In this document: positions 1 to 42,045 of the stretch, in pieces | How the letters are laid out: the number at the start of each line of letters is the position of its first letter | How positions within the stretch are numbered: position 1 is the stretch's first letter | Source: an uncultured bacterium | Lineage (GTDB): Bacteria; Patescibacteriota; Patescibacteriia; UBA1558; GWA2-36-10 | Assembly (NCBI GenBank): GCA_937870675.1 | Contig: CALMZN010000019.1 | Location: 1-42,045 of the forward strand | Direction of reading: 5' to 3' | Length of the DNA: 42,045 nucleotides | Position numbers and translations under genes: made by a program | The notes under the pieces: model-generated | The model's database searches: none | Seen by the model: the letters and a program-made list of their open reading frames with translations, nothing else | What the model was told of the DNA's origin: nothing

Positions 1-252
1 TTAGGTTTTTCTTTTAAAGAAACGTATTTTAAACCAAGGGGTATTCCCTTGAGTACGCTTGATGAAGTTCAGTTAACCATTGAAGAAATGGAGGCCTTAA
101 GATTAAAAAATATTAAAGACCTAGATCAGAATGAATGCGCTAAAAAAATGAAAACATCGCAAAGCACTTTTCAGAGGATTTTATCCTCGGCCTACAAAAA
201 AATAACAGAGGCCCTAATAGAAGGGAAAGCAATTAAGATAATTAATAAATAG
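1..252 (+). CDS. DUF134/UPF0251-type small DNA-binding protein, 5' end cut by window edge
   Basis: Frame 1 is open from base 1 (LGFSFKETYFKPRGIPLSTLDEV...). The YFKPRGIP box plus the HTH-like NECAKKMKTSQSTFQRIL segment is the DUF134 signature. The listed ORF 49..252 is the same frame. Confidence 0.75.
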   Translation, partial: LGFSFKETYFKPRGIPLSTLDEVQLTIEEMEALRLKNIKDLDQNECAKKMKTSQSTFQRILSSAYKKITEALIEGKAIKIINK

Positions 253-285
253 AATTTACACATTTTTTTTGCTATAATTCTTTAT

Positions 286-1374
286 ATGAAAAAAATATTT
301 TTTTTATTATTACTTCTTATACCTATTTTTTCTTTAGCTCAAGAACAAAAACCAGAAGAAATGTTCACAGCCCAAGTTATTGAGGTTATTGAGCAAAAAG
401 AGATTATTGATGAAGTGGGAAGTATTAACCAACAAAATTTAAAGCTAAGGGGTTTAGAGGGTAGTTTCAAAGATCAGGAGATAACTTTTGAAGGAATTAA
501 TAATTTTCAAGTTTTATCTTCTCAGGTCTATAAAAAAGGTGATAAAGTTATAGTTAGTTATAGTCAGGATGTTGACGGCAATAGTATATTTTTTGTTTTG
601 GATTATGATAGGAGTAGCCCTATTATATGGCTAACAATAATTTTTATTTTAAGCGTTATAGCTATTGGTAGATGGAAAGGATTACGCTCCTTACTCGCTT
701 TAGCGGCTAGCTTTATTGTAATTTTAAAATTCATTATTCCGCAGATACTAAGTGGAGCAAACCCAGTAATGATTAGCGTGTCAGGAGCGATTATAATTTT
801 AATTTTTGCTATTTATTTTACACAAGGAATAAATAAAAAAGCACACATAGCTAATTTATCTTTAATTGTATCTTTGCTTTTTACAGCTCTATTATCATTT
901 TGGGTTACCAAGGTCGCTCAATTGACCGGGTATTCAGAAGAGGCATCTTATCTGATGGACATCAGTCAGGGAAATTTAAATTTACAGGGATTGTTATTAG
1001 CGGGCATACTTATTGGCACTCTGGGAGTTTTGGATGATGTTATAATAAGTCAGGTATCTACAGTAGAGCAATTAAAACGGGCTAATTTGCAGTTGAGTAA
1101 TAAACAAATATATGGACGAAGCTTAAAGGTAGGGGTTGATCACATTACATCTATGATAAATACTTTGTTTTTTGCCTATGCTGGCGCTTCTTTACCATTA
1201 CTTATGTTGTTTACTAGGAGTGATGTTAGCGGGCTTAGTTTCTCGCAAGTAATGAATAATGAATTCATTGCCACGGAGATAATTAGAACGTTAGTGGGTA
1301 GTATAGGTATTATACTTTCTATACCAATTGCTAATTATATAGCTAGTTATTTTTTGAAAATTAAACGAGATTAA
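286..1374 (+). CDS. YibE/F-family integral membrane protein
   Basis: 362 aa with an N-terminal signal/TM segment, a soluble beta-rich segment, then multiple TM helices. Carries the GTLGVLDDVIISQVS motif typical of the YibE/F family. Confidence 0.75.
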   Translation: MKKIFFLLLLLIPIFSLAQEQKPEEMFTAQVIEVIEQKEIIDEVGSINQQNLKLRGLEGSFKDQEITFEGINNFQVLSSQVYKKGDKVIVSYSQDVDGNSIFFVLDYDRSSPIIWLTIIFILSVIAIGRWKGLRSLLALAASFIVILKFIIPQILSGANPVMISVSGAIIILIFAIYFTQGINKKAHIANLSLIVSLLFTALLSFWVTKVAQLTGYSEEASYLMDISQGNLNLQGLLLAGILIGTLGVLDDVIISQVSTVEQLKRANLQLSNKQIYGRSLKVGVDHITSMINTLFFAYAGASLPLLMLFTRSDVSGLSFSQVMNNEFIATEIIRTLVGSIGIILSIPIANYIASYFLKIKRD

Positions 1375-1497
1375 GCACAATCATTCTTCACATTATAATT
1401 TAGGGTTAAGACGGATTGCTGTAGTATCCCAGTAGAGTCCATCTACAAAAGGGTGGTTTTCTGGTATACTTATAATGTTTAATATTAAATTAAAATT

Positions 1498-1896
1498 ATG
1501 AAAAAAATTATTAAATTTTTGGTCGCTATTATTTTTTTGGCTCTTATTTCTCTGGTGGTGATTTTCGTTTTTAACCCAATGAACAGCAGGGATAAGCTGA
1601 TTAAGTTGGTGTTGAATAGCTATTTGTCATCAAATATTGAGGGTTACCAGTCACTACCAAAAGATGCTCCAGCGTTTGAAGAGAGATCCTTTGATCATCC
1701 AATACTCAATGATACGCAGGAAAAAATATTGTATGATTTGGGTGTGGACACCAGTAAGTTACCAACGGAAATTACCGAGAGTGCTCAAAAATGTTTTGTT
1801 GACAAACTAGGAGAAAAAAGAGCTGAAGAATTAGTTGGTGGTGCTTCACCAAGTAGCATAGAAATATATAATATAAAAGATTGCTTAGGAGAATAA
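1498..1896 (+). CDS. hypothetical membrane-anchored protein
   Basis: 132-aa ORF with an N-terminal TM helix (IIKFLVAIIFLALISLVVIFVF). A terminator hairpin follows at 1936-1971. No recognisable family. Confidence 0.55.
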   Translation: MKKIIKFLVAIIFLALISLVVIFVFNPMNSRDKLIKLVLNSYLSSNIEGYQSLPKDAPAFEERSFDHPILNDTQEKILYDLGVDTSKLPTEITESAQKCFVDKLGEKRAEELVGGASPSSIEIYNIKDCLGE

Positions 1897-1935
1897 GTGT
1901 GCCAAGCTCATAGTGATAAAAAGTCACCATTGTTC

Positions 1936-1971
1936 GTTTTGCCAAGGTGGTAGCAAAACAAGGGTTTTTTT
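1936..1971 (+). terminator. rho-independent terminator
   Basis: gttttgc caaggtggta gcaaaac followed by ggttttttt. Confidence 0.65.
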
Positions 1972-1986
1972 AATATAATTATTTTT

Positions 1987-2736
1987 ATGGAATCAGATAA
2001 AATTAAACAAGTCGTCAAACAAAGTTATGCTAAACTAGCTAAGCAGTCCTCTGGTTGTGGCTGTAAATGTAGTTGTAGTTCAGATGCTAGCCAGCAAATT
2101 TCTAAAAGCATTGGCTACTCTGACGAAGAGATGACTTCTATACCAGAAGCTAACATGGGCTTGGGTTGTGGGAATCCAATTGCTATCAGTAAAATAAAAG
2201 CTGGAGACATTGTTTTGGATCTTGGTTGTGGGGCTGGTTTTGACGCCTTTTTGGCTGCCAAAAAAGTTGCTAATATCGGCAAGGTCATTGGGGTGGACAT
2301 GACCCAAGAAATGATCGAAAAAGCAAAATCCATTGCAGAAAAATATAATTATAAAAATGTAGAATTCAAATTAGGGGAAATTGAAAATTTACCCATAGAC
2401 GATAATTCCATTGATGTTATTATTAGCAATTGTGTTATTAATTTAGCACCGGATAAATTAAAAGTTTTTCAAGAAGCTCGTAGAGTTTTGAAGCAGGGCG
2501 GTAAGATGTATATTTCCGACATTGTTTTACTTGAGGAATTATCCGAGGAGCAGAGGAGCAATGAAGATTTGATAGCCGGCTGTGTTGGTGGCGCTCTTTT
2601 GAGGGATGATTATATTGCTAGAGTTAAACAAGCTGGCTTGCAAGTCAATATTTTGAGCGAGAATAAAGATATTAGCAAAAAACAGTATCAGGGCTTGCCG
2701 TTGGAGAGTTTGTCCTTGGAGATCATTAAAGTATAA
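1987..2736 (+). CDS. arsM: SAM-dependent methyltransferase, arsenite methyltransferase (ArsM)-like
   Basis: N-terminal Cys cluster GCGCKCSCS, then MGLGCGNP and the SAM motif I VLDLGCGAGFD, and a later Cys (IAGCVGG). This layout matches ArsM/UbiE-type methyltransferases. Confidence 0.8.
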   Translation: MESDKIKQVVKQSYAKLAKQSSGCGCKCSCSSDASQQISKSIGYSDEEMTSIPEANMGLGCGNPIAISKIKAGDIVLDLGCGAGFDAFLAAKKVANIGKVIGVDMTQEMIEKAKSIAEKYNYKNVEFKLGEIENLPIDDNSIDVIISNCVINLAPDKLKVFQEARRVLKQGGKMYISDIVLLEELSEEQRSNEDLIAGCVGGALLRDDYIARVKQAGLQVNILSENKDISKKQYQGLPLESLSLEIIKV

Positions 2737-2758
2737 AAAAATGATTTAGTATAAAAAA

Positions 2759-2789
2759 TACCCGCCTCTCAAGGAAGTGGGTATTTTTT
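2759..2789. terminator. bidirectional terminator between the convergent arsM and FN3 genes
   Basis: tacccgc ...loop... gtgggta, flanked by an A-run (2753-2758) and a T-run (2784-2789). Confidence 0.65.
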
Positions 2790-2816
2790 GTTTTATAAGT
2801 TAAAATCGGCTAAATT

Positions 2817-3923
2817 TTATTTATTTTTACCAAATGATTTGGTAATTTTATTCTTGTATTTATTCATTTGGGAAAAAGCATGTCCAAATTTTTTTTGTTC
2901 TTGCCAGCCCTTGCGATCACCATTCTCATTATTATTATGGCCATCGCAATCGCAGTCACAATCACAGTCGCAAGTTCCATCGTTGTTCGGCAAAGTAGTG
3001 ATGGTGATAGTATTGGAGCTGGCAGATAAGTTACCGGCTGCATCATAGGCCTTGACCATGTAGCTATAGGTGGTCGAGGCAGTCAGGCCAATATCGTTAA
3101 AATGGGCGTTTTTTACAGTAGTAATTTCCAAGCCGTCCCTGAAAACTTTGTAGCCAACAACAGCGATATTGTCAGTTGAAGTCGACCATTTTAGGTTTAC
3201 ATGGCTAAAAGAAACAACTAGGGCTGTTAGATTGCTGGGCGCGCTGGGGGCTGTGGTATCGGCGGTCACCGCAAAAGTAGTGGCTGACGCAGTATTAGAG
3301 TCAGCTGACACATTGTCAGCCGCATCATAGGCCTTGATCACGTAGCTGTAAGTCGTGGAAGCTATCAGGTCAGTATTATAGAAAGTAGTGTTTGTGGAAG
3401 TCGCAATTTGCGTGCCATTCCGAAAAATTTTGTAGCCAACAACAGCAATATTGTCAGTTGACGCTGTCCAGGCCAAATTTATTTGGCTGGTGGAGACGGC
3501 GGTAGCGGTCAGATTAGTAGGCGCACTAGGGATTGTCGTATCAACAGTTGTGGCCAAAGTAGAAGTTGACACTGTGCTTGAAAATTCGGATCTATTGCCA
3601 GCCGCGTCATAGGCCTTGATAGCATAGGCATAAGTAGTTGAGGCCGTTAGACCGACATCATTGAATGTAGTAGTGGCTACATTAGCGATTTCTGCACCGT
3701 TTCTAAAAATCGCATAACCAGTGACCGCCACATCGTCAGTTGACGCTGTCCAGGCCAAATTTATTTGGGCGGAGGAAATAGCCATAGCCGTCAGACTAGT
3801 GGGCGCAGAGGGAGGAGTGGTGTCATCCACGGCTAGAGCCGAGCTGATACCCCAAAAAGAAAAAATGGCGATTAACAATGCTCCAAGTATCGGCAATGCT
3901 TTTTTAGTAAGTTTTTTTGTCAT
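2817..3923 (-). CDS. secreted protein with three tandem fibronectin type III-like repeats and a C-terminal (Cys-Asp)5 tract
   Basis: Signal/TM N-terminus. Three 94-aa repeats of the form PSAPtNLTA..SQINLAWTASTDN.AV.GY.IFRNG...TTYSY.IKAYDAAGN. Ends with DGTCDCDCDCDCDGH followed by a basic tail. Confidence 0.85.
   Translation of the reverse strand: MTKKLTKKALPILGALLIAIFSFWGISSALAVDDTTPPSAPTSLTAMAISSAQINLAWTASTDDVAVTGYAIFRNGAEIANVATTTFNDVGLTASTTYAYAIKAYDAAGNRSEFSSTVSTSTLATTVDTTIPSAPTNLTATAVSTSQINLAWTASTDNIAVVGYKIFRNGTQIATSTNTTFYNTDLIASTTYSYVIKAYDAADNVSADSNTASATTFAVTADTTAPSAPSNLTALVVSFSHVNLKWSTSTDNIAVVGYKVFRDGLEITTVKNAHFNDIGLTASTTYSYMVKAYDAAGNLSASSNTITITTLPNNDGTCDCDCDCDCDGHNNNENGDRKGWQEQKKFGHAFSQMNKYKNKITKSFGKNK
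2943..2972 (-). repeat. hexanucleotide repeat (RTCRCA)x5 encoding CDCDCDCDCD
   Basis: The plus strand reads atcgca atcgca gtcaca atcaca gtcgca. The reverse complement is TGYGAY x5, encoding Cys-Asp dipeptides. Confidence 0.9.
2976..3812 (-). repeat. three tandem ~282-nt coding repeats (FN3 units) inside the 2817..3923 gene
   Basis: The protein repeats start at residues 38, 132 and 226, a 94-aa period. The nucleotide tracts are visibly similar, for example gccgcatcataggccttga recurring. Confidence 0.8.
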
Positions 3924-4103
3924 ACATTTTTGTTTAATAATTAGTTTGATTTATTAGCGCTAAACTTATATAGATATATTACAAAATAATAATAATTATG
4001 TTACAGATTGAGGTTTTTGGTGTATATTAACTAGGTTTTTGACTAAACTTAGTATTCTGCTATATTAATGTGAGACAATCTGCCGAGTTATTTGTATATT
4101 AAT

Positions 4104-4595
4104 ATGGAGATCAGCCACAATAATTTTATAGGGTATTATAATCAATATAAGGATAAAATATATACCTATTTTTTGTATCGAGTTGGCTTCAAGCGAGAGC
4201 TGGCCGAGGATTTGACCTCCGAAGTGTTTTTGAAGGCCTTGGATAATTTTGACGGTTTTGATCAGAACAGATCTTTTCAATCATGGATTTATGCTATTGC
4301 CCACAATCATTTGGTTAATTATTATCGGACAGCCAATCGGGAGGTGGAGCTTGCGGAAAATACATTTAGCACGCGAAGCGATATTCAAAAAATTGAGTTG
4401 GGCTATGAGTTGGAGATGGTTTTGAAAGAGATCAATAATATGGAGGAAAGTGACAAGGAAGTTTTGCTGATGAGATTTGTGGATCAGCTAAGCAATACGG
4501 AAATTGCCGAATTGTTGGGTAAAGAAGATGGCGCCATTCGTACTAGGATCAGTCGTAGCTTGGTCAAGCTAAGAGGCAAGTTAAAAAATTTTTAA
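4104..4595 (+). CDS. ECF-type RNA polymerase sigma-70 family factor
   Basis: Region 2 (FQSWIYAIAHNHLVNYYR) and region 4 HTH (LSNTEIAELLGKEDGAIRTRISRSLVKLR) are present. The listed ORF starts at TTG 4092, but ATG 4104 is more likely. Confidence 0.85.
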   Translation: MEISHNNFIGYYNQYKDKIYTYFLYRVGFKRELAEDLTSEVFLKALDNFDGFDQNRSFQSWIYAIAHNHLVNYYRTANREVELAENTFSTRSDIQKIELGYELEMVLKEINNMEESDKEVLLMRFVDQLSNTEIAELLGKEDGAIRTRISRSLVKLRGKLKNF

Positions 4596-4605
4596 CCAGA
4601 CAAAT

Positions 4606-5460
4606 ATGGAAGATTTGGAACAACAATTATCTAAATTACCCAAAGCCAGGCTTAGTAAAAGAGCTGACTTTAAAATTAAATTTAAAATTCGTGGTTTGGT
4701 ATTGTTAAAAAATTTGCAAAAATTTGTTAAAATATTTTTTCATCCCCATTCTTTGGTGGCTAAAGTTTCACTGACAGCTTTGGCAATTTTTGTGGTTTTG
4801 GGTGGCACGGCCGTCTATGCAGTCAATAATGACCAAGTCACTCCAGGTAGCGTCCTTTATCCTCTGAAAAAAACTATTGAAAATGTCGAACAACAATTAT
4901 CTTTGACTAAAAATGCCAAAGTAGACACTTTGAATAAATTGTCAGAACGCCGTCTTAAAGAGGCCTTGAATCTGGCTGGGCAAGATGACGCTAAAAAAGA
5001 CAGCGATCAGGTGGAAAAAGTCAATAATAATATTGAACAGAGCATTGATGAGGCGGTAAATAATTTTGACTCGGCCATTGAGACCTCTCAAAAAATTGAA
5101 GACGCGGAAGATTCTCAGAAAGCTAGGGAAGTTTTGAAGAAGAAACAGGAATCCATGGTAAAATATTTGGACAACATCAGTGATATTGCTAAAAATAAAA
5201 AGGATGAGAAGATGGTGAAAAAAATTAATGAAGCCAAAGAAGCCATTAGTAAATACGATCAGATGCTCGAGCGGGATGATAGTGATGTGTATATTGAGCC
5301 AGCTCCAAATAGTGGGAATGGCGGTGTCATGAAAAACTCAAGAGATAATGATAGCAGTCGATCAAATAACGGTGAAAGTAAAGATGAAGGCAATGTGGAT
5401 TCTGCCAATAGTCCGGAATCAAATCGCGATTCAGGTCAAGGTAGAGGTCGTCGAGATTAA
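4606..5460 (+). CDS. membrane protein downstream of the sigma factor, putative anti-sigma/DUF5667-like
   Basis: 284 aa with one TM helix (LTALAIFVVLGGTAVYAV), a coiled-coil charged extracytoplasmic part and a low-complexity Ser/Asn/Asp/Arg tail. Starts 10 nt after the sigma gene stop. Confidence 0.5.
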   Translation: MEDLEQQLSKLPKARLSKRADFKIKFKIRGLVLLKNLQKFVKIFFHPHSLVAKVSLTALAIFVVLGGTAVYAVNNDQVTPGSVLYPLKKTIENVEQQLSLTKNAKVDTLNKLSERRLKEALNLAGQDDAKKDSDQVEKVNNNIEQSIDEAVNNFDSAIETSQKIEDAEDSQKAREVLKKKQESMVKYLDNISDIAKNKKDEKMVKKINEAKEAISKYDQMLERDDSDVYIEPAPNSGNGGVMKNSRDNDSSRSNNGESKDEGNVDSANSPESNRDSGQGRGRRD

Positions 5461-5619
5461 TGGCAAGTTTAATTTCAGGAAATAATTGTTTGGCCACAGA
5501 CGAGAGTGGAGCTGAAGCGGCTGGGACAAATTTATATCGCAAATAGTCCGTCTAAGCTTGATTTTATTCTGATAAACAGCTATAATAGCTGATATTTATA
5601 ATTTACAAGAATAAGCTAT

Positions 5620-5745
5620 ATGGCACACAGAATCGCCGTGGGAACAGATAGGCAAAAATCACGCTCCAAGAAAACTCCAAAAAGATTGGAAATAAAAAGA
5701 TTGATGCTTGAGGCCAAAGCCGCCAAAAGGCATAAGAAGGGTTAG
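5620..5745 (+). CDS. candidate 41-aa highly basic small protein
   Basis: ATG 5620 to TAG 5745 encodes MAHRIAVGTDRQKSRSKKTPKRLEIKRLMLEAKAAKRHKKG. TATAAT-like boxes lie upstream (5581-5600) and a terminator hairpin lies downstream (5788-5809). The ORF is below the ORF-track cutoff. Confidence 0.3.
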   Translation: MAHRIAVGTDRQKSRSKKTPKRLEIKRLMLEAKAAKRHKKG

Positions 5746-5787
5746 TTATAATTTTTTGCCAGTCAAACAATTATTTTTCAAACCAAG

Positions 5788-5809
5788 ATCGCCGATTTGG
5801 CGATTTTTT
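5788..5809 (+). terminator. rho-independent terminator fused to a TGTTATACT box
   Basis: atcgcc gattt ggcgat tttttt, then tgttatact at 5809-5817. Confidence 0.7.
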
Positions 5810-5846
5810 GTTATACTGATTGGGCAATTATTAAATAAATAAAAAT

Positions 5847-6326
5847 ATGTCTCCAGAAAGAATACCTAATAACATTATAAATTTAGATCAAAATAGAATA
5901 AATCAAGCTTTTCAGGATCGTTTAGAAAAAACTGGCGAAATAGATGATATTATGTCGGATGTAGATGAACAAATAGCTAGATACGAAGAACGTCGTGAGG
6001 CCGGCAAAGAAACAAGGGGTAAGTGGTCTATTTGGGTTGTTGATCAAGCAGAGGACGAGGTTGATGGTGTCAATCCAATTCGTTTTATCGTTGGTAAAGA
6101 TGATGGCGGAAAATTTATTTTAATGCCAAATGATACAGAACACATGCATAAAGAATTTATTTTTTCTACCGACAGAGAAGCTGAGGCAGCGCAGCATGAT
6201 TTGGCGCAACAGTTTCCAGAAATCAAATCAGGTAATTTTAGAGTATTATGCGGTGGTATAGACGAGCAGCAATTAGATCAGCCACAACTAAGGGTGATTG
6301 ATGGCGCTAAGAAAGATAATAAATAA
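5847..6326 (+). CDS. hypothetical acidic protein
   Basis: 159-aa ORF with no recognisable motifs. Tightly followed by the next gene. Confidence 0.55.
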   Translation: MSPERIPNNIINLDQNRINQAFQDRLEKTGEIDDIMSDVDEQIARYEERREAGKETRGKWSIWVVDQAEDEVDGVNPIRFIVGKDDGGKFILMPNDTEHMHKEFIFSTDREAEAAQHDLAQQFPEIKSGNFRVLCGGIDEQQLDQPQLRVIDGAKKDNK

Positions 6327-6327
6327 T

Positions 6328-6723
6328 ATGGAAAATATAAAAACACACTCAAAAGCAATCCGTTTGTTTTACTTCTGGGTCGGCATTGTCGCCACTTTTG
6401 CTTATCGTGTTATTATTGTGCTGAATTTTTACAGTAATACTTGGGTAAAAATATCATGGTATGTTGGCACTATTGGTTTTATAGTTTATTATATTCATCG
6501 TTTTGATATATCAAAAAAGCGTTCGCGTGTTATTATAGAGCATGGATTGCGTGAAAAGTTGGATCATCCCGAAAAATTAGACGAAGCTGATCATCAAGCT
6601 TTGGCTTATATTTTGGACACCTTGGTATCTTCCAAAGAAAAATGGAATAATTATTTTATTTTTATTCTGTCTGGCTTGGTATTGGTTGTTGGCGTGTTGC
6701 TGGACTTTGTTTTTAAGAAATAA
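6328..6723 (+). CDS. hypothetical membrane protein
   Basis: MENIKTHSKAIRLFYFWVGIV... with about 3 TM helices. ATG 6328 directly follows the stop of the previous gene. The listed ORF begins at 6298. Confidence 0.55.
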   Translation: MENIKTHSKAIRLFYFWVGIVATFAYRVIIVLNFYSNTWVKISWYVGTIGFIVYYIHRFDISKKRSRVIIEHGLREKLDHPEKLDEADHQALAYILDTLVSSKEKWNNYFIFILSGLVLVVGVLLDFVFKK

Positions 6724-6737
6724 TTTTTTATAAAAAT

Positions 6738-8252
6738 ATGCGTCATGATTTGTTGGATAAATTTTTGCAAGACAAACAATGTCTAGCCGTGGTCTGCAAT
6801 CAATGGGGAGATACAGGCAAAGGAAAGTTGGTTGATTTGCTGGCGGCACTTTGGGCGGATATTATTATCCGTGGCACAGGTGGAGCTAATGCTGGCCACA
6901 CCATAGTAGTCAAAGGCCAAAAACATATTTTTCATCTTTTGCCTTCTGGTATTTTGCATGACGTGACAGGCAAGATAAATGTCATTGGTCGCGGTGTGGC
7001 TTTTGATCCGCAGGCGGTCATTGATGAATTGGATATTTTGCATATTGCCGGAATTGATGTCAAAAATTTTAAAATCAGTCATCAGGCCCCATTGGTTTTG
7101 CCTTATCATATTTTGATAGACAGGATTGGTGACAAAGCACAACAGATTGGCACCACTGGCCGAGGCATCGGGCCACTATATACGGATTATACTGCTCGGC
7201 ACTCTTTGTTTCTCAACGATATTTTTAACAAAGATTTATTTAGAGAAAAGTTAACAAAATATTTGGCCAGTAAAAAAAGTATTTTAGCGGGTTTAGATAA
7301 AAATGTGGCTAAAGAAGTTTTGGCTCACCCGCATTTGGCTTCAGGAATTTATTTTAATCCTGAAACAATTTTGGATGTTGAAGCCATAGTGGCTAAATAT
7401 ACCGGTGATTTTGCCAATAAATTAAAGCCCTATATTATAGATTTAGAAAAATTTGTGCAAAATGCTTTGGTGTCTAAGAAAAAAATTCTATTAGAAGGCG
7501 CTCAAGGCACATTATTGAGTATTGATCACGGCACCACCAAATATCAGACCTCTTCTGACTGCACTATAGCTGGCCTAGCCAAAGGGGCTGGCCTTAGGGA
7601 GGGTCAGGTAGATCACGTTTTTGGTATTGCCAAGGCCTTCTATATGACCAGAGTCGGTCATGGGCCTTTTCCCACCGAGTTTGGGGGCTTGCTGAGCGAA
7701 AAATATTGCGAACAAGGCATAACTCGTGAGCAAGAAAAAGCCGAACACGCGGATAAAATTGATGAATATTTGCAGGCCGATGACCAGTTCAACTTAGGCA
7801 TTGCTGTACGCTTGCTGGGCGATGAATATGGCGCCACTACTGGACGCACTCGTCGCAATGGTTGGTTGGATTTGGTGGCCTTGAAATATGCCATGCAATA
7901 CAACGACCAGAGCTTGACGCTGACCAAAGTTGATGTTTTGGATAAGTTCAAAAAAATTAAATTAGGTGTAGCTTACAAATACTTGGGGCCAGATATTTTT
8001 TATGCGGGTCAGGAATTAAAAACCAATCAGGAGATAGATTTTTTCCCGCGTTTTTCAGAGATTTTGTATAATTGTGAGCCGGTCTATAAAGAATTTGACG
8101 GCTGGCAGACAACCATTTCTGACTTGGAGAACTACAATGATTTGCCGTCAGCTATTAAAGTAATAGTTGATTTCATCGAGCAATACACTGGCGGGAAAAT
8201 AGACATTATTTCCGTTGGCCCGGACAGAGAGCAAACAATTTTTAAATTTTAA
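6738..8252 (+). CDS. purA: adenylosuccinate synthetase
   Basis: Motifs QWGDTGKGKLVDLL, GGANAGHT, TTGRGIGP and GATTGRTRR are present. At 504 aa it is longer than the usual ~430 aa, with an extra segment around EKYCEQGITREQEKAEHADKIDEYLQADDQ. Confidence 0.92.
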   Translation: MRHDLLDKFLQDKQCLAVVCNQWGDTGKGKLVDLLAALWADIIIRGTGGANAGHTIVVKGQKHIFHLLPSGILHDVTGKINVIGRGVAFDPQAVIDELDILHIAGIDVKNFKISHQAPLVLPYHILIDRIGDKAQQIGTTGRGIGPLYTDYTARHSLFLNDIFNKDLFREKLTKYLASKKSILAGLDKNVAKEVLAHPHLASGIYFNPETILDVEAIVAKYTGDFANKLKPYIIDLEKFVQNALVSKKKILLEGAQGTLLSIDHGTTKYQTSSDCTIAGLAKGAGLREGQVDHVFGIAKAFYMTRVGHGPFPTEFGGLLSEKYCEQGITREQEKAEHADKIDEYLQADDQFNLGIAVRLLGDEYGATTGRTRRNGWLDLVALKYAMQYNDQSLTLTKVDVLDKFKKIKLGVAYKYLGPDIFYAGQELKTNQEIDFFPRFSEILYNCEPVYKEFDGWQTTISDLENYNDLPSAIKVIVDFIEQYTGGKIDIISVGPDREQTIFKF

Positions 8253-8465
8253 TATTATTATAACTATTCCCACTATTGCCGCCCATCCACTAGCTTTTGT
8301 GTATGTGTTTTAGCTATATCTTTTGTGATCGTAGGTGTTTTTGTGCCGGTTTTTTATAAGAAAAAGTGGTTGTAGTTTTCTACCGGTCAATATTAAATAC
8401 CCCTTTGAGTTTAGGAGTATTTTTGTTATGCTTTAATTGGGTTTATGGCCTTGTGCCATGAGTGG

Positions 8466-8499
8466 TTTTGAAATAAATATTGGTTTGTTTGCGTATTAA
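8466..8499 (+). promoter_or_regulatory. ECF-type promoter motif TTTTGAAATAA-N15-CGTATTAA upstream of the second sigma gene
   Basis: ttttgaaataa at 8466-8476 and cgtattaa at 8492-8499. The ATG at 8505 is only 7 nt past the CGTATT hexamer. Confidence 0.5.
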
Positions 8500-8504
8500 A
8501 AACT

Positions 8505-9074
8505 ATGGTGATCAATGAGGATAAGTTTGAAAAAAGCGATATAGAGCTGGTTAGGATGACCTTGTTTGATCAAGAGAATTTTTTGTATTTGGTTCAACGT
8601 TATGAAAAAAAATTACTGCGTTTTATCCAGAGAATTTCTGGCCTGAGCTCGGACGATGCACAGGATTTGTTGCAGGAAGTGTTTATCAAGGTTTATCAAA
8701 ATTTAAATGACTTTGATCAGAGTTTGAAATTTTCTTCTTGGCTGTATCGTATTACTCATAACCAAGTAATTAGCAATTATCGCAAGAATAAGAGTCGGCC
8801 ACAGTTGTCATTGTTTGATCTGGACTGGGAGTCCTGTGAACAGCTGGCCAGTGATTTTGATATCAATCAAAGTTTAGACCAAGGCATTCTGAAAGAAAAA
8901 ATGTCTCGAGCTTTGGATAGTTTGGACTTGAAATATAAAGAAGTGATTATTTTAAAATATTTAGAAGATAGAAGCTATGAAGAAATATCAGATATTATCA
9001 AAAAACCAGTGAGTACAGTCGGCACTTTGTTGCGTCGAGCCAAAAAATCTTTGCAAAAAGAATTTAAAAAATAA
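8505..9074 (+). CDS. ECF-type RNA polymerase sigma-70 family factor
   Basis: Region 2 (FSSWLYRITHNQVISNYRK) and region 4 (RSYEEISDIIKKPVSTVGTLLRRAKKSL) are present. Confidence 0.85.
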   Translation: MVINEDKFEKSDIELVRMTLFDQENFLYLVQRYEKKLLRFIQRISGLSSDDAQDLLQEVFIKVYQNLNDFDQSLKFSSWLYRITHNQVISNYRKNKSRPQLSLFDLDWESCEQLASDFDINQSLDQGILKEKMSRALDSLDLKYKEVIILKYLEDRSYEEISDIIKKPVSTVGTLLRRAKKSLQKEFKK

Positions 9075-9078
9075 ATAT

Positions 9079-9786
9079 ATGGAAAATTCCGGTCAAGAAA
9101 TTTTAGATAAAATCAAAGAGCAAAATATTCAGCCCAAAAAGCGCTGGGAATTTTTATTTAAAAATTATTTGTTGTGGCTAGCTTTTGGGCTGGCGATATT
9201 CTTTGGTGGCCTAGCATCATCGGCGACTATTTTTATTTTTCAGCATGCCACTTGGGTGGAGATGGCGCCTGGTTTCAGCCCCCTGAAGAGATTGTGGGTT
9301 AATTTGCCATTATTCTGGTTGTTGAGTTTGTCATTGTTTTGCTTTTTGGCTTGGTATGATTTCAAGAATACCAAACGTGGCTATAAATATCATCCGCTAG
9401 TCATAGTATTATTTAGCATTGTTTTGAGCATGCTCTTGGGTGTGGCCATGTATTCGCTCGGTTTGGGTCAGAAGCTAGAAGAGGCATTTTTTAGGCGCGT
9501 ACCGCTTTACAAACAAATGTTTCGTCAAGGTGGGCGTATGTTAGTAGAGCCCGACAAAGGACACTTGGCTGGCATTATCACCAATGTAGATTCTAGCGCT
9601 ATTACGGTTGAAGATTTTCTTGGCAGGTCATGGATCATCAGTACTAGTACTGATGAATTCCAGATTGGTCAAAGAGTGATGCTGATTGGCCAGATGTCAG
9701 ACGACGATCATTTTATCTGTGAAAATATCAAGCCCTGGGTCCAAAGAGTTGGGCCACCTCCACCACCAATGTTTTTTCAGCCATAA
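9079..9786 (+). CDS. multi-pass membrane protein, candidate cognate anti-sigma factor
   Basis: 235 aa, starting 4 nt after the sigma gene stop. Has 4 predicted TM helices and a C-terminal soluble part ending PPPPPMFFQP. Confidence 0.45.
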   Translation: MENSGQEILDKIKEQNIQPKKRWEFLFKNYLLWLAFGLAIFFGGLASSATIFIFQHATWVEMAPGFSPLKRLWVNLPLFWLLSLSLFCFLAWYDFKNTKRGYKYHPLVIVLFSIVLSMLLGVAMYSLGLGQKLEEAFFRRVPLYKQMFRQGGRMLVEPDKGHLAGIITNVDSSAITVEDFLGRSWIISTSTDEFQIGQRVMLIGQMSDDDHFICENIKPWVQRVGPPPPPMFFQP

Positions 9787-9791
9787 TTTGA

Positions 9792-9825
9792 TTTTGAAAT
9801 AATTTCTGACCGGCCAGCGTATTAA
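9792..9825 (+). promoter_or_regulatory. second copy of the motif TTTTGAAATAA-N15-CGTATTAA
   Basis: ttttgaaataa at 9792-9802 and cgtattaa at 9818-9825, with spacing identical to the 8466-8499 copy. It lies upstream of the secreted-protein gene at 9880. Confidence 0.5.
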
Positions 9826-9879
9826 TTAATGCAAGAGGAGTTAGGCCGATTCCCACTTAATAATTAACAAAAATAATTT

Positions 9880-10308
9880 ATGGAGAAAAAACAATATTTA
9901 TTAGTAGCCTTTTTGGGTCTATTGGTGACCACGGCTGTGGTAGCTTCTACCAGCTTTGCTTTTGGTGGCAGGAGTGACGACGCTGTCAAAATCAACGATG
10001 ATCGTCAGCAAGTTCAGCAAGCCATCACCAATAACGACTATAGTGCTTGGCAGACAGCCATGACAGCACGGGTAGCTGAAATGCGTCAGCAAACCACTGA
10101 CCTAGAAGCCAAAATCAATCAGGATACTTTCAACAAAGTGTCCCAAGCCCATCAATTGATGCAGGATGGCAAGGTAGATGAGGCCAAAGCAATTTTTGAG
10201 GAACTAGGTATGTTTGGCCCAATGGGCAATGGTCATATGGGTGGCCGTGGTCTGGGTATGAGGGGGCAGGGTTTAGGTGTCGCCAATACTCAAAATCAAG
10301 TTCAATAA
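9880..10308 (+). CDS. secreted hypothetical protein with Gly/Met-rich tail
   Basis: Signal peptide LLVAFLGLLVTTAVVASTSFA and C-terminal GMFGPMGNGHMGGRGLGMRGQGLG. Preceded by the ECF-like promoter motif at 9792-9825. Confidence 0.6.
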   Translation: MEKKQYLLVAFLGLLVTTAVVASTSFAFGGRSDDAVKINDDRQQVQQAITNNDYSAWQTAMTARVAEMRQQTTDLEAKINQDTFNKVSQAHQLMQDGKVDEAKAIFEELGMFGPMGNGHMGGRGLGMRGQGLGVANTQNQVQ

Positions 10309-10334
10309 TTTTTTCATTGTTCATCTTAAAAAAT

Positions 10335-10361
10335 CGCCTCCGCTTTGCGGGGGTGGTTTTT
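10335..10361 (+). terminator. rho-independent terminator fused to a TGTTATACT box
   Basis: cgcctccgc ttt gcgggggtg, then gtttttattt and tgttatact at 10365-10373. Confidence 0.7.
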
Positions 10362-10397
10362 ATTTGTTATACTAAAAATATTATTAACCATAAAAAT

Positions 10398-10712
10398 ATG
10401 AGTAAAAAAAGTATTTGGCATTATGCTTTGGCCGAGGTATTGGTGGCTGTTTTGTATGTATTCTTAGTTGGTTTATTTTTCCGTAATGCCGAGAAAATAT
10501 TTGGACCAGAGGATACTATGTTGAGCCCAGTGGCCTTCTTATTATTATTGGTTTTTTCGGTATCCATAATGGGCATGACTATCTTTGGTCGTTCGATTAT
10601 GTGGTACCTAGACGGTCAAAAAAAAGAAGCAGTAAAACTTTTGTTCTATAAATTATTTTATTTATTTGTTGCTACATTTTTAGCTATGTTTAGTTTAGCA
10701 ATGAGCAGATAA
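10398..10712 (+). CDS. small membrane protein
   Basis: MSKKSIWHYALAEVLVAVLYVF... with 3 TM helices. The listed ORF start at 10317 would run through the terminator hairpin at 10335-10355, so ATG 10398 is preferred. Confidence 0.55.
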   Translation: MSKKSIWHYALAEVLVAVLYVFLVGLFFRNAEKIFGPEDTMLSPVAFLLLLVFSVSIMGMTIFGRSIMWYLDGQKKEAVKLLFYKLFYLFVATFLAMFSLAMSR

Positions 10713-10881
10713 TTTTAGGCGCAAAATATTTTTGTCAGCATTTTTTAGCACTGGCCCTAGATCCAAGCGGGCTTTTTACAAAATAATCAAAGCTACCAAT
10801 ATTCCCTAGCTCGTGTTATATTTAAGTTCGCAAATAATTTACAAACTGTAATAAAGGTGCCGGTTTTTCGTCTATATAGGT

Positions 10882-12651
10882 ATGATAGAATCAAATAATA
10901 ATCTCACTAAGCAAACATTTGCTTATTATTTTAAACACGTTTTGAAATACCGCGTGTCTTTTTTTATTATTTTGATTTTTATTGTTTTGGCTTCGGCCGC
11001 GCGAGTATTGATACCGGTTTATTACAAGAAATTTTTTGATTTATTGACCAAGACCGGTGAGATAGCTGCCATGTCTCAATTTTCCAAAATATTACTGATA
11101 ATTTTGGCTATTGATTTGTTTGCTTGGGTGTGTTGGCGGGTCTTGAGCTTTACGGCTAGCCATTTTCAGACCCATGTCATGTCGGATTTGTTCAATTCCA
11201 GCTTTGCTTACTTACACAAGCATTCGGTTTCTTTTTTTAATAATAATTTTACTGGCTCGCTAGTCAAGAAAGTCAATCGTTTTGTCTATTCTTTTGCTTC
11301 GATCATGGATGTTTTTGTTTGGAGCTTGATACCCAGCTTGATCAATGTCGCTTTGATTGTTTATGTTTTGTCACAACGCAATATTTGGGTGGGTATGGCA
11401 GTTTTTTTGTGGGTGATATTATTTTGCACCATCAATTTTGTTTTCAGTCGCTACAAATTAAAATATGATGTCAAGCGTAGTGAGCTTGATTCCAAGGTTA
11501 GTGGCGCTTTGGCTGACACTATTACCAATCAGCTAAACATAAAATTGTTTAATGGCTACAGCCGAGAAAATAATGCTTTTCGCAAAATCACCGGACGACT
11601 GCAAGCCATGCGTAATTTTACTTGGAATCTGACCAATTATTTTGACGCTGTCCAGACCTTGATGATGATCGGTTTGGAAATCGGGCTGATGTTTTATGCT
11701 CTGAAATTATGGCGAGAGGGCTTGGTCACTATTGGTGATTTTGTCTTGATCCAGACCTATTTGATAAATATGTTTGATCGCTTGTGGGATTTTGGTCGCA
11801 TCATTAGATATTATTATGAGGCCATGGCTGATGCTCAAGAAATGACTGAAATATTAGAAAAGCCCCATGAAATTGTTGATATACCCAAAGCTAAGCAGCT
11901 GAAAGTCAGTGAGGGTAAAATTGAGTTTGTCGATGTTGATTTTAGCTATAATCAAACCAGGCAGATTATAAAAAAATTGAATTTAGTTATTCAACCCAAA
12001 GAAAAAGTGGCTATAGTCGGTCCATCGGGTGGTGGCAAATCAACTATTGCTAGTATTTTGTTGCGCCAGCATGACTTGACTGATGGGCGGATAATTATTG
12101 ATGGTCAAAATATTAGTCAGGTCAGTCAGGAAAGCTTGTGGTCTAATATTGGCTTGGTTAATCAAGATCCAATTTTGTTTCACCGCTCCTTGAGTGAAAA
12201 TATTTCTTATGGCCTATGGGACTCAAGTCAAGAGCAGGTTGTTAAAGCCGCTAAGATGGCTCATTGTCATGATTTTATCAAAGGTTTTACTCAAGGGTAT
12301 GATACTTTTGTGGGTGAGCGGGGGATGCGCTTGTCCGGTGGCGAACGTCAACGCGTGGCTATGGCCAGGGCTATCATAAAAAACGCGCCAATTTTGGTGT
12401 TGGATGAAGCAACTAGTAGCTTGGACTCGGAGTCTGAGGAGTTGATTCAAAAAGCTTTGATCAATCTGATGAAAAATAAGACAGTAATTGTCATTGCTCA
12501 TCGTTTGTCTACTATCATGAAGATGGATAGAATAGTGGTCGTAGATCAGGGCCAGATAGTGGAACAGGGTAGTCATACTGAGCTTTTGAAAAAACAAGAT
12601 GGTTTTTATCAGCGCCTGTGGTCCAAGCAAGTTGGCGGTTTCATCTCATAA
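10882..12651 (+). CDS. ABC transporter, fused permease/ATPase (MsbA/multidrug exporter type)
   Basis: N-terminal six-TM domain, Walker A GPSGGGKST, signature LSGGERQRVAMARA and Walker B ILVLDEATSSLD. Confidence 0.92.
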   Translation: MIESNNNLTKQTFAYYFKHVLKYRVSFFIILIFIVLASAARVLIPVYYKKFFDLLTKTGEIAAMSQFSKILLIILAIDLFAWVCWRVLSFTASHFQTHVMSDLFNSSFAYLHKHSVSFFNNNFTGSLVKKVNRFVYSFASIMDVFVWSLIPSLINVALIVYVLSQRNIWVGMAVFLWVILFCTINFVFSRYKLKYDVKRSELDSKVSGALADTITNQLNIKLFNGYSRENNAFRKITGRLQAMRNFTWNLTNYFDAVQTLMMIGLEIGLMFYALKLWREGLVTIGDFVLIQTYLINMFDRLWDFGRIIRYYYEAMADAQEMTEILEKPHEIVDIPKAKQLKVSEGKIEFVDVDFSYNQTRQIIKKLNLVIQPKEKVAIVGPSGGGKSTIASILLRQHDLTDGRIIIDGQNISQVSQESLWSNIGLVNQDPILFHRSLSENISYGLWDSSQEQVVKAAKMAHCHDFIKGFTQGYDTFVGERGMRLSGGERQRVAMARAIIKNAPILVLDEATSSLDSESEELIQKALINLMKNKTVIVIAHRLSTIMKMDRIVVVDQGQIVEQGSHTELLKKQDGFYQRLWSKQVGGFIS

Positions 12652-12666
12652 ACTATAAGCAAAAGG

Positions 12667-12687
12667 TCGCCAGGTAGGCGATTTTTT
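12667..12687 (+). terminator. rho-independent terminator fused to a TGCTATAAT box
   Basis: tcgcc aggta ggcga tttttt, then tgctataat at 12687-12695. Confidence 0.7.
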
Positions 12688-12714
12688 GCTATAATACTTG
12701 ATATTCTATAATAC

Positions 12715-13245
12715 ATGATGTCATTAAAAAGAAATAGTCGATTTTTTTCCATATTAATTTTTTTGTTGGGCTTGATATTGGCCATTGTTTATTTGCGGGC
12801 TCCTATCAGTAGGGAGTTTATTGTTGATATCGGTCGATCAGGTTTGTTTGGCGCAATGCTTGTTGGCGCGCTGTATAGTTTTGCTTTTACTTCAAGTATT
12901 GCTACGGTGATTTTTTCCACGGCTCCATACAATGTCCATCCATTGATAGTCGCTTTTTTTGGTGGCTTGGGAGCAGCCATGTATGACTTGATTATTTTTA
13001 CTTTTGTTCGAGCCAAAACAGGCAGTGATTTTTTTGAGGCATTAAAAACAAAAATGCACAAGCGTCAAAAATTTGCTTCGGTATTTTTGTCTTTTGTTGG
13101 TGTGGTTATTTTGGCCTCCCCGCTACCCGATGAGTTAGCGGCAGGAATTCTAGGATTTTCCAAATTGTCAGTTAAAAATTTTGTCTTTATATCTTTTTTG
13201 GCAAATATCACAGGCATTTTTATGATTTTACTTATTAGTAACTAA
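12715..13245 (+). CDS. hypothetical integral membrane protein
   Basis: 176 aa with 5-6 hydrophobic helices. No recognised family. Confidence 0.55.
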   Translation: MMSLKRNSRFFSILIFLLGLILAIVYLRAPISREFIVDIGRSGLFGAMLVGALYSFAFTSSIATVIFSTAPYNVHPLIVAFFGGLGAAMYDLIIFTFVRAKTGSDFFEALKTKMHKRQKFASVFLSFVGVVILASPLPDELAAGILGFSKLSVKNFVFISFLANITGIFMILLISN

Positions 13246-13259
13246 TTTTTATAAATAAT

Positions 13260-13769
13260 ATGAAAAGTTTGAAAACAATTATTATTTTTTTGGTAGTATT
13301 TTTTGTGTTGGGTGCTTTATTCCTTTATTTTGATCGCGATTTGAGAAGCGTTAAGGGAGAGCTAGCCAGCTTAAAACAAAAAATGCAAGAAGCGCAAAAA
13401 GATAAGATTGATGCGCATGGTTGTATATTAAGCGATGGTTATACTTGGTGTGATTTGACGGCCAAATGCTTCAAAGCCAGTGAGGAAAAATGCGAATTGA
13501 GCATTGAGGAGGCGATCAAGGATATATTGGTCGAGAAATATAAAAAAGATCCAAGTGAGGTTATAGTAGCGGTTTCCCAAAGCGATGATACTCACGCTGT
13601 GGGGGCGGTCGGTATCGGCACTGGAGACCAGATTGAGGGGGGAATGTTTATAGCCATCAAGCAAGACGATGCTTGGGGGTTGTTATATGATGGCAATGGC
13701 GCGGCTGATTGTCTAGAATTGGAAATGATGGGCTTCCCCAGCAATATGCTAACTAATTTTTGCGATTAA
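13260..13769 (+). CDS. hypothetical membrane-anchored/secreted protein
   Basis: 169 aa with an N-terminal TM helix, several Cys residues, and a terminator at 13784-13813. Confidence 0.55.
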   Translation: MKSLKTIIIFLVVFFVLGALFLYFDRDLRSVKGELASLKQKMQEAQKDKIDAHGCILSDGYTWCDLTAKCFKASEEKCELSIEEAIKDILVEKYKKDPSEVIVAVSQSDDTHAVGAVGIGTGDQIEGGMFIAIKQDDAWGLLYDGNGAADCLELEMMGFPSNMLTNFCD

Positions 13770-13783
13770 AATTTGTTTAAAAG

Positions 13784-13813
13784 ACACCCTAGCTAAAAGT
13801 GGGGTGTTTTTTT
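13784..13813 (+). terminator. rho-independent terminator
   Basis: acaccc tagctaaaagt ggggtgt tttttt. Confidence 0.65.
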
Positions 13814-13878
13814 GTCAAAACTATTCTTTTTTTTATTAAAAGTGATATAATTTAGTTATCTGATTATTAGTATAATTT

Positions 13879-15168
13879 ATGGAAAAGAAATTTTTGTTTA
13901 TCAGTATTGAGGGTTTGTTGTGTGACATTGCTTGGATTATCAGTAAGGAGGGCAATCAAGTAAAAGTTTACATTAGCGACAAAAATGCTAACGATATTGG
14001 AATAGGTTTTGTGGAGCGTGTCGACTCTTGGGAGGATTGGGTGACTTGGGCCGATGTCATTGTCTTTGATGATACCTTGGGGCACGGAGCTATGGCTGAG
14101 GATTTGAGAAAAAAGGGCAAACTAGTTATTGGTGGTACTAGATATACTGATCGCTTGGAGGATGATCGTAGTTTTGGCCAGGAGGAGATGAAAAGTCATG
14201 GTATCTCTATCATTCCTTATCAAATTTTTGCTTCTTTTGATCAGGCCATTGATTTTGTGAAGAAAAATCCTGGGCGCTATGTGATAAAATCTAGCGGTGA
14301 ATCACACGTGTCTAAAGCTTTTTTGTTTATTGGTGAAGAAGATGATGGGCAGGATGTTTTGCATATATTAGAGGCCTATAAAAAAGTTTTTTCTGATAAA
14401 GTTGCAGAAATTCAGTTGCAAAAAAGAGTAGTGGGTGTGGAGGTGGCCATTGGTGGTTTTTTCAATGGCCATGAATTTTTGAATCCCATCAATGTCAACT
14501 TTGAGCATAAAAAATTATTTCCTGGGAATATTGGCCCTTCAACCGGTGAGATGGGCACTAGCATGTTTTGGAGTCAGCCCAATAAGATTTTTAACGCTAC
14601 TTTGAAAAAACTAGAGGCCAAACTAGCCGAGGAACATTTTGTCGGCTACATTGATATCAATTGCATTGTCAATGGCAATGGCATTTACCCCTTGGAGTTC
14701 ACTTCTCGTTTTGGCTATCCGACTATTTTTATCCAACAAGAGGGCATGGCTATGCCTATGAGTGAATTTTTTTATAAAATGGCTGCCGGAGAAAATTTTA
14801 TGATCAAAACAAAGAAGGGTTTTCAAATCGGCGTGCGCATCATTGTACCACCTTATCCTTTTGATGATCCGGAGACCTTTGAGTCGTTTTCCAAAAATGC
14901 GGTTATTCTTTTTCATAAACCAAACTATGACGGAGTGCATTTTGAGGATGCCAAGCTAGATAAGGGCGAGTGGCTAGTAGCTGGTGAGGCCGGTGTGGTT
15001 TTGACAATCACGGGCAGTGGCCTGACTATGAAGCAGGCGCAGAAGCACGTCTATAATAGAGTCAGTAATTTGATGATCCCCAACATGTATTATCGCACTG
15101 ATATTGGTGACCGCTGGTATGAAGACAGTGACAAGCTCAATACTTGGGGTTATTTGAGAGATAGCTAG
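13879..15168 (+). CDS. ATP-grasp enzyme related to phosphoribosylamine-glycine ligase (PurD-like)
   Basis: Three segments parallel PurD segments. EHKKLFPGNIGPSTGEMGT parallels HKR..D.GPNTGGMG, EFTSRFGYPT parallels EFNCRFGDPE, and GVVLTITGSGLTMKQAQKHVYNRVSNL...YRTDIG parallels the PurD C-domain. Confidence 0.6.
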   Translation: MEKKFLFISIEGLLCDIAWIISKEGNQVKVYISDKNANDIGIGFVERVDSWEDWVTWADVIVFDDTLGHGAMAEDLRKKGKLVIGGTRYTDRLEDDRSFGQEEMKSHGISIIPYQIFASFDQAIDFVKKNPGRYVIKSSGESHVSKAFLFIGEEDDGQDVLHILEAYKKVFSDKVAEIQLQKRVVGVEVAIGGFFNGHEFLNPINVNFEHKKLFPGNIGPSTGEMGTSMFWSQPNKIFNATLKKLEAKLAEEHFVGYIDINCIVNGNGIYPLEFTSRFGYPTIFIQQEGMAMPMSEFFYKMAAGENFMIKTKKGFQIGVRIIVPPYPFDDPETFESFSKNAVILFHKPNYDGVHFEDAKLDKGEWLVAGEAGVVLTITGSGLTMKQAQKHVYNRVSNLMIPNMYYRTDIGDRWYEDSDKLNTWGYLRDS

Positions 15169-15180
15169 ATCAATTATAAA

Positions 15181-15969
15181 TTATAATCTATTAAAATAAT
15201 TAGTAGCCGCTAATTTTGTTTTGAAGTGCAAGGCATCCTTGATGTTTAGATTTTTGGCGCCTTGCATTTTGAGCTGGTAGGCCAAAGTATTGCGTAAAAT
15301 CTGTGGCGTCACTTTGAGGCGTGGACGCAAAACATAAGCATATTTTTCAATGAGGCGTTCTACAGAGCGGACTGACAAATGGGTATCGCCGGCTTTTTTA
15401 CTGCGGTCAAAGTTGATAAATAAATAAGGATTTTTGTCACGGCGAAAATTTAAGTATTTTTCCAAGTAGTGCAGAGCGTAAGGTGGCAAGCTTAAATGTT
15501 TATTTTTAATAATAATCTCACGGCTCAAAAAATCCACTTGTTCTTTTTTTATATTGACCAAATCACTGACCTTCAAACCGCTGACATACAGTATTTCCAG
15601 CAAGGCCTTGTCACGGAAGCCCAATAAATTTTTTTTCTTCAAGGGTTGATCCAAAAAATTTTGTAGCTGTACTGGATCCATGGCTTTTAATCTATTTTTT
15701 TCTTGGGAAAGCAAGATAAAGGAATATTTTATATTCAAAAAATTTAAGTAGTTGTTGAGAATGACGAAGCGCAGATTGATACTGCCAATATTTTTTTGCT
15801 GGCTTAGTAAAAAATGGTTATATTTTTTTAAAATGTGGGTGGTGATTTTTTTGTCTTCGGTCCATAGCAAAAAATGTCGTATATGCCACAAGTAATTTTT
15901 GATAGTGCTTGGTTTTAAGTCGCGACTTTTTAAATATAGTCGATATTTGTTTAGAGAGGTTTTGTCCAT
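15181..15969 (-). CDS. tyrosine recombinase, XerC/XerD-like (short, 262 aa)
   Basis: N-terminal SAM-like core-binding domain (TIKNYLWHIRHFLLW). The catalytic region has FRDKALLEILYVSGLKVSDL (Arg), TPQILRNTLAYQL (the xxLR box with Gln in place of the usual His) and LHFKTKLAATNYF (His..Tyr). Confidence 0.8.
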   Translation of the reverse strand: MDKTSLNKYRLYLKSRDLKPSTIKNYLWHIRHFLLWTEDKKITTHILKKYNHFLLSQQKNIGSINLRFVILNNYLNFLNIKYSFILLSQEKNRLKAMDPVQLQNFLDQPLKKKNLLGFRDKALLEILYVSGLKVSDLVNIKKEQVDFLSREIIIKNKHLSLPPYALHYLEKYLNFRRDKNPYLFINFDRSKKAGDTHLSVRSVERLIEKYAYVLRPRLKVTPQILRNTLAYQLKMQGAKNLNIKDALHFKTKLAATNYFNRL

Positions 15970-15980
15970 GGTTATATCCC

Positions 15981-16027
15981 GTTAAATGCCGCCGAGCGGC
16001 AGCCGCGCTAAAGCGCGACTATTTAAC
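15981..16027. repeat. GC-rich three-way palindromic element flanked by GTTAAAT/ATTTAAC arms
   Basis: The sequence is gttaaat-gccgc cga gcggc-agc-cgcgc taaa gcgcg-act-atttaac. It starts 12 nt upstream of the recombinase start codon. Confidence 0.7.
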
Positions 16028-16109
16028 AGGATAAATTTTACCATAAAACGACACAAAATAACAAAATGGTTCAAACAACCCGTCGGGTTGGTTCTTAAAA
16101 TTTCTAGGA

Positions 16110-16138
16110 TTGACTTATTGTACCAAAAATGTTAATAT
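16110..16138 (+). promoter_or_regulatory. sigma-70-type promoter for rpsO
   Basis: TTGACT (16110-16115), a 17-nt spacer, then TAATAT (16133-16138). Confidence 0.55.
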
Positions 16139-16144
16139 CCAAGC

Positions 16145-16236
16145 ACTTAATTATTGATACTTTTGGCTTGGTTTGACCTGACAGTGATTTTTGACTATTG
16201 AGGTCTGGCTCAGTCAATGGTAATAAAGGCAAAAAA
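16145..16236 (+). promoter_or_regulatory. structured rpsO 5' leader (candidate S15 autoregulatory element)
   Basis: A ~90-nt leader with nested pairings gacc..ggtc and ttgact..agtcaa just upstream of the start codon. Function is inferred only by analogy to known S15 leaders. Confidence 0.3.
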
Positions 16237-16593
16237 ATGTTGGACAAGAAAAAAAAGCTTAAACTAATTGAAAAGTTTAAGACACACAAAAATGACACCG
16301 GCTCTCCCGAGGTGCAGATTGCTATTCTTACCGAGGAAATCAAAGAATTGACCAGACATCTGAAGGAAAACAAAAAAGATTTTTCTTCTCGCCGTGGCTT
16401 GATAGCCAAAGTGTCTTTGCGCCACAAGTTATTGCGCTATTTGGAGCGTGAAGATGAAAAACGTTTTTCAAAATTGATCAATGTTTTGGGTCTCAAGTTC
16501 AATCGCAAAGAAAAACTAGACATACTTAAAGATGAGATTGTCTTAGGCGCCTCAGAAGAAGTCAAAAGCGAAGAAAAGGTTGAAAAAGAATAA
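16237..16593 (+). CDS. rpsO: 30S ribosomal protein S15 with C-terminal acidic/Lys extension
   Basis: DTGSPEVQIAILTEEIKELTRHLKENKKDFSSRRGLIAKVSLRHKLLRYL is the S15 hallmark. ATG 16237 (MLDKKKK) is preferred over the listed 16198. Confidence 0.92.
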   Translation: MLDKKKKLKLIEKFKTHKNDTGSPEVQIAILTEEIKELTRHLKENKKDFSSRRGLIAKVSLRHKLLRYLEREDEKRFSKLINVLGLKFNRKEKLDILKDEIVLGASEEVKSEEKVEKE

Positions 16594-16607
16594 AAAGAAT
16601 CGCCAGT

Positions 16608-16630
16608 AGCCCTTGTATAATACAAGGGCT
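16608..16630 (+). promoter_or_regulatory. perfect 11-bp palindrome between rpsO and pnp (processing/attenuation hairpin candidate)
   Basis: agcccttgtat a atacaagggct. It is not followed by a T-run. Confidence 0.45.
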
Positions 16631-16765
16631 CTTGTGTAAAAAATAATTAAGGTAAAATGAAGCTAGCCGAAGGTTGGTTGGCAGATTATAGTCACGCTTT
16701 GTTTAGCTTGCCTGCAATTTGTCACATCAACTAGTACTAGCCATTTTGCCAGGAAAGTTAATTTT

Positions 16766-18970
16766 ATGGCTAGTAAACAATTTACTACCGAAATAGCTGG
16801 CCGCAAACTCTTAGTAGAGATCGGTAAGCTAGCAAAACAAGCCCAAGGGTCTTGTACTGTTTCTTATGGAGAAACAGTAGTTTTGGCTACGGCTGTTATG
16901 TCACGACAAGCGCGCGAAGGAGTGGATTATTTTCCTTTGCTAGTTGATTATGAAGAACGTTTGTATGCCGCTGGCAAAATAAAGGGCTCGCGTTTTATAA
17001 AAAGAGAAGGTCGGGCAACTGACGAGGCCATTTTGACCTCGCGTTTGATTGATCGCTCTATCAGACCATTGTTCAAGGAAACCGAACGCACTGATGTGCA
17101 GGTGGTTTTGACGGTCTTATCTTATGATGGCATCAATGATCCAGAATTTCCTAGCTTGATTGCCGCCTCGGTTGCTTTGGGCATTTCACCCATACCTTGG
17201 AGCGGCCCGGTCGCTGCTATAAAGATCGGTCGCATCAATGATGAGTTGGTTATCAACCCCACAGTTGAAGCTCGACAAAAAAGCGACTTAGATTTGTTTG
17301 TGGTGGGCACCATCGATGAAGTGGTAATGATTGAATCCGGCGCCAAGCAAGTCAAAGAAGAAGTCATGATTGAAGCTGTTGAATTTGCCGGAAAACACAT
17401 TAGAAAGCTGATACCTTTTATTGAAGATATTATCAAAGAAGTTGGAGTAGCCAAACATGAAGTAGCTATTGATGAAGAAAAACTGGCTCTGCAAAAATTG
17501 ATCCAAGAAAAAGTAGGTAATTTTTTCCAAGGCAGAGATTTGGGTTCTTGTTTTCAGGCTGACAAATCAAAAACCAAGCAAATGATCGAAGAGGTCAAAG
17601 CCGAATTAGATCAGGTCTTAAAGGATGATAACGAAGTTTCCAAAGATGCTCGCGCTATTGGCTTGAGTATGTTTGACGCTAGCTTAGAGAAAGCATTCAT
17701 AGCTTTGGTTTTAGAAAAAAAGCAAAGACCTGATGGCCGCAAAATGGACGAGATCAGGCCATTGTCAGCCGAAGTAGCTATTTTGCCTCGTACGCATGGC
17801 AGCGGCTTGTTTAGCCGCGGTGAAACGCAAGTATTATCAATTGTCACTTTGGGCGCTCCGGGTGATGAGCAGACCTTAGACAGCATGGAAGAATCCGGCG
17901 CCAAAAAATACATGCACCATTATAATTTTCCCGGCTTTTCTGTTGGCGAGGTCAAACCCCTGAGGGGCCCAGGCCGTCGAGAAATCGGTCATGGCGCTTT
18001 GGCTGAAAAAGCTCTGTTGCCAGTCCTGCCCAAGGATGAAGATTTCCCCTATACCATCAGAGTGGTGTCAGAAGTCCTGGAATCAAATGGCTCTTCGTCT
18101 CAGGCCTCAATTTGTGGCTCCACGCTTTCTTTGATGGACGCGGGAGTGCCAATTTCTGCTCCGGTGGCTGGTATTGCCATGGGCTTGGTGCTTGATGAAA
18201 AGGATAAAAATCGCTATGAAATATTGACCGACATCCAAGGCATAGAAGATCACTCCGGACACATGGATTTCAAAGTAGCTGGCACTGAAAACGGCATCAC
18301 CGCTCTACAACTGGATATCAAACTAGGCGGTATTAGCTACAAAATAGTCAAAGAGACCTTGGCTCGGGCTCGTGAAGCCAGAATGAAAATTTTGGAAGTC
18401 ATGAAAAAAGTAATTGCCACGCCAAGACCCGAGTTATCACAATATGCTCCGCGAATTATTACTTTACAGATCAATCCAGACAAGATTAGGGACGTCATTG
18501 GCACTGGCGGTAAAATAATTAATGAAATTATTGCCAAATGCAATGTGCAAATTGATATTGAGCAGAGCGGTTTGGTCTTGATCACCTCCACTGACCAAGA
18601 TGGCGCGCAAAAAGCCAAAGAGTGGGTGGAAAATATTGTCCGAGACATTGTGATTGGTGAGATTTATGATGGCCAAGTCATTCAAATCATCAAAGACAGA
18701 AATAGCGGTAGTGAGATTGGCGCTATTGTCGAACTATTACCCGGTAAAGATGGTATGGTGCACATTTCCCAGATTGCTTACAACCGCATTGAAAAGGTCA
18801 GTGATGTTTTGAAAGTTGGCGACCAAGTCAAAGTCAAAGTGGTTGACGTTGACACAGCCAACAACAAGATTAGCTTGTCTATCAAGGACTTACTCCCTAG
18901 ACCAGAGGGCTATGTGGATCGGCCAGTATTTAAAAAACCATTTCCTAAAAAACCATTTTTTAAAAAATAA
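16766..18970 (+). CDS. pnp: polyribonucleotide nucleotidyltransferase (PNPase)
   Basis: 734 aa with two RNase PH domains, KH (IGTGGKIINEI) and S1 (GEIYDGQVIQI...GMVHISQIA) domains, in the conserved rpsO-pnp synteny. Confidence 0.95.
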   Translation: MASKQFTTEIAGRKLLVEIGKLAKQAQGSCTVSYGETVVLATAVMSRQAREGVDYFPLLVDYEERLYAAGKIKGSRFIKREGRATDEAILTSRLIDRSIRPLFKETERTDVQVVLTVLSYDGINDPEFPSLIAASVALGISPIPWSGPVAAIKIGRINDELVINPTVEARQKSDLDLFVVGTIDEVVMIESGAKQVKEEVMIEAVEFAGKHIRKLIPFIEDIIKEVGVAKHEVAIDEEKLALQKLIQEKVGNFFQGRDLGSCFQADKSKTKQMIEEVKAELDQVLKDDNEVSKDARAIGLSMFDASLEKAFIALVLEKKQRPDGRKMDEIRPLSAEVAILPRTHGSGLFSRGETQVLSIVTLGAPGDEQTLDSMEESGAKKYMHHYNFPGFSVGEVKPLRGPGRREIGHGALAEKALLPVLPKDEDFPYTIRVVSEVLESNGSSSQASICGSTLSLMDAGVPISAPVAGIAMGLVLDEKDKNRYEILTDIQGIEDHSGHMDFKVAGTENGITALQLDIKLGGISYKIVKETLARAREARMKILEVMKKVIATPRPELSQYAPRIITLQINPDKIRDVIGTGGKIINEIIAKCNVQIDIEQSGLVLITSTDQDGAQKAKEWVENIVRDIVIGEIYDGQVIQIIKDRNSGSEIGAIVELLPGKDGMVHISQIAYNRIEKVSDVLKVGDQVKVKVVDVDTANNKISLSIKDLLPRPEGYVDRPVFKKPFPKKPFFKK

Positions 18971-18972
18971 AA

Positions 18973-20334
18973 GTGGTCACTGAAAAAGAGCCAACCCAAA
19001 GATTTACTTTATTGCCAAGTAAAGCTTGGTGGCTTTTTTTGGGTGTTTTTATTTTAGGAATAGCGGCTATGCTCTTGATGCCCCAAAAATCCAGCCAGCC
19101 ACTACTCATGTATTTGCCCCAAAATACTACTTTTTATTATCACTGGTCTGATCTAGCCACTTACAAAAGCTTGGATATTAACAAATTGGCTATTATAGAC
19201 ACTACCGAGCCGACAGACAAGATAGACGAACTAAAAAGTTTGTTATTGGATGGCATATTTTCCACCAAAGAAGTTGTGTGGTTTAAAACTGATGCTTTGA
19301 GTGATGATAATTTTATACTGCGCTTGGATAATGCCCAGCAGGTGACCAAATGGCTGACAGTCAATCGCCCAGAGTATAATTATTTATTAATTGACAAGGA
19401 TATTTTGTTGATCAGCGCTGACTCGTGGCTATCCAGCCACTACAGTGAACAGCCAAGAATGGAAGTGGTTAACAATAATATGTCTTTGGGTATTAATATT
19501 TTTTGGTCCAAAAATAATACGCCCGAGTTTTTGTCGGCTCTGACTGAGTGGTTGAAACTAGACACTGGTTTGCCAAATATTTACGCCAATATCTACCAAC
19601 AAAAAGACGGACAATCAAACATCCATATTTGGCAGGTGAAATTAAGACAAGTAATCAATGCTAGTAGCACTGACGCTTGGTCAAATAAAGCTAATTTTCC
19701 GCTAGGTGCTGATTTGATTCTTGGTTTTGGTGAACACGCTCCGGACAAATGGCAAGTCATAGTCAGTCAGAGTATTTTACAGCCCTTGTTTAGTGAGTGG
19801 CCATATTATCGGCTGTCAGCCAAAAAAATAGAGGAGCAGATACTCAAAAATAATTATATTTATCTGGCCAATGACAAGTGGCTGATGGTTTCTAAGGAGG
19901 ATTGGCAGTCCAGGATAAATGATTGGGTGCCAAATCTTAATTTGCAAGAAACCAAAAATCGTTTACCGGATGGCACGGTTTACACCGAGTATATTAGTGG
20001 CCAAGAAGCAGTCATAGAAAAATTAAGCTACCAAGCCAAGGATTATTGGCATTTTAGCGGTCTCTATGGAGCGCAAATTGGCCCTAGTTACTATTTATCA
20101 AATAGCGAGTCAATTATTCAGGCCACTTTGGTCAGTAAGTATGATATGCAGAGTTATTTAGGTCAGTGCCAGTTAGCAGGGGATTATCAAATTATTGATT
20201 TGGTGCAGGTAAATAGTGCTAAAATCAAAGATGAAACAATTAAAAAAGCGCTATTAGATCAAAAAATAAATAATTTAACAGTATTTTCTTACGAAAATAA
20301 TCAACAAATTGGTTTTAAGGCCTGTTTTCGTTAG
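18973..20334 (+). CDS. hypothetical membrane-anchored protein
   Basis: 453-aa ORF with a GTG start listed and one N-terminal TM helix (WWLFLGVFILGIAAMLL). No recognised domain. Confidence 0.55.
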   Translation: MVTEKEPTQRFTLLPSKAWWLFLGVFILGIAAMLLMPQKSSQPLLMYLPQNTTFYYHWSDLATYKSLDINKLAIIDTTEPTDKIDELKSLLLDGIFSTKEVVWFKTDALSDDNFILRLDNAQQVTKWLTVNRPEYNYLLIDKDILLISADSWLSSHYSEQPRMEVVNNNMSLGINIFWSKNNTPEFLSALTEWLKLDTGLPNIYANIYQQKDGQSNIHIWQVKLRQVINASSTDAWSNKANFPLGADLILGFGEHAPDKWQVIVSQSILQPLFSEWPYYRLSAKKIEEQILKNNYIYLANDKWLMVSKEDWQSRINDWVPNLNLQETKNRLPDGTVYTEYISGQEAVIEKLSYQAKDYWHFSGLYGAQIGPSYYLSNSESIIQATLVSKYDMQSYLGQCQLAGDYQIIDLVQVNSAKIKDETIKKALLDQKINNLTVFSYENNQQIGFKACFR

Positions 20335-20364
20335 GAATAATTCTATAAAATTTAAAGTAAAAAA

Positions 20365-20521
20365 CCCACTGACTTTCTATGCCGTCATTCCCGCGAAAGC
20401 GGGAATCCACACTAATGTTATGAAATCATAGTGTCGTGTGGATCATCGGATCACCCGCCCACCATGACCGCCGGTCAGGCGTGTCGGGCGGGAGTCCGAT
20501 GATGACGGGAGAGTGTCAGTG
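20365..20521. repeat. GC-rich nested palindromic element forming a perfect four-way junction inside a terminator-like stem
   Basis: The outer stem ccactgac/gtcagtgg is flanked by an A6 run and a T6 run. The second stem is ccgtcat/atgacgg. Three abutting hairpins fill it: 20388-20403 (tcccgc GAAA gcggga), 20404-20442 (atccacac..gtgtggat) and 20443-20500 (catcgga..cccgccc..gggcggg..tccgatg). Confidence 0.75.
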
Positions 20522-20590
20522 GTTTTTTAAATCATCTTCTACACAGGCCTAGAACTTAAAAAATAGCCATAAATAGGCACTTTTGTGCTT

Positions 20591-20627
20591 GCACCGTAAA
20601 ACAGGTCGCGGAGCGACGTTTTACGGT
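20591..20627. repeat. long GC-containing hairpin (11 bp + 5 bp)
   Basis: caccgtaaaac ag gtcgc gga gcgac gttttacggtg. The core gcggagcgac is shared with the element at 22517-22526. Confidence 0.75.
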
Positions 20628-20655
20628 GTGGATAACTTGTTGATAGTTGTGGATT
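20626..20655. promoter_or_regulatory. two direct DnaA-box-like 9-mers
   Basis: TGTGGATAA at 20626-20634 is a perfect reverse complement of TTATCCACA. TGTGGATTA at 20647-20655 has one mismatch. Confidence 0.35.
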
Positions 20656-20724
20656 ATTTTGATAAAGTTGTCAATAATCAGAAAAATAGCTAATTATTTT
20701 TGCTAATTTTAGCAAAGTATTAGC

Positions 20725-20753
20725 TTTGACACAAAGGTAAAAATATGATATAC
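20725..20753 (+). promoter_or_regulatory. consensus sigma-70 promoter with extended -10, no ORF behind it for about 470 nt
   Basis: TTGACA (20725-20730), a 17-nt spacer, then TGATATACT (-10 TATACT at 20748-20753). Confidence 0.6.
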
Positions 20754-20759
20754 TTATAT

Positions 20760-21150
20760 TGTTGATAAATAAGTACCTTAAAACAATACTTTAGAACTGT
20801 ACATTACTTGTGATAAAGTAGTGTCTAGCTCTAAGAGCTTCACTGTTTTGATTTATCAAGCCACCGACGCTTGAAAAAGCAAAAACAAAAACAAAATACA
20901 AAAAGGAGAATCCTGTTGTCGGATAGGCAACGAGATATTTCCACTAAATGGTGGAGTTCTACAATGATTCTGAGTCGGAATGAATCACAATGACGTTTTC
21001 ACAACAACATATGCTAAAGTTTCAAGCCAATTGAACTTACAGACGCAATAAAAATGCGTCACAAGCTATCGTGAAGACGCTACGGGGCGCACTTACGGCC
21101 CACGAAGCTAACGCTATTAGGGGTGCTCGGATGCGTCCTGTTTGTTTTGT
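20760..21150 (+). ncRNA. candidate structured noncoding transcript or long leader of the DksA-like gene
   Basis: Lies downstream of the consensus promoter. Contains the closing stem ttgataaat (20761-20769)/atttatcaa (20850-20858), an inner hairpin agctc taa gagct, a CA-rich tract, the hairpin gacgca..tgcgtc (21041-21059), and a gacgc..gcgtc stem followed by ctgtttgttttgtc. No ORF of 60 aa or more on this strand. Confidence 0.3.
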
Positions 21151-21228
21151 CAAAATTTTCAATACCCCTAAATTCTTGCCAAATTGCCCGATATTTGCTA
21201 TCATTCTTTGGTAATTAAAACCCAAGCC

Positions 21229-21591
21229 ATGACAGTTGACACTAAATTTTTGGAAAATAGAAAAAGCGAATTAGAAAAAAGGCGCGATGAAATACTGCGT
21301 GAATTAAACGTGGACACCATCCAGGTGGCGGACAATGATTATAGCGCCAAATTTATTGATTATGGCGACAAAGAAGATGAAAATGCGGCTGAAGTAGCTG
21401 ACTTTGAGAAAAATTTGTCTTTAGAAAAAACCTTGGAAATTTCCCTGTACAATGTAAATAAGGCCTTAAAGAAAATAGATGAGGGCAATTATGGTTTGTG
21501 TGAAGTTTGCGCCAAGCCCATTGATCCCAAGCGCTTGGAGGCCTTTCCTTCAGCCACTGCTTGTATGAATTGCAAGAAAAAATCTTTATAA
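21229..21591 (+). CDS. DksA/TraR-family C4 zinc-finger protein
   Basis: MTVDTKFLENRKSELEKRRDEIL coiled coil, then CEVCAKPIDPKRLEAFPSATACMNCKKK. ATG 21229 is preferred over the listed 21184. Confidence 0.78.
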   Translation: MTVDTKFLENRKSELEKRRDEILRELNVDTIQVADNDYSAKFIDYGDKEDENAAEVADFEKNLSLEKTLEISLYNVNKALKKIDEGNYGLCEVCAKPIDPKRLEAFPSATACMNCKKKSL

Positions 21592-21595
21592 AATT

Positions 21596-22012
21596 ATGTG
21601 TAAATACTATTTAGGATGTTTGAGCTTAATAATCCTGGATAGATTCTTAAAAATATTTTTTGTAAAAACACTGTCTGAAGGTGGCAGTGTTTTTGCTTTG
21701 TATATCAATAAAAACATCGCTTTTTCCTTGCCCCTGCCCAGCGTAATATTATATCCGATTCTAGTTATTATATTTTTTTTGTTAGTTTGGTTTTGGCTGA
21801 AGGACTGGCAGGGAGCCAAAAAATATATTTGGCCCTATGCTTTGGTAATAATTGGCGCGGCTAGCAATATCTGGGATCGCCTCTGGTATGGCGGAGTAGT
21901 GGACTACTTTAATGTGCCATATTTTACTGTGCTAAATTTAAGTGATGTTTATATTTTCTTGGGAGTGTGCTATTTTTTAGTAAGACAATTAAAAAAACAA
22001 AAATATGACTAA
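21596..22012 (+). CDS. lspA: lipoprotein signal peptidase (signal peptidase II)
   Basis: GAASNIWDRLWYGGVVDYFNV matches the N..DR...G.VVD motifs of LspA. About 4 TM helices. Confidence 0.8.
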   Translation: MCKYYLGCLSLIILDRFLKIFFVKTLSEGGSVFALYINKNIAFSLPLPSVILYPILVIIFFLLVWFWLKDWQGAKKYIWPYALVIIGAASNIWDRLWYGGVVDYFNVPYFTVLNLSDVYIFLGVCYFLVRQLKKQKYD

Positions 22013-22481
22013 CAAAAGTATTGTTAAATTATTTAGTTCAGTGCTTATTTGCTTGGGTGCCGGGTTTATTGGCTCATTTTTTACTACTCCGCAGATTGCG
22101 GGTTGGTATCAGACGCTTAACAAGCCCACTTGGAACCCGCCGTCTTGGCTTTTTGGACCAGTGTGGACTACGCTTTTCATCCTGATGGGCATTGCTTTGT
22201 ATCTGGTCTGGCAAAAAGCTAGCCACTCCAAAAGCGCTCGCCAGGCCACGATATTTTTCTTAGTACACTTGCTGTTTAATATATTTTGGTCAGTATTATT
22301 TTTTGGGCTACACAATCCTTTTTATGCTTTTTTAGAAATCATTGTTTTGTGGCTCATGATTTTGACCTTGATTATTTGGTTTTTCAAGCTTGATAAAAAA
22401 GCTGGCAGTTTGCTAGTCCCTTATCTGCTGTGGGTCAGCTTTGCCGGCTATTTGAACTATACAATTTGGCAGTTGAATTAA
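22005..22481 (+). CDS. tspO: TspO/MBR tryptophan-rich sensory protein
   Basis: WYQTLNKPTWNPPSWLFGPVWTTLFILMG and PYLLWVSFAGYLNYTIW, with five TM helices. Confidence 0.87.
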   Translation: MTNKSIVKLFSSVLICLGAGFIGSFFTTPQIAGWYQTLNKPTWNPPSWLFGPVWTTLFILMGIALYLVWQKASHSKSARQATIFFLVHLLFNIFWSVLFFGLHNPFYAFLEIIVLWLMILTLIIWFFKLDKKAGSLLVPYLLWVSFAGYLNYTIWQLN

Positions 22482-22501
22482 AAAATCGCTATTTTTTTGT
22501 T

Positions 22502-22603
22502 GTCATTCTGGAAGGAGCGGAGCGACTGATAGAATCTACGTCAATTTAAAGGAGTGGATTCTATCGCTTCGTCGCGTCAGACGCGACGAAGCGATAGAAT
22601 GAC
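22502..22603. repeat. GC-rich palindromic element (19-bp perfect hairpin plus an extra arm copy)
   Basis: attctatcgcttcgtcgcg tcaga cgcgacgaagcgatagaat spans 22558-22600. The upstream partial arm gatagaatc is at 22528-22536. The outer pairing is gtcattct (22502-22509) with agaatgac (22596-22603). Confidence 0.75.
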
Positions 22604-22690
22604 CTTGCTGAAGCGGTTTTTTTGTCCCCTTGACTTCCCTTTCAGAGTCGGAGTAAAATGCACTCAAGAAAAAGAAAAGCGATTTTTATT

Positions 22691-24253
22691 ATGGCTAACA
22701 TTTATACAGTTGCTGTTTTGGGTCTCAAAGGCAACCTAGTAGAAGTAGAGACCAATTTGTCTAGGCACTTGCCCAAGGTTATTATTGTTGGTTTGCCTGA
22801 TACAGCCGTGCAAGAGGCCAGAGAAAGGGTCTGGGCCGCTATTGAAAATAGCGGTTTTGTGTTTCCCCGACAAAAAGTCGTGATCAATCTAGCGCCAGCC
22901 CAAGTTCAAAAAAGCGGTGGAGCTTATGACCTATCTATGGCTATTAGTGTCTTACAAGCGAGTGGAGAGTTAAAATTAATTTCTGAACCAACCGCTTTTA
23001 TTGGCGAGCTGTCTTTGACTGGTCTAGTCAAAGCCGTGCCCGGAGTCATGGTCATGGTGGCGGCTTTGAAAGAATTTGGTTTCCAAAATATATTTGTACC
23101 CCAAAAAAATGTCAAAGAAGCCAGCGTGATTGAGGGTGTCAATATTTACGCCATCAATAATCTAGCCCAACTAATACGACATTTGAATGGCCAGCAAAAA
23201 ATTGAACCCCAAGCGCCAGTAGTTTTTTATAATGAGCCCAGCCAAGCAACCTTTGATTTTCAAGAAGTCCATGGTCAGGCACAAGCCAAGCGGGCCTTGG
23301 AAATAGCGGCTGTTGGCGGACACAACATTTTGCTGGTCGGGCCTCCGGGGTCTGGCAAGACCATGCTCGCCAAAAGTTTTTTGTCTATCTTGCCGCCACT
23401 ATCACTGGACGAGGCCTTGGCCGTCAGCAAGATACACAGCTTGGCTGGACTTTTGACTGAAGAAAATCATCTAGTGCGTAGTAGATTTTTGCGTAGTCCG
23501 CATCACTCGGCTTCAGTGTCAGCCATTGTCGGTGGTGGCACTTACCCCAAACCCGGAGAAATATCTTTGGCTCATCGCAATGTTTTATTTTTGGATGAAA
23601 TTTTGGAATTTCCTCGAGCAGTACTGGAGGCCTTGCGCCAACCCTTGGAAGACAAAATAATCACTGTCTCGCGCATCAAGGGTTCGGTTGATTATCCGGC
23701 TGATTTTATTTTTTTGGCCACGGCCAATCCTTGCCCTTGTGGCTACCTGACTGACCCCAGTCACGAGTGCCACTGCACGCCAATGGAAATATCCAAATAC
23801 AGGAAAAAATTATCAGGACCATTACTTGATCGCATTGATTTGCACTTGAATGTGGCTAGAGTAAAAAGCCATGAGTTGATAAGTAATCCTTCAACTGGAT
23901 TTGACTACGCTCACCACCAGTCACTCGCGGTCGGAAAAAATTCAGCCGAAAGCTCCAAAGAAATTTTGGCGCGCGTGATTTCCGCTAGACAACGACAAGC
24001 AGATCGTCAGCCAGATAATTTATTAAACAGCGACCTGCCACCAAAGTTGATAAAAAAATATTGTGTTTTGTCATCTAGCAATCAGCGACTGCTACTGACG
24101 GCCACTGAGAAAATGCAATTATCAGCCAGAGCTTATTACAAGATTTTGAAAGTAGCTCGAACTATTGCGGATCTAGCAAGTAGTCAAAATATTGAAGAAG
24201 AGTATATTTTGGAAGCCCTGCAGTATCGTAATAAAATATGGTCGGAGCTGTAA
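22691..24253 (+). CDS. comM: Mg-chelatase-like AAA+ protein YifB/ComM
   Basis: N-terminal Lon-protease-like domain (MANIYTVAVLGLKG..), Walker A GPPGSGKT, LFLDEILEF, and a C-terminal ChlI-type domain. The listed start at 22658 lies in the promoter region. Confidence 0.9.
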   Translation: MANIYTVAVLGLKGNLVEVETNLSRHLPKVIIVGLPDTAVQEARERVWAAIENSGFVFPRQKVVINLAPAQVQKSGGAYDLSMAISVLQASGELKLISEPTAFIGELSLTGLVKAVPGVMVMVAALKEFGFQNIFVPQKNVKEASVIEGVNIYAINNLAQLIRHLNGQQKIEPQAPVVFYNEPSQATFDFQEVHGQAQAKRALEIAAVGGHNILLVGPPGSGKTMLAKSFLSILPPLSLDEALAVSKIHSLAGLLTEENHLVRSRFLRSPHHSASVSAIVGGGTYPKPGEISLAHRNVLFLDEILEFPRAVLEALRQPLEDKIITVSRIKGSVDYPADFIFLATANPCPCGYLTDPSHECHCTPMEISKYRKKLSGPLLDRIDLHLNVARVKSHELISNPSTGFDYAHHQSLAVGKNSAESSKEILARVISARQRQADRQPDNLLNSDLPPKLIKKYCVLSSSNQRLLLTATEKMQLSARAYYKILKVARTIADLASSQNIEEEYILEALQYRNKIWSEL

Positions 24254-24295
24254 TTTTTGTCCTTTCTAGCCGTCTTTATATATAAAGGGGGTTAT

Positions 24296-24388
24296 ATGTA
24301 CCTTACCAAGAGCGATTCTCTCCAGCCAGCTTTATTGGAAGCATTTCCAGTAAAACTGCCTGGAGAGAACTTGAATAATGGCTCATAA
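24296..24388 (+). CDS. candidate 30-aa peptide (first of three overlapping small ORFs)
   Basis: A Shine-Dalgarno-like AAGGGGG lies at 24285-24291. ATG 24296 to TAA 24388 encodes MYLTKSDSLQPALLEAFPVKLPGENLNNGS. Confidence 0.2.
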   Translation: MYLTKSDSLQPALLEAFPVKLPGENLNNGS

Positions 24389-24467
24389 GCCAAAAAGAAG
24401 GACAATAGTCGCAAGTCCAATAAGTTCTTCTTTAGGCCTTGAAGCTAATAAGCAAAACTATGTTTAG
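24378..24467 (+). CDS. candidate 29-aa basic peptide (second small ORF)
   Basis: ATG 24378 overlaps the stop of the previous small ORF. It encodes MAHKPKRRTIVASPISSSLGLEANKQNYV. Confidence 0.2.
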   Translation: MAHKPKRRTIVASPISSSLGLEANKQNYV

Positions 24468-24624
24468 AGCAATGGGAGCTTTTTTCCAACTGGTTTTCTT
24501 GCTTATCTTATTCAAGATTTTCGCCCCAGGAGTTTACGAACTGCTGATCAATGTGATCACTACAATTCTGACCGTTGTGAACAATGGTTTAGCTAATTAT
24601 GGCAGTTCGACGCCCAACTTCTAG
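24460..24624 (+). CDS. small hydrophobic membrane peptide (54 aa)
   Basis: MFRAMGAFFQLVFLLILFKIFAPGVYELLINVITTILTVVNNGL.... ATG 24460 overlaps the stop of the previous small ORF. A strong terminator lies at 24668-24710. The listed ORF starts at TTG 24439. Confidence 0.45.
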   Translation: MFRAMGAFFQLVFLLILFKIFAPGVYELLINVITTILTVVNNGLANYGSSTPNF

Positions 24625-24667
24625 CTTGCTACCTTACAAAAAGGTTGGTAATCTAGAGTACGCACCA

Positions 24668-24710
24668 GAAGGACCGAAGTCATCAAACTTTCGGTTCTTT
24701 TCTGTTTTTT
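24668..24710 (+). terminator. rho-independent terminator
   Basis: Stem agaaggaccgaa / ttcggttctttt followed by ctgtttttt. Confidence 0.7.
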
Positions 24711-24761
24711 AACAATACTAGTTTAATTGTAAATAATAATTAAAGCTGTTATGATGATTTT

Positions 24762-25565
24762 ATGAAGAAAAAAATATATATTTTATTGGCAATATTATTA
24801 GTAGCTGGATTTACCTATTATTATTTTAGTCGTGATAAATTTGAAGATAAAATAGAGCTACCAAAAGCCCAGACCTATGATGACATCAAAGCTAATACAA
24901 ACATAACTGTAGCAGATAAAAATCCTACTAACACACCAATAAAAAATGATAATACTAATACAGTCACAGAGCCAGTCATAAAACCAGTTGCCAATTTAGC
25001 GGCTGTCAATTTGGCTGTGCCATTTACCTCACAGGCACCGACTGCTAATTGGGCTGAGCCATTTCAAAACGCCTGCGAAGAAGCTAGCTTGCTAATGGTT
25101 GATTATTATTATGCCAACAAAAAAATGCCCGATAAGCTGGCTGTCGAAAAAATATTGGTAGCTATGGTGGACTGGCAAATACAGACCTGGGGTGTTCACC
25201 CAGAATTGCCAATCGCCAAAGAGGCAGAGTTGGCCTTGGCTATGTATAATCAAAAAACAGAAATAATTAGAGATTTGACCGTAGAAAAAATAAAAGATTT
25301 ATTGAGGCAGGGGAGGCCAGTGATCGTGCCGGCTGATGGTAAGAAGTTGGACAATCCGAATTTTATTAATGGCGGTCCAGTTTATCACATGCTGGTTATC
25401 AAAGGTTTTACTGGCGATAAATTTATCACTAATGACCCCGGCACCAGAAAGGGCGCGGATTTTATCTACACCCAAAGTAACCTGATGTACTCCCTAGCCG
25501 ATTGGGATGAAAACAAAAATGCCGCCACTGGCGGCAAGATTGGTTTGGTGTTTACGTTAAAATAA
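24762..25565 (+). CDS. membrane-anchored protein with C39-like cysteine peptidase domain
   Basis: N-terminal TM helix. VPFTSQAPTANWAEPFQNACEEASLLMV resembles the Q...C catalytic start of peptidase_C39_2 proteins, and a later YHMLVIKG supplies a His. Confidence 0.5.
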   Translation: MKKKIYILLAILLVAGFTYYYFSRDKFEDKIELPKAQTYDDIKANTNITVADKNPTNTPIKNDNTNTVTEPVIKPVANLAAVNLAVPFTSQAPTANWAEPFQNACEEASLLMVDYYYANKKMPDKLAVEKILVAMVDWQIQTWGVHPELPIAKEAELALAMYNQKTEIIRDLTVEKIKDLLRQGRPVIVPADGKKLDNPNFINGGPVYHMLVIKGFTGDKFITNDPGTRKGADFIYTQSNLMYSLADWDENKNAATGGKIGLVFTLK

Positions 25566-25569
25566 GTAT

Positions 25570-25848
25570 TTATTTTTTTAAAAAATCTTTGAGAGTTTTG
25601 CCAGCTTTGAATTTTGGCACAGTCACTTCTGGGATGGTGATGATTTCTGACGGCTTTTGGGGATTGACTCCGCGACGAGAGGAGCGTTTTTTGGCAGAAA
25701 AAGTGCCAAAGCCGGTCAGTGTTATTTCACTGCCGTTTTTTAGATTTTCCATGACCAAATCTTCAAAGGCCTTGAGGACATCATCGGCCTCTTTTTTGCT
25801 GACGCCAGCTTTGATAGCTACGCTTTCAATTAGTTGTGCCTTGTTCAT
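25570..25848 (-). CDS. hup: DNA-binding protein HU
   Basis: MNKAQLIESVAIKAGVSKKEADDVLKAFEDLV...LTGFGTFSAKKRSSRRGVNPQKPSE.ITIPE..VPKFKAGK is canonical HU. Confidence 0.93.
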   Translation of the reverse strand: MNKAQLIESVAIKAGVSKKEADDVLKAFEDLVMENLKNGSEITLTGFGTFSAKKRSSRRGVNPQKPSEIITIPEVTVPKFKAGKTLKDFLKK

Positions 25849-25872
25849 ATATTTATTGATTATTTACAAGCC

Positions 25873-26679
25873 CTAGGCGGCTCCGCCTTGGGCGGATATA
25901 ATCTCTCTTAGATGTTTTATTTTGGTAGTTTTTTTACTCTTGATATCCACTTCTAATAATAAAGCATTTATTTCAATTTGGCTAGCCATGGGTATTTCAT
26001 GATTGATCGGAGAATCAGTTAAAAATTTTTCAATTATTACTTCCTTGTCTATGCCGATGACTGATGGGTAAGCGCCGACCATACCCACGTCAGTGATATA
26101 ACCAGTGCCACTAGGCAAAATTTGGGCATCAGCAGTTGGCACATGAGTATGAGTGCCCATGACAACAGCTACTTGGCCATCTAAGAAAAATCCCATAGCT
26201 TTTTTTTCACTGGTCAGCTCAGCGTGTATATCAACTAAGATAAGGTGGTCATGAATTTCTGGCAACATATCGCGGATTGCTAAAAAAGGATTAGTAATTG
26301 TTTCGTCTTTCATCATACCCTCGCCCAAAACACTGACCACAGCAATCTTGGTTTTTTTTATTTCAATTTCTTGCCAGCGATGTTCAGTAATAGTGTGGGC
26401 ATCATTGATCGGTGTGGCAATTTTTAGGTCAACAAAATTAGCCAAATCTTCTTTGCGCCAAGTATGGTTGCCACCAGTGTACACCCCGATACCAGTAGTT
26501 TGGATATCGGCCACTGTCTTGGTGGTCAGGCCTGAGCCATGAGCCAAATTTTCAATATTGGCAATTACCAAATCGGGCTTATATTTTTTTTGCCAAAGTG
26601 GCAAAATATTTTTTATACCCCGTCGGCCAATGGAGCCGACAACATCGCCAAAAAATATAATTGTTATTTTATCTGGCAT
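25873..26679 (-). CDS. ymdB: YmdB-type metallophosphoesterase (TIGR00282 family)
   Basis: IIFFGDVVGSIGRRGIKNILP, ANIENLAHGSGLT and GTHTHVPTAD motifs are present. Lies immediately downstream of rny, as in Firmicutes. Confidence 0.88.
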   Translation of the reverse strand: MPDKITIIFFGDVVGSIGRRGIKNILPLWQKKYKPDLVIANIENLAHGSGLTTKTVADIQTTGIGVYTGGNHTWRKEDLANFVDLKIATPINDAHTITEHRWQEIEIKKTKIAVVSVLGEGMMKDETITNPFLAIRDMLPEIHDHLILVDIHAELTSEKKAMGFFLDGQVAVVMGTHTHVPTADAQILPSGTGYITDVGMVGAYPSVIGIDKEVIIEKFLTDSPINHEIPMASQIEINALLLEVDIKSKKTTKIKHLREIISAQGGAA

Positions 26680-28180
26680 ATTCTATGATTCTTTTTTCTC
26701 TGATTACAGTCACCCGGATTTCTCCTGGGTACTTGAGCTCGGATTCAATTTTGTTGGCTATATCTCTGGCCAAGGTAGTGGCTTTGTAATCATCAATTTC
26801 ATCTGGTGACACAAAAACCCTGATCTCACGGCCAGCTTGGATGGCATAAACCTTTTCTACACCGGGGAAGGTCTTGGCTGTGTCTTCTAGCTCGGTCAGG
26901 CGTTGAATATAGTTTTCAAAAGAATCGCGGCGAGCGCCAGGACGGGAGCCAGAAATAGCATCAGCGATCTTGACTATTACACCTTCGATTGACCTGGGCT
27001 GATCCTCGTGGTGAGCAGTGGACATGTAGGCCACTTCTTCTGGCAAACCAAATTTTTTCAATAGGTCGTAGCCGATTTCTGGGTGAGCGCCTTGTATTTC
27101 ATGATCCAAGGCCTTGCCAATGTCATGTAGTAGGCCACCTTTTTTGCAGACATTGATATCAGCGCCCAACTCCGCCGCCAAGGTGCCAGCCAAAGCAGAC
27201 ACTTCCAGGGCGTGCTGTAATTGATTTTGGCCATAGCTAGTGCGGTATTTCAGGCGACCCAAAATTTGTAGTAATTTACTATCAAGTCCGACTATGCCCG
27301 CCTGATAGGCGGCTTCTTCACCGGCTTTTTTGATGTCCAAGGCCAAATCTTTTTTGGCTTGGGTAATAGTTTCCTCAATGCGACCCGGATGAATACGGCC
27401 ATCAGCCATTAATTTTTCTAGGGTGCGTTTGGCTAATTGTCTGCGTATAGGATTGAAAGCGGAAATTAAAATTGTTTCTGGTGTATCGTCAATTATGATT
27501 TCAGCGCCAGTCAACTGCTCAATGGTTTTTATATTGCGACCTTCGCGACCAATGATACGGCCTTTCATTTCTTCGTTGGGCAGGTTGACGGAAGTGGTGG
27601 TGGTTTCCACAGTGTGGGGAGCGGCCACGCGCTCAATCACTGTAGTTAATATTTTTTTGGCGCGCTCTTCTAACTCATCTTGGGCTTCTTCTTCCAATTT
27701 GCGAATACGATGAAGCAGTTCATCTTTCATGCGCGTTTCAGTGTTGTTGAGCAAAACTTCGCGAGCTTCATCTTGGTTGAGTTGGGCTATTTTTTCCAGT
27801 TTTTGTAATTGCTCTACTTTGATGTTTTTTATTTCCTCGCGAGTTTTTTCTAATTGTAGTTGGGAATTATCCAGGCGCTGTTTGCTTTCCTCAAATTCTA
27901 TAATTTTGCGGTCAAACAAGCTTTCGCGCTTGCCCAAGCGATTTTCCAACTCTTGCAGTTGGCGACGGCGATCACGCTCTTCGATTTTGGATTCCTCAAT
28001 GACAGCCATGGCTTTGTCCTTGGCTTCTAAGAGGAGATCTTTTTGTTTTTGTTTGGCGTCAGCTAGGATGCTTTCAGCTTTTCTTTCAGCGGAGTTGATG
28101 TTTTGACTGCCGAATAATTTTTTTATTAGATAGCCAAAAAACATACCAGCAACTAGCGCGGCCAATAGCCAAATATACAT
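26669..28180 (-). CDS. rny: ribonuclease Y
   Basis: N-terminal TM helix, coiled coil, KH domain (GRIIGREGRNIKTIEQLTG) and HD domain (LLHDIGKALDHE...AHHED). Confidence 0.94.
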   Translation of the reverse strand: MYIWLLAALVAGMFFGYLIKKLFGSQNINSAERKAESILADAKQKQKDLLLEAKDKAMAVIEESKIEERDRRRQLQELENRLGKRESLFDRKIIEFEESKQRLDNSQLQLEKTREEIKNIKVEQLQKLEKIAQLNQDEAREVLLNNTETRMKDELLHRIRKLEEEAQDELEERAKKILTTVIERVAAPHTVETTTTSVNLPNEEMKGRIIGREGRNIKTIEQLTGAEIIIDDTPETILISAFNPIRRQLAKRTLEKLMADGRIHPGRIEETITQAKKDLALDIKKAGEEAAYQAGIVGLDSKLLQILGRLKYRTSYGQNQLQHALEVSALAGTLAAELGADINVCKKGGLLHDIGKALDHEIQGAHPEIGYDLLKKFGLPEEVAYMSTAHHEDQPRSIEGVIVKIADAISGSRPGARRDSFENYIQRLTELEDTAKTFPGVEKVYAIQAGREIRVFVSPDEIDDYKATTLARDIANKIESELKYPGEIRVTVIREKRIIEYAR

Positions 28181-28404
28181 AAGTTAAACTTTCCAGTTTA
28201 CTGCTTTTTGGAGAAGACAATAGACCTAAACAAGTGATTTAGGTTGATAATTGATATTAAATTGTTATCAGAGAATTTTAATTCCATGGGGAAATAAGCA
28301 CTTGTCGGTTCAATATGATCTAGGGCGTCTAGATACGAACTTCAAAACAGTAAATTATTAATAAAACGGTTTTAAATTAGGTGAGAGTTGTTACTCTCCT
28401 AGCC

Positions 28405-28433
28405 ATTATACCTAATATTAGGTAAAAAGTCAA
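28405..28433 (-). promoter_or_regulatory. sigma-70 promoter for rny (minus strand)
   Basis: The minus strand reads TTGACT (28433-28428), a 17-nt spacer, then TATAAT (28410-28405). Confidence 0.55.
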
Positions 28434-28478
28434 CTACAGTTAAAAACAACCTTCGAGGTTGGTTTATTTAGAGTGGCA

Positions 28479-28507
28479 TTGACAAAATATGGTAAATATG
28501 ATATACT
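28479..28507 (+). promoter_or_regulatory. consensus sigma-70 promoter with extended -10 driving the GC-rich gene
   Basis: TTGACA (28479-28484), a 17-nt spacer, then TGATATACT (TATACT at 28502-28507). The last 14 nt, aaatatgatatact, are identical to the promoter at 20740-20753. Confidence 0.6.
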
Positions 28508-28572
28508 ACTTTGTTAATCATCGCTTAGTTTTCCTCAAGAAAGCCCTTTACGGGGCAGAAGGAGTGTGTGTG

Positions 28573-29085
28573 ATGAAGTTGTTCTTTGCCATTCTTTTCA
28601 CTCTGGTTCTGATCGCCACCGGCATCTGGAACATCGATCGCTGGTACAGTTTCAACCACGACATCGGCAACTATCTGAAGCTGGCCGGTGACGCTCCCTC
28701 AGTGGAACGCGCCGACGAGTTTCTCGGCAAGGCCCTCTCCAATATCGAAGCTCGAGGTCTGACGCAGGGCAATTCAGCCTACTTCTTCCACAATCCCAAC
28801 GCCGATCTGTCGATCTGGCATTCGCAGATCGTTGGCGCCAAACAGACCATGGCGTCCATCATCGAGCGAGCCAATGCTGATCCGGCGTCTGTGACGCAGC
28901 TCGAGCGGGACAATGCTCTGATGAAGATCAGAGAGGTTCTGCTCGACGAGGGTGACAGCGGTACCAAGGTCACGGAGCCCACCCACATCACGGTGTTTCC
29001 GAATCAGTGGGCGTTTTTGCTCTTGTATGTCGTGTCTATCATGCTCGGTTTCATCTTCTGGACATGGTGGAAGAACGAGCGCTAG
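28573..29085 (+). CDS. hypothetical bitopic membrane protein encoded by a compositionally foreign (GC-rich) gene
   Basis: Strong SD GAAGGAG lies 8 nt upstream of ATG 28573. MKLFFAILFTLVLIATGIW... has N- and C-terminal TM helices. Third codon positions are mostly G/C (ctg, atc, ggc, gac, gcc), unlike every neighbouring gene. Confidence 0.65.
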   Translation: MKLFFAILFTLVLIATGIWNIDRWYSFNHDIGNYLKLAGDAPSVERADEFLGKALSNIEARGLTQGNSAYFFHNPNADLSIWHSQIVGAKQTMASIIERANADPASVTQLERDNALMKIREVLLDEGDSGTKVTEPTHITVFPNQWAFLLLYVVSIMLGFIFWTWWKNER

Positions 29086-29108
29086 CTAGAACCCAGAAGT
29101 CGACGGGT

Positions 29109-29144
29109 AAGGGGTTTTCCTGAGTGGAAGCCCCTTCTTTTTTT
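29109..29144 (+). terminator. rho-independent terminator of the GC-rich gene
   Basis: aaggggt ttt..gga gcccctt followed by cttttttt. Confidence 0.75.
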
Positions 29145-29166
29145 ATCTAAAAAATTTTGTAAAATA

Positions 29167-29238
29167 AAGACCATCGGCTTGAGCATGGCATTATCCAAAG
29201 TCTTTCGGCTATGAATGGTGCTATGCACCGATGGTCTT
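29167..29238 (-). terminator. long hairpin downstream of clpP (11-bp perfect stem, 50-nt loop)
   Basis: aagaccatcgg (29167-29177) pairs with ccgatggtctt (29228-29238). On the minus strand it is followed by tattttacaaaatttttt. Confidence 0.4.
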
Positions 29239-29348
29239 AGGGATGAGAATTTAGAAATGAGGATGGTTTAGATCCTCAAGACTCACCTTGGAAAATATAA
29301 TAGCACAAATCTTTTCAAAAGTGAATAATCTTTTTTGTTGTGGATAAA

Positions 29349-29921
29349 TTATTTTATGATTTTATCAATCAAACCATAGGTTTTGGCTTCTTCGGGATTC
29401 ATGTAGTAGTCGCGATCAGTGTCAACTTCTATTTTTTTCAAGGGCTGTCCAGTATGCTTGTGCAGTATCTGATTGAGGCGATCTTTGAGCTTCAAAATCT
29501 GCTCGGCTTTTATTTTGATGTCCGATGCTTGGCCTTGGGCGCCGCCCATGACCTGATGCAAGAGAATTTCAGCGTTGGGCAAAGCAAATCTCTGCCCCTT
29601 GGTGCCAGCCGATAGCAACAAGGCGCCCATAGAAGCCGCTAAGCCGACGGCAATAGTGGAGACCGAGCTTTTGACGTGTTGCATAGTGTCATATATGGCC
29701 AAGCCATCGGTCACTGAGCCACCTGGTGAGTTGATATACATTTTGATGGGTCGATTATTGTCTTGGGCATCCAAAAAAAGCAGTTGGGCAATGACTAAAT
29801 TGGCGATGTGGTCATCAATCGCGTCACCCAAAAAAATTATTCGGTCTTTGAGTAGGCGAGAGTAGATGTCATAAGCTCTTTCGCCACCTTGGCTTTTTTC
29901 TATTACTGTAGGTATAAGCAT
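29349..29921 (-). CDS. clpP: ATP-dependent Clp protease proteolytic subunit
   Basis: [34 protein letters not shown] (active-site Ser) and the MGALLLSAG...LLHQ block are present. Confidence 0.95.
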
Positions 29922-29929
29922 ATAATATA

Positions 29930-29978
29930 GTTAAAAGTTTAAAGTTAAAAGTTTAAAGTTTAAAATTAAAAGTTTAAA
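29930..29978. repeat. seven contiguous direct heptads GTTWAAA immediately upstream of clpP
   Basis: gttaaaa gtttaaa gttaaaa gtttaaa gtttaaa attaaaa gtttaaa. The run begins 9 nt from the clpP start codon at 29921. Confidence 0.85.
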
Positions 29979-30020
29979 GTTTCAGCCAGAGGCTGATCGC
30001 CCACAGGGCGAAAAAGTAAA

Positions 30021-30986
30021 TTAAATAACCCTTATTCTATTTTTAACATAATCTAATTTGCCTGGCAAGGAGAAGCCGGCCGCTTTTTTGTGTCCGCCAC
30101 CGCCAAACATTTTAGCAATTTCAGAAACATCTATTTCCGAAGTAGTGCGCAGTGAGCCCTTTATCATATTATCGTTGGTTTCTACTAAAACCAAAATTAT
30201 TTTGCCTTCTTTTAGTATATGCAAAAAATTAGCAATGCCTTCAATGGCTGATTCGTCAGTATTTGTTTCTAGAAAATCATTTTGCGTCAGGAAAGTAAAA
30301 ACTATATTATTTTTTTCAATTTTTTCCAAGCGCTCCAAAGCTCGACCCCAGAGAATCAGGTTGTCTATGTTTTTACTGCGGTTGCTTATTTTTAATAATT
30401 GGTGTAGATTGGCGCCTTGGTTTAATAAGTTAGCGGCAATATTTAGCGACTGGTAGCTAGTGGCTGGGTTTTTGAAACCACCAGTATCAGTGATCAGGCC
30501 ACAGGCCAGATTGGTAGCCATGTCTTGATCCAAAAGCACTTCCCAGTCAGCAAATAGGCGGTAGATTATCTCGGCTGTGGAGCAGGCCTCAGAGAGCACT
30601 AGGTTGATGTCAGCGTATTTGGGGTTGGAGTTGTGGTGGTCAATGTTTATCAGTCGATAGGGCTGTGGCAATGCGGTCAAAAGATGCTGAGCACCAGTCA
30701 GCTCCAAGGTGGCGCAGTCCACAATGATTACTAGGTCAAACTTTTTGGTGAATAATAAATGGTCTTGTTTGACAAGATGGCTGTCCGGTAAAAAAGTCAG
30801 ATAATCAGGTAGCAAGCTGTCACAAAAAGAGTGGACGTTTTTACCAAAAGTTGATAAATATTTACGCAAAGCTAAATTGGAACCCAAAGTATCCCCATCC
30901 GGACGCTGGTGGGAGATGATCAATATATTTTCGGCCTGCTTGATTTCCTGCAGTATGGCTTGGCTTAAGTGTTGGTGGTTTAACAT
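30021..30986 (-). CDS. nrnA: DHH/DHHA1 phosphoesterase, NrnA-type oligoribonuclease/pAp phosphatase
   Basis: SHQRPDGDTLGS, IIVDCA, NIDHHNSN, LITDTGGF and GGGGHKKAAG are all present. Confidence 0.85.
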   Translation of the reverse strand: MLNHQHLSQAILQEIKQAENILIISHQRPDGDTLGSNLALRKYLSTFGKNVHSFCDSLLPDYLTFLPDSHLVKQDHLLFTKKFDLVIIVDCATLELTGAQHLLTALPQPYRLINIDHHNSNPKYADINLVLSEACSTAEIIYRLFADWEVLLDQDMATNLACGLITDTGGFKNPATSYQSLNIAANLLNQGANLHQLLKISNRSKNIDNLILWGRALERLEKIEKNNIVFTFLTQNDFLETNTDESAIEGIANFLHILKEGKIILVLVETNDNMIKGSLRTTSEIDVSEIAKMFGGGGHKKAAGFSLPGKLDYVKNRIRVI

Positions 30987-31110
30987 AACAAAATATTATA
31001 GCGGAAGTTTGCTATGGAGTCAATGCTATAAAAACCACCTCTTAGTGAAGTGGTTTCTGATGGAGTTTTATGTAAATGTTGGTTATAAATTGATTTTCAA
31101 ATATAATGAA

Positions 31111-31581
31111 TTATTTGGCATGTTTAATTTCATTAACTTTATTAACGACGTTCTTTAGTGGCAACATTCTTTTCCTCACAAATTTTTCAATATATATAAT
31201 AACCTCATCTTTTGCCTCTGGTGGACTTTGCGCTACCCAAACTGCAAAATTATACAATTCTGTGTCATCAGCAAATATCCATTTTTCATTCAAATATAAA
31301 AAAACTAATAAAGTAGTCATGGCTACTCTTTTATTACCATTTTGAAATGGGTGATTTTTTATCAACAAATAAAAAAGAACAGCCGCTTTTCCAATGAGAC
31401 CCTTGTAAAGAATTTTTCCATCGTATTTTAGGAATGGCATTGCCACGCAACTTTCTAAAATATTTGGCGTCCGTGTTTCAAATGGCGGGATTGGTTGATC
31501 CCATCTTAATGTATTTCTAGCCAAACTGTGGGCTACATTTTGTATAATCTGAATATTAATATTTCTAATTTGTTTTGACAT
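31111..31581 (-). CDS. doc: Fic/Doc-family toxin (death-on-curing type)
   Basis: The KNHPFQNGNKRVAMTTLLVFL motif (HxFx[D/N]GNKR) is present. 156 aa, starting 3 nt after a small HTH gene. Confidence 0.8.
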   Translation of the reverse strand: MSKQIRNINIQIIQNVAHSLARNTLRWDQPIPPFETRTPNILESCVAMPFLKYDGKILYKGLIGKAAVLFYLLIKNHPFQNGNKRVAMTTLLVFLYLNEKWIFADDTELYNFAVWVAQSPPEAKDEVIIYIEKFVRKRMLPLKNVVNKVNEIKHAK

Positions 31582-31584
31582 AAA

Positions 31585-31854
31585 TTATTCTTTACCTAAT
31601 TTTTGCAAAACACTACCATAATCATTAATAACCCTTACAACAGCCGTATCTATTTCTTTTTTGATTTTATCTGACAACTCTCCCAAAAAATAACTTTCTA
31701 TATTCTCATAAGGAATAATATAATTACGGCCAATTTTTTTTGCTTTAATTTGACCTTTTTTTATTCTATTAAAAATAGTTATTCTGCTGACTCCCAACAA
31801 ATCAGCGAATTCTTGTGTGGTGTAATATTTTTTAATTGTTATAGGGGTTTCCAT
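31585..31854 (-). CDS. HTH (excisionase/MerR-like, HTH_17) DNA-binding protein, putative antitoxin
   Basis: YYTTQEFADLLGVSRITIFNRIKKGQIKAKKIGRNYIIP. 89 aa, immediately upstream of doc, with a palindromic operator upstream. Confidence 0.7.
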   Translation of the reverse strand: METPITIKKYYTTQEFADLLGVSRITIFNRIKKGQIKAKKIGRNYIIPYENIESYFLGELSDKIKKEIDTAVVRVINDYGSVLQKLGKE

Positions 31855-31877
31855 ATTTTTTGTTAATATCTATAATA

Positions 31878-31897
31878 ATATTAACATATGTTAATAT
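31878..31897. promoter_or_regulatory. 20-bp perfect palindrome, candidate operator of the HTH-doc operon
   Basis: ATATTAAC ATAT GTTAATAT, plus an extra half-site GTTAATAT at 31862-31869. It lies between the minus-strand -10 (TATAAT, 31931-31926) and the start codon at 31854. Confidence 0.55.
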
Positions 31898-31968
31898 GAT
31901 TGTCAACACTTAACACAATATGTATATTATACCTAATATTAGCTTAAAAAATAAGTTTATTTCAAACC

Positions 31969-31999
31969 AAAAAACACTCAAGTTTCCTCGAGTGTTTTT
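31969..31999. terminator. bidirectional rho-independent terminator after rbfA
   Basis: aacactc (31973-31979) pairs with gagtgtt (31990-31996). It is flanked by an A-run and a T-run. Confidence 0.7.
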
Positions 32000-32338
32000 T
32001 TATCGAGTTGAGCTCGATTTCAACGCCTCATCAATGCGTCCGTATTTTATATCACGCTCATCAAGTTCAAAATTCAAATGAGGTGTTCCTCGCATGGTCA
32101 AGTTGCGACCGATTTCTTTTTGAATATGGCCAGCAAATTTTTTGATGGCCGTCAGTCCTGAGCCCAAATGATTTTGGGGGATGACACTGACATAAGCTGT
32201 AGCATTTTTGAGATCAGGTGAAATAGTGACTTCCGTGACAGAGATCAGCGTGCCCAGAGGTGGCTCAAAGTCCCGCAAAATTATGTTATTAATTTCTTGG
32301 CGCAAATATTCTCCTACTTGGGCTGGGCGTTTACTCAT
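32000..32338 (-). CDS. rbfA: ribosome-binding factor A
   Basis: RPAQVGEYLRQEINNIILRDF....ISVTEVTISPDLKNATAYVSV. The start at 32338 overlaps the infB stop (ATGAGTAA). The listed ORF extends to 32371. Confidence 0.87.
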   Translation of the reverse strand: MSKRPAQVGEYLRQEINNIILRDFEPPLGTLISVTEVTISPDLKNATAYVSVIPQNHLGSGLTAIKKFAGHIQKEIGRNLTMRGTPHLNFELDERDIKYGRIDEALKSSSTR

Positions 32339-34304
32339 AAGTTTCTTCAAAAAATTCCAAAGTATCGCCAACAGCGATTATGGGGTCGCCTTGGTATTCA
32401 AGGCCAGCTTCATTGCCAGCCACCACTTCATTCATTTCTTGTTTGGCTGACTGCAAACTGATTATTTTGCCAATGGCTTCCATCTCGCCGTTTTTCATTA
32501 CTTTGACACCGCATTTTTTGGTGATCAAGCCGTCAATAATTTTGCCACCAACAATCATGCTATTTTTTTGTGACTTGAAGATGGCCAAGACCTGCATCTT
32601 GCCAATTATTTTATGAATAGTTTTTTTGGCTTTGATATTTATCAAGCGTTTTTCAATGTCTTCCAGTAGTTTATAGATAATATCAAAATAGAGGACAGTG
32701 ACACCTTTTTCTTGAGCCAGATTGATAATATTTTTGTTTTCTTTGATATGAAAGCCAAGCAATATGCTTTGTTGGGTGGCGGCATTGAGCACATCAGTTT
32801 CATTGAAAAGACCCAAACCCTTTTTGATGACCTGAATTCTAGCGCCCGAGACAGCGATTTTTTTTAGGGACTCCTCAATGGCTTCAGCCGAGCCCAAAAC
32901 ATCGGATTTGATGATCAAGCGCAAGGTAGTGGCGTTTTCATCACCCTCTTCTTTGTTGCTATTGCTATTACTGCTGTTGTTGATGCTTGCAGGCCTGAAA
33001 TTATTGTCAATATTTTTGAGTTTGTTTTTGTAGTCCTTTTTATCAGTGATTACTTCCAAAATTTCGCCAATTTGTGGTAATTGCTTTAAGCCCAATATTT
33101 TTACAGGCGTAGCTGGGCCAGCCGAAGTTTGATTTTGGCCTTTCCAGTTTTTGAGCATTTTTATTTTTCCTGGCACCTGACCGACAATAATCATGTCGCC
33201 AACTTGCAAAGTGCCGGCTTGCACCAAGACCGTGGCTACTGGGCCTTCGCCGGGGTCTAGGTGGGACTCAATAATAGTGCCAACTGCAGATCCTGCGACA
33301 TCGGCCTTGAGATTTTCCATGTCAGCCACCAGCAATATCATGTCTAGCAATTCAGAAATGCCTTCTTTTTTCAAAGCGGAAATTGGTTGGCAAATCACTT
33401 TGCCACCCCAGTCCTCAGGCATCAGATTTATTTCTACTAATTGCTGTTTTAACCGGTCAATATCAGCACCTGGCTTGTCAACTTTGTTGATAGCAATAAC
33501 AAAGGGCAAATTTTCTTTTTGAATGACTGCAATGCTTTCCAAGGTCTGTGGTTGCAGGCCATCATCAGCGGCCACTACCAAAATAGCAATATCAGCCACT
33601 TGTCCGCCACGAGAGCGCATGGCTTTGAAGGCCTCGTGTCCGGGAGTATCCAAAAAAGTAATGTGTCGGCCGTGGGTCTCTACTTGGTAAGCGCCGATGT
33701 GCTGGGTGATACCACCAGCTTCTTGGTCAACCACATTAGTGGAACGAATAGCGTCCAGTAATTTTGTTTTGCCATGGTCAACATGACCCATGACTACTAC
33801 CACTGGCGCCTTGGTGTCGCCGACAGCGCGAGTTGATAAAAGCTGAGTTAATTTTTCTTTGTGACTAGTTTCTTCCACGACTGTTTGCTCACTCTTGTTC
33901 ACTTTGAAGCCAAGATCTTCAGCAATGATGGTAGCTGTGTCAAAATCAACTTTTTCGTTCAGCGAGACCATGATGCCATTTTTCATTAGTTCGCCCATCA
34001 GACGAGCGATAGGAATCCTCATAATTTCCGCCAGATCTTTGACTACAATAGTGTCGCCAACGGTAATTTCTTTTTGTTCAACAGGAGCGGTTTTGTCTTT
34101 GGCGCGGATTTCAGTAATTTGTGACTGGCTTTCCTTGAAAGCTCTTTTCTTTTCGTCTTTTTTCCAGGCCTCAATTATTTTTGGCACAAGATGATCATTG
34201 ATTTTTAGCGCCTTGCCACCAATATCAAAACCCAACTCCGGTAGTTTTTCTAGGAGTTCGCTGGTAGTTACTTTCAATTGTCTAGCTAGGACACTAGTGT
34301 TCAT
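32331..34304 (-). CDS. infB: translation initiation factor IF-2
   Basis: GTPase domain [24 protein letters not shown] and NKVDK, with C-terminal domains. An Asn/Ser-rich linker [18 protein letters not shown] is present. Confidence 0.95.
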
Positions 34305-34457
34305 TTTTTGTTATATTAGCCCATAATTTACTATATTTTAAAGAAAAAGTCAAGGAAAATAGTAGGTCTAACTTTACATATTTTGCCAAATATATCTTGT
34401 AAATATTGACATTTGTTCCAAATTGATATAAATTTAGTAGTTAAAAACAAGATAAAA

Positions 34458-35567
34458 ATGGAAATTCCCGTTAAAGAATTAAATAATTTGTTGTCAAAAG
34501 CTAATAATATTTTGATTACTGGGCAACAAGATCCCTCTATTGATATTGTAGCCACTGCTTGCGCTTGGCAGATTTTTTTGCGCGAACAAAATAAACAGGC
34601 CGATATTTGTTTGACTGGCAAATATCAGCTTTGGGATTTTTTGCCTAGCACATTGGCCATAAAAAATAATTTAGATGAGGCCAATAAGTTCCAAATAATT
34701 TTGGATGTAAGCAAGGTGAAAGTAAAACAACTTAGTTATGATTTGATTGGTGATGAATTGCGAATAAATATTTTGCCAGAGAACGGCAATTTCGAAAGTC
34801 GCAATGTCAAGACCGAAAAAGGCGATTTAGTTTATGACTTGATCATTACTTTGGGAGCGAGTGGGCTTGAGTCCTTGGGTAGCACTTTTTTTGAACATCG
34901 AGATTTTTTTAATAATACCGACATCATCAATATTGACCGCTCTATCTTGAATGAAAATTTTGGTCAATTGAATGTGGTAGAACTCAGCTCTTCTTCGCTT
35001 GCGGAAATAAGTTATTATTTTTTTCAGGACAATATAAGCAAAGACCTGGCCACCTGTCTTTTGGCGGGCATTATTAGCGCTACCAATAGTTTTCAATCGC
35101 CCTTGGTGACACCAGCGCTTTTGGAGATCGCTAGCCAGCTGATAATCAAAGGAGCGGCTCGACAAAAAATAATTGAAGAGCTTTATCGCACCAAGGATAT
35201 TGCGACGCTGAAAAATTGGGGTCGCATCTTATCTCGCTTGAAACAACGGGGGAGAATAATATTTTCCTATTTAGAGCATGGTGACATGGATACTCTGCCT
35301 CAAGATTTTCAGGGATTAGTCAAAGATCTTATTTTGTCCACGCCAGAGACACAAGTAGCCATAATATTTTATCAAGTAGAGTTGGAAAAAACTGAGGCCT
35401 GGATTTATTCTACGGAAAATATAAATGCTCTTGATTTGGTTAGGGATTTGAGTCCCCAAGGTAGCAAGAATTTGGTCAAATTAACCATTGATCATAATTT
35501 GGAAAAATCCAAAGAACTTTTGGCCACTAGAATATCGGAGGCCATAAAATTTTTGGGGCATAATTAA
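34458..35567 (+). CDS. DHH/DHHA1-fold protein with degenerate catalytic motifs (pseudo-enzyme paralog of NrnA)
   Basis: Same length and layout as the 30021..30986 product. DGD is replaced by SID (GQQDPSIDIVATA), DHH by DRS (NIDRSIL) and DTGGF by ATNSF, and there is no GGGH. ATG 34458 is preferred over the listed 34413. Confidence 0.7.
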   Translation: MEIPVKELNNLLSKANNILITGQQDPSIDIVATACAWQIFLREQNKQADICLTGKYQLWDFLPSTLAIKNNLDEANKFQIILDVSKVKVKQLSYDLIGDELRINILPENGNFESRNVKTEKGDLVYDLIITLGASGLESLGSTFFEHRDFFNNTDIINIDRSILNENFGQLNVVELSSSSLAEISYYFFQDNISKDLATCLLAGIISATNSFQSPLVTPALLEIASQLIIKGAARQKIIEELYRTKDIATLKNWGRILSRLKQRGRIIFSYLEHGDMDTLPQDFQGLVKDLILSTPETQVAIIFYQVELEKTEAWIYSTENINALDLVRDLSPQGSKNLVKLTIDHNLEKSKELLATRISEAIKFLGHN

Positions 35568-35672
35568 GGCGCTTCACAAAACACTAAACTTTAATTATAA
35601 TATCTGCATCAAGAGTATTTTTAAATTTTTTAATATTGTCTGTCGCTGGGGGGCATATAGCTCAGTCGGTTA

Positions 35673-35692
35673 CCTGCCTGCCGGCAGGCAGG
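35673..35692. repeat. 20-nt perfect GC-rich palindrome inserted in the D-loop of the interrupted tRNA
   Basis: cctgcctgcc ggcaggcagg lies between ggtta and gagc. The nested intact tRNA reads ggttagagc at this point. Confidence 0.85.
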
Positions 35693-35706
35693 GAGCACGA
35701 CTCTTA

Positions 35707-35879
35707 CCCGCCTGCCTAAGCCGAACCACCGAACTTTAATTTTATATTTTTGTATGGGTATATAGCTCAGTCGGTTAGAGCACGACTCTTATAAAGTCGG
35801 GGTCCCTGGTTCAAGTCCAGGTATACCCACCATACTTTTTTAGATTATATAATCCGCGGTGCTTAGTTCGGCGGGCAGG
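35707..35879 (+). mobile_element. 173-nt insertion in the anticodon loop, bounded by imperfect GC-rich inverted repeats and carrying a complete tRNA gene
   Basis: The left arm is cccgcctgcctaagccgaaccaccg (35707-35731). The right arm is cggtgcttagttcggcgggcagg (35857-35879). Its termini resemble the D-loop palindrome (ccYgcctgcc ... ggcRggcagg). No target duplication is evident. Confidence 0.5.
35756..35832 (+). tRNA. tRNA-Ile (anticodon TAT), CCA encoded
   Basis: Manual fold: gggtata ta gctc agtcggtta gagc a cgact cTTATAa agtcg gggtc cctgg ttcaagt ccagg tataccc a cca. The body resembles the bacterial minor tRNA-Ile (ileX type), but with T34 instead of C34. Confidence 0.85.
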
Positions 35880-35937
35880 TAAAGTCGGGGTCGATGGTTC
35901 AAGTCCATCTATGCCCACCAGCGGCGGATACATATAA

Positions 35938-36007
35938 CACGACTCTTACCTGTCCTCCGTAGCCGAGAGTAGCGAGGCGCAGGAGGATAAAGTCGGGGTC
36001 GATGGTT
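35938..36007 (+). pseudogene. partial third tRNA copy (positions ~24-55) with a 39-nt insertion at the same anticodon-loop site
   Basis: cacgactctta [cctgtcctcc...aggagga] taaagtcggggtcgatggtt. It carries the T-stem variant gatgg of the interrupted gene. There is no D-arm or acceptor, and homology stops in the T-loop. Confidence 0.6.
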
Positions 36008-36058
36008 TCCCGCTTTGGGCTGGGACCCCGCCGTAGGCGGTGGCAAGTCCCAGCGGGA
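36008..36058. repeat. GC-rich three-tier hairpin at the break point in the T-loop of the partial tRNA copy
   Basis: tcccgc tttggg ctggga cc ccgcc gta ggcgg tggcaag tcccag c gcggga. Confidence 0.7.
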
Positions 36059-36135
36059 CGACCAGCAAATTATAGACTGTTTAGGCAGTTTTTTTGTTTA
36101 TTTAACAGGGTGAATATGCTAGAATTAAGCCAACT

Positions 36136-38724
36136 ATGAAAGATGTCTTGGACAAAAAACTAGAATACTTTGCCACGCTTGAGGCGCTGGAAGTTTTGTC
36201 ATTGCTAGACAGCAGTGAAAAGGGATTAGCAGAAAGCACAACTCTGAAACGCCATGCCGCTTATGGCTACAACACCATTGAAGAAAGGAAAGAGCGCAAT
36301 GTTGTTTTGGAGTTTCTTTCATATTTCAAAAGTCCGCTGATAATTATTTTACTGATAGTGTCAGCCATCTCGGCTTATTTGGGTGAAATAAAAAATGCCG
36401 TTATTGTGGCTGTCATGATACTGCTGAGCGTGATTTTGGATTTTTTTGAGGAGCGAAATGCCGGACAAGCGGCCAAGCGCTTGAAAGAAAAAGTGCGCAC
36501 CATGGTCACGGTCATTCGTGATGGTCAGAAAAAAGAAGTCAAGGCCTCTCAAATATGTATTGGCGATATTGTTTGTGTCAGCGCCGGAAATTTGGTGCCA
36601 GCTGACGCGCGCATTATTGACTCCAAAGATCTTTATGTCAATCAGTCGTCTTTGACCGGAGAGTCCTACCCCAACAGCAAAGATAAAAATATTTTGCGTG
36701 GTCAGGAATTGGCTTTGGTGGACTTGAGCAACATAATTTTTGCGGGCACTAGCGTAGTGAGCGGTTCGGCCACAGCCGTGGTAGTCAAAATTGGCAACCA
36801 AACCGAATTTGGGCAGATAGCTGACAAATTAGCCAAAAAAGAAGAGAAGAGTGAATTTGAAATTGGAGTCACAAAATTTGGCTACTTCATAATGAAGGTG
36901 ATCATTTTTTTGGTGCTCTTTATTTTTTTATTTAACTCTCTAATCAATCGCCACATCTTGGAGTCATTTATGTTTGCTATTGCCGTAGCGGTGGGTGTGA
37001 CACCAGAGTTGTTGCCCATGATCATGTCTATCACTATGGCTCGTGGCTCCTTGAAAATGTCCAAAAAAGGAGTAATCGTTAAAAAATTAACGGCTATTCC
37101 AAATTTTGGTAGTATGGATATTCTCTGCACTGACAAGACAGGCACTTTGACTGAGGACAAAATTGTTCTAGTGACTTACACAAATTTGGCTGGCGAAAAT
37201 GACGAGCAAGTTTTGAAATATACTTATCTCAACGGCTATTTTCAAACCGGAGTCAAAAATCCACTGGACGAAGCTATTGTTAATTTCAAAAAAATAGCAA
37301 TTACTCATTACAAAAAAATTGATGAAATACCTTTTGATTTTAACAGGCGCCTGATGAGTGTGGTGGTTGATGGGGAGGGGGACAGGTTGCTAATCACCAA
37401 AGGTGCGCCGGAAGAAATTTTTAAAAAATGTCAGACATTAAAGCAAGGGAAAAAAGCCGTGCATTTTGGCAAAGTTTGGCAAAAGAAGGCCAAAGAATAT
37501 TATGAAAATTTAAGTAAAGATGGCTATCGTGTCTTGGCCGTGGCTATCAAAAAATTTGATAATAAAAAAAAGTCATACAGCAAGCAAGATGAGAATGATT
37601 TGGAGCTCTGCGGTTTTGTGGCTTTTCTTGATCCGCCACGCCGTGGCTTGAAACAGGTCTTGGAAGAATTGCGTAATGTGGGGGTACGCGTCAAAGTTAT
37701 CACTGGGGACAATGAATTGGTGGCCAGCAAAATTTGCCGTGAAGTCGGTCTGACTGTGCATGGCACTATCATGGGTAGTGAAATGGAACATTTGAATGAT
37801 GATGCTTTAGGAGCCATAGTAGAAAAAACAACTATTTTTGCCAGATTTTCTCCAGAACAAAAAAACAGAGTAATCACTGCCTTGCGAGCCAATGGCCACG
37901 TGGTTGGCTATTTGGGTGATGGTATCAATGACGCGCCATCGCTCAAAGCCGCTGATGTTGGTATTTCCGTCAACAACGCAGTAGATGTGGCCAAAGAGTC
38001 AGCTGACATTGTTTTGACGCACAAAAATTTGGAAATTTTGAAAGACGGCTTGCTGGAAGGCCGTAAGGCCTTTGGCAATACCATGAAATATATCATGATG
38101 GGCTTGAGCTCCAATTTTGGTAATATGTTTAGTATGAGCTTAGTGGTATTTTTTGTGCCGTTTTTGCCGATGTTGCCAATTCAGATTTTGTTGAATAATT
38201 TTATTTATGATTTTTCGCAGGTGACCATACCGACTGACAATGTTGATCAGGATTGGTTGCAGAAACCGCGTCGTTGGAACATGCAGTTTATCAAGCGCTT
38301 TATGTTGTGGATTGGACCTATTAGTTCAATTTTTGACTTTACTACTTTTTATGTTTTGTATAGTGTTTTTCACGCTAGCCAAGCCGTATTTCAGGCCGGT
38401 TGGTTTATGGAATCCTTAGCCACCCAAACCTTAGTTATTCATTTTATTAGGACCAAGAAATTGCCGTTTATTCAGAGCCGGCCAAGCAAATATTTATTGT
38501 TTAGCACCTTGACTTGCGTGGCTCTGGGCTGGATAATACCATTTACCGCAGTGGGCAGGTATTTTCAATTTGGAAGACCGCCCTTAGCCATGGTCATGGC
38601 TATTGCCTTGATCGTGTTGGTGTATTTTGTCTTTGTGGAAATTGGTAAAAGGATATTTTATAAAAAATATGATTTTGATATAGCGGCGCATTCTGGTAAA
38701 AAAATAGTGACCGCTAGTCATTAA
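36136..38724 (+). CDS. mgtA: magnesium-translocating P-type ATPase (MgtA-like)
   Basis: CTDKTGTLTEDK phosphorylation site, TGDN, GDGINDAPSLKAADVGISV, and a C-terminal NFGNMFS / LLNNFIYD segment typical of MgtA/MgtB. Confidence 0.9.
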   Translation: MKDVLDKKLEYFATLEALEVLSLLDSSEKGLAESTTLKRHAAYGYNTIEERKERNVVLEFLSYFKSPLIIILLIVSAISAYLGEIKNAVIVAVMILLSVILDFFEERNAGQAAKRLKEKVRTMVTVIRDGQKKEVKASQICIGDIVCVSAGNLVPADARIIDSKDLYVNQSSLTGESYPNSKDKNILRGQELALVDLSNIIFAGTSVVSGSATAVVVKIGNQTEFGQIADKLAKKEEKSEFEIGVTKFGYFIMKVIIFLVLFIFLFNSLINRHILESFMFAIAVAVGVTPELLPMIMSITMARGSLKMSKKGVIVKKLTAIPNFGSMDILCTDKTGTLTEDKIVLVTYTNLAGENDEQVLKYTYLNGYFQTGVKNPLDEAIVNFKKIAITHYKKIDEIPFDFNRRLMSVVVDGEGDRLLITKGAPEEIFKKCQTLKQGKKAVHFGKVWQKKAKEYYENLSKDGYRVLAVAIKKFDNKKKSYSKQDENDLELCGFVAFLDPPRRGLKQVLEELRNVGVRVKVITGDNELVASKICREVGLTVHGTIMGSEMEHLNDDALGAIVEKTTIFARFSPEQKNRVITALRANGHVVGYLGDGINDAPSLKAADVGISVNNAVDVAKESADIVLTHKNLEILKDGLLEGRKAFGNTMKYIMMGLSSNFGNMFSMSLVVFFVPFLPMLPIQILLNNFIYDFSQVTIPTDNVDQDWLQKPRRWNMQFIKRFMLWIGPISSIFDFTTFYVLYSVFHASQAVFQAGWFMESLATQTLVIHFIRTKKLPFIQSRPSKYLLFSTLTCVALGWIIPFTAVGRYFQFGRPPLAMVMAIALIVLVYFVFVEIGKRIFYKKYDFDIAAHSGKKIVTASH

Positions 38725-38759
38725 TTGGCGAGCATAGCTTCTCGTTAATTTATTTAATT

Positions 38760-38835
38760 GCAGGTGTAGTTCAGCTGGTAGAATGCTTGCTTCCCAAGCA
38801 AGAGATCGCGGGTTCGAGTCCCGTCACCTGCTCCA
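38760..38835 (+). tRNA. tRNA-Gly (anticodon CCC), CCA encoded
   Basis: Manual fold: gcaggtg ta gttc agctggta gaat g cttgc ttCCCaa gcaag agatc gcggg ttcgagt cccgt cacctgc t cca. Confidence 0.88.
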
Positions 38836-38960
38836 CAATACTACAAACATCAGTTTTAGAATTTTTTTGATGGGCGACTTCAATAGCCACTCATCAAAAA
38901 GTAGGAAAAATTTCTTTTAATTATGGCGTTTCCCCTAGTGCTGGTTTAGCCATTTTTTTA

Positions 38961-38989
38961 TTGACAATAATAGGCAATTTGATTAAGAT
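38961..38989 (+). promoter_or_regulatory. sigma-70-type promoter upstream of the large surface protein gene
   Basis: TTGACA (38961-38966), a 17-nt spacer, then TAAGAT (38984-38989). Confidence 0.5.
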
Positions 38990-39133
38990 GATTTTGTGAG
39001 CATTTTATGCTGATATCAAGCAATTTTACTGTTGTTTTAATAAGATTTAAGCATTTATTTATATATAATATAGGGGGGTTCTTAAAGGTCGAATAAAAGG
39101 AGTTAGTTATGCTAATTATTAACTTTTAAAAAT

Positions 39134-41833
39134 ATGAATAGAATTTTAACAATCATGGCGATGTTTGCCTTAGTTTTTGCTGGTATTTCATCAAATCCAG
39201 TAATCAATTCAGCAACCGCCGCCACTAATTTGGTCAGTAATGGCGATTTTGAAACGCCAATAGTGATAAATTCAGCAAAATGGGATATTTATCCAAGCGG
39301 CACAACAGGTTTGGGCTGGACAGTGGACTGGATGCCGGGCCAACTTTCCGAATACGGTGGCGATACTCGGCCACAAATTGCCAATTTGGAATTGCACAGA
39401 AATGTGCTTGGCACCGACAATGATGTTGTCGGCGAACAATACGCTGAATTGGATTCGGATTGGTACGGCCCCAGCGATAGCACCAGCAACGAGCCGGCCA
39501 ATATTAAAGTTTATCAAACAATTTCCACTATTCCCGGAGCGACTTATGAATTGTCCTACGCTTGGCGATTGAGGCCAAGTGTCAATTGTTCAATGAAGGT
39601 CTGGTGGAACGGATCGGAAGTGGGCGCGCATGCCGGTACTGGCGGTAGCACGACTGCTTGGAATACGGTCGGACCAATTGAAGTAGTAGCCGACTCAAAC
39701 AGCACGGAAATCGCTTTTTTTGAAGACGGCAACCCTGATTCATTGGGGATGTTTTTGGACAGCGTTACTTTGACTTTGAAAGAATTACCTATTTGCTATG
39801 AACCGGGCGAATCTGTCTATGCTTCAGAAGTAATTGATTATGACCAGGGTTTAAGAAAAGATGGCACACCAGTAGTGGCTGCCCGTTCAATACCAGAACA
39901 AGGTCTAGTATATGAAGCCGCGGCCCTTGAATCAAGCTTTTTCAGCTTGGGTTTCGGTGGCTGGATTATCGTCGGCTTTGACGACATTATCGTTGACGGC
40001 TCGGGCGTTGATGATCTGAAGATTACCGAAGATACTTGGGGTAGTCCTTATCCTCTTGAAAAAGCCGATGTTTATGTAAGTCAGGAATTACTTTCCTGGG
40101 ATGATCCTAATTGGGTTCCTCTCGGAGTAGCTGATAATACCAATTTAGATCTAATCCATACCACTTCGGTCTTTGATTTAGCTGATGTCAATTTGGACTG
40201 GGCAAAATATGTGAAAATTGTAGACACGACTGATCCAGATTTATTTGCCAATATTCCCACCGGCGACGGCTATGATTTGAACGCGGTTGAGGCAATATCA
40301 GCCGGCTATATCGGCGAATGCGAAGAAGTAAACGCGGAATTGGTTGTTTCCAAGACCGTTGCCACCTCATTTACCAGAACTTATGATTGGAAAATTAATA
40401 AAACGGCCGATGTCTCGGAGATAACTCTTGCGACCGGAGAAATCTTACCTGTCAACTATTCTGTAAGTGTTGATGCTACTAGTTATGATGATAGCGATTT
40501 TGCCGTTATAGGTATTATTAGCATAAGAAACGATGGAACAGTTGATGCCTATATTACGGATATAAGCGATGTTATATCTAACAGCGCTGAAAGTGTTGAG
40601 GTAGACTGCGGTAATGGAGTTAGTTTTCCTTATACTCTGGCAGCGGGAAATCCTTTAGATTGCGTCTATTCAGCCAGCTTGCTAGATGGCACTGATCGCG
40701 TCAATACCGCGACTGTCACAGTTTTAAATAATGACCAGACAACTTCAGAATTTTCAGACACTGCCGATGTGATTTTTTCCGAACCGACAATTGAAGTTGA
40801 TGAATGCATTACCGTAGATGATACTTATGAAGGCGGACCGCAAGATGTTAAGGTTTGCGCTAGCGATGCGCTAAAAACCCTCACTTACAGCAGAGATATT
40901 GTTTATTACGATCCCGGAACATACCCTGTAGAAAATACCGCTTCTTTTGTTTCTAATGATACACAAGCAACTAGTAGCGCTTCTTATAACATAACAGTCA
41001 ATGTCCCTGTAGAGGGTTGCACTTTGACTTATGGCTACTGGAAGACCCATTCAATATATGGCCCAGCCGCGCATCCGGATGATGCGTGGGATTTGGTAGT
41101 GGATAATGGACCAGATAAGACTTTCTTTTTAAGCGGACAAACTTGGTATGATGTATTATGGACTCCGCCAACAGGTGGTAATGTTTACTACCAGTTAGCG
41201 CACCAGTATATTGCGGCTAAGCTCAATATTTTGAACGGCGCGTCTATCACGAGCGAAGTTCATGACGCCATAGTCGATGCGGAAAAATTCTTTAACGATT
41301 ATACCCCTGAAAAAGCGCTTGACTTAACTAAAACCAAAGACAAGGTAAAAAAGGATACATTGCAATCTTACCGAGCGCTTGCAACATTTCTTGACCATTA
41401 TAACAACGGCCAAGTCGGACCCGGCCACTGCGACGAACCGAGATACTCGCGTCTGGTGGAAACCTTGCAGGTTCCGGCAAATTCAGCGACTGGCGTTTCC
41501 AGTATGCCTTTGGAAAACGGAAAGGATTATCAAATCCGAGCCATTGGTACGGCAAACGCGGGAGATAGCATAGAATTTGACGCCAAATACAGTTTTCGCA
41601 CGGATTCAAGTATAGAATGGACCGATTTGGTTTCAAATTATGAAAGCCAAGGGTCAACATTGCTTGATTTGCAGATAAATAACGCTTCTCCGGCTTGGGG
41701 GCCGTATAACGACTTGCACCAATATCAGATAACCCATTCCGGCGCAGGAAGCGCATTGCAGTTTAAGATTTATGATATCTATTATCCGAATAATACCGGC
41801 TATTTAACGGTTGAAATTTACCAATTGGATTAA
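39134..41833 (+). CDS. large secreted/surface protein (899 aa), N-terminal DUF642/CBM-like beta-sandwich
   Basis: Signal peptide MNRILTIMAMFALVFAGISS..ATA, then NLVSNGDFETP...W...GW as in DUF642-type domains. Also CTLTYGYWKTH and repeated beta-rich segments. Terminator at 41852-41886. Confidence 0.8.
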   Translation: MNRILTIMAMFALVFAGISSNPVINSATAATNLVSNGDFETPIVINSAKWDIYPSGTTGLGWTVDWMPGQLSEYGGDTRPQIANLELHRNVLGTDNDVVGEQYAELDSDWYGPSDSTSNEPANIKVYQTISTIPGATYELSYAWRLRPSVNCSMKVWWNGSEVGAHAGTGGSTTAWNTVGPIEVVADSNSTEIAFFEDGNPDSLGMFLDSVTLTLKELPICYEPGESVYASEVIDYDQGLRKDGTPVVAARSIPEQGLVYEAAALESSFFSLGFGGWIIVGFDDIIVDGSGVDDLKITEDTWGSPYPLEKADVYVSQELLSWDDPNWVPLGVADNTNLDLIHTTSVFDLADVNLDWAKYVKIVDTTDPDLFANIPTGDGYDLNAVEAISAGYIGECEEVNAELVVSKTVATSFTRTYDWKINKTADVSEITLATGEILPVNYSVSVDATSYDDSDFAVIGIISIRNDGTVDAYITDISDVISNSAESVEVDCGNGVSFPYTLAAGNPLDCVYSASLLDGTDRVNTATVTVLNNDQTTSEFSDTADVIFSEPTIEVDECITVDDTYEGGPQDVKVCASDALKTLTYSRDIVYYDPGTYPVENTASFVSNDTQATSSASYNITVNVPVEGCTLTYGYWKTHSIYGPAAHPDDAWDLVVDNGPDKTFFLSGQTWYDVLWTPPTGGNVYYQLAHQYIAAKLNILNGASITSEVHDAIVDAEKFFNDYTPEKALDLTKTKDKVKKDTLQSYRALATFLDHYNNGQVGPGHCDEPRYSRLVETLQVPANSATGVSSMPLENGKDYQIRAIGTANAGDSIEFDAKYSFRTDSSIEWTDLVSNYESQGSTLLDLQINNASPAWGPYNDLHQYQITHSGAGSALQFKIYDIYYPNNTGYLTVEIYQLD

Positions 41834-41851
41834 GAATTCCCGATAGAAATC

Positions 41852-41886
41852 AAAACAGCCCCGTTTTTGCGGGGTTGTTTTGATTT
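41852..41886 (+). terminator. rho-independent terminator fused to a TGTTATATT box
   Basis: aaaacagccccg tttttg cggggttgtttt, then tgttatatt at 41886-41894. Confidence 0.7.
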
Positions 41887-42045
41887 GTTATATTTTTTGA
41901 ATAAAAATAATCAAAAGAAAACGGCAATTATCGGCTGGGATTATTTTGGCTTGATATTGGCGTTTGGACAAGAAAATAATTTACTTGACGATAAATTTCA
42001 TCTTTAAGAAGAGATTTTAGCGGCCTTGAAAAAAAATGGCAAAAG

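Follow-up and report, generated by a model that had tools for sequence, protein, structure and literature searches.

A large structured RNA of Patescibacteria encoded by a stand-alone gene downstream of a DnaA-box motif

Results and discussion

Location and general features of the RNA gene

The 894-nt gap at positions 20335-21228 of the window (the whole stretch of 42,045 nt that was analysed) contains a stand-alone non-coding RNA gene with its own promoter and terminator, which is read from the + strand. The ends of the RNA are predicted at ~20761 and ~21150, and the gene was recognised by its conservation, by covariation, by a bias towards G·U pairs and by a metatranscriptome contig. Taken jointly, the observations are best explained by a stand-alone gene for a folded RNA of ~390 nt that is abundant and acts in trans, and whose synthesis is tied to DnaA; we estimate the probability of this explanation at roughly 0.6.

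As originally predicted, the gap is devoid of ORFs of 60 aa or more on the + strand, the longest being 47 and 40 aa. It is also the longest spacer in the window, but the accompanying statement that the other spacers are mostly shorter than 150 nt holds for only about half of them. Within the gap three parts could be distinguished: a palindromic insertion (20358-20529), a promoter region with a perfect DnaA box, and the RNA gene itself (~20761-21150). The features of the gap and of its downstream border are as follows.

20358..20529, no strand assigned: GC-rich palindromic three-way-junction repeat, MITE-like; an unrelated insertion of ~170 nt outside the RNA gene
20592..20628, + strand: perfect 11-bp hairpin 3' of the upstream gene, from alignments with relatives
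20627..20635, + strand: perfect DnaA-box motif TGTGGATAA (TTATCCACA on the - strand), ~90 nt 5' of the -35 element
20648..20656, + strand: second DnaA-box-like site TGTGGATTA, 1 mismatch, conserved in close relatives only
20668..20674, + strand: conserved motif TTGTCAA (~-58), from the alignment of relatives
20702..20713, + strand: conserved palindrome GCTAAnnTTAGC, A/T-rich UP-like region just 5' of the -35 element, from the alignment
20726..20754, + strand: promoter of the RNA gene, TTGACA, 17 nt, TG-n-TATACT, 11/12 match
20760..20768, + strand: DnaA-box-like site TGTTGATAA, 1 mismatch, overlapping the predicted start of the transcript
20761..21150, + strand: RNA gene, ~390 nt, predicted ends
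20915..20992, + strand: TTG-initiated 25-codon ORF, not a conserved coding sequence
21083..21150, + strand: terminal helix Hi (GGGCGCA 21085-91 with UGCGUCC 21132-38), then a U-run (21139-50); intrinsic terminator, 3' end
21176..21204, + strand: separate promoter of the dksA-like gene, TTGCCA-17-TATCAT with TG, from promoter match and relatives
21229..21591, + strand: DksA/TraR-type zinc-finger gene (Pfam PF01258), the neighbour in most, not all lineages

The near-perfect promoter that had been predicted for this region is indeed present and includes the TG of an extended -10 element, but its true position is one base away from the one given before. In alignments, TTGAC...TATGATATAMT was kept in essentially all homologues. 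At the other end of the gene, helix Hi has 7-9 pairs across the homologues, with compensatory variants such as GGCACA/UGUGCC. Three further elements noted previously were also found, namely the A-rich tract, the terminal hairpin with its U-run and the hairpin gacgca/tgcgtc (21042-47/21055-60).

Transcription of the gene is indicated by wetland metatranscriptome run X4, in which a 233-nt contig with a depth of 12.8 was 100% identical to 20854-21086; the evidence at the RNA level consists of this one contig, assembled from a small run, rather than of reads. The same run held no further contig of this genome within 16700-23000 (6.3 kb). The general marks of a structured non-coding RNA are found together here: compensatory pairs beyond those of the controls described below, promoter and terminator signals of its own, and a contig in an RNA library that is confined to the RNA.

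Conservation among Patescibacteria

Homologues of the RNA, ~360-457 nt long, were found in 40 other genome loci of the Parcubacteria/Komeilibacteria type, and the RNA is thereby present in about forty species-level Patescibacteria genomes. Searches with nhmmer gave 31 syntenic homologues; a DNA pattern, a sequence profile and a covariance model (R1) added more, including those of the distant loci L120, L107, L163, L089, L160, L084 and L033. The gene is single copy in the window and occurs once per locus in the relatives. Among three genomes the RNA is 97.5% identical, compared with 89-92% for their flanking coding DNA. When viral contigs were searched with the same pattern, only low-complexity A-runs were matched, and a phage origin of the RNA was rejected on this ground.

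Secondary structure and covariation

Alignment of relatives followed by a covariation test, a check that had been proposed along with the original prediction, showed that the RNA is conserved and that its pairs covary. In a MAFFT alignment made without structure information, the 67 proposed pairs were 95.1% paired, versus 38-45% when the partners were slid along the sequence. Double compensatory changes were seen in 56 of the 67 pairs, and the covariation score was 0.603 against 0.11-0.15. None of 500 shuffles reached the observed values, a statistic that overstates the significance in view of the mutual relatedness of the sequences; the control with slid partners and the large number of independent types of pair are the stronger arguments. 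RNAalifold predicted 61 pairs, 51 of them with compensatory changes. In the window the comparative fold has a free energy of -111.7 kcal/mol, versus -113.0 kcal/mol for the unconstrained MFE structure, so that it can be adopted at almost no cost. The elements of the fold are listed below, with Hi given above.

20791..20834, + strand: helix Ha, an irregular hairpin (20791-20808 with 20817-20834); 16 pairs, 11 double changes, 97% paired
20835..20959, + strand: long-range helix Hb (20835-20848 with 20946-20959); 14 pairs, 11 double changes, 96% paired
20856..20874, + strand: hairpin Hc (20856-61 with 20869-74); 6/6 pairs covary, 99.5% paired
20875..20904, + strand: conserved single-stranded A-rich linker (~25 nt), family consensus AAAACAAAAAYAAAAAUAUAAAAA
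20905..20942, + strand: helix Hd (20905-20 with 20926-42), supported by covariation
20965..20987, + strand: hairpin He (20965-70 with 20982-87), with a loop, GUCGG (20974-78), that pairs with that of Hc
20994..21079, + strand: 3' domain with helix Hf (20994-21002 with 21071-79); 10 pairs, 10/10 double changes

Hb closes a junction that encloses Hc, the A-rich strand and Hd, the tip of which carries 60-100 additional nt in some relatives. The Hc loop CCGAC (20864-68) is one half of a kissing interaction with He. Pairing in this kissing helix (5-6 bp) was 100% across 31 sequences, with covariation at 4 of the 5 positions. The complementarity also appeared in sequences outside the model building, as CCCGGC/GUCGGG, CCCAA/UUGGG, CUCAC/GUGAG and CCCGAU/AUCGGG. 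In the 3' domain, two elements lie within Hf: the conserved segment CCAAUU/ACUUAC, and hairpin Hh (21042-47 with 21055-60), the stems of which vary between lineages with retention of the pairing. Between the 5' segment and the 3' parts of the RNA neither covarying nor stable pairing was found.

The alignment contains 268 G·U cells versus 39 A·C cells. Because G·U pairs outnumber A·C pairs, the + strand is the RNA strand. For the + strand the fold z-score was -5.45, a stability far above that of shuffled sequence; for the - strand it was -2.74. These results bear on the reading that the conservation is that of a DNA element, either an origin or a set of binding sites. As DNA motifs the 100 nt upstream are in fact conserved, but within the gene the compensatory pair changes, the strand-specific G·U pairs and the layout from promoter to terminator are signatures at the RNA level, and the RNA library holds this sequence and not its flanks. 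We regard the DNA-element reading as extremely improbable. A degraded pseudogene as the origin of the gap would likewise seem an unnecessary assumption, given the covariation and the pattern of indels.

The individual stems that had been proposed from this one sequence fared differently in the comparison. The closing stem ttgataaat/atttatcaa is a perfect 9-bp duplex in the window, but the equivalent pairing is absent in relatives (mean z +0.26 in duplex folding of 31 homologues versus shuffles). The agctc-taa-gagct hairpin exists, but it is limited to the window's own clade and is a competitor of the conserved helices Ha and Hb. For the gacgc...gcgtc stem the conserved partner of the 3' arm UGCGUCC (21132-38) is GGGCGCA (21085-91) rather than GACGC at 21077. 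The competing stem ttaggggt/acccctaa had to be abandoned: its 3' arm lies outside the RNA and is missing in L001 and L002.

The 25-codon reading frame

In the window the strong Shine-Dalgarno-like AAGGAG is followed 7 nt later by TTG and the 25-codon frame, an arrangement that led to the suggestion of a dual-function RNA, or an mRNA, encoding a 25-residue peptide. Conservation of this arrangement, which had been named as a check, is confined to the three closest genomes. Already in L001 a 1-nt insertion shifts the frame and AAGGAG is changed to AAGGAA; in L005, L036 and L006 the frame is reduced to 4 codons, and in most homologues the start codon is missing. The indels are not multiples of three. 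Furthermore, the GG of the putative Shine-Dalgarno sequence forms the first two base pairs of Hd, and the adjacent three pairs covary (e.g. UA 11, CG 9, AU 7). A peptide-encoding function is thus highly improbable, and with it the dual-function option falls away.

The dksA-like neighbour

The gene at 21229 was confirmed as DksA/TraR-like (PF01258, E 2.5e-8). The main clade and the loci L120 and L084 have the RNA directly 5' of this gene in the same orientation, and the 3' strand UGCGCC of the RNA can pair with either of two upstream G-rich segments, reminiscent of alternative pairing. Both points would suit a long cis-acting dksA leader (a riboswitch or attenuator acting by regulated termination), which had been envisaged at a length of ~470 nt. 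However, the RNA ends at the conserved hairpin with its U-run, and directly 3' of this terminator the relatives have a conserved promoter for dksA, TTGATT-17-TGCTAnnAT. In L001 and L002 an insertion of ~250 nt separates the RNA from the dksA promoter while the RNA stays 97.5% identical. The downstream gene also differs between lineages, being a DHH protein gene in L163, L107 and L089, arsR in L160 and rnhB in L033. Rfam gave no match to a riboswitch family, and the metatranscriptome contig stops short of dksA. A leader function is therefore very unlikely.

The genes pnp, rnj, a DHH gene or rnhB adjoin the RNA in several lineages, and L160 has arsR and transporter genes instead; the DHH protein, moreover, is an unassigned one. 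A connection to RNA-decay genes is a weak lead.

DnaA boxes and the promoter region

The DnaA box at 20627-20635 was recognised solely by its match to the textbook consensus TTATCCACA; the 42 kb contain just one other perfect box. Of the 41 RNA loci, 37 have a perfect box upstream in this orientation; the background was 41 of 1518 windows of 350 nt, taken from the whole loci with the RNA-upstream segments included. L160 and L084 have 3 perfect boxes each within ~70 nt. At the predicted transcript start most main-clade loci have TGTWGATAA. In L033 and L120 no box with at most 1 mismatch was found. Occupation of the boxes by DnaA would couple synthesis of the RNA to the cell's state of replication or growth. 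The palindrome GCTAAnnTTAGC is a candidate operator; 20702-20713 is its sole exact copy in the window, which has no second convincing site.

A stronger connection with replication is conceivable, namely that the gene lies in or beside a cluster of DnaA boxes (oriC or a titrating site) and that the transcript, or transcription itself, acts on initiation or on DnaA. Apart from the conservation of the upstream boxes and the triplets in L160 and L084, this is suggested by boxes that flank the gene on both sides in L163, L089 and L107, and by a GC skew that changes sign within ~1 kb in L163 and L160, which is weak evidence from short loci. A cell-cycle-linked non-coding RNA has a precedent in CcnA of Caulobacter crescentus, which is reported to act on the master regulators CtrA and GcrA (10.1101/756452). 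CcnA has in common with the present RNA a tie to the circuitry of cell cycle and replication; for the present RNA, which is a large conserved fold, this link consists of a DnaA-box motif. In the window, however, positive GC skew is seen both to the left and to the right of the gene, and its flanking genes share one orientation; oriC at this site was rejected for these reasons. In addition, a dnaA gene was not found nearby, and the boxes are absent in L033 and L120. We consider a direct role in replication unlikely.

Comparison with known RNAs

A search of Rfam 15 (4227 models), also proposed earlier, revealed no known family at the RNA. The earlier option of a novel (s)RNA was right in substance, the RNA being independent, conserved and highly structured, with a promoter and terminator of its own and no Rfam match. 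At the gathering score, Rfam yielded two tRNAs only in the whole window and nothing in nine 16-kb homologous loci. With E up to 10, the window region and L107, L130, L089 and L163 gave chance matches only (e.g. Histone3 and FtrB on hairpins). ARAGORN found no tmRNA in the window and 39 homologous loci. Literature searches gave no description of this RNA, and one candidate preprint proved to be unrelated.

Known families were considered one by one. For RNase P RNA (RF00010/RF00011) there was not even a weak model match. RNase P RNAs have paired ends (P1) and conserved strands of the P4 pseudoknot; this RNA has no P1 end pairing, and the P4 strands (GGAAAGUCC... / ACAGAA...GGCUUA) were not seen among its conserved strings when the alignments were read. 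tmRNA was rejected on the negative ARAGORN result, the lack of a conserved ORF and a 3' end that is a terminator helix. SRP RNA (4.5S or large bacterial) gave no match at E up to 10, and the Rfam scans showed no known riboswitch aptamer family. 6S RNA forms a ~185-nt rod that has a central bubble and is closed by pairing of its ends, whereas this RNA is twice as long (360-457 nt), branched and unpaired at its ends, with a kissing pseudoknot, and had no Rfam 6S match. OLE, ROOL, GOLLD, raiA and HEARO are all included in Rfam 15 and were not matched at E up to 10.

The size and apparent abundance of this RNA, which suit RNase P RNA or tmRNA, would agree with a universal RNA (RNase P RNA, tmRNA, SRP RNA or 6S RNA) so diverged that it escapes current models. 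In the scanned sequence, which covers little of each genome, no such RNA was seen elsewhere. For CPR bacteria, diverged RNase P RNAs that were found only at lowered score thresholds have been reported (Lui et al. 2021, PMC8172020). They resemble the present RNA in size, in host group and in being hard for standard models. Yet those diverged RNAs did score against RF00010 and retained features by which RNase P RNA can be recognised (PMC8172020), while this RNA shows no match at E up to 10, no P1-type end pairing and no recognisable P4-type strands. More generally, a universal RNA is opposed by the absence of Rfam matches at E up to 10 in five homologues and at the gathering score in nine loci, by the negative ARAGORN result in 40 loci, by the unpaired 5' and 3' ends, and by the fact that no P4-type strands, tRNA-like T-arm, CCA end, conserved tag ORF or rod with a central bubble was seen. 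Judged in this way, by architecture and model searches only, the identity of the RNA with one of these universal RNAs is quite unlikely.

The RNA would appear to represent a new class among the large, structured RNAs of bacteria. Like OLE, ROOL, GOLLD and raiA motif RNA, it is the product of a stand-alone gene and has a length of several hundred nt, many conserved helices and tertiary or pseudoknot contacts; long invariant single strands, a narrow phylogenetic range and neighbours that give no obvious function are likewise shared. Unlike these, it matches no Rfam model, its hosts are Patescibacteria, it was not found on the viral contigs searched and its promoter is accompanied by a DnaA box. 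To our knowledge, bacterial RNAs this large and this conserved in both sequence and fold are rare, and OLE, ROOL, GOLLD and raiA are still open problems.

Two smaller types of RNA can also be compared. RNAs of the 6S or Ms1 type are abundant, independently transcribed and bind RNA polymerase; the present RNA often adjoins a gene for a DksA-type factor, and the DksA family acts on RNA polymerase. Typical sequence features of Hfq binders are a single strand that is A-rich and (A-A-N)n-like and, after a terminator hairpin, a U-tail. At the level of sequence the RNA has an A-rich repeat and a terminator U-tail of this kind; compared with base-pairing sRNAs of the Hfq type it is far larger and more structured, and no seed or target was identified.

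Possible function

We propose that the RNA is an abundant folded molecule with a function in trans, most likely as the scaffold or regulatory RNA of a ribonucleoprotein; a catalytic role is the less likely alternative. The invariant A-rich strand and loops may serve as surfaces for protein or tertiary contacts. RNase P RNA, tmRNA, SRP RNA and 6S RNA are ribozymes or cores of central machines. By a more far-reaching proposal, which we put forward tentatively and hold to be possible rather than probable, the present RNA could be a core component of Parcubacteria-type cells, a ribozyme or the RNA subunit of a new ribonucleoprotein, which is wired directly to DnaA and, in these bacteria with minimal genomes, links chromosome replication to transcription (through DksA and RNA polymerase) or to RNA metabolism.

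Much of bacterial diversity is accounted for by Patescibacteria, which have genomes of ~1 Mb or less, have shed many standard functions and are almost uncultured. An important role of the RNA is likely, because these reduced genomes keep it more conserved than the neighbouring proteins, because it has a near-consensus promoter with a DnaA box, and because its apparent expression is above that of its neighbours. For RNA biology, the alignment, the fold model with its kissing loop and the covariance model provide a defined target for work on structure and partners. For CPR biology, the RNA may offer a handle on the coupling of replication to gene expression.

Other elements of the gap

The ~170-nt repeat at 20358-20529, unrelated to the RNA, and the conserved DnaA box 5' of the promoter had been overlooked in the original prediction. 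The hairpin at 20592-20628 keeps its position in the relatives and has a different sequence in every one of them; it is probably a repeat- or terminator-like element that belongs to the upstream gene. The repeat has a fold z-score of -11.5, with arms at 20360-78 and 20510-28. It is missing at the equivalent site in L001 and L002, and L002 has copies elsewhere. In DNA runs its depth was 1544x and 883x, versus 5-40x for the flanks, indicating that it is a high-copy element.

Composition of the intergenic region

The ORF-poor gap at 20335-21228 separates the gene for a 453-aa membrane-anchored protein, which belongs to no recognised family, from a gene for a DksA/TraR-type zinc-finger protein, in the order rpsO, pnp, 453-aa gene, gap, dksA-like, lspA, tspO, comM. 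An ORF check confirmed the original prediction that it carries no + strand ORF of 60 aa or more. The gap consists of several separate elements (a palindromic repeat, a hairpin and a conserved block), and the block contains what we consider, with a probability of roughly 0.9, to be a real independent structured RNA gene. The features are:

20358-20529: GC-rich palindromic element of ~170 nt, predicted three-way junction, fold z -11.5
20592-20628: perfect hairpin, constant in place among relatives and different in sequence in every one
20626-21153: conserved block, kept among relatives
About 20761-21150, + strand: predicted RNA of ~390 nt
21176-21204: promoter of the dksA-like gene, TTGCCA-17-TATCAT

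The palindromic element resembles a miniature mobile repeat present in high copy number and is unrelated to the remainder of the gap. It is missing from this site in the closest two relatives (loci L001 and L002), L002 has copies elsewhere (961-1084 and, reversed, 5485-5392), and in two DNA metagenomes its depth was 883-1544x versus 5-40x in the flanks. Part of Rfam FtrB is weakly similar to its first hairpin, GUCAUUCCCGCGAAAGCGGGAAUCC. The site between the 453-aa gene and the conserved block (L001 5366-6514) is an insertion hot spot, holding the palindromic repeat in the window, a GC-rich cassette (three small minus-strand ORFs) in L001 and other DNA, including a partial repeat copy in reverse, in L002. 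Hairpins that are rich in GC and have an inner loop of the gcggagc type occur repeatedly in these genomes (window 20592-20628; L001 7195-7245).

Homologues of the RNA

Searches with the 453-aa protein yielded two close genomes and searches with PNPase 80 loci, and nhmmer with the gap sequence matched 31 distinct loci from MAGs of the Parcubacteria/Komeilibacteria type (PNPase identity 69-97%), nearly all between a homologue of the 453-aa gene and dksA. Identity among the three closest genomes was 97.5% in the RNA and 89-92% in the flanking coding DNA. Extra homologues were obtained with a DNA pattern derived from an A-rich strand of the RNA (run on the genome collection), a profile search and R1, a covariance model of the RNA core. 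The members added were L130, L095 (another contig of the MAG behind L019), L120 (a Komeilibacteria genome of 52% GC with unchanged synteny) and six much more distant loci: L084 (rnj upstream, dksA-lspA downstream), L163, L107 and L089 (each with a DHH-family gene), L160 (tRNA, arsR) and L033 (pnp, cmk, RNA, rnhB). The RNA is single-copy in the window, and the A-rich-strand pattern gave no genuine matches in viral contigs.

Many related MAGs (L001/L003, L005-L007, L014, L023, L027, L029, L032 and others) were deposited as 'uncultured Gammaproteobacteria'. Their genes and nearest relatives are those of Patescibacteria/Parcubacteria, and the deposited name probably arose through mislabelling in the submission pipeline.

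Transcription unit

The promoter originally predicted, TTGACA-17-(TG)nTATACT, scored 11/12, and the same spacing is kept across the RNA family. The predicted 3' end is a conserved helix of AAGGCGCA with UGCGCCUU followed by U's, and in relatives a dksA promoter (TTGATT-17-TGCTAnnAT) lies directly after this terminator. The two are separated by a ~250-nt insertion, rich in hairpin repeats, in L001 (7135-7392) and L002 (7134-7375), and the same joint was also found in the DNA run X2. A reading of the region as a ~470-nt leader of dksA fails because dksA has a separate promoter, because of this insertion and because the downstream gene changes among homologues.

In X4, a wetland metatranscriptome with 88 Mb of contigs, a single 233-nt contig, whose ends are assembly ends and not RNA ends, matched 20854-21086 with 100% identity at a depth of 12.8. 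No further X4 contig from this genome was found within 16700-23000, where the few remaining matches were less than 90% identical and represented PNPase of other organisms. The RNA interior was the only part of this 6.3-kb stretch recovered in the metatranscriptome; carry-over of DNA, considered as the source of the contig, would have covered the flanks too. As to the strand, the fold model is 95% paired when read on the + strand versus 84% on the - strand, because the model has 268 G·U cells and only 39 A·C cells. The RNA forms a transcription unit of its own, which is expressed and reads along the + strand.

A 25-codon ORF had also been proposed. In L001 a 1-nt insertion throws it out of frame and the SD reads AAGGAA; it is reduced to 4 codons in the next clade, and most homologues lack the start codon. 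Homologous RNAs differ in length by hairpin insertions of 60-100 nt rather than by codon-sized steps. On these grounds a coding sequence was rejected, as was the dual-function option of a peptide-encoding small regulatory RNA. The observation behind the original prediction was largely correct, its leader and peptide-bearing readings were not, and what was found is of greater interest than what had been proposed.

Conserved fold

From a plain MAFFT alignment of 31 sequences, RNAalifold derived 61 pairs, with double compensatory changes in 51. A 67-pair model, counted on the same alignment, had 95.1% of its cells paired versus 38-45% with the 3' partners slid by 1-3 columns, and a covariation score of 0.603 versus 0.11-0.15 when slid; both sides had changed in 56 of the 67 pairs. 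The observed values were attained in 0 of 500 shuffles, a figure that is not a probability because the sequences are related; the case for the fold rests on the slid control and on how many different pair types occur at each position. The 3' part of the fold was drawn from the RNAalifold table and a scan. For the window sequence the constrained comparative fold scored -111.7 versus a free minimum of -113.0, a cost of about 1 kcal/mol. The helices are:

Ha: 20791-20808 with 20817-20834
Hb: 20835-20848 with 20946-20959
Hc: 20856-20861 with 20869-20874
Hd: 20905-20920 with 20926-20942
He: 20965-20970 with 20982-20987
Hf: 20994-21002 with 21071-21079
Hh: 21042-21047 with 21055-21060
Hi: 21085-21091 with 21132-21138, terminal helix

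Hc and Hd are joined by a nearly invariant single-stranded segment, AAAACAAAAAYAAAAAUAUAAAAA. What looks like a Shine-Dalgarno motif supplies, through its GG, the first two pairs of Hd, adjoining three covarying pairs. Several individual stems listed in the original prediction turned out to be chance features of the window genome.

The Hc loop (family consensus CUGAC) is complementary to the He loop (GUCAG). This kissing helix, absent from every model and folding prediction beforehand, was 100% paired in the 31 sequences with changes on both sides at 4 of 5 positions, and distant homologues retain the complementarity through still different sequences. This is good comparative evidence for a tertiary pseudoknot that would lock Hc, inside the Hb junction, to He, outside it.

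Table. Loop sequences of the kissing helix (locus or group; Hc loop; He loop)
Window clade; CCGAC; GUCGG
Six sequences; UUGAC; GUCAA
One sequence; CUUAC; GUAAG
One sequence; CUAAC; GUUAG
One sequence; UUGAU; AUCAA
L107, L163, L089; CCCGGC; GUCGGG
L084; CCCAA; UUGGG
L033; CUCAC; GUGAG
L160; CCCGAU; AUCGGG

Promoter surroundings and DnaA boxes

Three conserved elements lie 5' of the -35: TGTGGATAAcTTGTT (at about -100, nearer in the distant group), TTGTCAA, and the palindrome GCTAAnnTTAGC, which lies within an A/T-rich stretch. TGTGGATAA, read on the opposite strand, is the textbook DnaA box, TTATCCACA. Only two perfect DnaA-box motifs occur in the 42 kb of the window, one of them upstream of the RNA promoter; the second (29339-29347) lies just beyond the 3' end of clpP (29349-29921, minus strand). 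Of 41 RNA loci, 37 have a perfect, equally oriented box no more than 330 nt upstream, against a background of only 41 of 1518 350-nt windows taken over the whole of the same loci, RNA-upstream segments included. L160 and L084 have three perfect boxes each, and a one-mismatch box, TGTWGATAA, overlies the first transcript bases in most main-clade loci.

The RNA site is not the replication origin in the window, because GC skew is positive on either side, the genes are co-oriented and dnaA is not near. The RNA promoter adjoins DnaA-box clusters in L163 (3800-5100) and L160 (1320-1400), with a change in the sign of GC skew within ~1 kb. Unlike in the window, the RNA gene may lie near the replication origin in these two lineages, and the sign change is weakly consistent with a link to replication.

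Comparison with known RNAs and possible role

Rfam 15 returned nothing at the RNA in the window and four homologues, at the gathering score and at E up to 10, and nothing at the gathering score in the loci of nine relatives; ARAGORN found no tmRNA in 40 loci. The diverged RNase P RNAs reported in CPR bacteria still score against RF00010 and retain RNase P features (PMC8172020). The present RNA differs from RNase P RNA in lacking end pairing, and P4-type strands were not seen. Nor does its architecture fit the rod of 6S RNA, the tRNA-like domain of tmRNA or domain IV of SRP RNA, and these universal RNAs were set aside on model searches and architecture. A full-text literature search found no account of such an RNA; a recent preprint on intergenic features was unrelated to it. 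The RNA encoded in the gap is strongly conserved and pseudoknotted, and is transcribed independently from a promoter with a DnaA-box motif. It represents a new Patescibacteria family of large structured RNAs.

We put the chance that the RNA is both trans-acting and DnaA-coupled at about even. As a folded RNA it would work in trans, most likely as scaffold or regulator of a ribonucleoprotein. Putative contact surfaces are the A-rich strand and the loop and junction sequences that do not vary, CCAAUU, ACUUACAAAAAG and UAACUCUUUCC. Binding of DnaA to the predicted boxes would link RNA synthesis with replication status. RNA polymerase is a candidate target because dksA is a frequent neighbour; RNA turnover is a weaker candidate, proposed because of the neighbours pnp, rnj, DHH and rnhB.

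Other features of the window

A tyrosine recombinase/integrase gene (15181-15969, minus strand) adjoins rpsO, and the window contains two genes for ECF-type sigma factors (4092-4595 and 8505-9074), with a DUF5667 protein encoded after one of the two. The most AT-rich kilobase (31000-32000; GC 28.8%, negative GC skew), which holds a Fic/DOC-family gene (31111-31581, minus strand), may be acquired DNA. An 899-aa ORF (39134-41833) had no Pfam match at E 0.001, and the ORFs at 1498-1896, 5847-6723, 9079-10712, 12715-13769 and 28489-29085 were also without assignment. A tRNA-Ile with anticodon UAU, an uncommon solution for AUA decoding, is present in the window (35756-35832) and in the distant relatives L089 (3653-3726) and L163 (2066-2139).

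Follow-up and report, generated by a model that had tools for sequence, protein, structure and literature searches.

Archaeal tRNA introns are marked by a bulge-helix-bulge, a 4-bp helix with a 3-nt bulge on either side; tRNA-targeting integrative elements recombine through an integrase at the 3' part of a tRNA gene and duplicate only the att segment; REP/BIME, Rickettsia palindromic and Correia elements are small dispersed hairpin repeats that sometimes lie inside genes. In AT-rich mitochondrial genomes, Allomyces carries double-hairpin elements (DHEs), and GC-rich palindromes flank tRNA genes in Neurospora. Yeast mitochondrial GC clusters of the GC42 type are sporadic between close relatives, fast-substituting yet palindromic, and merge or nest into new elements (PMC4478555). 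Group I introns that interrupt the anticodon loop of bacterial tRNAs can move with the help of a homing endonuclease (PMC3984707). Finally, SegB, a free-standing GIY-YIG homing endonuclease of phages T4 and T6, makes breaks within tRNA genes and causes units of tRNA plus segB to be amplified by recombination through microhomology (PMC13096335); it also favours the inheritance of its own tRNA region (PMC13096335, citing Brok-Volchanskaya et al. 2008). A literature search on nested or interrupted tRNA genes in CPR/Patescibacteria found nothing relevant.

The locus considered here lies in a 42,045-nt stretch of DNA (hereafter the window; contig CALMZN010000019.1, assembly GCA_937870675.1, forward strand, 39.6% GC) from an uncultured Patescibacteriota (candidate-phyla-radiation) bacterium; the orthologous loci of its relatives are labelled L001, L002, L006, L014 and L141 to L152, and L153 is an unrelated contig. 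A sequence-only reading of the window had described a tRNA gene (the outer gene) that is split by GC-rich inverted repeats and carries a complete paralog (the inner gene) in its anticodon loop, and all the sequence features it listed were recovered at the same positions on re-derivation. The interval 35573–36095 is probably one transcription unit with one working tRNA-Ile(UAU) gene and the wreckage of two earlier copies, the nuclease-free form of a nuclease-associated tRNA replacement cassette. The locus looks like the debris of repeated nuclease-linked gene replacement and of small GC-rich hairpin insertions, not like a spliced split tRNA; a striking bacterial 'split tRNA' picture can arise from gene replacement.

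SegB and the relatives of the window have in common a GIY-YIG gene embedded by tRNA genes, and layout and allele turnover are similar in flavour; SegB, however, is a phage protein with a truncatable C-terminal region, whereas the protein of the relatives is 82 aa long, UPF0213-like, chromosomal and almost absent from phage records, and the window is without the gene. We know of no hairpin elements or nested genes described for SegB. Among the traits of homing-endonuclease cassettes, sporadic presence among relatives and allele exchange are seen, and an adjacent nuclease gene is lacking in the window. Like mitochondrial GC clusters and DHEs, the hairpins here are short GC-rich palindromes in an AT-rich genome that keep their pairing despite substitutions; unlike the GC clusters, they reside in a bacterial chromosome, show no target duplication, occupy precise tRNA-loop sites in dead copies and are linked to a nuclease/tRNA cassette. 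Group I introns share the insertion into a bacterial tRNA anticodon loop, but the hairpins of 20–39 nt are far too small for a ribozyme, and the largest insertion, of 173 nt, is a tRNA gene and not an intron core. As with integrative elements, the invader offsets the disruption of an essential tRNA with replacement sequence; unlike in those elements, what sits in the anticodon loop, or next to a duplicated anticodon arm, is an entire gene complete with leader. The array has no neighbouring integrase, and the only tyrosine recombinase of the window is 20 kb away. In contrast to REP/BIME, Rickettsia palindromic and Correia elements, the hairpins measure only 15–40 nt, lack a TA duplication and strongly prefer loops and apexes; no RAYT or IS200-type transposase was seen among the window proteins.

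The Interrupted tRNA Gene and Its Nested Copy

The array, with all its features on the + strand, is bracketed by a single conserved promoter and a single conserved terminator. The promoter-like site for the entire array (TTCACA-17-TATAAT, 35573–35601) matches the consensus at 11/12 positions and is unchanged in 7/7 aligned orthologous loci; the probable terminator, a short hairpin with a T run (36074–36095), is kept as agactgYtt.ggcagttttttt in L001, L002, L141, L143, L147 and L148, and was missed by a consensus scan because its stem is under the 5-pair minimum of that scan. Three tRNA-Ile(UAU) alleles, distinguished by the acceptor sequences CGTCCCG, GGGCATA and GGGTATA, occur intact or as fragments, in combinations that vary between loci.

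The outer gene, a B-type tRNA-Ile(UAU), is present in three pieces: 35651–35672 holds the acceptor 5' strand, the D stem 5' strand and the D loop (identical to L006 5433–5454), 35693–35706 the D stem 3' strand, the anticodon stem 5' strand and the loop to anticodon nucleotide 35 (…CTTA), and 35880–35920 anticodon nucleotide 36 through CCA. Joined, they give the 77-nt sequence GGGCATATAGCTCAGTCGGTTAGAGCACGACTCTTATAAAGTCGGGGTCGATGGTTCAAGTCCATCTATGCCCACCA, which ARAGORN calls tRNA-Ile(tat) and which is identical at 77/77 positions to the uninterrupted tRNA at the orthologous L006 locus, an identity not due to chance. With the insertions left in, as the gene is present in the DNA, it is detected neither by ARAGORN nor by the Rfam tRNA search. 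The outer and inner tRNAs differ by 3 compensated pairs (6 positions), which bears out the earlier observation that the halves are mutually consistent and differ from the nested tRNA by compensated changes. Since the empty site in relatives puts the junction between TTA and TAA, the anticodon is TAT (Ile); the alternative that the restored anticodon might be TAC (Val) is thereby excluded.

Comparison with the empty sites of L006 and L014 reveals exact insertions between GGTTA and GAGC and between CTTA and TAAAG. The D-loop insertion after GGTTA is a perfect 20-nt palindrome (35673–35692; inverted repeat of CCTGCCTGCC and GGCAGGCAGG), present as the sequence-only reading had reported, and it does not occur in the intact B-type genes of L006, L014, L143 and L148. 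A GC-rich leader arm (tctgtcgctggg, 35639–35650) forms an inverted repeat with the trailer at 35918–35928 and pairs with it across the outer CCA end; this arm pair also flanks the intact tRNA in L014 and L151 and is missing from L141 and L006. The trailer arm and spacer (gcggcggatacatataa, 35921–35937) lead on to the third copy, with the same spacer in L014 and a related one in L151.

The 173-nt insertion (35707–35879) consists of GC-rich inverted arms that enclose an entire tRNA-Ile(UAU) gene, leader and trailer included. Its inverted-repeat ends do pair, as had been proposed, the left arm (35707–35731) with the right arm (35857–35879); over its first 18 nt the left arm resembles the beginning of the third copy's 39-nt hairpin (about 72% identity, 13/18), and the right arm precedes a tRNA 3' half in L001, L141, L143, L145 and L014 as well. 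The D-loop palindrome and the ends of the insertion have common termini, CCYGCCTGCC...GGCRGGCAGG (terminal inverted repeats). Between the arms, the AT-rich leader (35732–35755) is homologous to the promoter and leader of the locus (81% identity of 35724–35744 with 35579–35599), and the AT-rich trailer (35833–35856) is homologous to trailers after an intact or truncated copy in L014 and L143. The inner gene itself, a C-type tRNA-Ile(UAU) (35756–35832), was found by ARAGORN and scores 73.2 bits with Rfam RF00005 (threshold 29); its sequence is identical in L141 and L001. The sole intact copy at the locus, it is presumably the working gene, and for annotation the real tRNA-Ile(UAU), the AUA decoder, is pinned to this one copy.

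The Third Copy and the Hairpin Families

The piece 35938–36064 is the 3' remnant of a still older tRNA-Ile(UAU) copy. It begins with the anticodon stem 5' strand and the loop to nucleotide 35 (35938–35948), all 5' sequence being gone, and L014 is truncated at the same point; a 39-nt GC-rich hairpin (35949–35987; the identical 39-mer recurs in L014) lies again between nucleotides 35 and 36, followed by nucleotide 36 to the T stem 5' strand and the first 2 T-loop bases (35988–36007, homologous to L014 taaagtgggggtgtgacgggtt), a 36-nt double-hairpin insertion in the T loop (36008–36043), and the 3' end of an A-type allele with the rest of the T loop, the T stem 3' strand, the acceptor 3' strand and CCA (36044–36064, caagtcccagcgggacgacca); in L002 and L147 the intact tRNA-Ile(UAU) has a matching 3' end. 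The sequence-only reading had recognised this partial copy and its 39-nt hairpin at the same anticodon-loop site, and both stand; it had ended the copy at 36007, but the copy resumes at 36044–36064 past the T-loop double hairpin. Homologous T-loop hairpins recur at the same position in L143 (31 nt), L148 (30 nt), L151 (30 nt) and L014 (66 nt), the last holding a further hairpin nested at its apex.

The hairpins of the array are members of two small palindromic families, one with the termini CCTGYC...GRCAGG, the other a 30-nt double hairpin in which TCNCCC-NNN-GGGNGA occurs twice; both lie chiefly in loops or at hairpin apexes, and their insertion has duplicated no target sequence. Pairing in the double-hairpin copies stands at 98.8%, with two-sided changes in 6/12 pairs and a covariation of 0.476 vs. 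0.165 in shuffles (0/500). Members of this family are found elsewhere in the window too, in intergenic DNA (complete at 29982–30011, partial at 25875–25896); within the 42 kb, the CCTG-type palindrome is confined to the tRNA array, and 827 kb of unrelated DNA contain 5 instances of the CCTGTC...GACAGG type. A classical MITE was considered and rejected: terminal inverted repeats are present, but the empty sites (L006, L014) show no duplicated base. The insertion points do not fit the GTTRRRY of an integron attC-type site, and cruciform resolution as the source of the duplicated anticodon arm was rejected since the model predicts hairpin-capped inverted products, not direct repeats.

Orthologous Loci in Relatives

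Eleven orthologous loci were compared, and wherever the contig spans the gene (the window, L141, L014, L143, L006, L002, L147, L148 and L151) one intact tRNA-Ile(UAU) is found apiece, with differing remnants. The outer allele is uninterrupted at the same locus in L006, L014, L143 and L148; L006 has the bare gene, and the remnants in L014, L143 and L147 are quite unlike those of the window. In L141, which at 92% DNA identity is closest to the window, the outer copy carries two extra hairpin insertions, one of them 24 nt long and inside the D stem; its D-loop palindrome measures 40 nt and consists of the old one with a new 18-nt palindrome (plus 2 nt) at the centre. The uninterrupted outer gene of four relatives, the identical anticodon of the nested copy and the two further insertions in L141 support the earlier suggestion that a tRNA paralog was destroyed by palindromic elements.

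From the left arm to the outer 3' end, the window and L141/L001 differ at 2 positions in 203 nt, for comparison with a pS of 0.26 in the adjacent gene and 8% overall; the array modules of the window and L014 are 97.7% identical, their flanking genes 90%. Array modules so much less diverged than junk should be count against the replacement reading; they would fit recent exchange and selection on RNA equally well. The window shares its nest with L141 but its arms and third copy with L014, and this incongruence of the nest with its flanks implies recombinational transfer of modules; no single recombination event was found that derives the module order of the window from that of L014 or L148. A scan of genome contigs for hairpin-interrupted copies gave 14 matches, of which 13 were due to chance and L014 was the sole real one; in metagenome contigs, the 16-nt pattern GAGCACGACTCTTABS had at least 120 chance matches, none in a tRNA among the matches listed. 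Scans of viral sequences with the tRNA and the right arm gave no matches, so nothing points to known phages as the source of the alleles.

The GIY-YIG Nuclease Gene

In four lineages, the 82-aa GIY-YIG gene is flanked by a 5' tRNA fragment on one side and by the intact tRNA-Ile(UAU) on the other, at the orthologous position in L002, L148–L150, L151 and L152; six lineages are without it. Homologs with 82%, 78% and 68% identity are all found at the IF-2 / DHH-like / tRNA-Ile locus, and the DHH-like neighbour in these lineages is roughly 50% to >80% identical to that of the window. Pairwise dN/dS ratios of 0.09–0.13, with dS near-saturated, indicate that the gene is under strong purifying selection. 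In L148 and L151, the layout runs from tRNA positions 1–43 with a double hairpin, through the GIY-YIG gene and an armed intact tRNA, to a module of tRNA positions ~27–76 with double hairpins in its anticodon and T loops; the window and L014 have this layout without the first two modules. A tblastn search of the entire window found no GIY-YIG similarity; we infer a former nuclease gene in the window from its relatives, and the leader junction is consistent with a deletion.

The 82-aa protein is without a DNA-binding domain, and among solved structures it comes closest to UPF0213 proteins lacking an assigned function; NCBIfam holds no name for it, a literature search on UPF0213 with GIY-YIG found nothing relevant, and tblastn against phage and plasmid records returned three weak matches only. 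A homolog in another record (39% identical) is not beside a tRNA, so that the wider family is not uniformly tRNA-linked. In the unrelated contig L153, a GIY-YIG gene (43% identical) lies between a 9-nt tRNA-Arg 5' fragment with a CCTGTC...GACAGG palindrome and an intact tRNA-Arg. These observations point to a conserved link between a tRNA locus and a very small GIY-YIG protein of UPF0213, a family with no assigned function; serial replacement of alleles accompanies this link, as do bacterial equivalents of the GC clusters and double-hairpin elements of mitochondria.

A Proposed Sequence of Gene Replacement

In our reading, the outer gene is a pseudogene, and the locus represents a decaying, endonuclease-free form of the cassette. 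The outer copy would be the resident gene of the locus, knocked out by the 173-bp insertion between anticodon nucleotides 35 and 36; this insertion would represent a self-contained replacement gene between GC-rich inverted arms of 23–25 nt, and the 20-bp GC palindrome would additionally have landed in the outer D loop. The nuclease may break tRNA-Ile(UAU) genes, recombinational repair would copy in the cassette with its own tRNA, and the displaced fragments with their anticodon- and T-loop hairpins would persist, perhaps since they are no longer cut; recombination among repeated tRNA segments would then shuffle, nest and delete modules, and in the version seen in the window the nuclease gene would have been lost. 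RNase P and 3' processing of the usual kind presumably free the inner tRNA from its precursor, and the outer halves would not be rejoined. If the nuclease cuts intact tRNA-Ile genes, however, the intact tRNA-Ile beside its own gene should also be a target, which counts against this explanation.

A wider proposal is tentative and rather doubtful: UPF0213-type GIY-YIG nucleases and the two GC-rich mini-palindrome families might together form an undescribed tRNA-gene-targeting mobile system of Patescibacteria, possibly reaching beyond them (the tRNA-Arg locus of L153), that would break the resident tRNA in or around the anticodon arm, install a GC-armed, self-contained replacement tRNA gene, and mark the displaced fragments with anticodon- and T-loop hairpins that serve for immunity or recognition; the nested module without a nuclease would spread between alleles by recombination, like an intron carrying a spare host gene. 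If the nuclease link is true, the UPF0213 family would have a testable function, and a whole spare gene delivered into the anticodon loop of an essential tRNA would be a new route for selfish elements.

Alternative Explanations

It is unlikely that the nest is instead kept by selection as an RNA device, in which halves, GC clamps and hairpins scaffold the precursor without ligation of the outer halves; such a scaffold could aid the folding, processing or stability of the inner tRNA (in relatives also of the nuclease mRNA), or keep the near-identical fragments from pairing wrongly with the working tRNA. The single promoter and single terminator imply that the whole array is co-transcribed, the predicted fold of 35630–36075 is very stable (-198.5 kcal/mol, z = -7.7), and compensatory changes maintain the pairing of the double hairpins, but palindrome pairing can also persist at the DNA level or via element mobility. 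The fragments that flank the cassette are always a matching 5'/3' pair, yet this is the trivial outcome of splitting one gene; the non-tRNA modules are much more conserved than the synonymous sites of the neighbouring gene, but the structure changes fast between close relatives, and the bare gene of L006 and the very different remnants of L014, L143 and L147 indicate that the architecture is dispensable.

Distinctly improbable is plain tandem duplication by unequal crossing-over and decay, with hairpins arising from slippage or template switching, the GIY-YIG gene an unrelated neighbour and no mobile element involved. Direct repeats of tRNA segments would ease unequal recombination, palindromes that sit in the middle of older ones (L141, L014) look like products of template switching, and the window is without the nuclease gene; however, the copies represent three alleles with compensated stem differences and not one duplicated gene, and tandem duplication does not place an entire gene inside an anticodon loop. 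Moreover, the same hairpin families occur at the same nucleotide positions in distant relatives and in intergenic DNA, a CCTG-type hairpin also marks the unrelated GIY-YIG/tRNA-Arg locus, and the GIY-YIG homologs examined are all at this one locus across lineages.

Under gene replacement the outer copy is dead; that it is functional, its D-loop palindrome and 173-nt insertion being removed by some unspecified bacterial cleavage-and-ligation route, is very improbable. Its exons are perfectly preserved (77/77 vs. L006, and zero substitutions between the window and L141), but they are preserved no better than spacers and arms, and their preservation is therefore not exon-specific. The insertions are helices that draw the halves together, and the leader pairs with the trailer; archaeal intron-containing, split and permuted tRNAs likewise have anticodon- or D-loop interruptions, complementary sequences joining the halves and leader-trailer pairing. 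Unlike the archaeal genes, the outer gene belongs to a bacterium, has an ortholog that is uninterrupted, and is made redundant by the intact inner gene, which supplies the same anticodon; its insertion site lies between nucleotides 35 and 36, not 37 and 38, and the insertions vary between near-identical genomes, the 24-nt one of L141 lying within the D stem. The predicted folds do not fit a bulge-helix-bulge intron, and the junctions lie opposite each other at the base of uninterrupted hairpins. Rfam covariance models (E up to 10) found no group I intron or other ribozyme in 35560–36140, only tRNA matches; no RtcB, splicing endonuclease (EndA) or RNase III was found by Pfam among the 38 proteins of the 42-kb window, and the ATPase gene of the window has P-type ATPase domains only; a search for an exact match to the ATPase protein returned no record. 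These results speak against the second option of the sequence-only reading, a functional interrupted tRNA matured via the long helix; it had named uninterrupted relatives, a separate intact copy of every needed anticodon and a lack of joined transcripts as together defeating function, and the orthologous loci show the first two, with one intact copy per spanned locus.

An assembly chimera of co-existing strains with different tRNA-Ile alleles is barely credible: repeated tRNA segments do break assemblies (L001 starts in the left arm, and L144, L146 and L150 end in tRNA), but there is unique arm sequence at each junction, and since the junctions are repeated in independent assemblies of other runs or projects (outer-5'/left-arm in L141 and L142; right-arm/3'-half in L001, L141, L142, L143, L145 and L014; the 39-nt hairpin in L014; the T-loop hairpins in L014, L143, L148 and L151), misassembly is unlikely. 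For metagenomics, the locus calls for caution, as it repeatedly breaks short-read assemblies of these genomes.

Anatomy and Setting of the tRNA-Ile Array

Inspection of positions 35560-36140 bore out both the anatomy and the core observation of the sequence-only reading: a tRNA gene is interrupted twice, and a complete tRNA-Ile(UAU) is nested in its anticodon loop. The outer gene survives in three pieces (35651-35672, 35693-35706, and 35880-35920); the first two are separated by a 20-nt perfect palindrome (35673-35692), the second and third by a 173-nt insertion (35707-35879) that consists of a GC-rich left arm (35707-35731), an AT-rich leader (35732-35755), the inner tRNA (35756-35832; ARAGORN and Rfam), its trailer (35833-35856), and an inverted right arm (35857-35879). 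Beyond a spacer (35921-35937) lies a third, 5'-truncated copy (35938-36064) that contains two hairpin elements, one of 39 nt (35949-35987) and a double one of 36 nt (36008-36043). The array is bracketed by a strong promoter-like site (TTCACA-17-TATAAT; 35573-35601) and, on its 3' side, by a short hairpin with a T run (36074-36095), both kept in every orthologous locus aligned; the whole tRNA stretch folds at -198.5 kcal/mol (z = -7.7 against shuffles).

The bacterial context noted earlier holds for this AT-rich window (39.6% GC), with Pfam matches to RNase Y, PNPase, IF-2, RbfA, HU, ClpP, and ECF sigma factors; the best named relatives of the Mg-ATPase adjoining the array are Patescibacteria. 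ARAGORN and Rfam called only two tRNAs in the window, the inner tRNA-Ile(UAU) and a tRNA-Gly(CCC) at 38760. A conserved 369-aa neighbor of the array (34458-35567) has no Pfam match in the window, and some of its homologs are labelled DHH or nanoRNase-like; an 899-aa protein downstream (39134-41833) is without any Pfam domain. Separately, a Fic/DOC-family gene (31111-31854, minus strand) with an HTH protein upstream, probably a toxin-antitoxin pair, is inserted between rbfA and DHH/DHHA1 genes, which are adjacent without this insertion in the relative L006.

Empty Site and Alleles in Relatives

Eleven orthologous loci, obtained from public assemblies via the neighboring genes, were compared. 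At the same position in L006 (IF-2, DHH-like gene, tRNA, ATPase) stands one uninterrupted tRNA-Ile(UAU), to which the outer gene minus both insertions is identical (77/77); the outer pieces are therefore no chance resemblance, and the empty site shows that the resident allele was interrupted by exact insertions, with no target duplication. The uninterrupted gene also fixes the junction as TTA|TAA and the anticodon as TAT, which excludes the Val alternative previously considered. Close relatives carry further insertions or none.

Three tRNA-Ile(UAU) alleles occur across these loci, with D and anticodon arms common to all but with acceptor stem and T stem set apart by compensated changes (acceptor CGTCCCG in A, GGGCATA in B, and GGGTATA in C); the outer allele, B, is also intact in L014, L143, and L148. 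Wherever a contig spans the gene, exactly one intact copy is present and the remaining copies are fragments. Intact C lies inside B in the window, in its closest relative L141, and in L142 and L001; in L014, intact B is followed by a C that has lost its 5' part and bears the window's 39-nt hairpin, then the same right arm, and then an A-type 3' half, and in L143 by a trailer, the right arm, and a B 3' half. The first 8 nt of C precede intact A in L147 and L002, and L148 combines an A 5' part, a nuclease gene, intact B, an A 3' part, and a C 3' fragment. The 3' end of the window's third copy (36044-36064) is A-type; the locus was thus overwritten several times, with pieces of the old gene left each time.

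Hairpin Families

The hairpins are not noise but form two families, found repeatedly at set positions within tRNAs and also at other places in the genome. The first is marked by the termini CCTGYC...GRCAGG. To it belong the palindrome in the D loop, both ends of the 173-nt insertion, and the 39-nt hairpin, which agrees with the left arm at 13 of its first 18 nt; the D-stem insertion of L141 is probably a member too. The second is a 30-nt double hairpin (TCNCCC-NNN-GGGNGA twice), found at anticodon-loop position 35|36 in L002, L148 (twice), and L151 (twice), and, two bases into the T loop, in the window, L014, L143, L148, and L151. Seven copies, when aligned, are 98.8% paired, with two-sided changes at 6 of 12 pairs and a covariation of 0.476 vs. 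0.165 in shuffles (0/500). New palindromes sit at the apex of older ones: the D-loop palindrome has doubled from 20 to 40 nt in L141, where a perfect palindrome of 18 nt (plus 2 nt) occupies its center, and the T-loop element of L014 bears an additional 34-nt hairpin at an apex.

Because a complete second-family copy (TCAGCCAGAGGCTGA TCGCCCACAGGGCGA; 29982-30011) and a partial one upstream of the HU gene (25875-25896) lie in intergenic DNA outside the array, this family is dispersed in the genome; related hairpins occur at 15987-16020 and 20389-20404. GC-rich perfect hairpins are enriched about six-fold in the window (16 scan entries, about 11 distinct sites, vs. 1.9 in Markov shuffles). The complete intergenic copy adjoins an AAAGTTT-type tandem repeat (about 29935-29980), and a variant double hairpin directly precedes a tyrosine-recombinase gene on the minus strand (15181-15969). 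After a gene ending at 20334, a compound of hairpins within hairpins of about 150 nt (20380-20530), including TCCCGCGAAAGCGGGA, is followed by about 640 nt (20540-21180) without an ORF of at least 80 aa or an Rfam match at gathering threshold; this could represent either an RNA that lacks annotation or further debris of palindromic elements.

A GIY-YIG Gene at the Locus in Relatives

In relatives, the array includes a conserved nuclease gene. In L002, an 82-aa GIY-YIG ORF lies between a 5' tRNA fragment with a double hairpin and the intact tRNA, and further homologs (82%, 78%, and 68% identity) are at this same locus in all three cases with context available. With dN/dS of 0.09-0.13 at dS >1, these genes show strong purifying selection; the closest solved structures belong to functionally uncharacterized UPF0213 proteins, and there is a faint match to SLX1. 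L148 and the much more distant L151 have one composite in common, ordered as follows: tRNA 1-43 with a double hairpin, the GIY-YIG gene, an intact tRNA with a leader and a trailer that pair with each other across the CCA, and tRNA ~27 to 76, in which anticodon loop and T loop both carry double hairpins. The last two modules are present in the window and L014, where the leader (…tttttaatatt|gtctgtcgctgggg) fits a deletion of the first two; no GIY-YIG similarity was found across the window.

Outside this clade, in the unrelated contig L153 (IMGVR_UViG_3300025138_000201; 1235-1600), a small GIY-YIG gene with 43% identity is followed directly by an intact tRNA-Arg(ACG). In front of the gene stand the opening 9 nt of this tRNA (8/9 bases matching) plus a 16-nt CCTGTC...GACAGG palindrome, CCTGTCTGCTGACAGG, a type with only 5 occurrences in 827 kb of unrelated DNA. 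Here the same composite stands at a different tRNA. In another record, a homolog with 39% identity shows no tRNA linkage.

A Putative tRNA Replacement Cassette

We infer that this locus represents a decaying form, free of the nuclease, of a tRNA replacement-cassette system. The GIY-YIG nuclease would break tRNA-Ile genes, and repair of the break would copy in a cassette carrying its own tRNA; fragments bearing hairpins would persist, and homologous recombination among repeated segments could then nest, shuffle, and delete modules. Precedent comes from the phage GIY-YIG enzyme SegB, described as cutting within tRNA genes and generating recombination-dependent tRNA repeats (PMC13096335), and, for the small palindromic GC elements, from mitochondrial GC clusters, which are small, merging, and palindromic in AT-rich genomes (PMC4478555). 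As far as our literature searches show, such a system, built from known kinds of parts, has no previous description.

Recombinational transfer of modules is supported by their apparent age, much younger than the genome: the window and L001/L141 arrays differ at 2 of 203 nt vs. a pS of 0.26 in the adjacent gene, and the modules of the window and L014 are 97.7% identical vs. 90% in flanking genes. It is also supported by conflicting module sharing, since the nest is common to the window and L141, and the arms and third copy to the window and L014. The low divergence points to either recent exchange or unexpected constraint. The exons of the outer gene are perfectly preserved, but so, to the same degree, are spacers and arms (98-99% vs. 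90-92% in flanks; 35568-35920 against L141/L001, 35880-36007 against L014), and we therefore read this preservation as recent exchange; the main rival explanation is that selection possibly acts on the entire precursor RNA. That the outer tRNA is a functional, archaeal-like split gene, as had been proposed, is not supported: each junction is at the foot of an ordinary hairpin and shows no bulge-helix-bulge, the insertion site is 35|36, a ribozyme-family search of the array gave no match, splicing enzyme genes are absent from the 42-kb window, the D stem of L141 is itself interrupted by an insertion, the inner gene makes the anticodon redundant, and relatives have the gene uninterrupted. The other initial reading, a destroyed paralog, is supported.

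Two further observations concern hairpins in relatives. In L151 (2310-2385), a 39-nt GC hairpin after nucleotide 9 of a tRNA fragment has a 20-nt direct repeat (gtcagtttcaaGGGCATATA) on both sides, the only hairpin insertion seen with a target-duplication-like repeat. In L003, a 72% relative, a repeated trailer (ttcgaYtcYg, a 15-16-nt GC hairpin, and ctYRctcatgRtc) lies downstream of tRNA-Leu and tRNA-Ser (2014-2100, 2242-2310) and recurs after the C-type fragment of L148 (3031-3085); other tRNA genes may have left these trailers behind as 3' remnants with hairpins, in which case the replacement process would not be restricted to tRNA-Ile.

Follow-up and report, generated by a model that had tools for sequence, protein, structure and literature searches.

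IS200/IS605 elements, their palindrome-associated derivatives and the REP/BIME modules with their RAYT have hairpin ends and insert 3' of a fixed motif with no duplication, and the GC clusters and double-hairpin elements of fungal mitochondria as well as the Rickettsia palindromic elements are short GC-rich modules in AT-rich genomes. At tRNA genes themselves, integrases use the anticodon and T loops as targets and leave behind 3' copies that are partial (PMC9897764), and in phage T4 the gene of the free-standing GIY-YIG homing endonuclease SegB lies in a tRNA cluster (PMC2330249). Moreover, introns of tRNA genes, intron transposition and split tRNAs are described in archaea (Fujishima et al. 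2009, 2010, as cited in PMC10714607).

The locus described here shares features with each of these systems. It lies in a stretch of 42,045 nucleotides from an uncultured bacterium of the Patescibacteriota (hereafter the window), where a tRNA-Ile(UAU) gene at 35651-36064 is interrupted by GC-rich hairpin insertions (Table 1). The original prediction, made from this DNA alone, described three of the insertions as independent copies of a palindromic element of the IS200/IS605 kind. Comparison with related sequences inclines us, by a modest degree, to another origin, namely that the modules are non-autonomous relics of a family of tRNA-targeting mobile cassettes linked to a GIY-YIG nuclease, the mechanism of which we infer. 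The recurrence of the modules in tRNA loops of other bacteria, mostly beside a very small GIY-YIG nuclease gene, points to a family of selfish DNA aimed at tRNA genes that has so far gone undescribed. Full-text literature searches returned no account of hairpin insertions in bacterial tRNA genes and none of cassettes combining a GIY-YIG gene with tRNA fragments.

Table 1. Features of the split tRNA-Ile(UAU) locus and of a second hairpin cluster in the window
Feature	Coordinates	Strand	Remarks
Nested GC-rich hairpin cluster in terminator-like stem	20355..20530	+	DNA fold z = -10.4
Outer split tRNA-Ile(UAU), allele A, piece 1	35651..35672	+	acceptor 5' strand to D-loop position 21
W1, 20-nt perfect palindrome, CCTGCCTGCC followed by GGCAGGCAGG	35673..35692	+	between D-loop positions 21 and 22
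Outer tRNA-Ile A, piece 2	35693..35706	+	D-stem 3' strand to anticodon position 35
LT, left end of 173-nt cassette, CCCGCCTGCCTAAGCCGAAC	35707..35726	+	
AT-rich spacer 5' of inner tRNA	35727..35755	+	no conservation
Inner intact tRNA-Ile(UAU), allele B	35756..35832	+	ARAGORN; Rfam tRNA 73.2 bits
AT-rich spacer 3' of inner tRNA	35833..35860	+	
RT, right end of cassette, GCTTAGTTCGGCGGGCAGG	35861..35879	+	pairs with LT
Outer tRNA-Ile A, piece 3	35880..35920	+	position 36 to CCA
Linker common to window and L002	35921..35938	+	97.7% identity over 35880-36007
Partial tRNA-Ile copy, first part	35939..35948	+	anticodon stem 5' strand and loop to position 35
W3, 39-nt hairpin without cargo	35949..35987	+	same anticodon site, between positions 35 and 36
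Partial tRNA-Ile copy, second part	35988..36007	+	position 36 to T-loop position 55
W4, double-hairpin element in T-loop	36008..36043	+	first hairpin degenerate
3' end of third tRNA-Ile allele, C type, CCCAGCGGGACGACCA	36044..36064	+	matches intact C-type tRNA of L001

A tRNA gene within a split tRNA gene

The outer allele A is divided into three pieces by two insertions. With ^ marking a junction, the D-loop insertion W1 reads GGTTA^CCTGCCTGCC GGCAGGCAGG^GAGC and is made of both 10-nt termini of the cassette without cargo, and the second insertion (173 nt, 35707-35879), between anticodon positions 35 and 36, reads CTCTTA^CCCGCCTGCC...GGCGGGCAGG^TAAAG. Deletion of 35673-35692 and 35707-35879 leaves 77 nt, which ARAGORN recognizes as tRNA-Ile(tat) with all stems paired, in agreement with the prediction that no duplication has to be removed to restore the tRNA. 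The 173-nt insertion, previously taken for a simple palindrome, consists instead of conserved ends around a complete tRNA-Ile(UAU). As no other intact tRNA-Ile(UAU) was detected in the window, this inner allele B is, judged from sequence, presumably the functional copy, in which case the insertion carries a replacement tRNA. Over positions 5-49 the inner and outer tRNAs have the same sequence, and a 35-nt repeat common to both copies is split by the D-loop insert; the acceptor and T stems of allele A show compensatory differences from the inner copy. Piece 1 of allele A is continuous in the intact tRNA of two relatives (L002 and L004), and the outer pieces are young pseudogene fragments.

The partial copy downstream bears two more insertions: W3, with the junctions CTCTTA^CCTGTCCTCC...GCAGGAGGA^TAAAG and an identical copy in L002, and W4, with the junctions GGTT^TCCCGC...GGCGGTGG^CAAGT and a sequence unlike the other three, the class of which is also found in T-loops of Ile, Pro and Leu fragments (L001, L002, L004). 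Since 36044-36064 is the end of a C-type allele, this partial copy is a chimera. The three TTA junctions that the original prediction quoted are present exactly as written, however their independence is not borne out: the two anticodon inserts occupy the same site, the ends of W3 look like diverged LT/RT (by eye ~16/20 bases at the left end), and so the two may share descent instead of being independent events. The complementary C-rich and G-rich termini, also part of that prediction, are found in the D-loop insert (10/10 paired) and in the 173-nt insert (9/10, including one G-T, with one mismatch), whereas the 39-nt insert W3 has 6 bp only, out of register.

The tRNA-Ile(UAU) locus is a hotspot of turnover, at which allele A has been disabled by the LT/RT cassette carrying the replacement allele B. 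In fact, the presence/absence polymorphism anticipated among relatives is observed in L002 (flanks ~90% identical in nucleotides), where the allele A tRNA is uninterrupted and W1 is absent, and in L001 (flanks ~92% identical) allele C stands in place of allele A; each genome compared has exactly one intact tRNA-Ile(UAU) along with fragments of other alleles. The unit made of allele B, spacer and RT occurs at differing places on the common backbone of close relatives, and RT always abuts TAA(A/G)G of a tRNA-Ile 3' half, which is of allele A in the window and L004 and of allele C in L002. In the distant relatives L010 and L013, where the flanking protein is 35-39% identical, the same layout of a tRNA inside a split tRNA is found, with outer alleles that differ and with spacers that cannot be aligned (35727-35755 among the window, L010 and L013). 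LT is identical at 20/20 positions in L010 and 16/19 in L013, and RT at 19/19 in L002, L004, L010 and L013. Moreover in L013 (of which L017 is a duplicate) a tRNA-Val has the same layout, with the D-loop 20-mer, the anticodon-loop ends and an inner intact tRNA; its fragment carries the W1 junction and termini, and its insert lies apparently at the canonical position between 37 and 38. Outside the CPR, the RT 19-mer has matches in L011, L012, L014-L016 and L018 that have no tRNA-Ile context and were set aside as unrelated; in L011, L014 and L016 the match, inspected by eye, resembles a tRNA-like 3' end in antisense, where ARAGORN and Rfam found no tRNA.

It was considered at the outset that conservation at orthologous tRNA positions would speak for an intron-like feature, and the outcome is divided: the anticodon cassette is present at the orthologous locus in the distant L010 and L013, absent or partial in the closest relatives (L001, L002 and L004), and the outer alleles differ. 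If the inserts were RNA-level introns, the outer tRNA would be functional and the LT:RT helix would present the splice sites, as in archaeal non-canonical introns or split tRNAs. The outer tRNAs of the window and L010, which are different alleles, both give flawless cloverleaves after removal of the inserts, and the perfect conservation of LT and RT (as between the window and L010), their strong pairing (predicted fold z about -5) and the tRNA-Val insert of L013 would fit such a reading. However, L002, L004 and L013 lack the outer 5' half or keep it in degenerate form, the same hairpins lie in fragments unable to form a tRNA (L023, L019, L008), and nearly every hairpin-bearing copy examined has an intact tRNA of the same anticodon no more than about 300 nt away, L005 being the exception. 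In the predicted LT:RT fold only the 5' side is bulged, once and by 4 nt, and on the 3' side the helix is unbroken, on which ground a bulge-helix-bulge (two 3-nt bulges with 4 bp between) is rejected. Rfam gave no match to group I or group II introns: over 35500-36200 the gathering threshold was passed by tRNA only, and relaxing it to E <= 1 added no relevant match, and permissive thresholds over the locus and 20300-22700 gave tRNA and spurious matches only. To our knowledge there is also no tRNA splicing endonuclease in bacteria. We regard introns as highly improbable here, and hold, with a little more confidence than doubt, that the insertions are selfish modules at the DNA level and no part of a working gene.

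The partial copies could also be attL/attR remnants of integrase integration, with the elements since deleted and the hairpins unrelated. Integrases are known for such loop targets and partial 3' copies, as mentioned above, the stacked 3' halves look like serial attR sites, and in L005 a tyrosine-recombinase gene lies about 570 nt away. This history is scarcely credible for our locus, since the sole integrase-family ORF in the window (Phage_integrase, 15181-15969) is 20 kb off, the intact and partial tRNA copies are 18-60 nt apart and enclose neither a tyrosine or serine recombinase nor an integrated element, there are many 5' fragments and D-loop breakpoints, which are unlike integrase products, and the sequence-conserved hairpins at the junctions would be left unexplained.

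The module family and its target motifs

The GC-rich palindromic modules form a family, as had been proposed from the window, and this family is found in Patescibacteria and Bacteroidota/Ignavibacteria: across the window and relatives all junction strings were verified (32/32), target-site duplication is seen at none of the 32, and the same ends at the same tRNA positions were found again in independent assemblies. The host tRNAs (Ile, Pro, Leu, Gly, Ala, Met, Val) have about 5 nt of flank in common, and the modules are almost always located in D, anticodon and T loops, following a short T-rich left flank specific to each class. The location in loops only, as predicted, has an exception in one double hairpin in a D-stem; its site shares the pentamer GTT^CA with those in T-loops, which argues for targeting directed by sequence. 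The predicted TTA left flank is a property of one class, preceding CCYGCC ends in 9/10 left junctions, while the double hairpins are preceded by GTT in 16/18 junctions and use GTT^CA or AGTT^GG, with one anticodon case after CGG. As to the TTAC target proposed by analogy with IS608, the empty sites read GGTTA-GAGC and CTTA-TAAAG, so that the target is TTA and the following C is part of the insert.

The hairpin stems covary, with compensatory changes in 7/12 pairs and 99.2% of cells paired, the latter figure being inflated because the alignment was built from a search for perfect hairpins. In the CCYGCC class the ends are 10-nt terminal inverted repeats which pair with each other and have no separate subterminal hairpins, and only the double-hairpin class resembles two separate end hairpins. 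Compared with MITEs, the CCYGCC class has the terminal inverted repeats, and target-site duplication is absent throughout the 32 junctions. Like the recurrence of ends and positions in independent assemblies, the clustering within the window goes beyond chance: four of the five matches to GGCRGGCAGG (<=1 mismatch) lie within 210 nt of the locus. The GC-rich modules reported in a terminator-like stem near 20365-20521 are real; they include a TCCCGC-GAAA-GCGGGA hairpin of the type of double-hairpin unit 1, and judged by this hairpin type alone the cluster probably belongs to the same family.

The original prediction saw behind these modules a Y1 transposase, so that they would be palindrome-associated derivatives of IS200/IS605, or REP/BIME-like sequences, for which a Y1 HUH transposase or RAYT from another part of the genome would act in trans. 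Indeed no target is duplicated, a short left flank (TTA, GTT or AGTT) is fixed for each class, the ends form hairpins, a double hairpin resembles a left-end and a right-end hairpin without cargo, and the orientation fits a lagging-strand template. We nevertheless think this origin very unlikely: Pfam scans of the 37 ORFs of the window found no Y1 transposase (PF01797), TnpB or RAYT, none occurs among the called genes of the relatives' loci fetched, where the recurrent neighbour is a GIY-YIG gene, the target is TTA and not TTAC, and the true terminal inverted repeats of the CCYGCC class are absent from IS200/IS605.

A GIY-YIG nuclease gene in relatives

Beside the modules, relatives encode a small GIY-YIG nuclease of ~85 aa (78-102 aa) that consists of the catalytic domain only. 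It matches PF01541 (E = 1e-14), its closest solved relative is UPF0213 BH0048 (PDB 1ZG2), and clustering of the family at 50% identity gives at least 4000 clusters. Among 12 distinct GIY-YIG loci, which were chosen by similarity to one already linked to a tRNA, nine have a hairpin-bearing partial copy of an adjacent intact tRNA within about 50 nt, and the other three have neither tRNA nor hairpin. The truncated tRNA copies stop where the hairpin-bearing arm has its base, 5-8 nt short of the hairpin, and the hairpins lie 5' of the nuclease ORF in some loci and 3' in others. For example in L023 (Psychroserpens; also given as Flavobacterium), GGTTA^CCTGCCTACC...GGCAGGCAGG^GAGCAC is the exact D-loop junction of the window. 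As this genomic association suggests, the nuclease is physically tied to the module family and probably mobilises the modules. The 42-kb window has no GIY-YIG gene by tblastn or by Pfam scans of the 37 ORFs, hence its copies would be non-autonomous or relics. In a phage collection, tblastn with the GIY-YIG protein gave three weak matches only (33-38% identity, unannotated); among viral contigs, RT and LT had no match and the D-loop junction one chance match in a GC-rich coding region. The window's ATPase has no identical protein on record.

A mechanism can be proposed as follows. The GIY-YIG nuclease would cut tRNA genes at the T-rich motifs TTA^, GTT^CA and AGTT^GG, which would be loops or arm bases of the cloverleaf formed by the single-stranded sense strand, and the modules, which may or may not bring along the nuclease gene or a replacement tRNA, would be copied in via break repair or strand transfer, leaving the target unduplicated. 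Repeated invasion and then recombination between near-identical 5' halves would leave displaced 3' halves stacked downstream. GC skew is positive throughout the window, by which the tRNA sense strand is probably the lagging-strand template and transiently single-stranded. In its widest form, which we put forward tentatively and with more doubt than trust, a new class of mobile element may exist in bacteria, of which the modules would be the ends and the miniature derivatives and in which a GIY-YIG nuclease with the catalytic domain only would act on the cloverleaf of a single-stranded tRNA gene, cutting loops or arm bases and inserting hairpin-ended cargo without target duplication, and one lineage of which would carry a replacement tRNA, disable an essential single-copy tRNA gene and become indispensable.

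Several points weigh against this mechanism. The nuclease link is drawn from loci of relatives and not from the window. Being identical to the outer tRNA over positions 5-49, the inner tRNA is an equally good target, which is an immunity problem for a simple homing model; a model in which the hairpin destroys the nuclease target in the truncated copy is workable only with the fragment 5' of the nuclease gene, and fails with the fragment 3' of it as well as in the window. Moreover, perfect conservation of LT/RT in very distant hosts, with diverged interiors, could reflect a function of the ends in the cell or at the RNA level, and the modules could be shuffled, with no dedicated enzyme, if natural DNA uptake is combined with homologous recombination between paralogous tRNA genes.

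The last point leads to a reading without dedicated mobility, in which recombination at repeated tRNA segments would produce the hairpins as by-products or be stabilised by them. The hairpins would arise or spread via gene conversion and unequal crossing-over among tRNA paralogs and DNA from relatives, and would be kept for a local role, for example transcription insulation or termination, a block to recombination between repeats, or a processing mark in tRNA or nuclease mRNA. The locus is clearly recombinogenic, as its chimeric fragments show, the 35-nt repeat of the outer and inner copies is split by the D-loop insert, and in L002, L004 and L013, which have lost LT and the outer 5' half, RT still lies about 17-30 nt 3' of the functional tRNA, compatible with a function of the 3' flank. 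However, the same classes are found at the same short motifs in unrelated tRNAs, where homologous recombination would need more than the about 5 nt of common flank; different phyla have identical 10-nt ends; the position of the hairpins on either side of the nuclease ORF gives no consistent role in expression; and the module hairpins are followed by no U-tracts. Such an origin is rather unlikely in our judgement.

If the GIY-YIG-linked cassette is indeed the source, the tRNA genes of Patescibacteria and of at least some Bacteroidota/Ignavibacteria would be battlegrounds of a widespread selfish element that has escaped notice; disrupted copies are passed over by tRNA finders, and annotations of the nuclease read only "GIY-YIG nuclease family protein". 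It would account for the tRNA fragments, chimeric tRNA alleles and GC-rich hairpins in AT-rich CPR genomes (MAGs), and provide a testable role for the large UPF0213-like family of small GIY-YIG proteins. The tRNA-inside-split-tRNA cassette would then be a strategy of addiction, by which the resident gene is killed and a substitute supplied. The Flavobacterium example (L023) comes from an isolate genome, which should make experiments easier.

Comparison with described systems

By description, the modules resemble the GC-rich elements of fungal mitochondria and Rickettsia in that they may land in RNA genes and keep their stems by compensatory change; those elements, however, are linked with neither tRNA loops nor any particular nuclease gene, and come without partial gene duplications or replacement-gene cargo. 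With IS200/IS605 the modules have in common the tiny non-autonomous derivatives and a plausible dependence on single-stranded DNA, and they differ in that no Y1 was found, a GIY-YIG gene is linked, the targets are inside tRNA genes and some modules are only 20-30 nt long.

Like the partial tRNAs at integrase attL/attR sites (PMC9897764), our partial copies lie beside an intact one with breakpoints in anticodon and T loops, but the copies have no integrase or element between them, many are 5' fragments or broken in the D-loop, and the junctions are marked by conserved hairpins. The likeness to archaea (PMC10714607) is in the several inserts at non-canonical positions and their apparent movement between tRNAs, and in the complementary GC-rich sequences that flank both halves of split tRNAs; the cassette strategy moreover resembles the supposed origin of archaeal split and intron-bearing tRNAs. 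Archaeal introns are RNA-level, have a bulge-helix-bulge processed by EndA and leave the interrupted gene functional, whereas here the host is bacterial, the bulge-helix-bulge is lacking, an intact paralog is nearly always near and many carriers are truncated fragments.

Compared with SegB, which has DNA-binding regions, the proteins here (78-102 aa) have the catalytic domain only and occur in cellular genomes instead of phages, and neither hairpin modules nor partial tRNA duplications nor a replacement tRNA in a split tRNA occur at SegB loci. A GIY-YIG domain within or next to the inserted DNA is absent in the window and present in relatives (9/12 loci). What the two systems have in common is a GIY-YIG gene among tRNA genes with tRNA DNA as the presumed target, and a preferential inheritance, presumed here, of the nuclease gene and its flanks without target duplication (PMC2330249).

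The split tRNA-Ile gene of the window and its relatives

In the window, which has about 40% GC, AT-rich intergenic DNA and genes of the housekeeping kind, ARAGORN and Rfam detect a single tRNA-Ile(UAU) gene, allele B, in the locus between a DHH-family ORF and a P-type ATPase gene. Its flanks, when read, prove to belong to another tRNA-Ile(UAU) gene. This one, allele A, has the acceptor stem GGGCATA/TATGCCC, encloses allele B and is parted into three pieces by two insertions, W1 and W2. W1 consists of two 10-nt cassette termini without cargo, and W2 houses the intact allele B gene. The joined pieces form a 77-nt tRNA-Ile with all stems paired, in agreement with the original prediction that no target duplication is involved; the junction strings quoted there are likewise present around this locus. 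Between the two alleles, the acceptor and T stems show compensatory changes. Downstream of an 18-nt linker lies a partial tRNA-Ile copy whose terminus is the 3' strand of a third allele, type C, and which bears two further insertions, W3 and W4. The halves of W3, as judged by eye, resemble diverged forms of LT and RT, the left and right conserved ends of the W2 cassette.

Coordinates of the features (L-numbers are loci fetched from other genomes and metagenomes)
Feature	Locus	Position	Description
DHH-family ORF	window	34413-35567	one flank of the tRNA-Ile locus
P-type ATPase	window	36136-38724	other flank of the tRNA-Ile locus
tRNA-Ile(UAU), allele B	window	35756-35832	inner intact copy
tRNA-Ile(UAU), allele A	window	35651-35672, 35693-35706, 35880-35920	outer split copy, three pieces
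W1	window	35673-35692	20-nt perfect palindrome between D-loop positions 21 and 22; parts allele A pieces 1 and 2
W2	window	35707-35879	173-nt insert between anticodon positions 35 and 36; parts allele A pieces 2 and 3
Partial tRNA-Ile copy	window	start 35939	begins in anticodon stem; linker separates it from allele A piece 3
W3	window	35949-35987	39-nt hairpin in partial copy, same 35/36 site as W2
W4	window	36008-36043	36-nt double hairpin, T-loop of partial copy
Nested hairpin cluster	window	20355-20530	DNA fold z-score -10.4
GTCATTC...GAATC-type hairpin	window	~22504-22536	
Palindrome	window	22558-22578 and 22580-22600	perfect 21-nt arms
CCA-end module	L001	7330-7385	
CCA-end module	L002	12862-12935	
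CCA-end module	L005	1858-1905	
CCA-end module	L010	after outer 3' half	
Hairpin-bearing partial copy	L001		tRNA Ala
Hairpin-bearing partial copy	L003		tRNA Ile
Hairpin-bearing partial copy	L005		tRNA Pro
Hairpin-bearing partial copy	L008		tRNA Pro
Hairpin-bearing partial copy	L009		tRNA Ala
Hairpin-bearing partial copy	L019		tRNA Ile
Hairpin-bearing partial copy	L023		tRNA Met
Hairpin-bearing partial copy	L024		tRNA Asn
Hairpin-bearing partial copy	L028		tRNA Cys

The inserts are real, precise and polymorphic. Scanning with the flanking DHH protein gave four orthologous loci (L001-L004) and showed Patescibacteria MAGs to be the nearest relatives of the window. The flanking DNA of L001 and L002 is about 92% and 90% identical to the window, and the tRNA locus itself is wholly rearranged. 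L002 has an intact allele A and neither W1 nor W2; the linker and W3-bearing fragment known from the window come next, then the 3' portion of B and, after a spacer, RT joined to the 3' half of a C-type copy. L004 likewise keeps A whole; beyond a spacer lies RT with a 3' half of A type, whose T-loop holds a double hairpin. L001 has an intact allele C with a B-type T-arm fragment carrying a double hairpin. In L003 the same TTA^TAAAG site, here in the 5' half of a C-type copy, is occupied by a hairpin insert, and a small ORF and an intact C-type tRNA come after it. Each genome thus keeps one intact tRNA-Ile(UAU); since the identity of the intact allele varies, and RT is joined to different 3' halves even between close relatives, the inserts must be gained, lost or moved over a short time scale.

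Elsewhere in the window, an AT-rich island (31037-31952, 28.8% GC) with a Fic/DOC ORF (31111-31581, minus strand) is a second variable spot: it is unaligned to L001 and L002, whereas both its flanks align. The sole recombinase-family ORF (15181-15969, minus strand; Phage_integrase, E = 4.5e-13) is not close to any tRNA; it may encode an Xer-type enzyme of the housekeeping kind. About 650 nt (20535-21183), upstream of a DksA-like gene, have no ORF of at least 100 aa and no Rfam match even at E <= 1, and could hold an undescribed RNA or a long leader. Two GC-rich palindromes lie at 22500-22600, upstream of a Mg-chelatase/ComM-like gene, and a 21-nt AT-rich unit (TAAAGTTAAAAGTTTAAAGTT) is repeated three times in tandem at 29926-29981, between clpP and a DHH/DHHA1 gene.

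More distantly, a metagenome scan with the 19-nt RT gave two further real loci, L010 and L013 (L017 being the same as L013), downstream of an orthologous DHH gene with merely 35-39% protein identity. In both, an outer 5' half that ends in TTA runs into LT, and RT runs into a 3' half beginning TAA(A/G)G; between LT and RT an intact inner tRNA-Ile(UAU) is set off by a spacer on each side. Conservation of the cassette ends is extraordinary: LT (CCCGCCTGCCTAAGCCGAAC) is matched at 20 of 20 positions in L010 and RT at 19 of 19 in all loci. The spacers are unalignable, and divergence between the inner tRNAs is visible at a number of stem positions. L010 has another allele as its outer tRNA (GCGCGCA acceptor, CTGCT/GGCAG anticodon stem), and taking out W2 and a 36-nt insert in the T-loop leaves a perfect fold. 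In L013, LT is preceded by a D-loop-like GGTTA, which is what would be left if a deletion had fused an insert in the D-loop to one in the anticodon loop. Moreover, L013 repeats the architecture for tRNA-Val(UAC): the D-loop has a 20-mer (GGTTA^CCTGCCCGCCGGTAGCCAGG^GAG), and the anticodon loop has ends of the CCTGCCC type, with an intact tRNA-Val inside.

RNA-level introns are disfavoured as a reading of the inserts: the carriers are often truncated, intact paralogs are close by, Rfam gave no ribozyme match, and the helix formed by LT and RT, long and stacked on the anticodon stem, is not a bulge-helix-bulge. The idea stays alive at a low level because the cloverleaves of the outer tRNAs are flawless and the ends invariant.

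Hairpin classes and their target motifs

Partial tRNA copies with GC-rich hairpins abound in the tRNA clusters of the relatives. The inserts, concentrated in tRNA loops and nearly always accompanied by an intact paralog, fall into three sequence classes, each with its own short target motif, and target duplication is absent at every one of the 32 verified junctions. In the CCYGCC class, TTA precedes 9/10 left junctions, the sites being D 21/22 and Ile anticodon 35/36; the sole exception is a tRNA-Pro anticodon loop (CGG^). A double-hairpin class at GTT^CA, namely TCCCGC(C)-N3-(G)GCGGGA plus CCCCGCC-N4-GGCGGTGG, occupies T-loops of Ile, Pro and Leu fragments and, once, a tRNA-Gly D-stem at the same pentamer. 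The other double-hairpin class is found at AG(T/A)T^GG in D-loops (17/18), for example TCGCCC-ACA-GGGCGA plus CCGCCC-AGT-GGGCGG. When eleven 30-nt double hairpins were aligned, 99.2% of cells were paired, with compensatory changes in 7 of the 12 pairs, a result to be taken with the caveat that the set was gathered by hairpin search. The original prediction had likened the inserts to IS200/IS605 elements, an origin now disfavoured: the target is not TTAC, a Y1 gene was not found among the window ORFs, and one class has terminal inverted repeats.

Nested inserts and replaced arms also occur. In L002 an insert sits within the loop of the second stem of a double hairpin, and in L004 GC hairpins take the place of whole arms of a tRNA-Gly pseudo-copy. 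The cluster at 20355-20530 of the window has a terminator-like outer stem (AAAAAACCCACTGAC...GTCAGTGGTTTTTT) around a second stem and three inner hairpins, one of which (TCCCGC-GAAA-GCGGGA) matches unit 1 of the double hairpins in type; the cluster, which lies outside any tRNA, has the look of hairpins that have entered other hairpins. A further recurrent module, CCA^CTCGAYTCG...hairpin...CTC(A)CTCGTGGT...GACCATT, directly follows the CCA end of tRNAs or fragments. The CCA end seems to pair with a downstream CTCGTGG, and the module may represent a fourth class of insertion, one that sits at the 3' end of tRNAs.

A linked mini GIY-YIG nuclease gene

In relatives, the inserts are physically linked to a small GIY-YIG gene, of which there is none in the window. 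The ORFs of L003 and L001 (11499-11756) are catalytic domains of 82-86 aa (PF01541, E ~1e-14), with UPF0213 BH0048 (PDB 1ZG2) as nearest solved relative, and belong to a large family (at E <= 1e-3, at least 4000 clusters of 50% identity). Contexts were fetched for ten homologs. Of 12 distinct loci, nine have, about 50 nt or less from the ORF, a partial copy of the neighbouring intact tRNA that bears a hairpin; L020, L026 and L027 have none. In L027 (~770-1060), where no tRNA is close to the ORF, the ORF and the end of a RhuM-family gene overlap, and a 13-nt direct repeat (TTTACCCCGTTAG) flanks the ORF, suggesting that the cassette duplicates sequence upstream of its own insertion point.

For example, L023, from the Flavobacteriaceae isolate Psychroserpens sp. 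SPM9, reads GGTCCCATAGCTCAGTTGGTTA^CCTGCCTACC TGGCGGTAAC GGCAGGCAGG^GAGCAC, followed by 20 nt and a GIY-YIG ORF that extends into the intact tRNA, its stop codon falling within the tRNA's 5' end; the junction and termini are those of W1, in a different phylum. In L019 (1243-1252) and L023 (1240-1249) this stop codon is the TAG of the conserved tRNA motif xxxGTAGCTCAG, so that RNase P cleavage of a co-transcript would take off the stop codon, and the overlap could be a way to hold nuclease expression low. An Ignavibacteria-type contig (L028, 801-1373) carries a tandem pair of GIY-YIG genes, and after each comes a tRNA-Cys fragment with the anticodon loop-to-T-loop stretch swapped for a CCCGGC..GCCGGG hairpin, and the tRNA's terminator is also duplicated. 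In L001 (11286-11880) a tRNA-Pro 5' fragment has a left end (CCTGCCCGCC) in its anticodon loop, and a right end (GGCAGGGCAGGCAGG) comes after a tRNA-Ala fragment; the two ends enclose intact tRNA-Pro, intact tRNA-Ala and the GIY-YIG gene; the sequence past the right end weakly resembles a tRNA-Pro 3' half, and the whole may be one large cassette.

The incomplete copy is upstream of the ORF in some loci and downstream in others; in both layouts it breaks off where the hairpin-carrying arm begins, with 5-8 nt left between this base of the arm and the hairpin, and a unit of arm stem plus inserted hairpins is thereby kept. Reading the partial copies as integrase remnants does not explain these hairpins, the D-loop sites or the 5' fragments. 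Recombination by-products retained for a local function could account for part of the shuffling, but cannot explain why unrelated tRNAs, and different phyla, share these modules at 5-nt motifs.

Proposed mechanism and known systems

We infer a mobile or homing cassette that targets tRNA genes, the inserts being its ends and its miniature derivatives. The probable substrate of the putative mobilising GIY-YIG nuclease is the tRNA gene in folded, single-stranded form; the GC skew is positive in the window, which suggests that the tRNA sense strand is the lagging-strand template. W2 would be a lineage carrying a replacement tRNA, and serial invasion with recombination between near-identical 5' halves would leave the 3' halves stacked downstream.

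A full-text literature search brought up T4 SegB (PMC2330249), archaeal intron transposition and split tRNAs (as far as cited in PMC10714607), integrase-derived tRNA fragments (PMC9897764) and GIY-YIG phylogenomics (PMC1564403), none of which describes the present arrangement of tRNA, hairpin and GIY-YIG gene. The arrangement is akin to known homing-endonuclease cassettes and palindromic mini-elements, and there is a real chance that it represents a new class of element.
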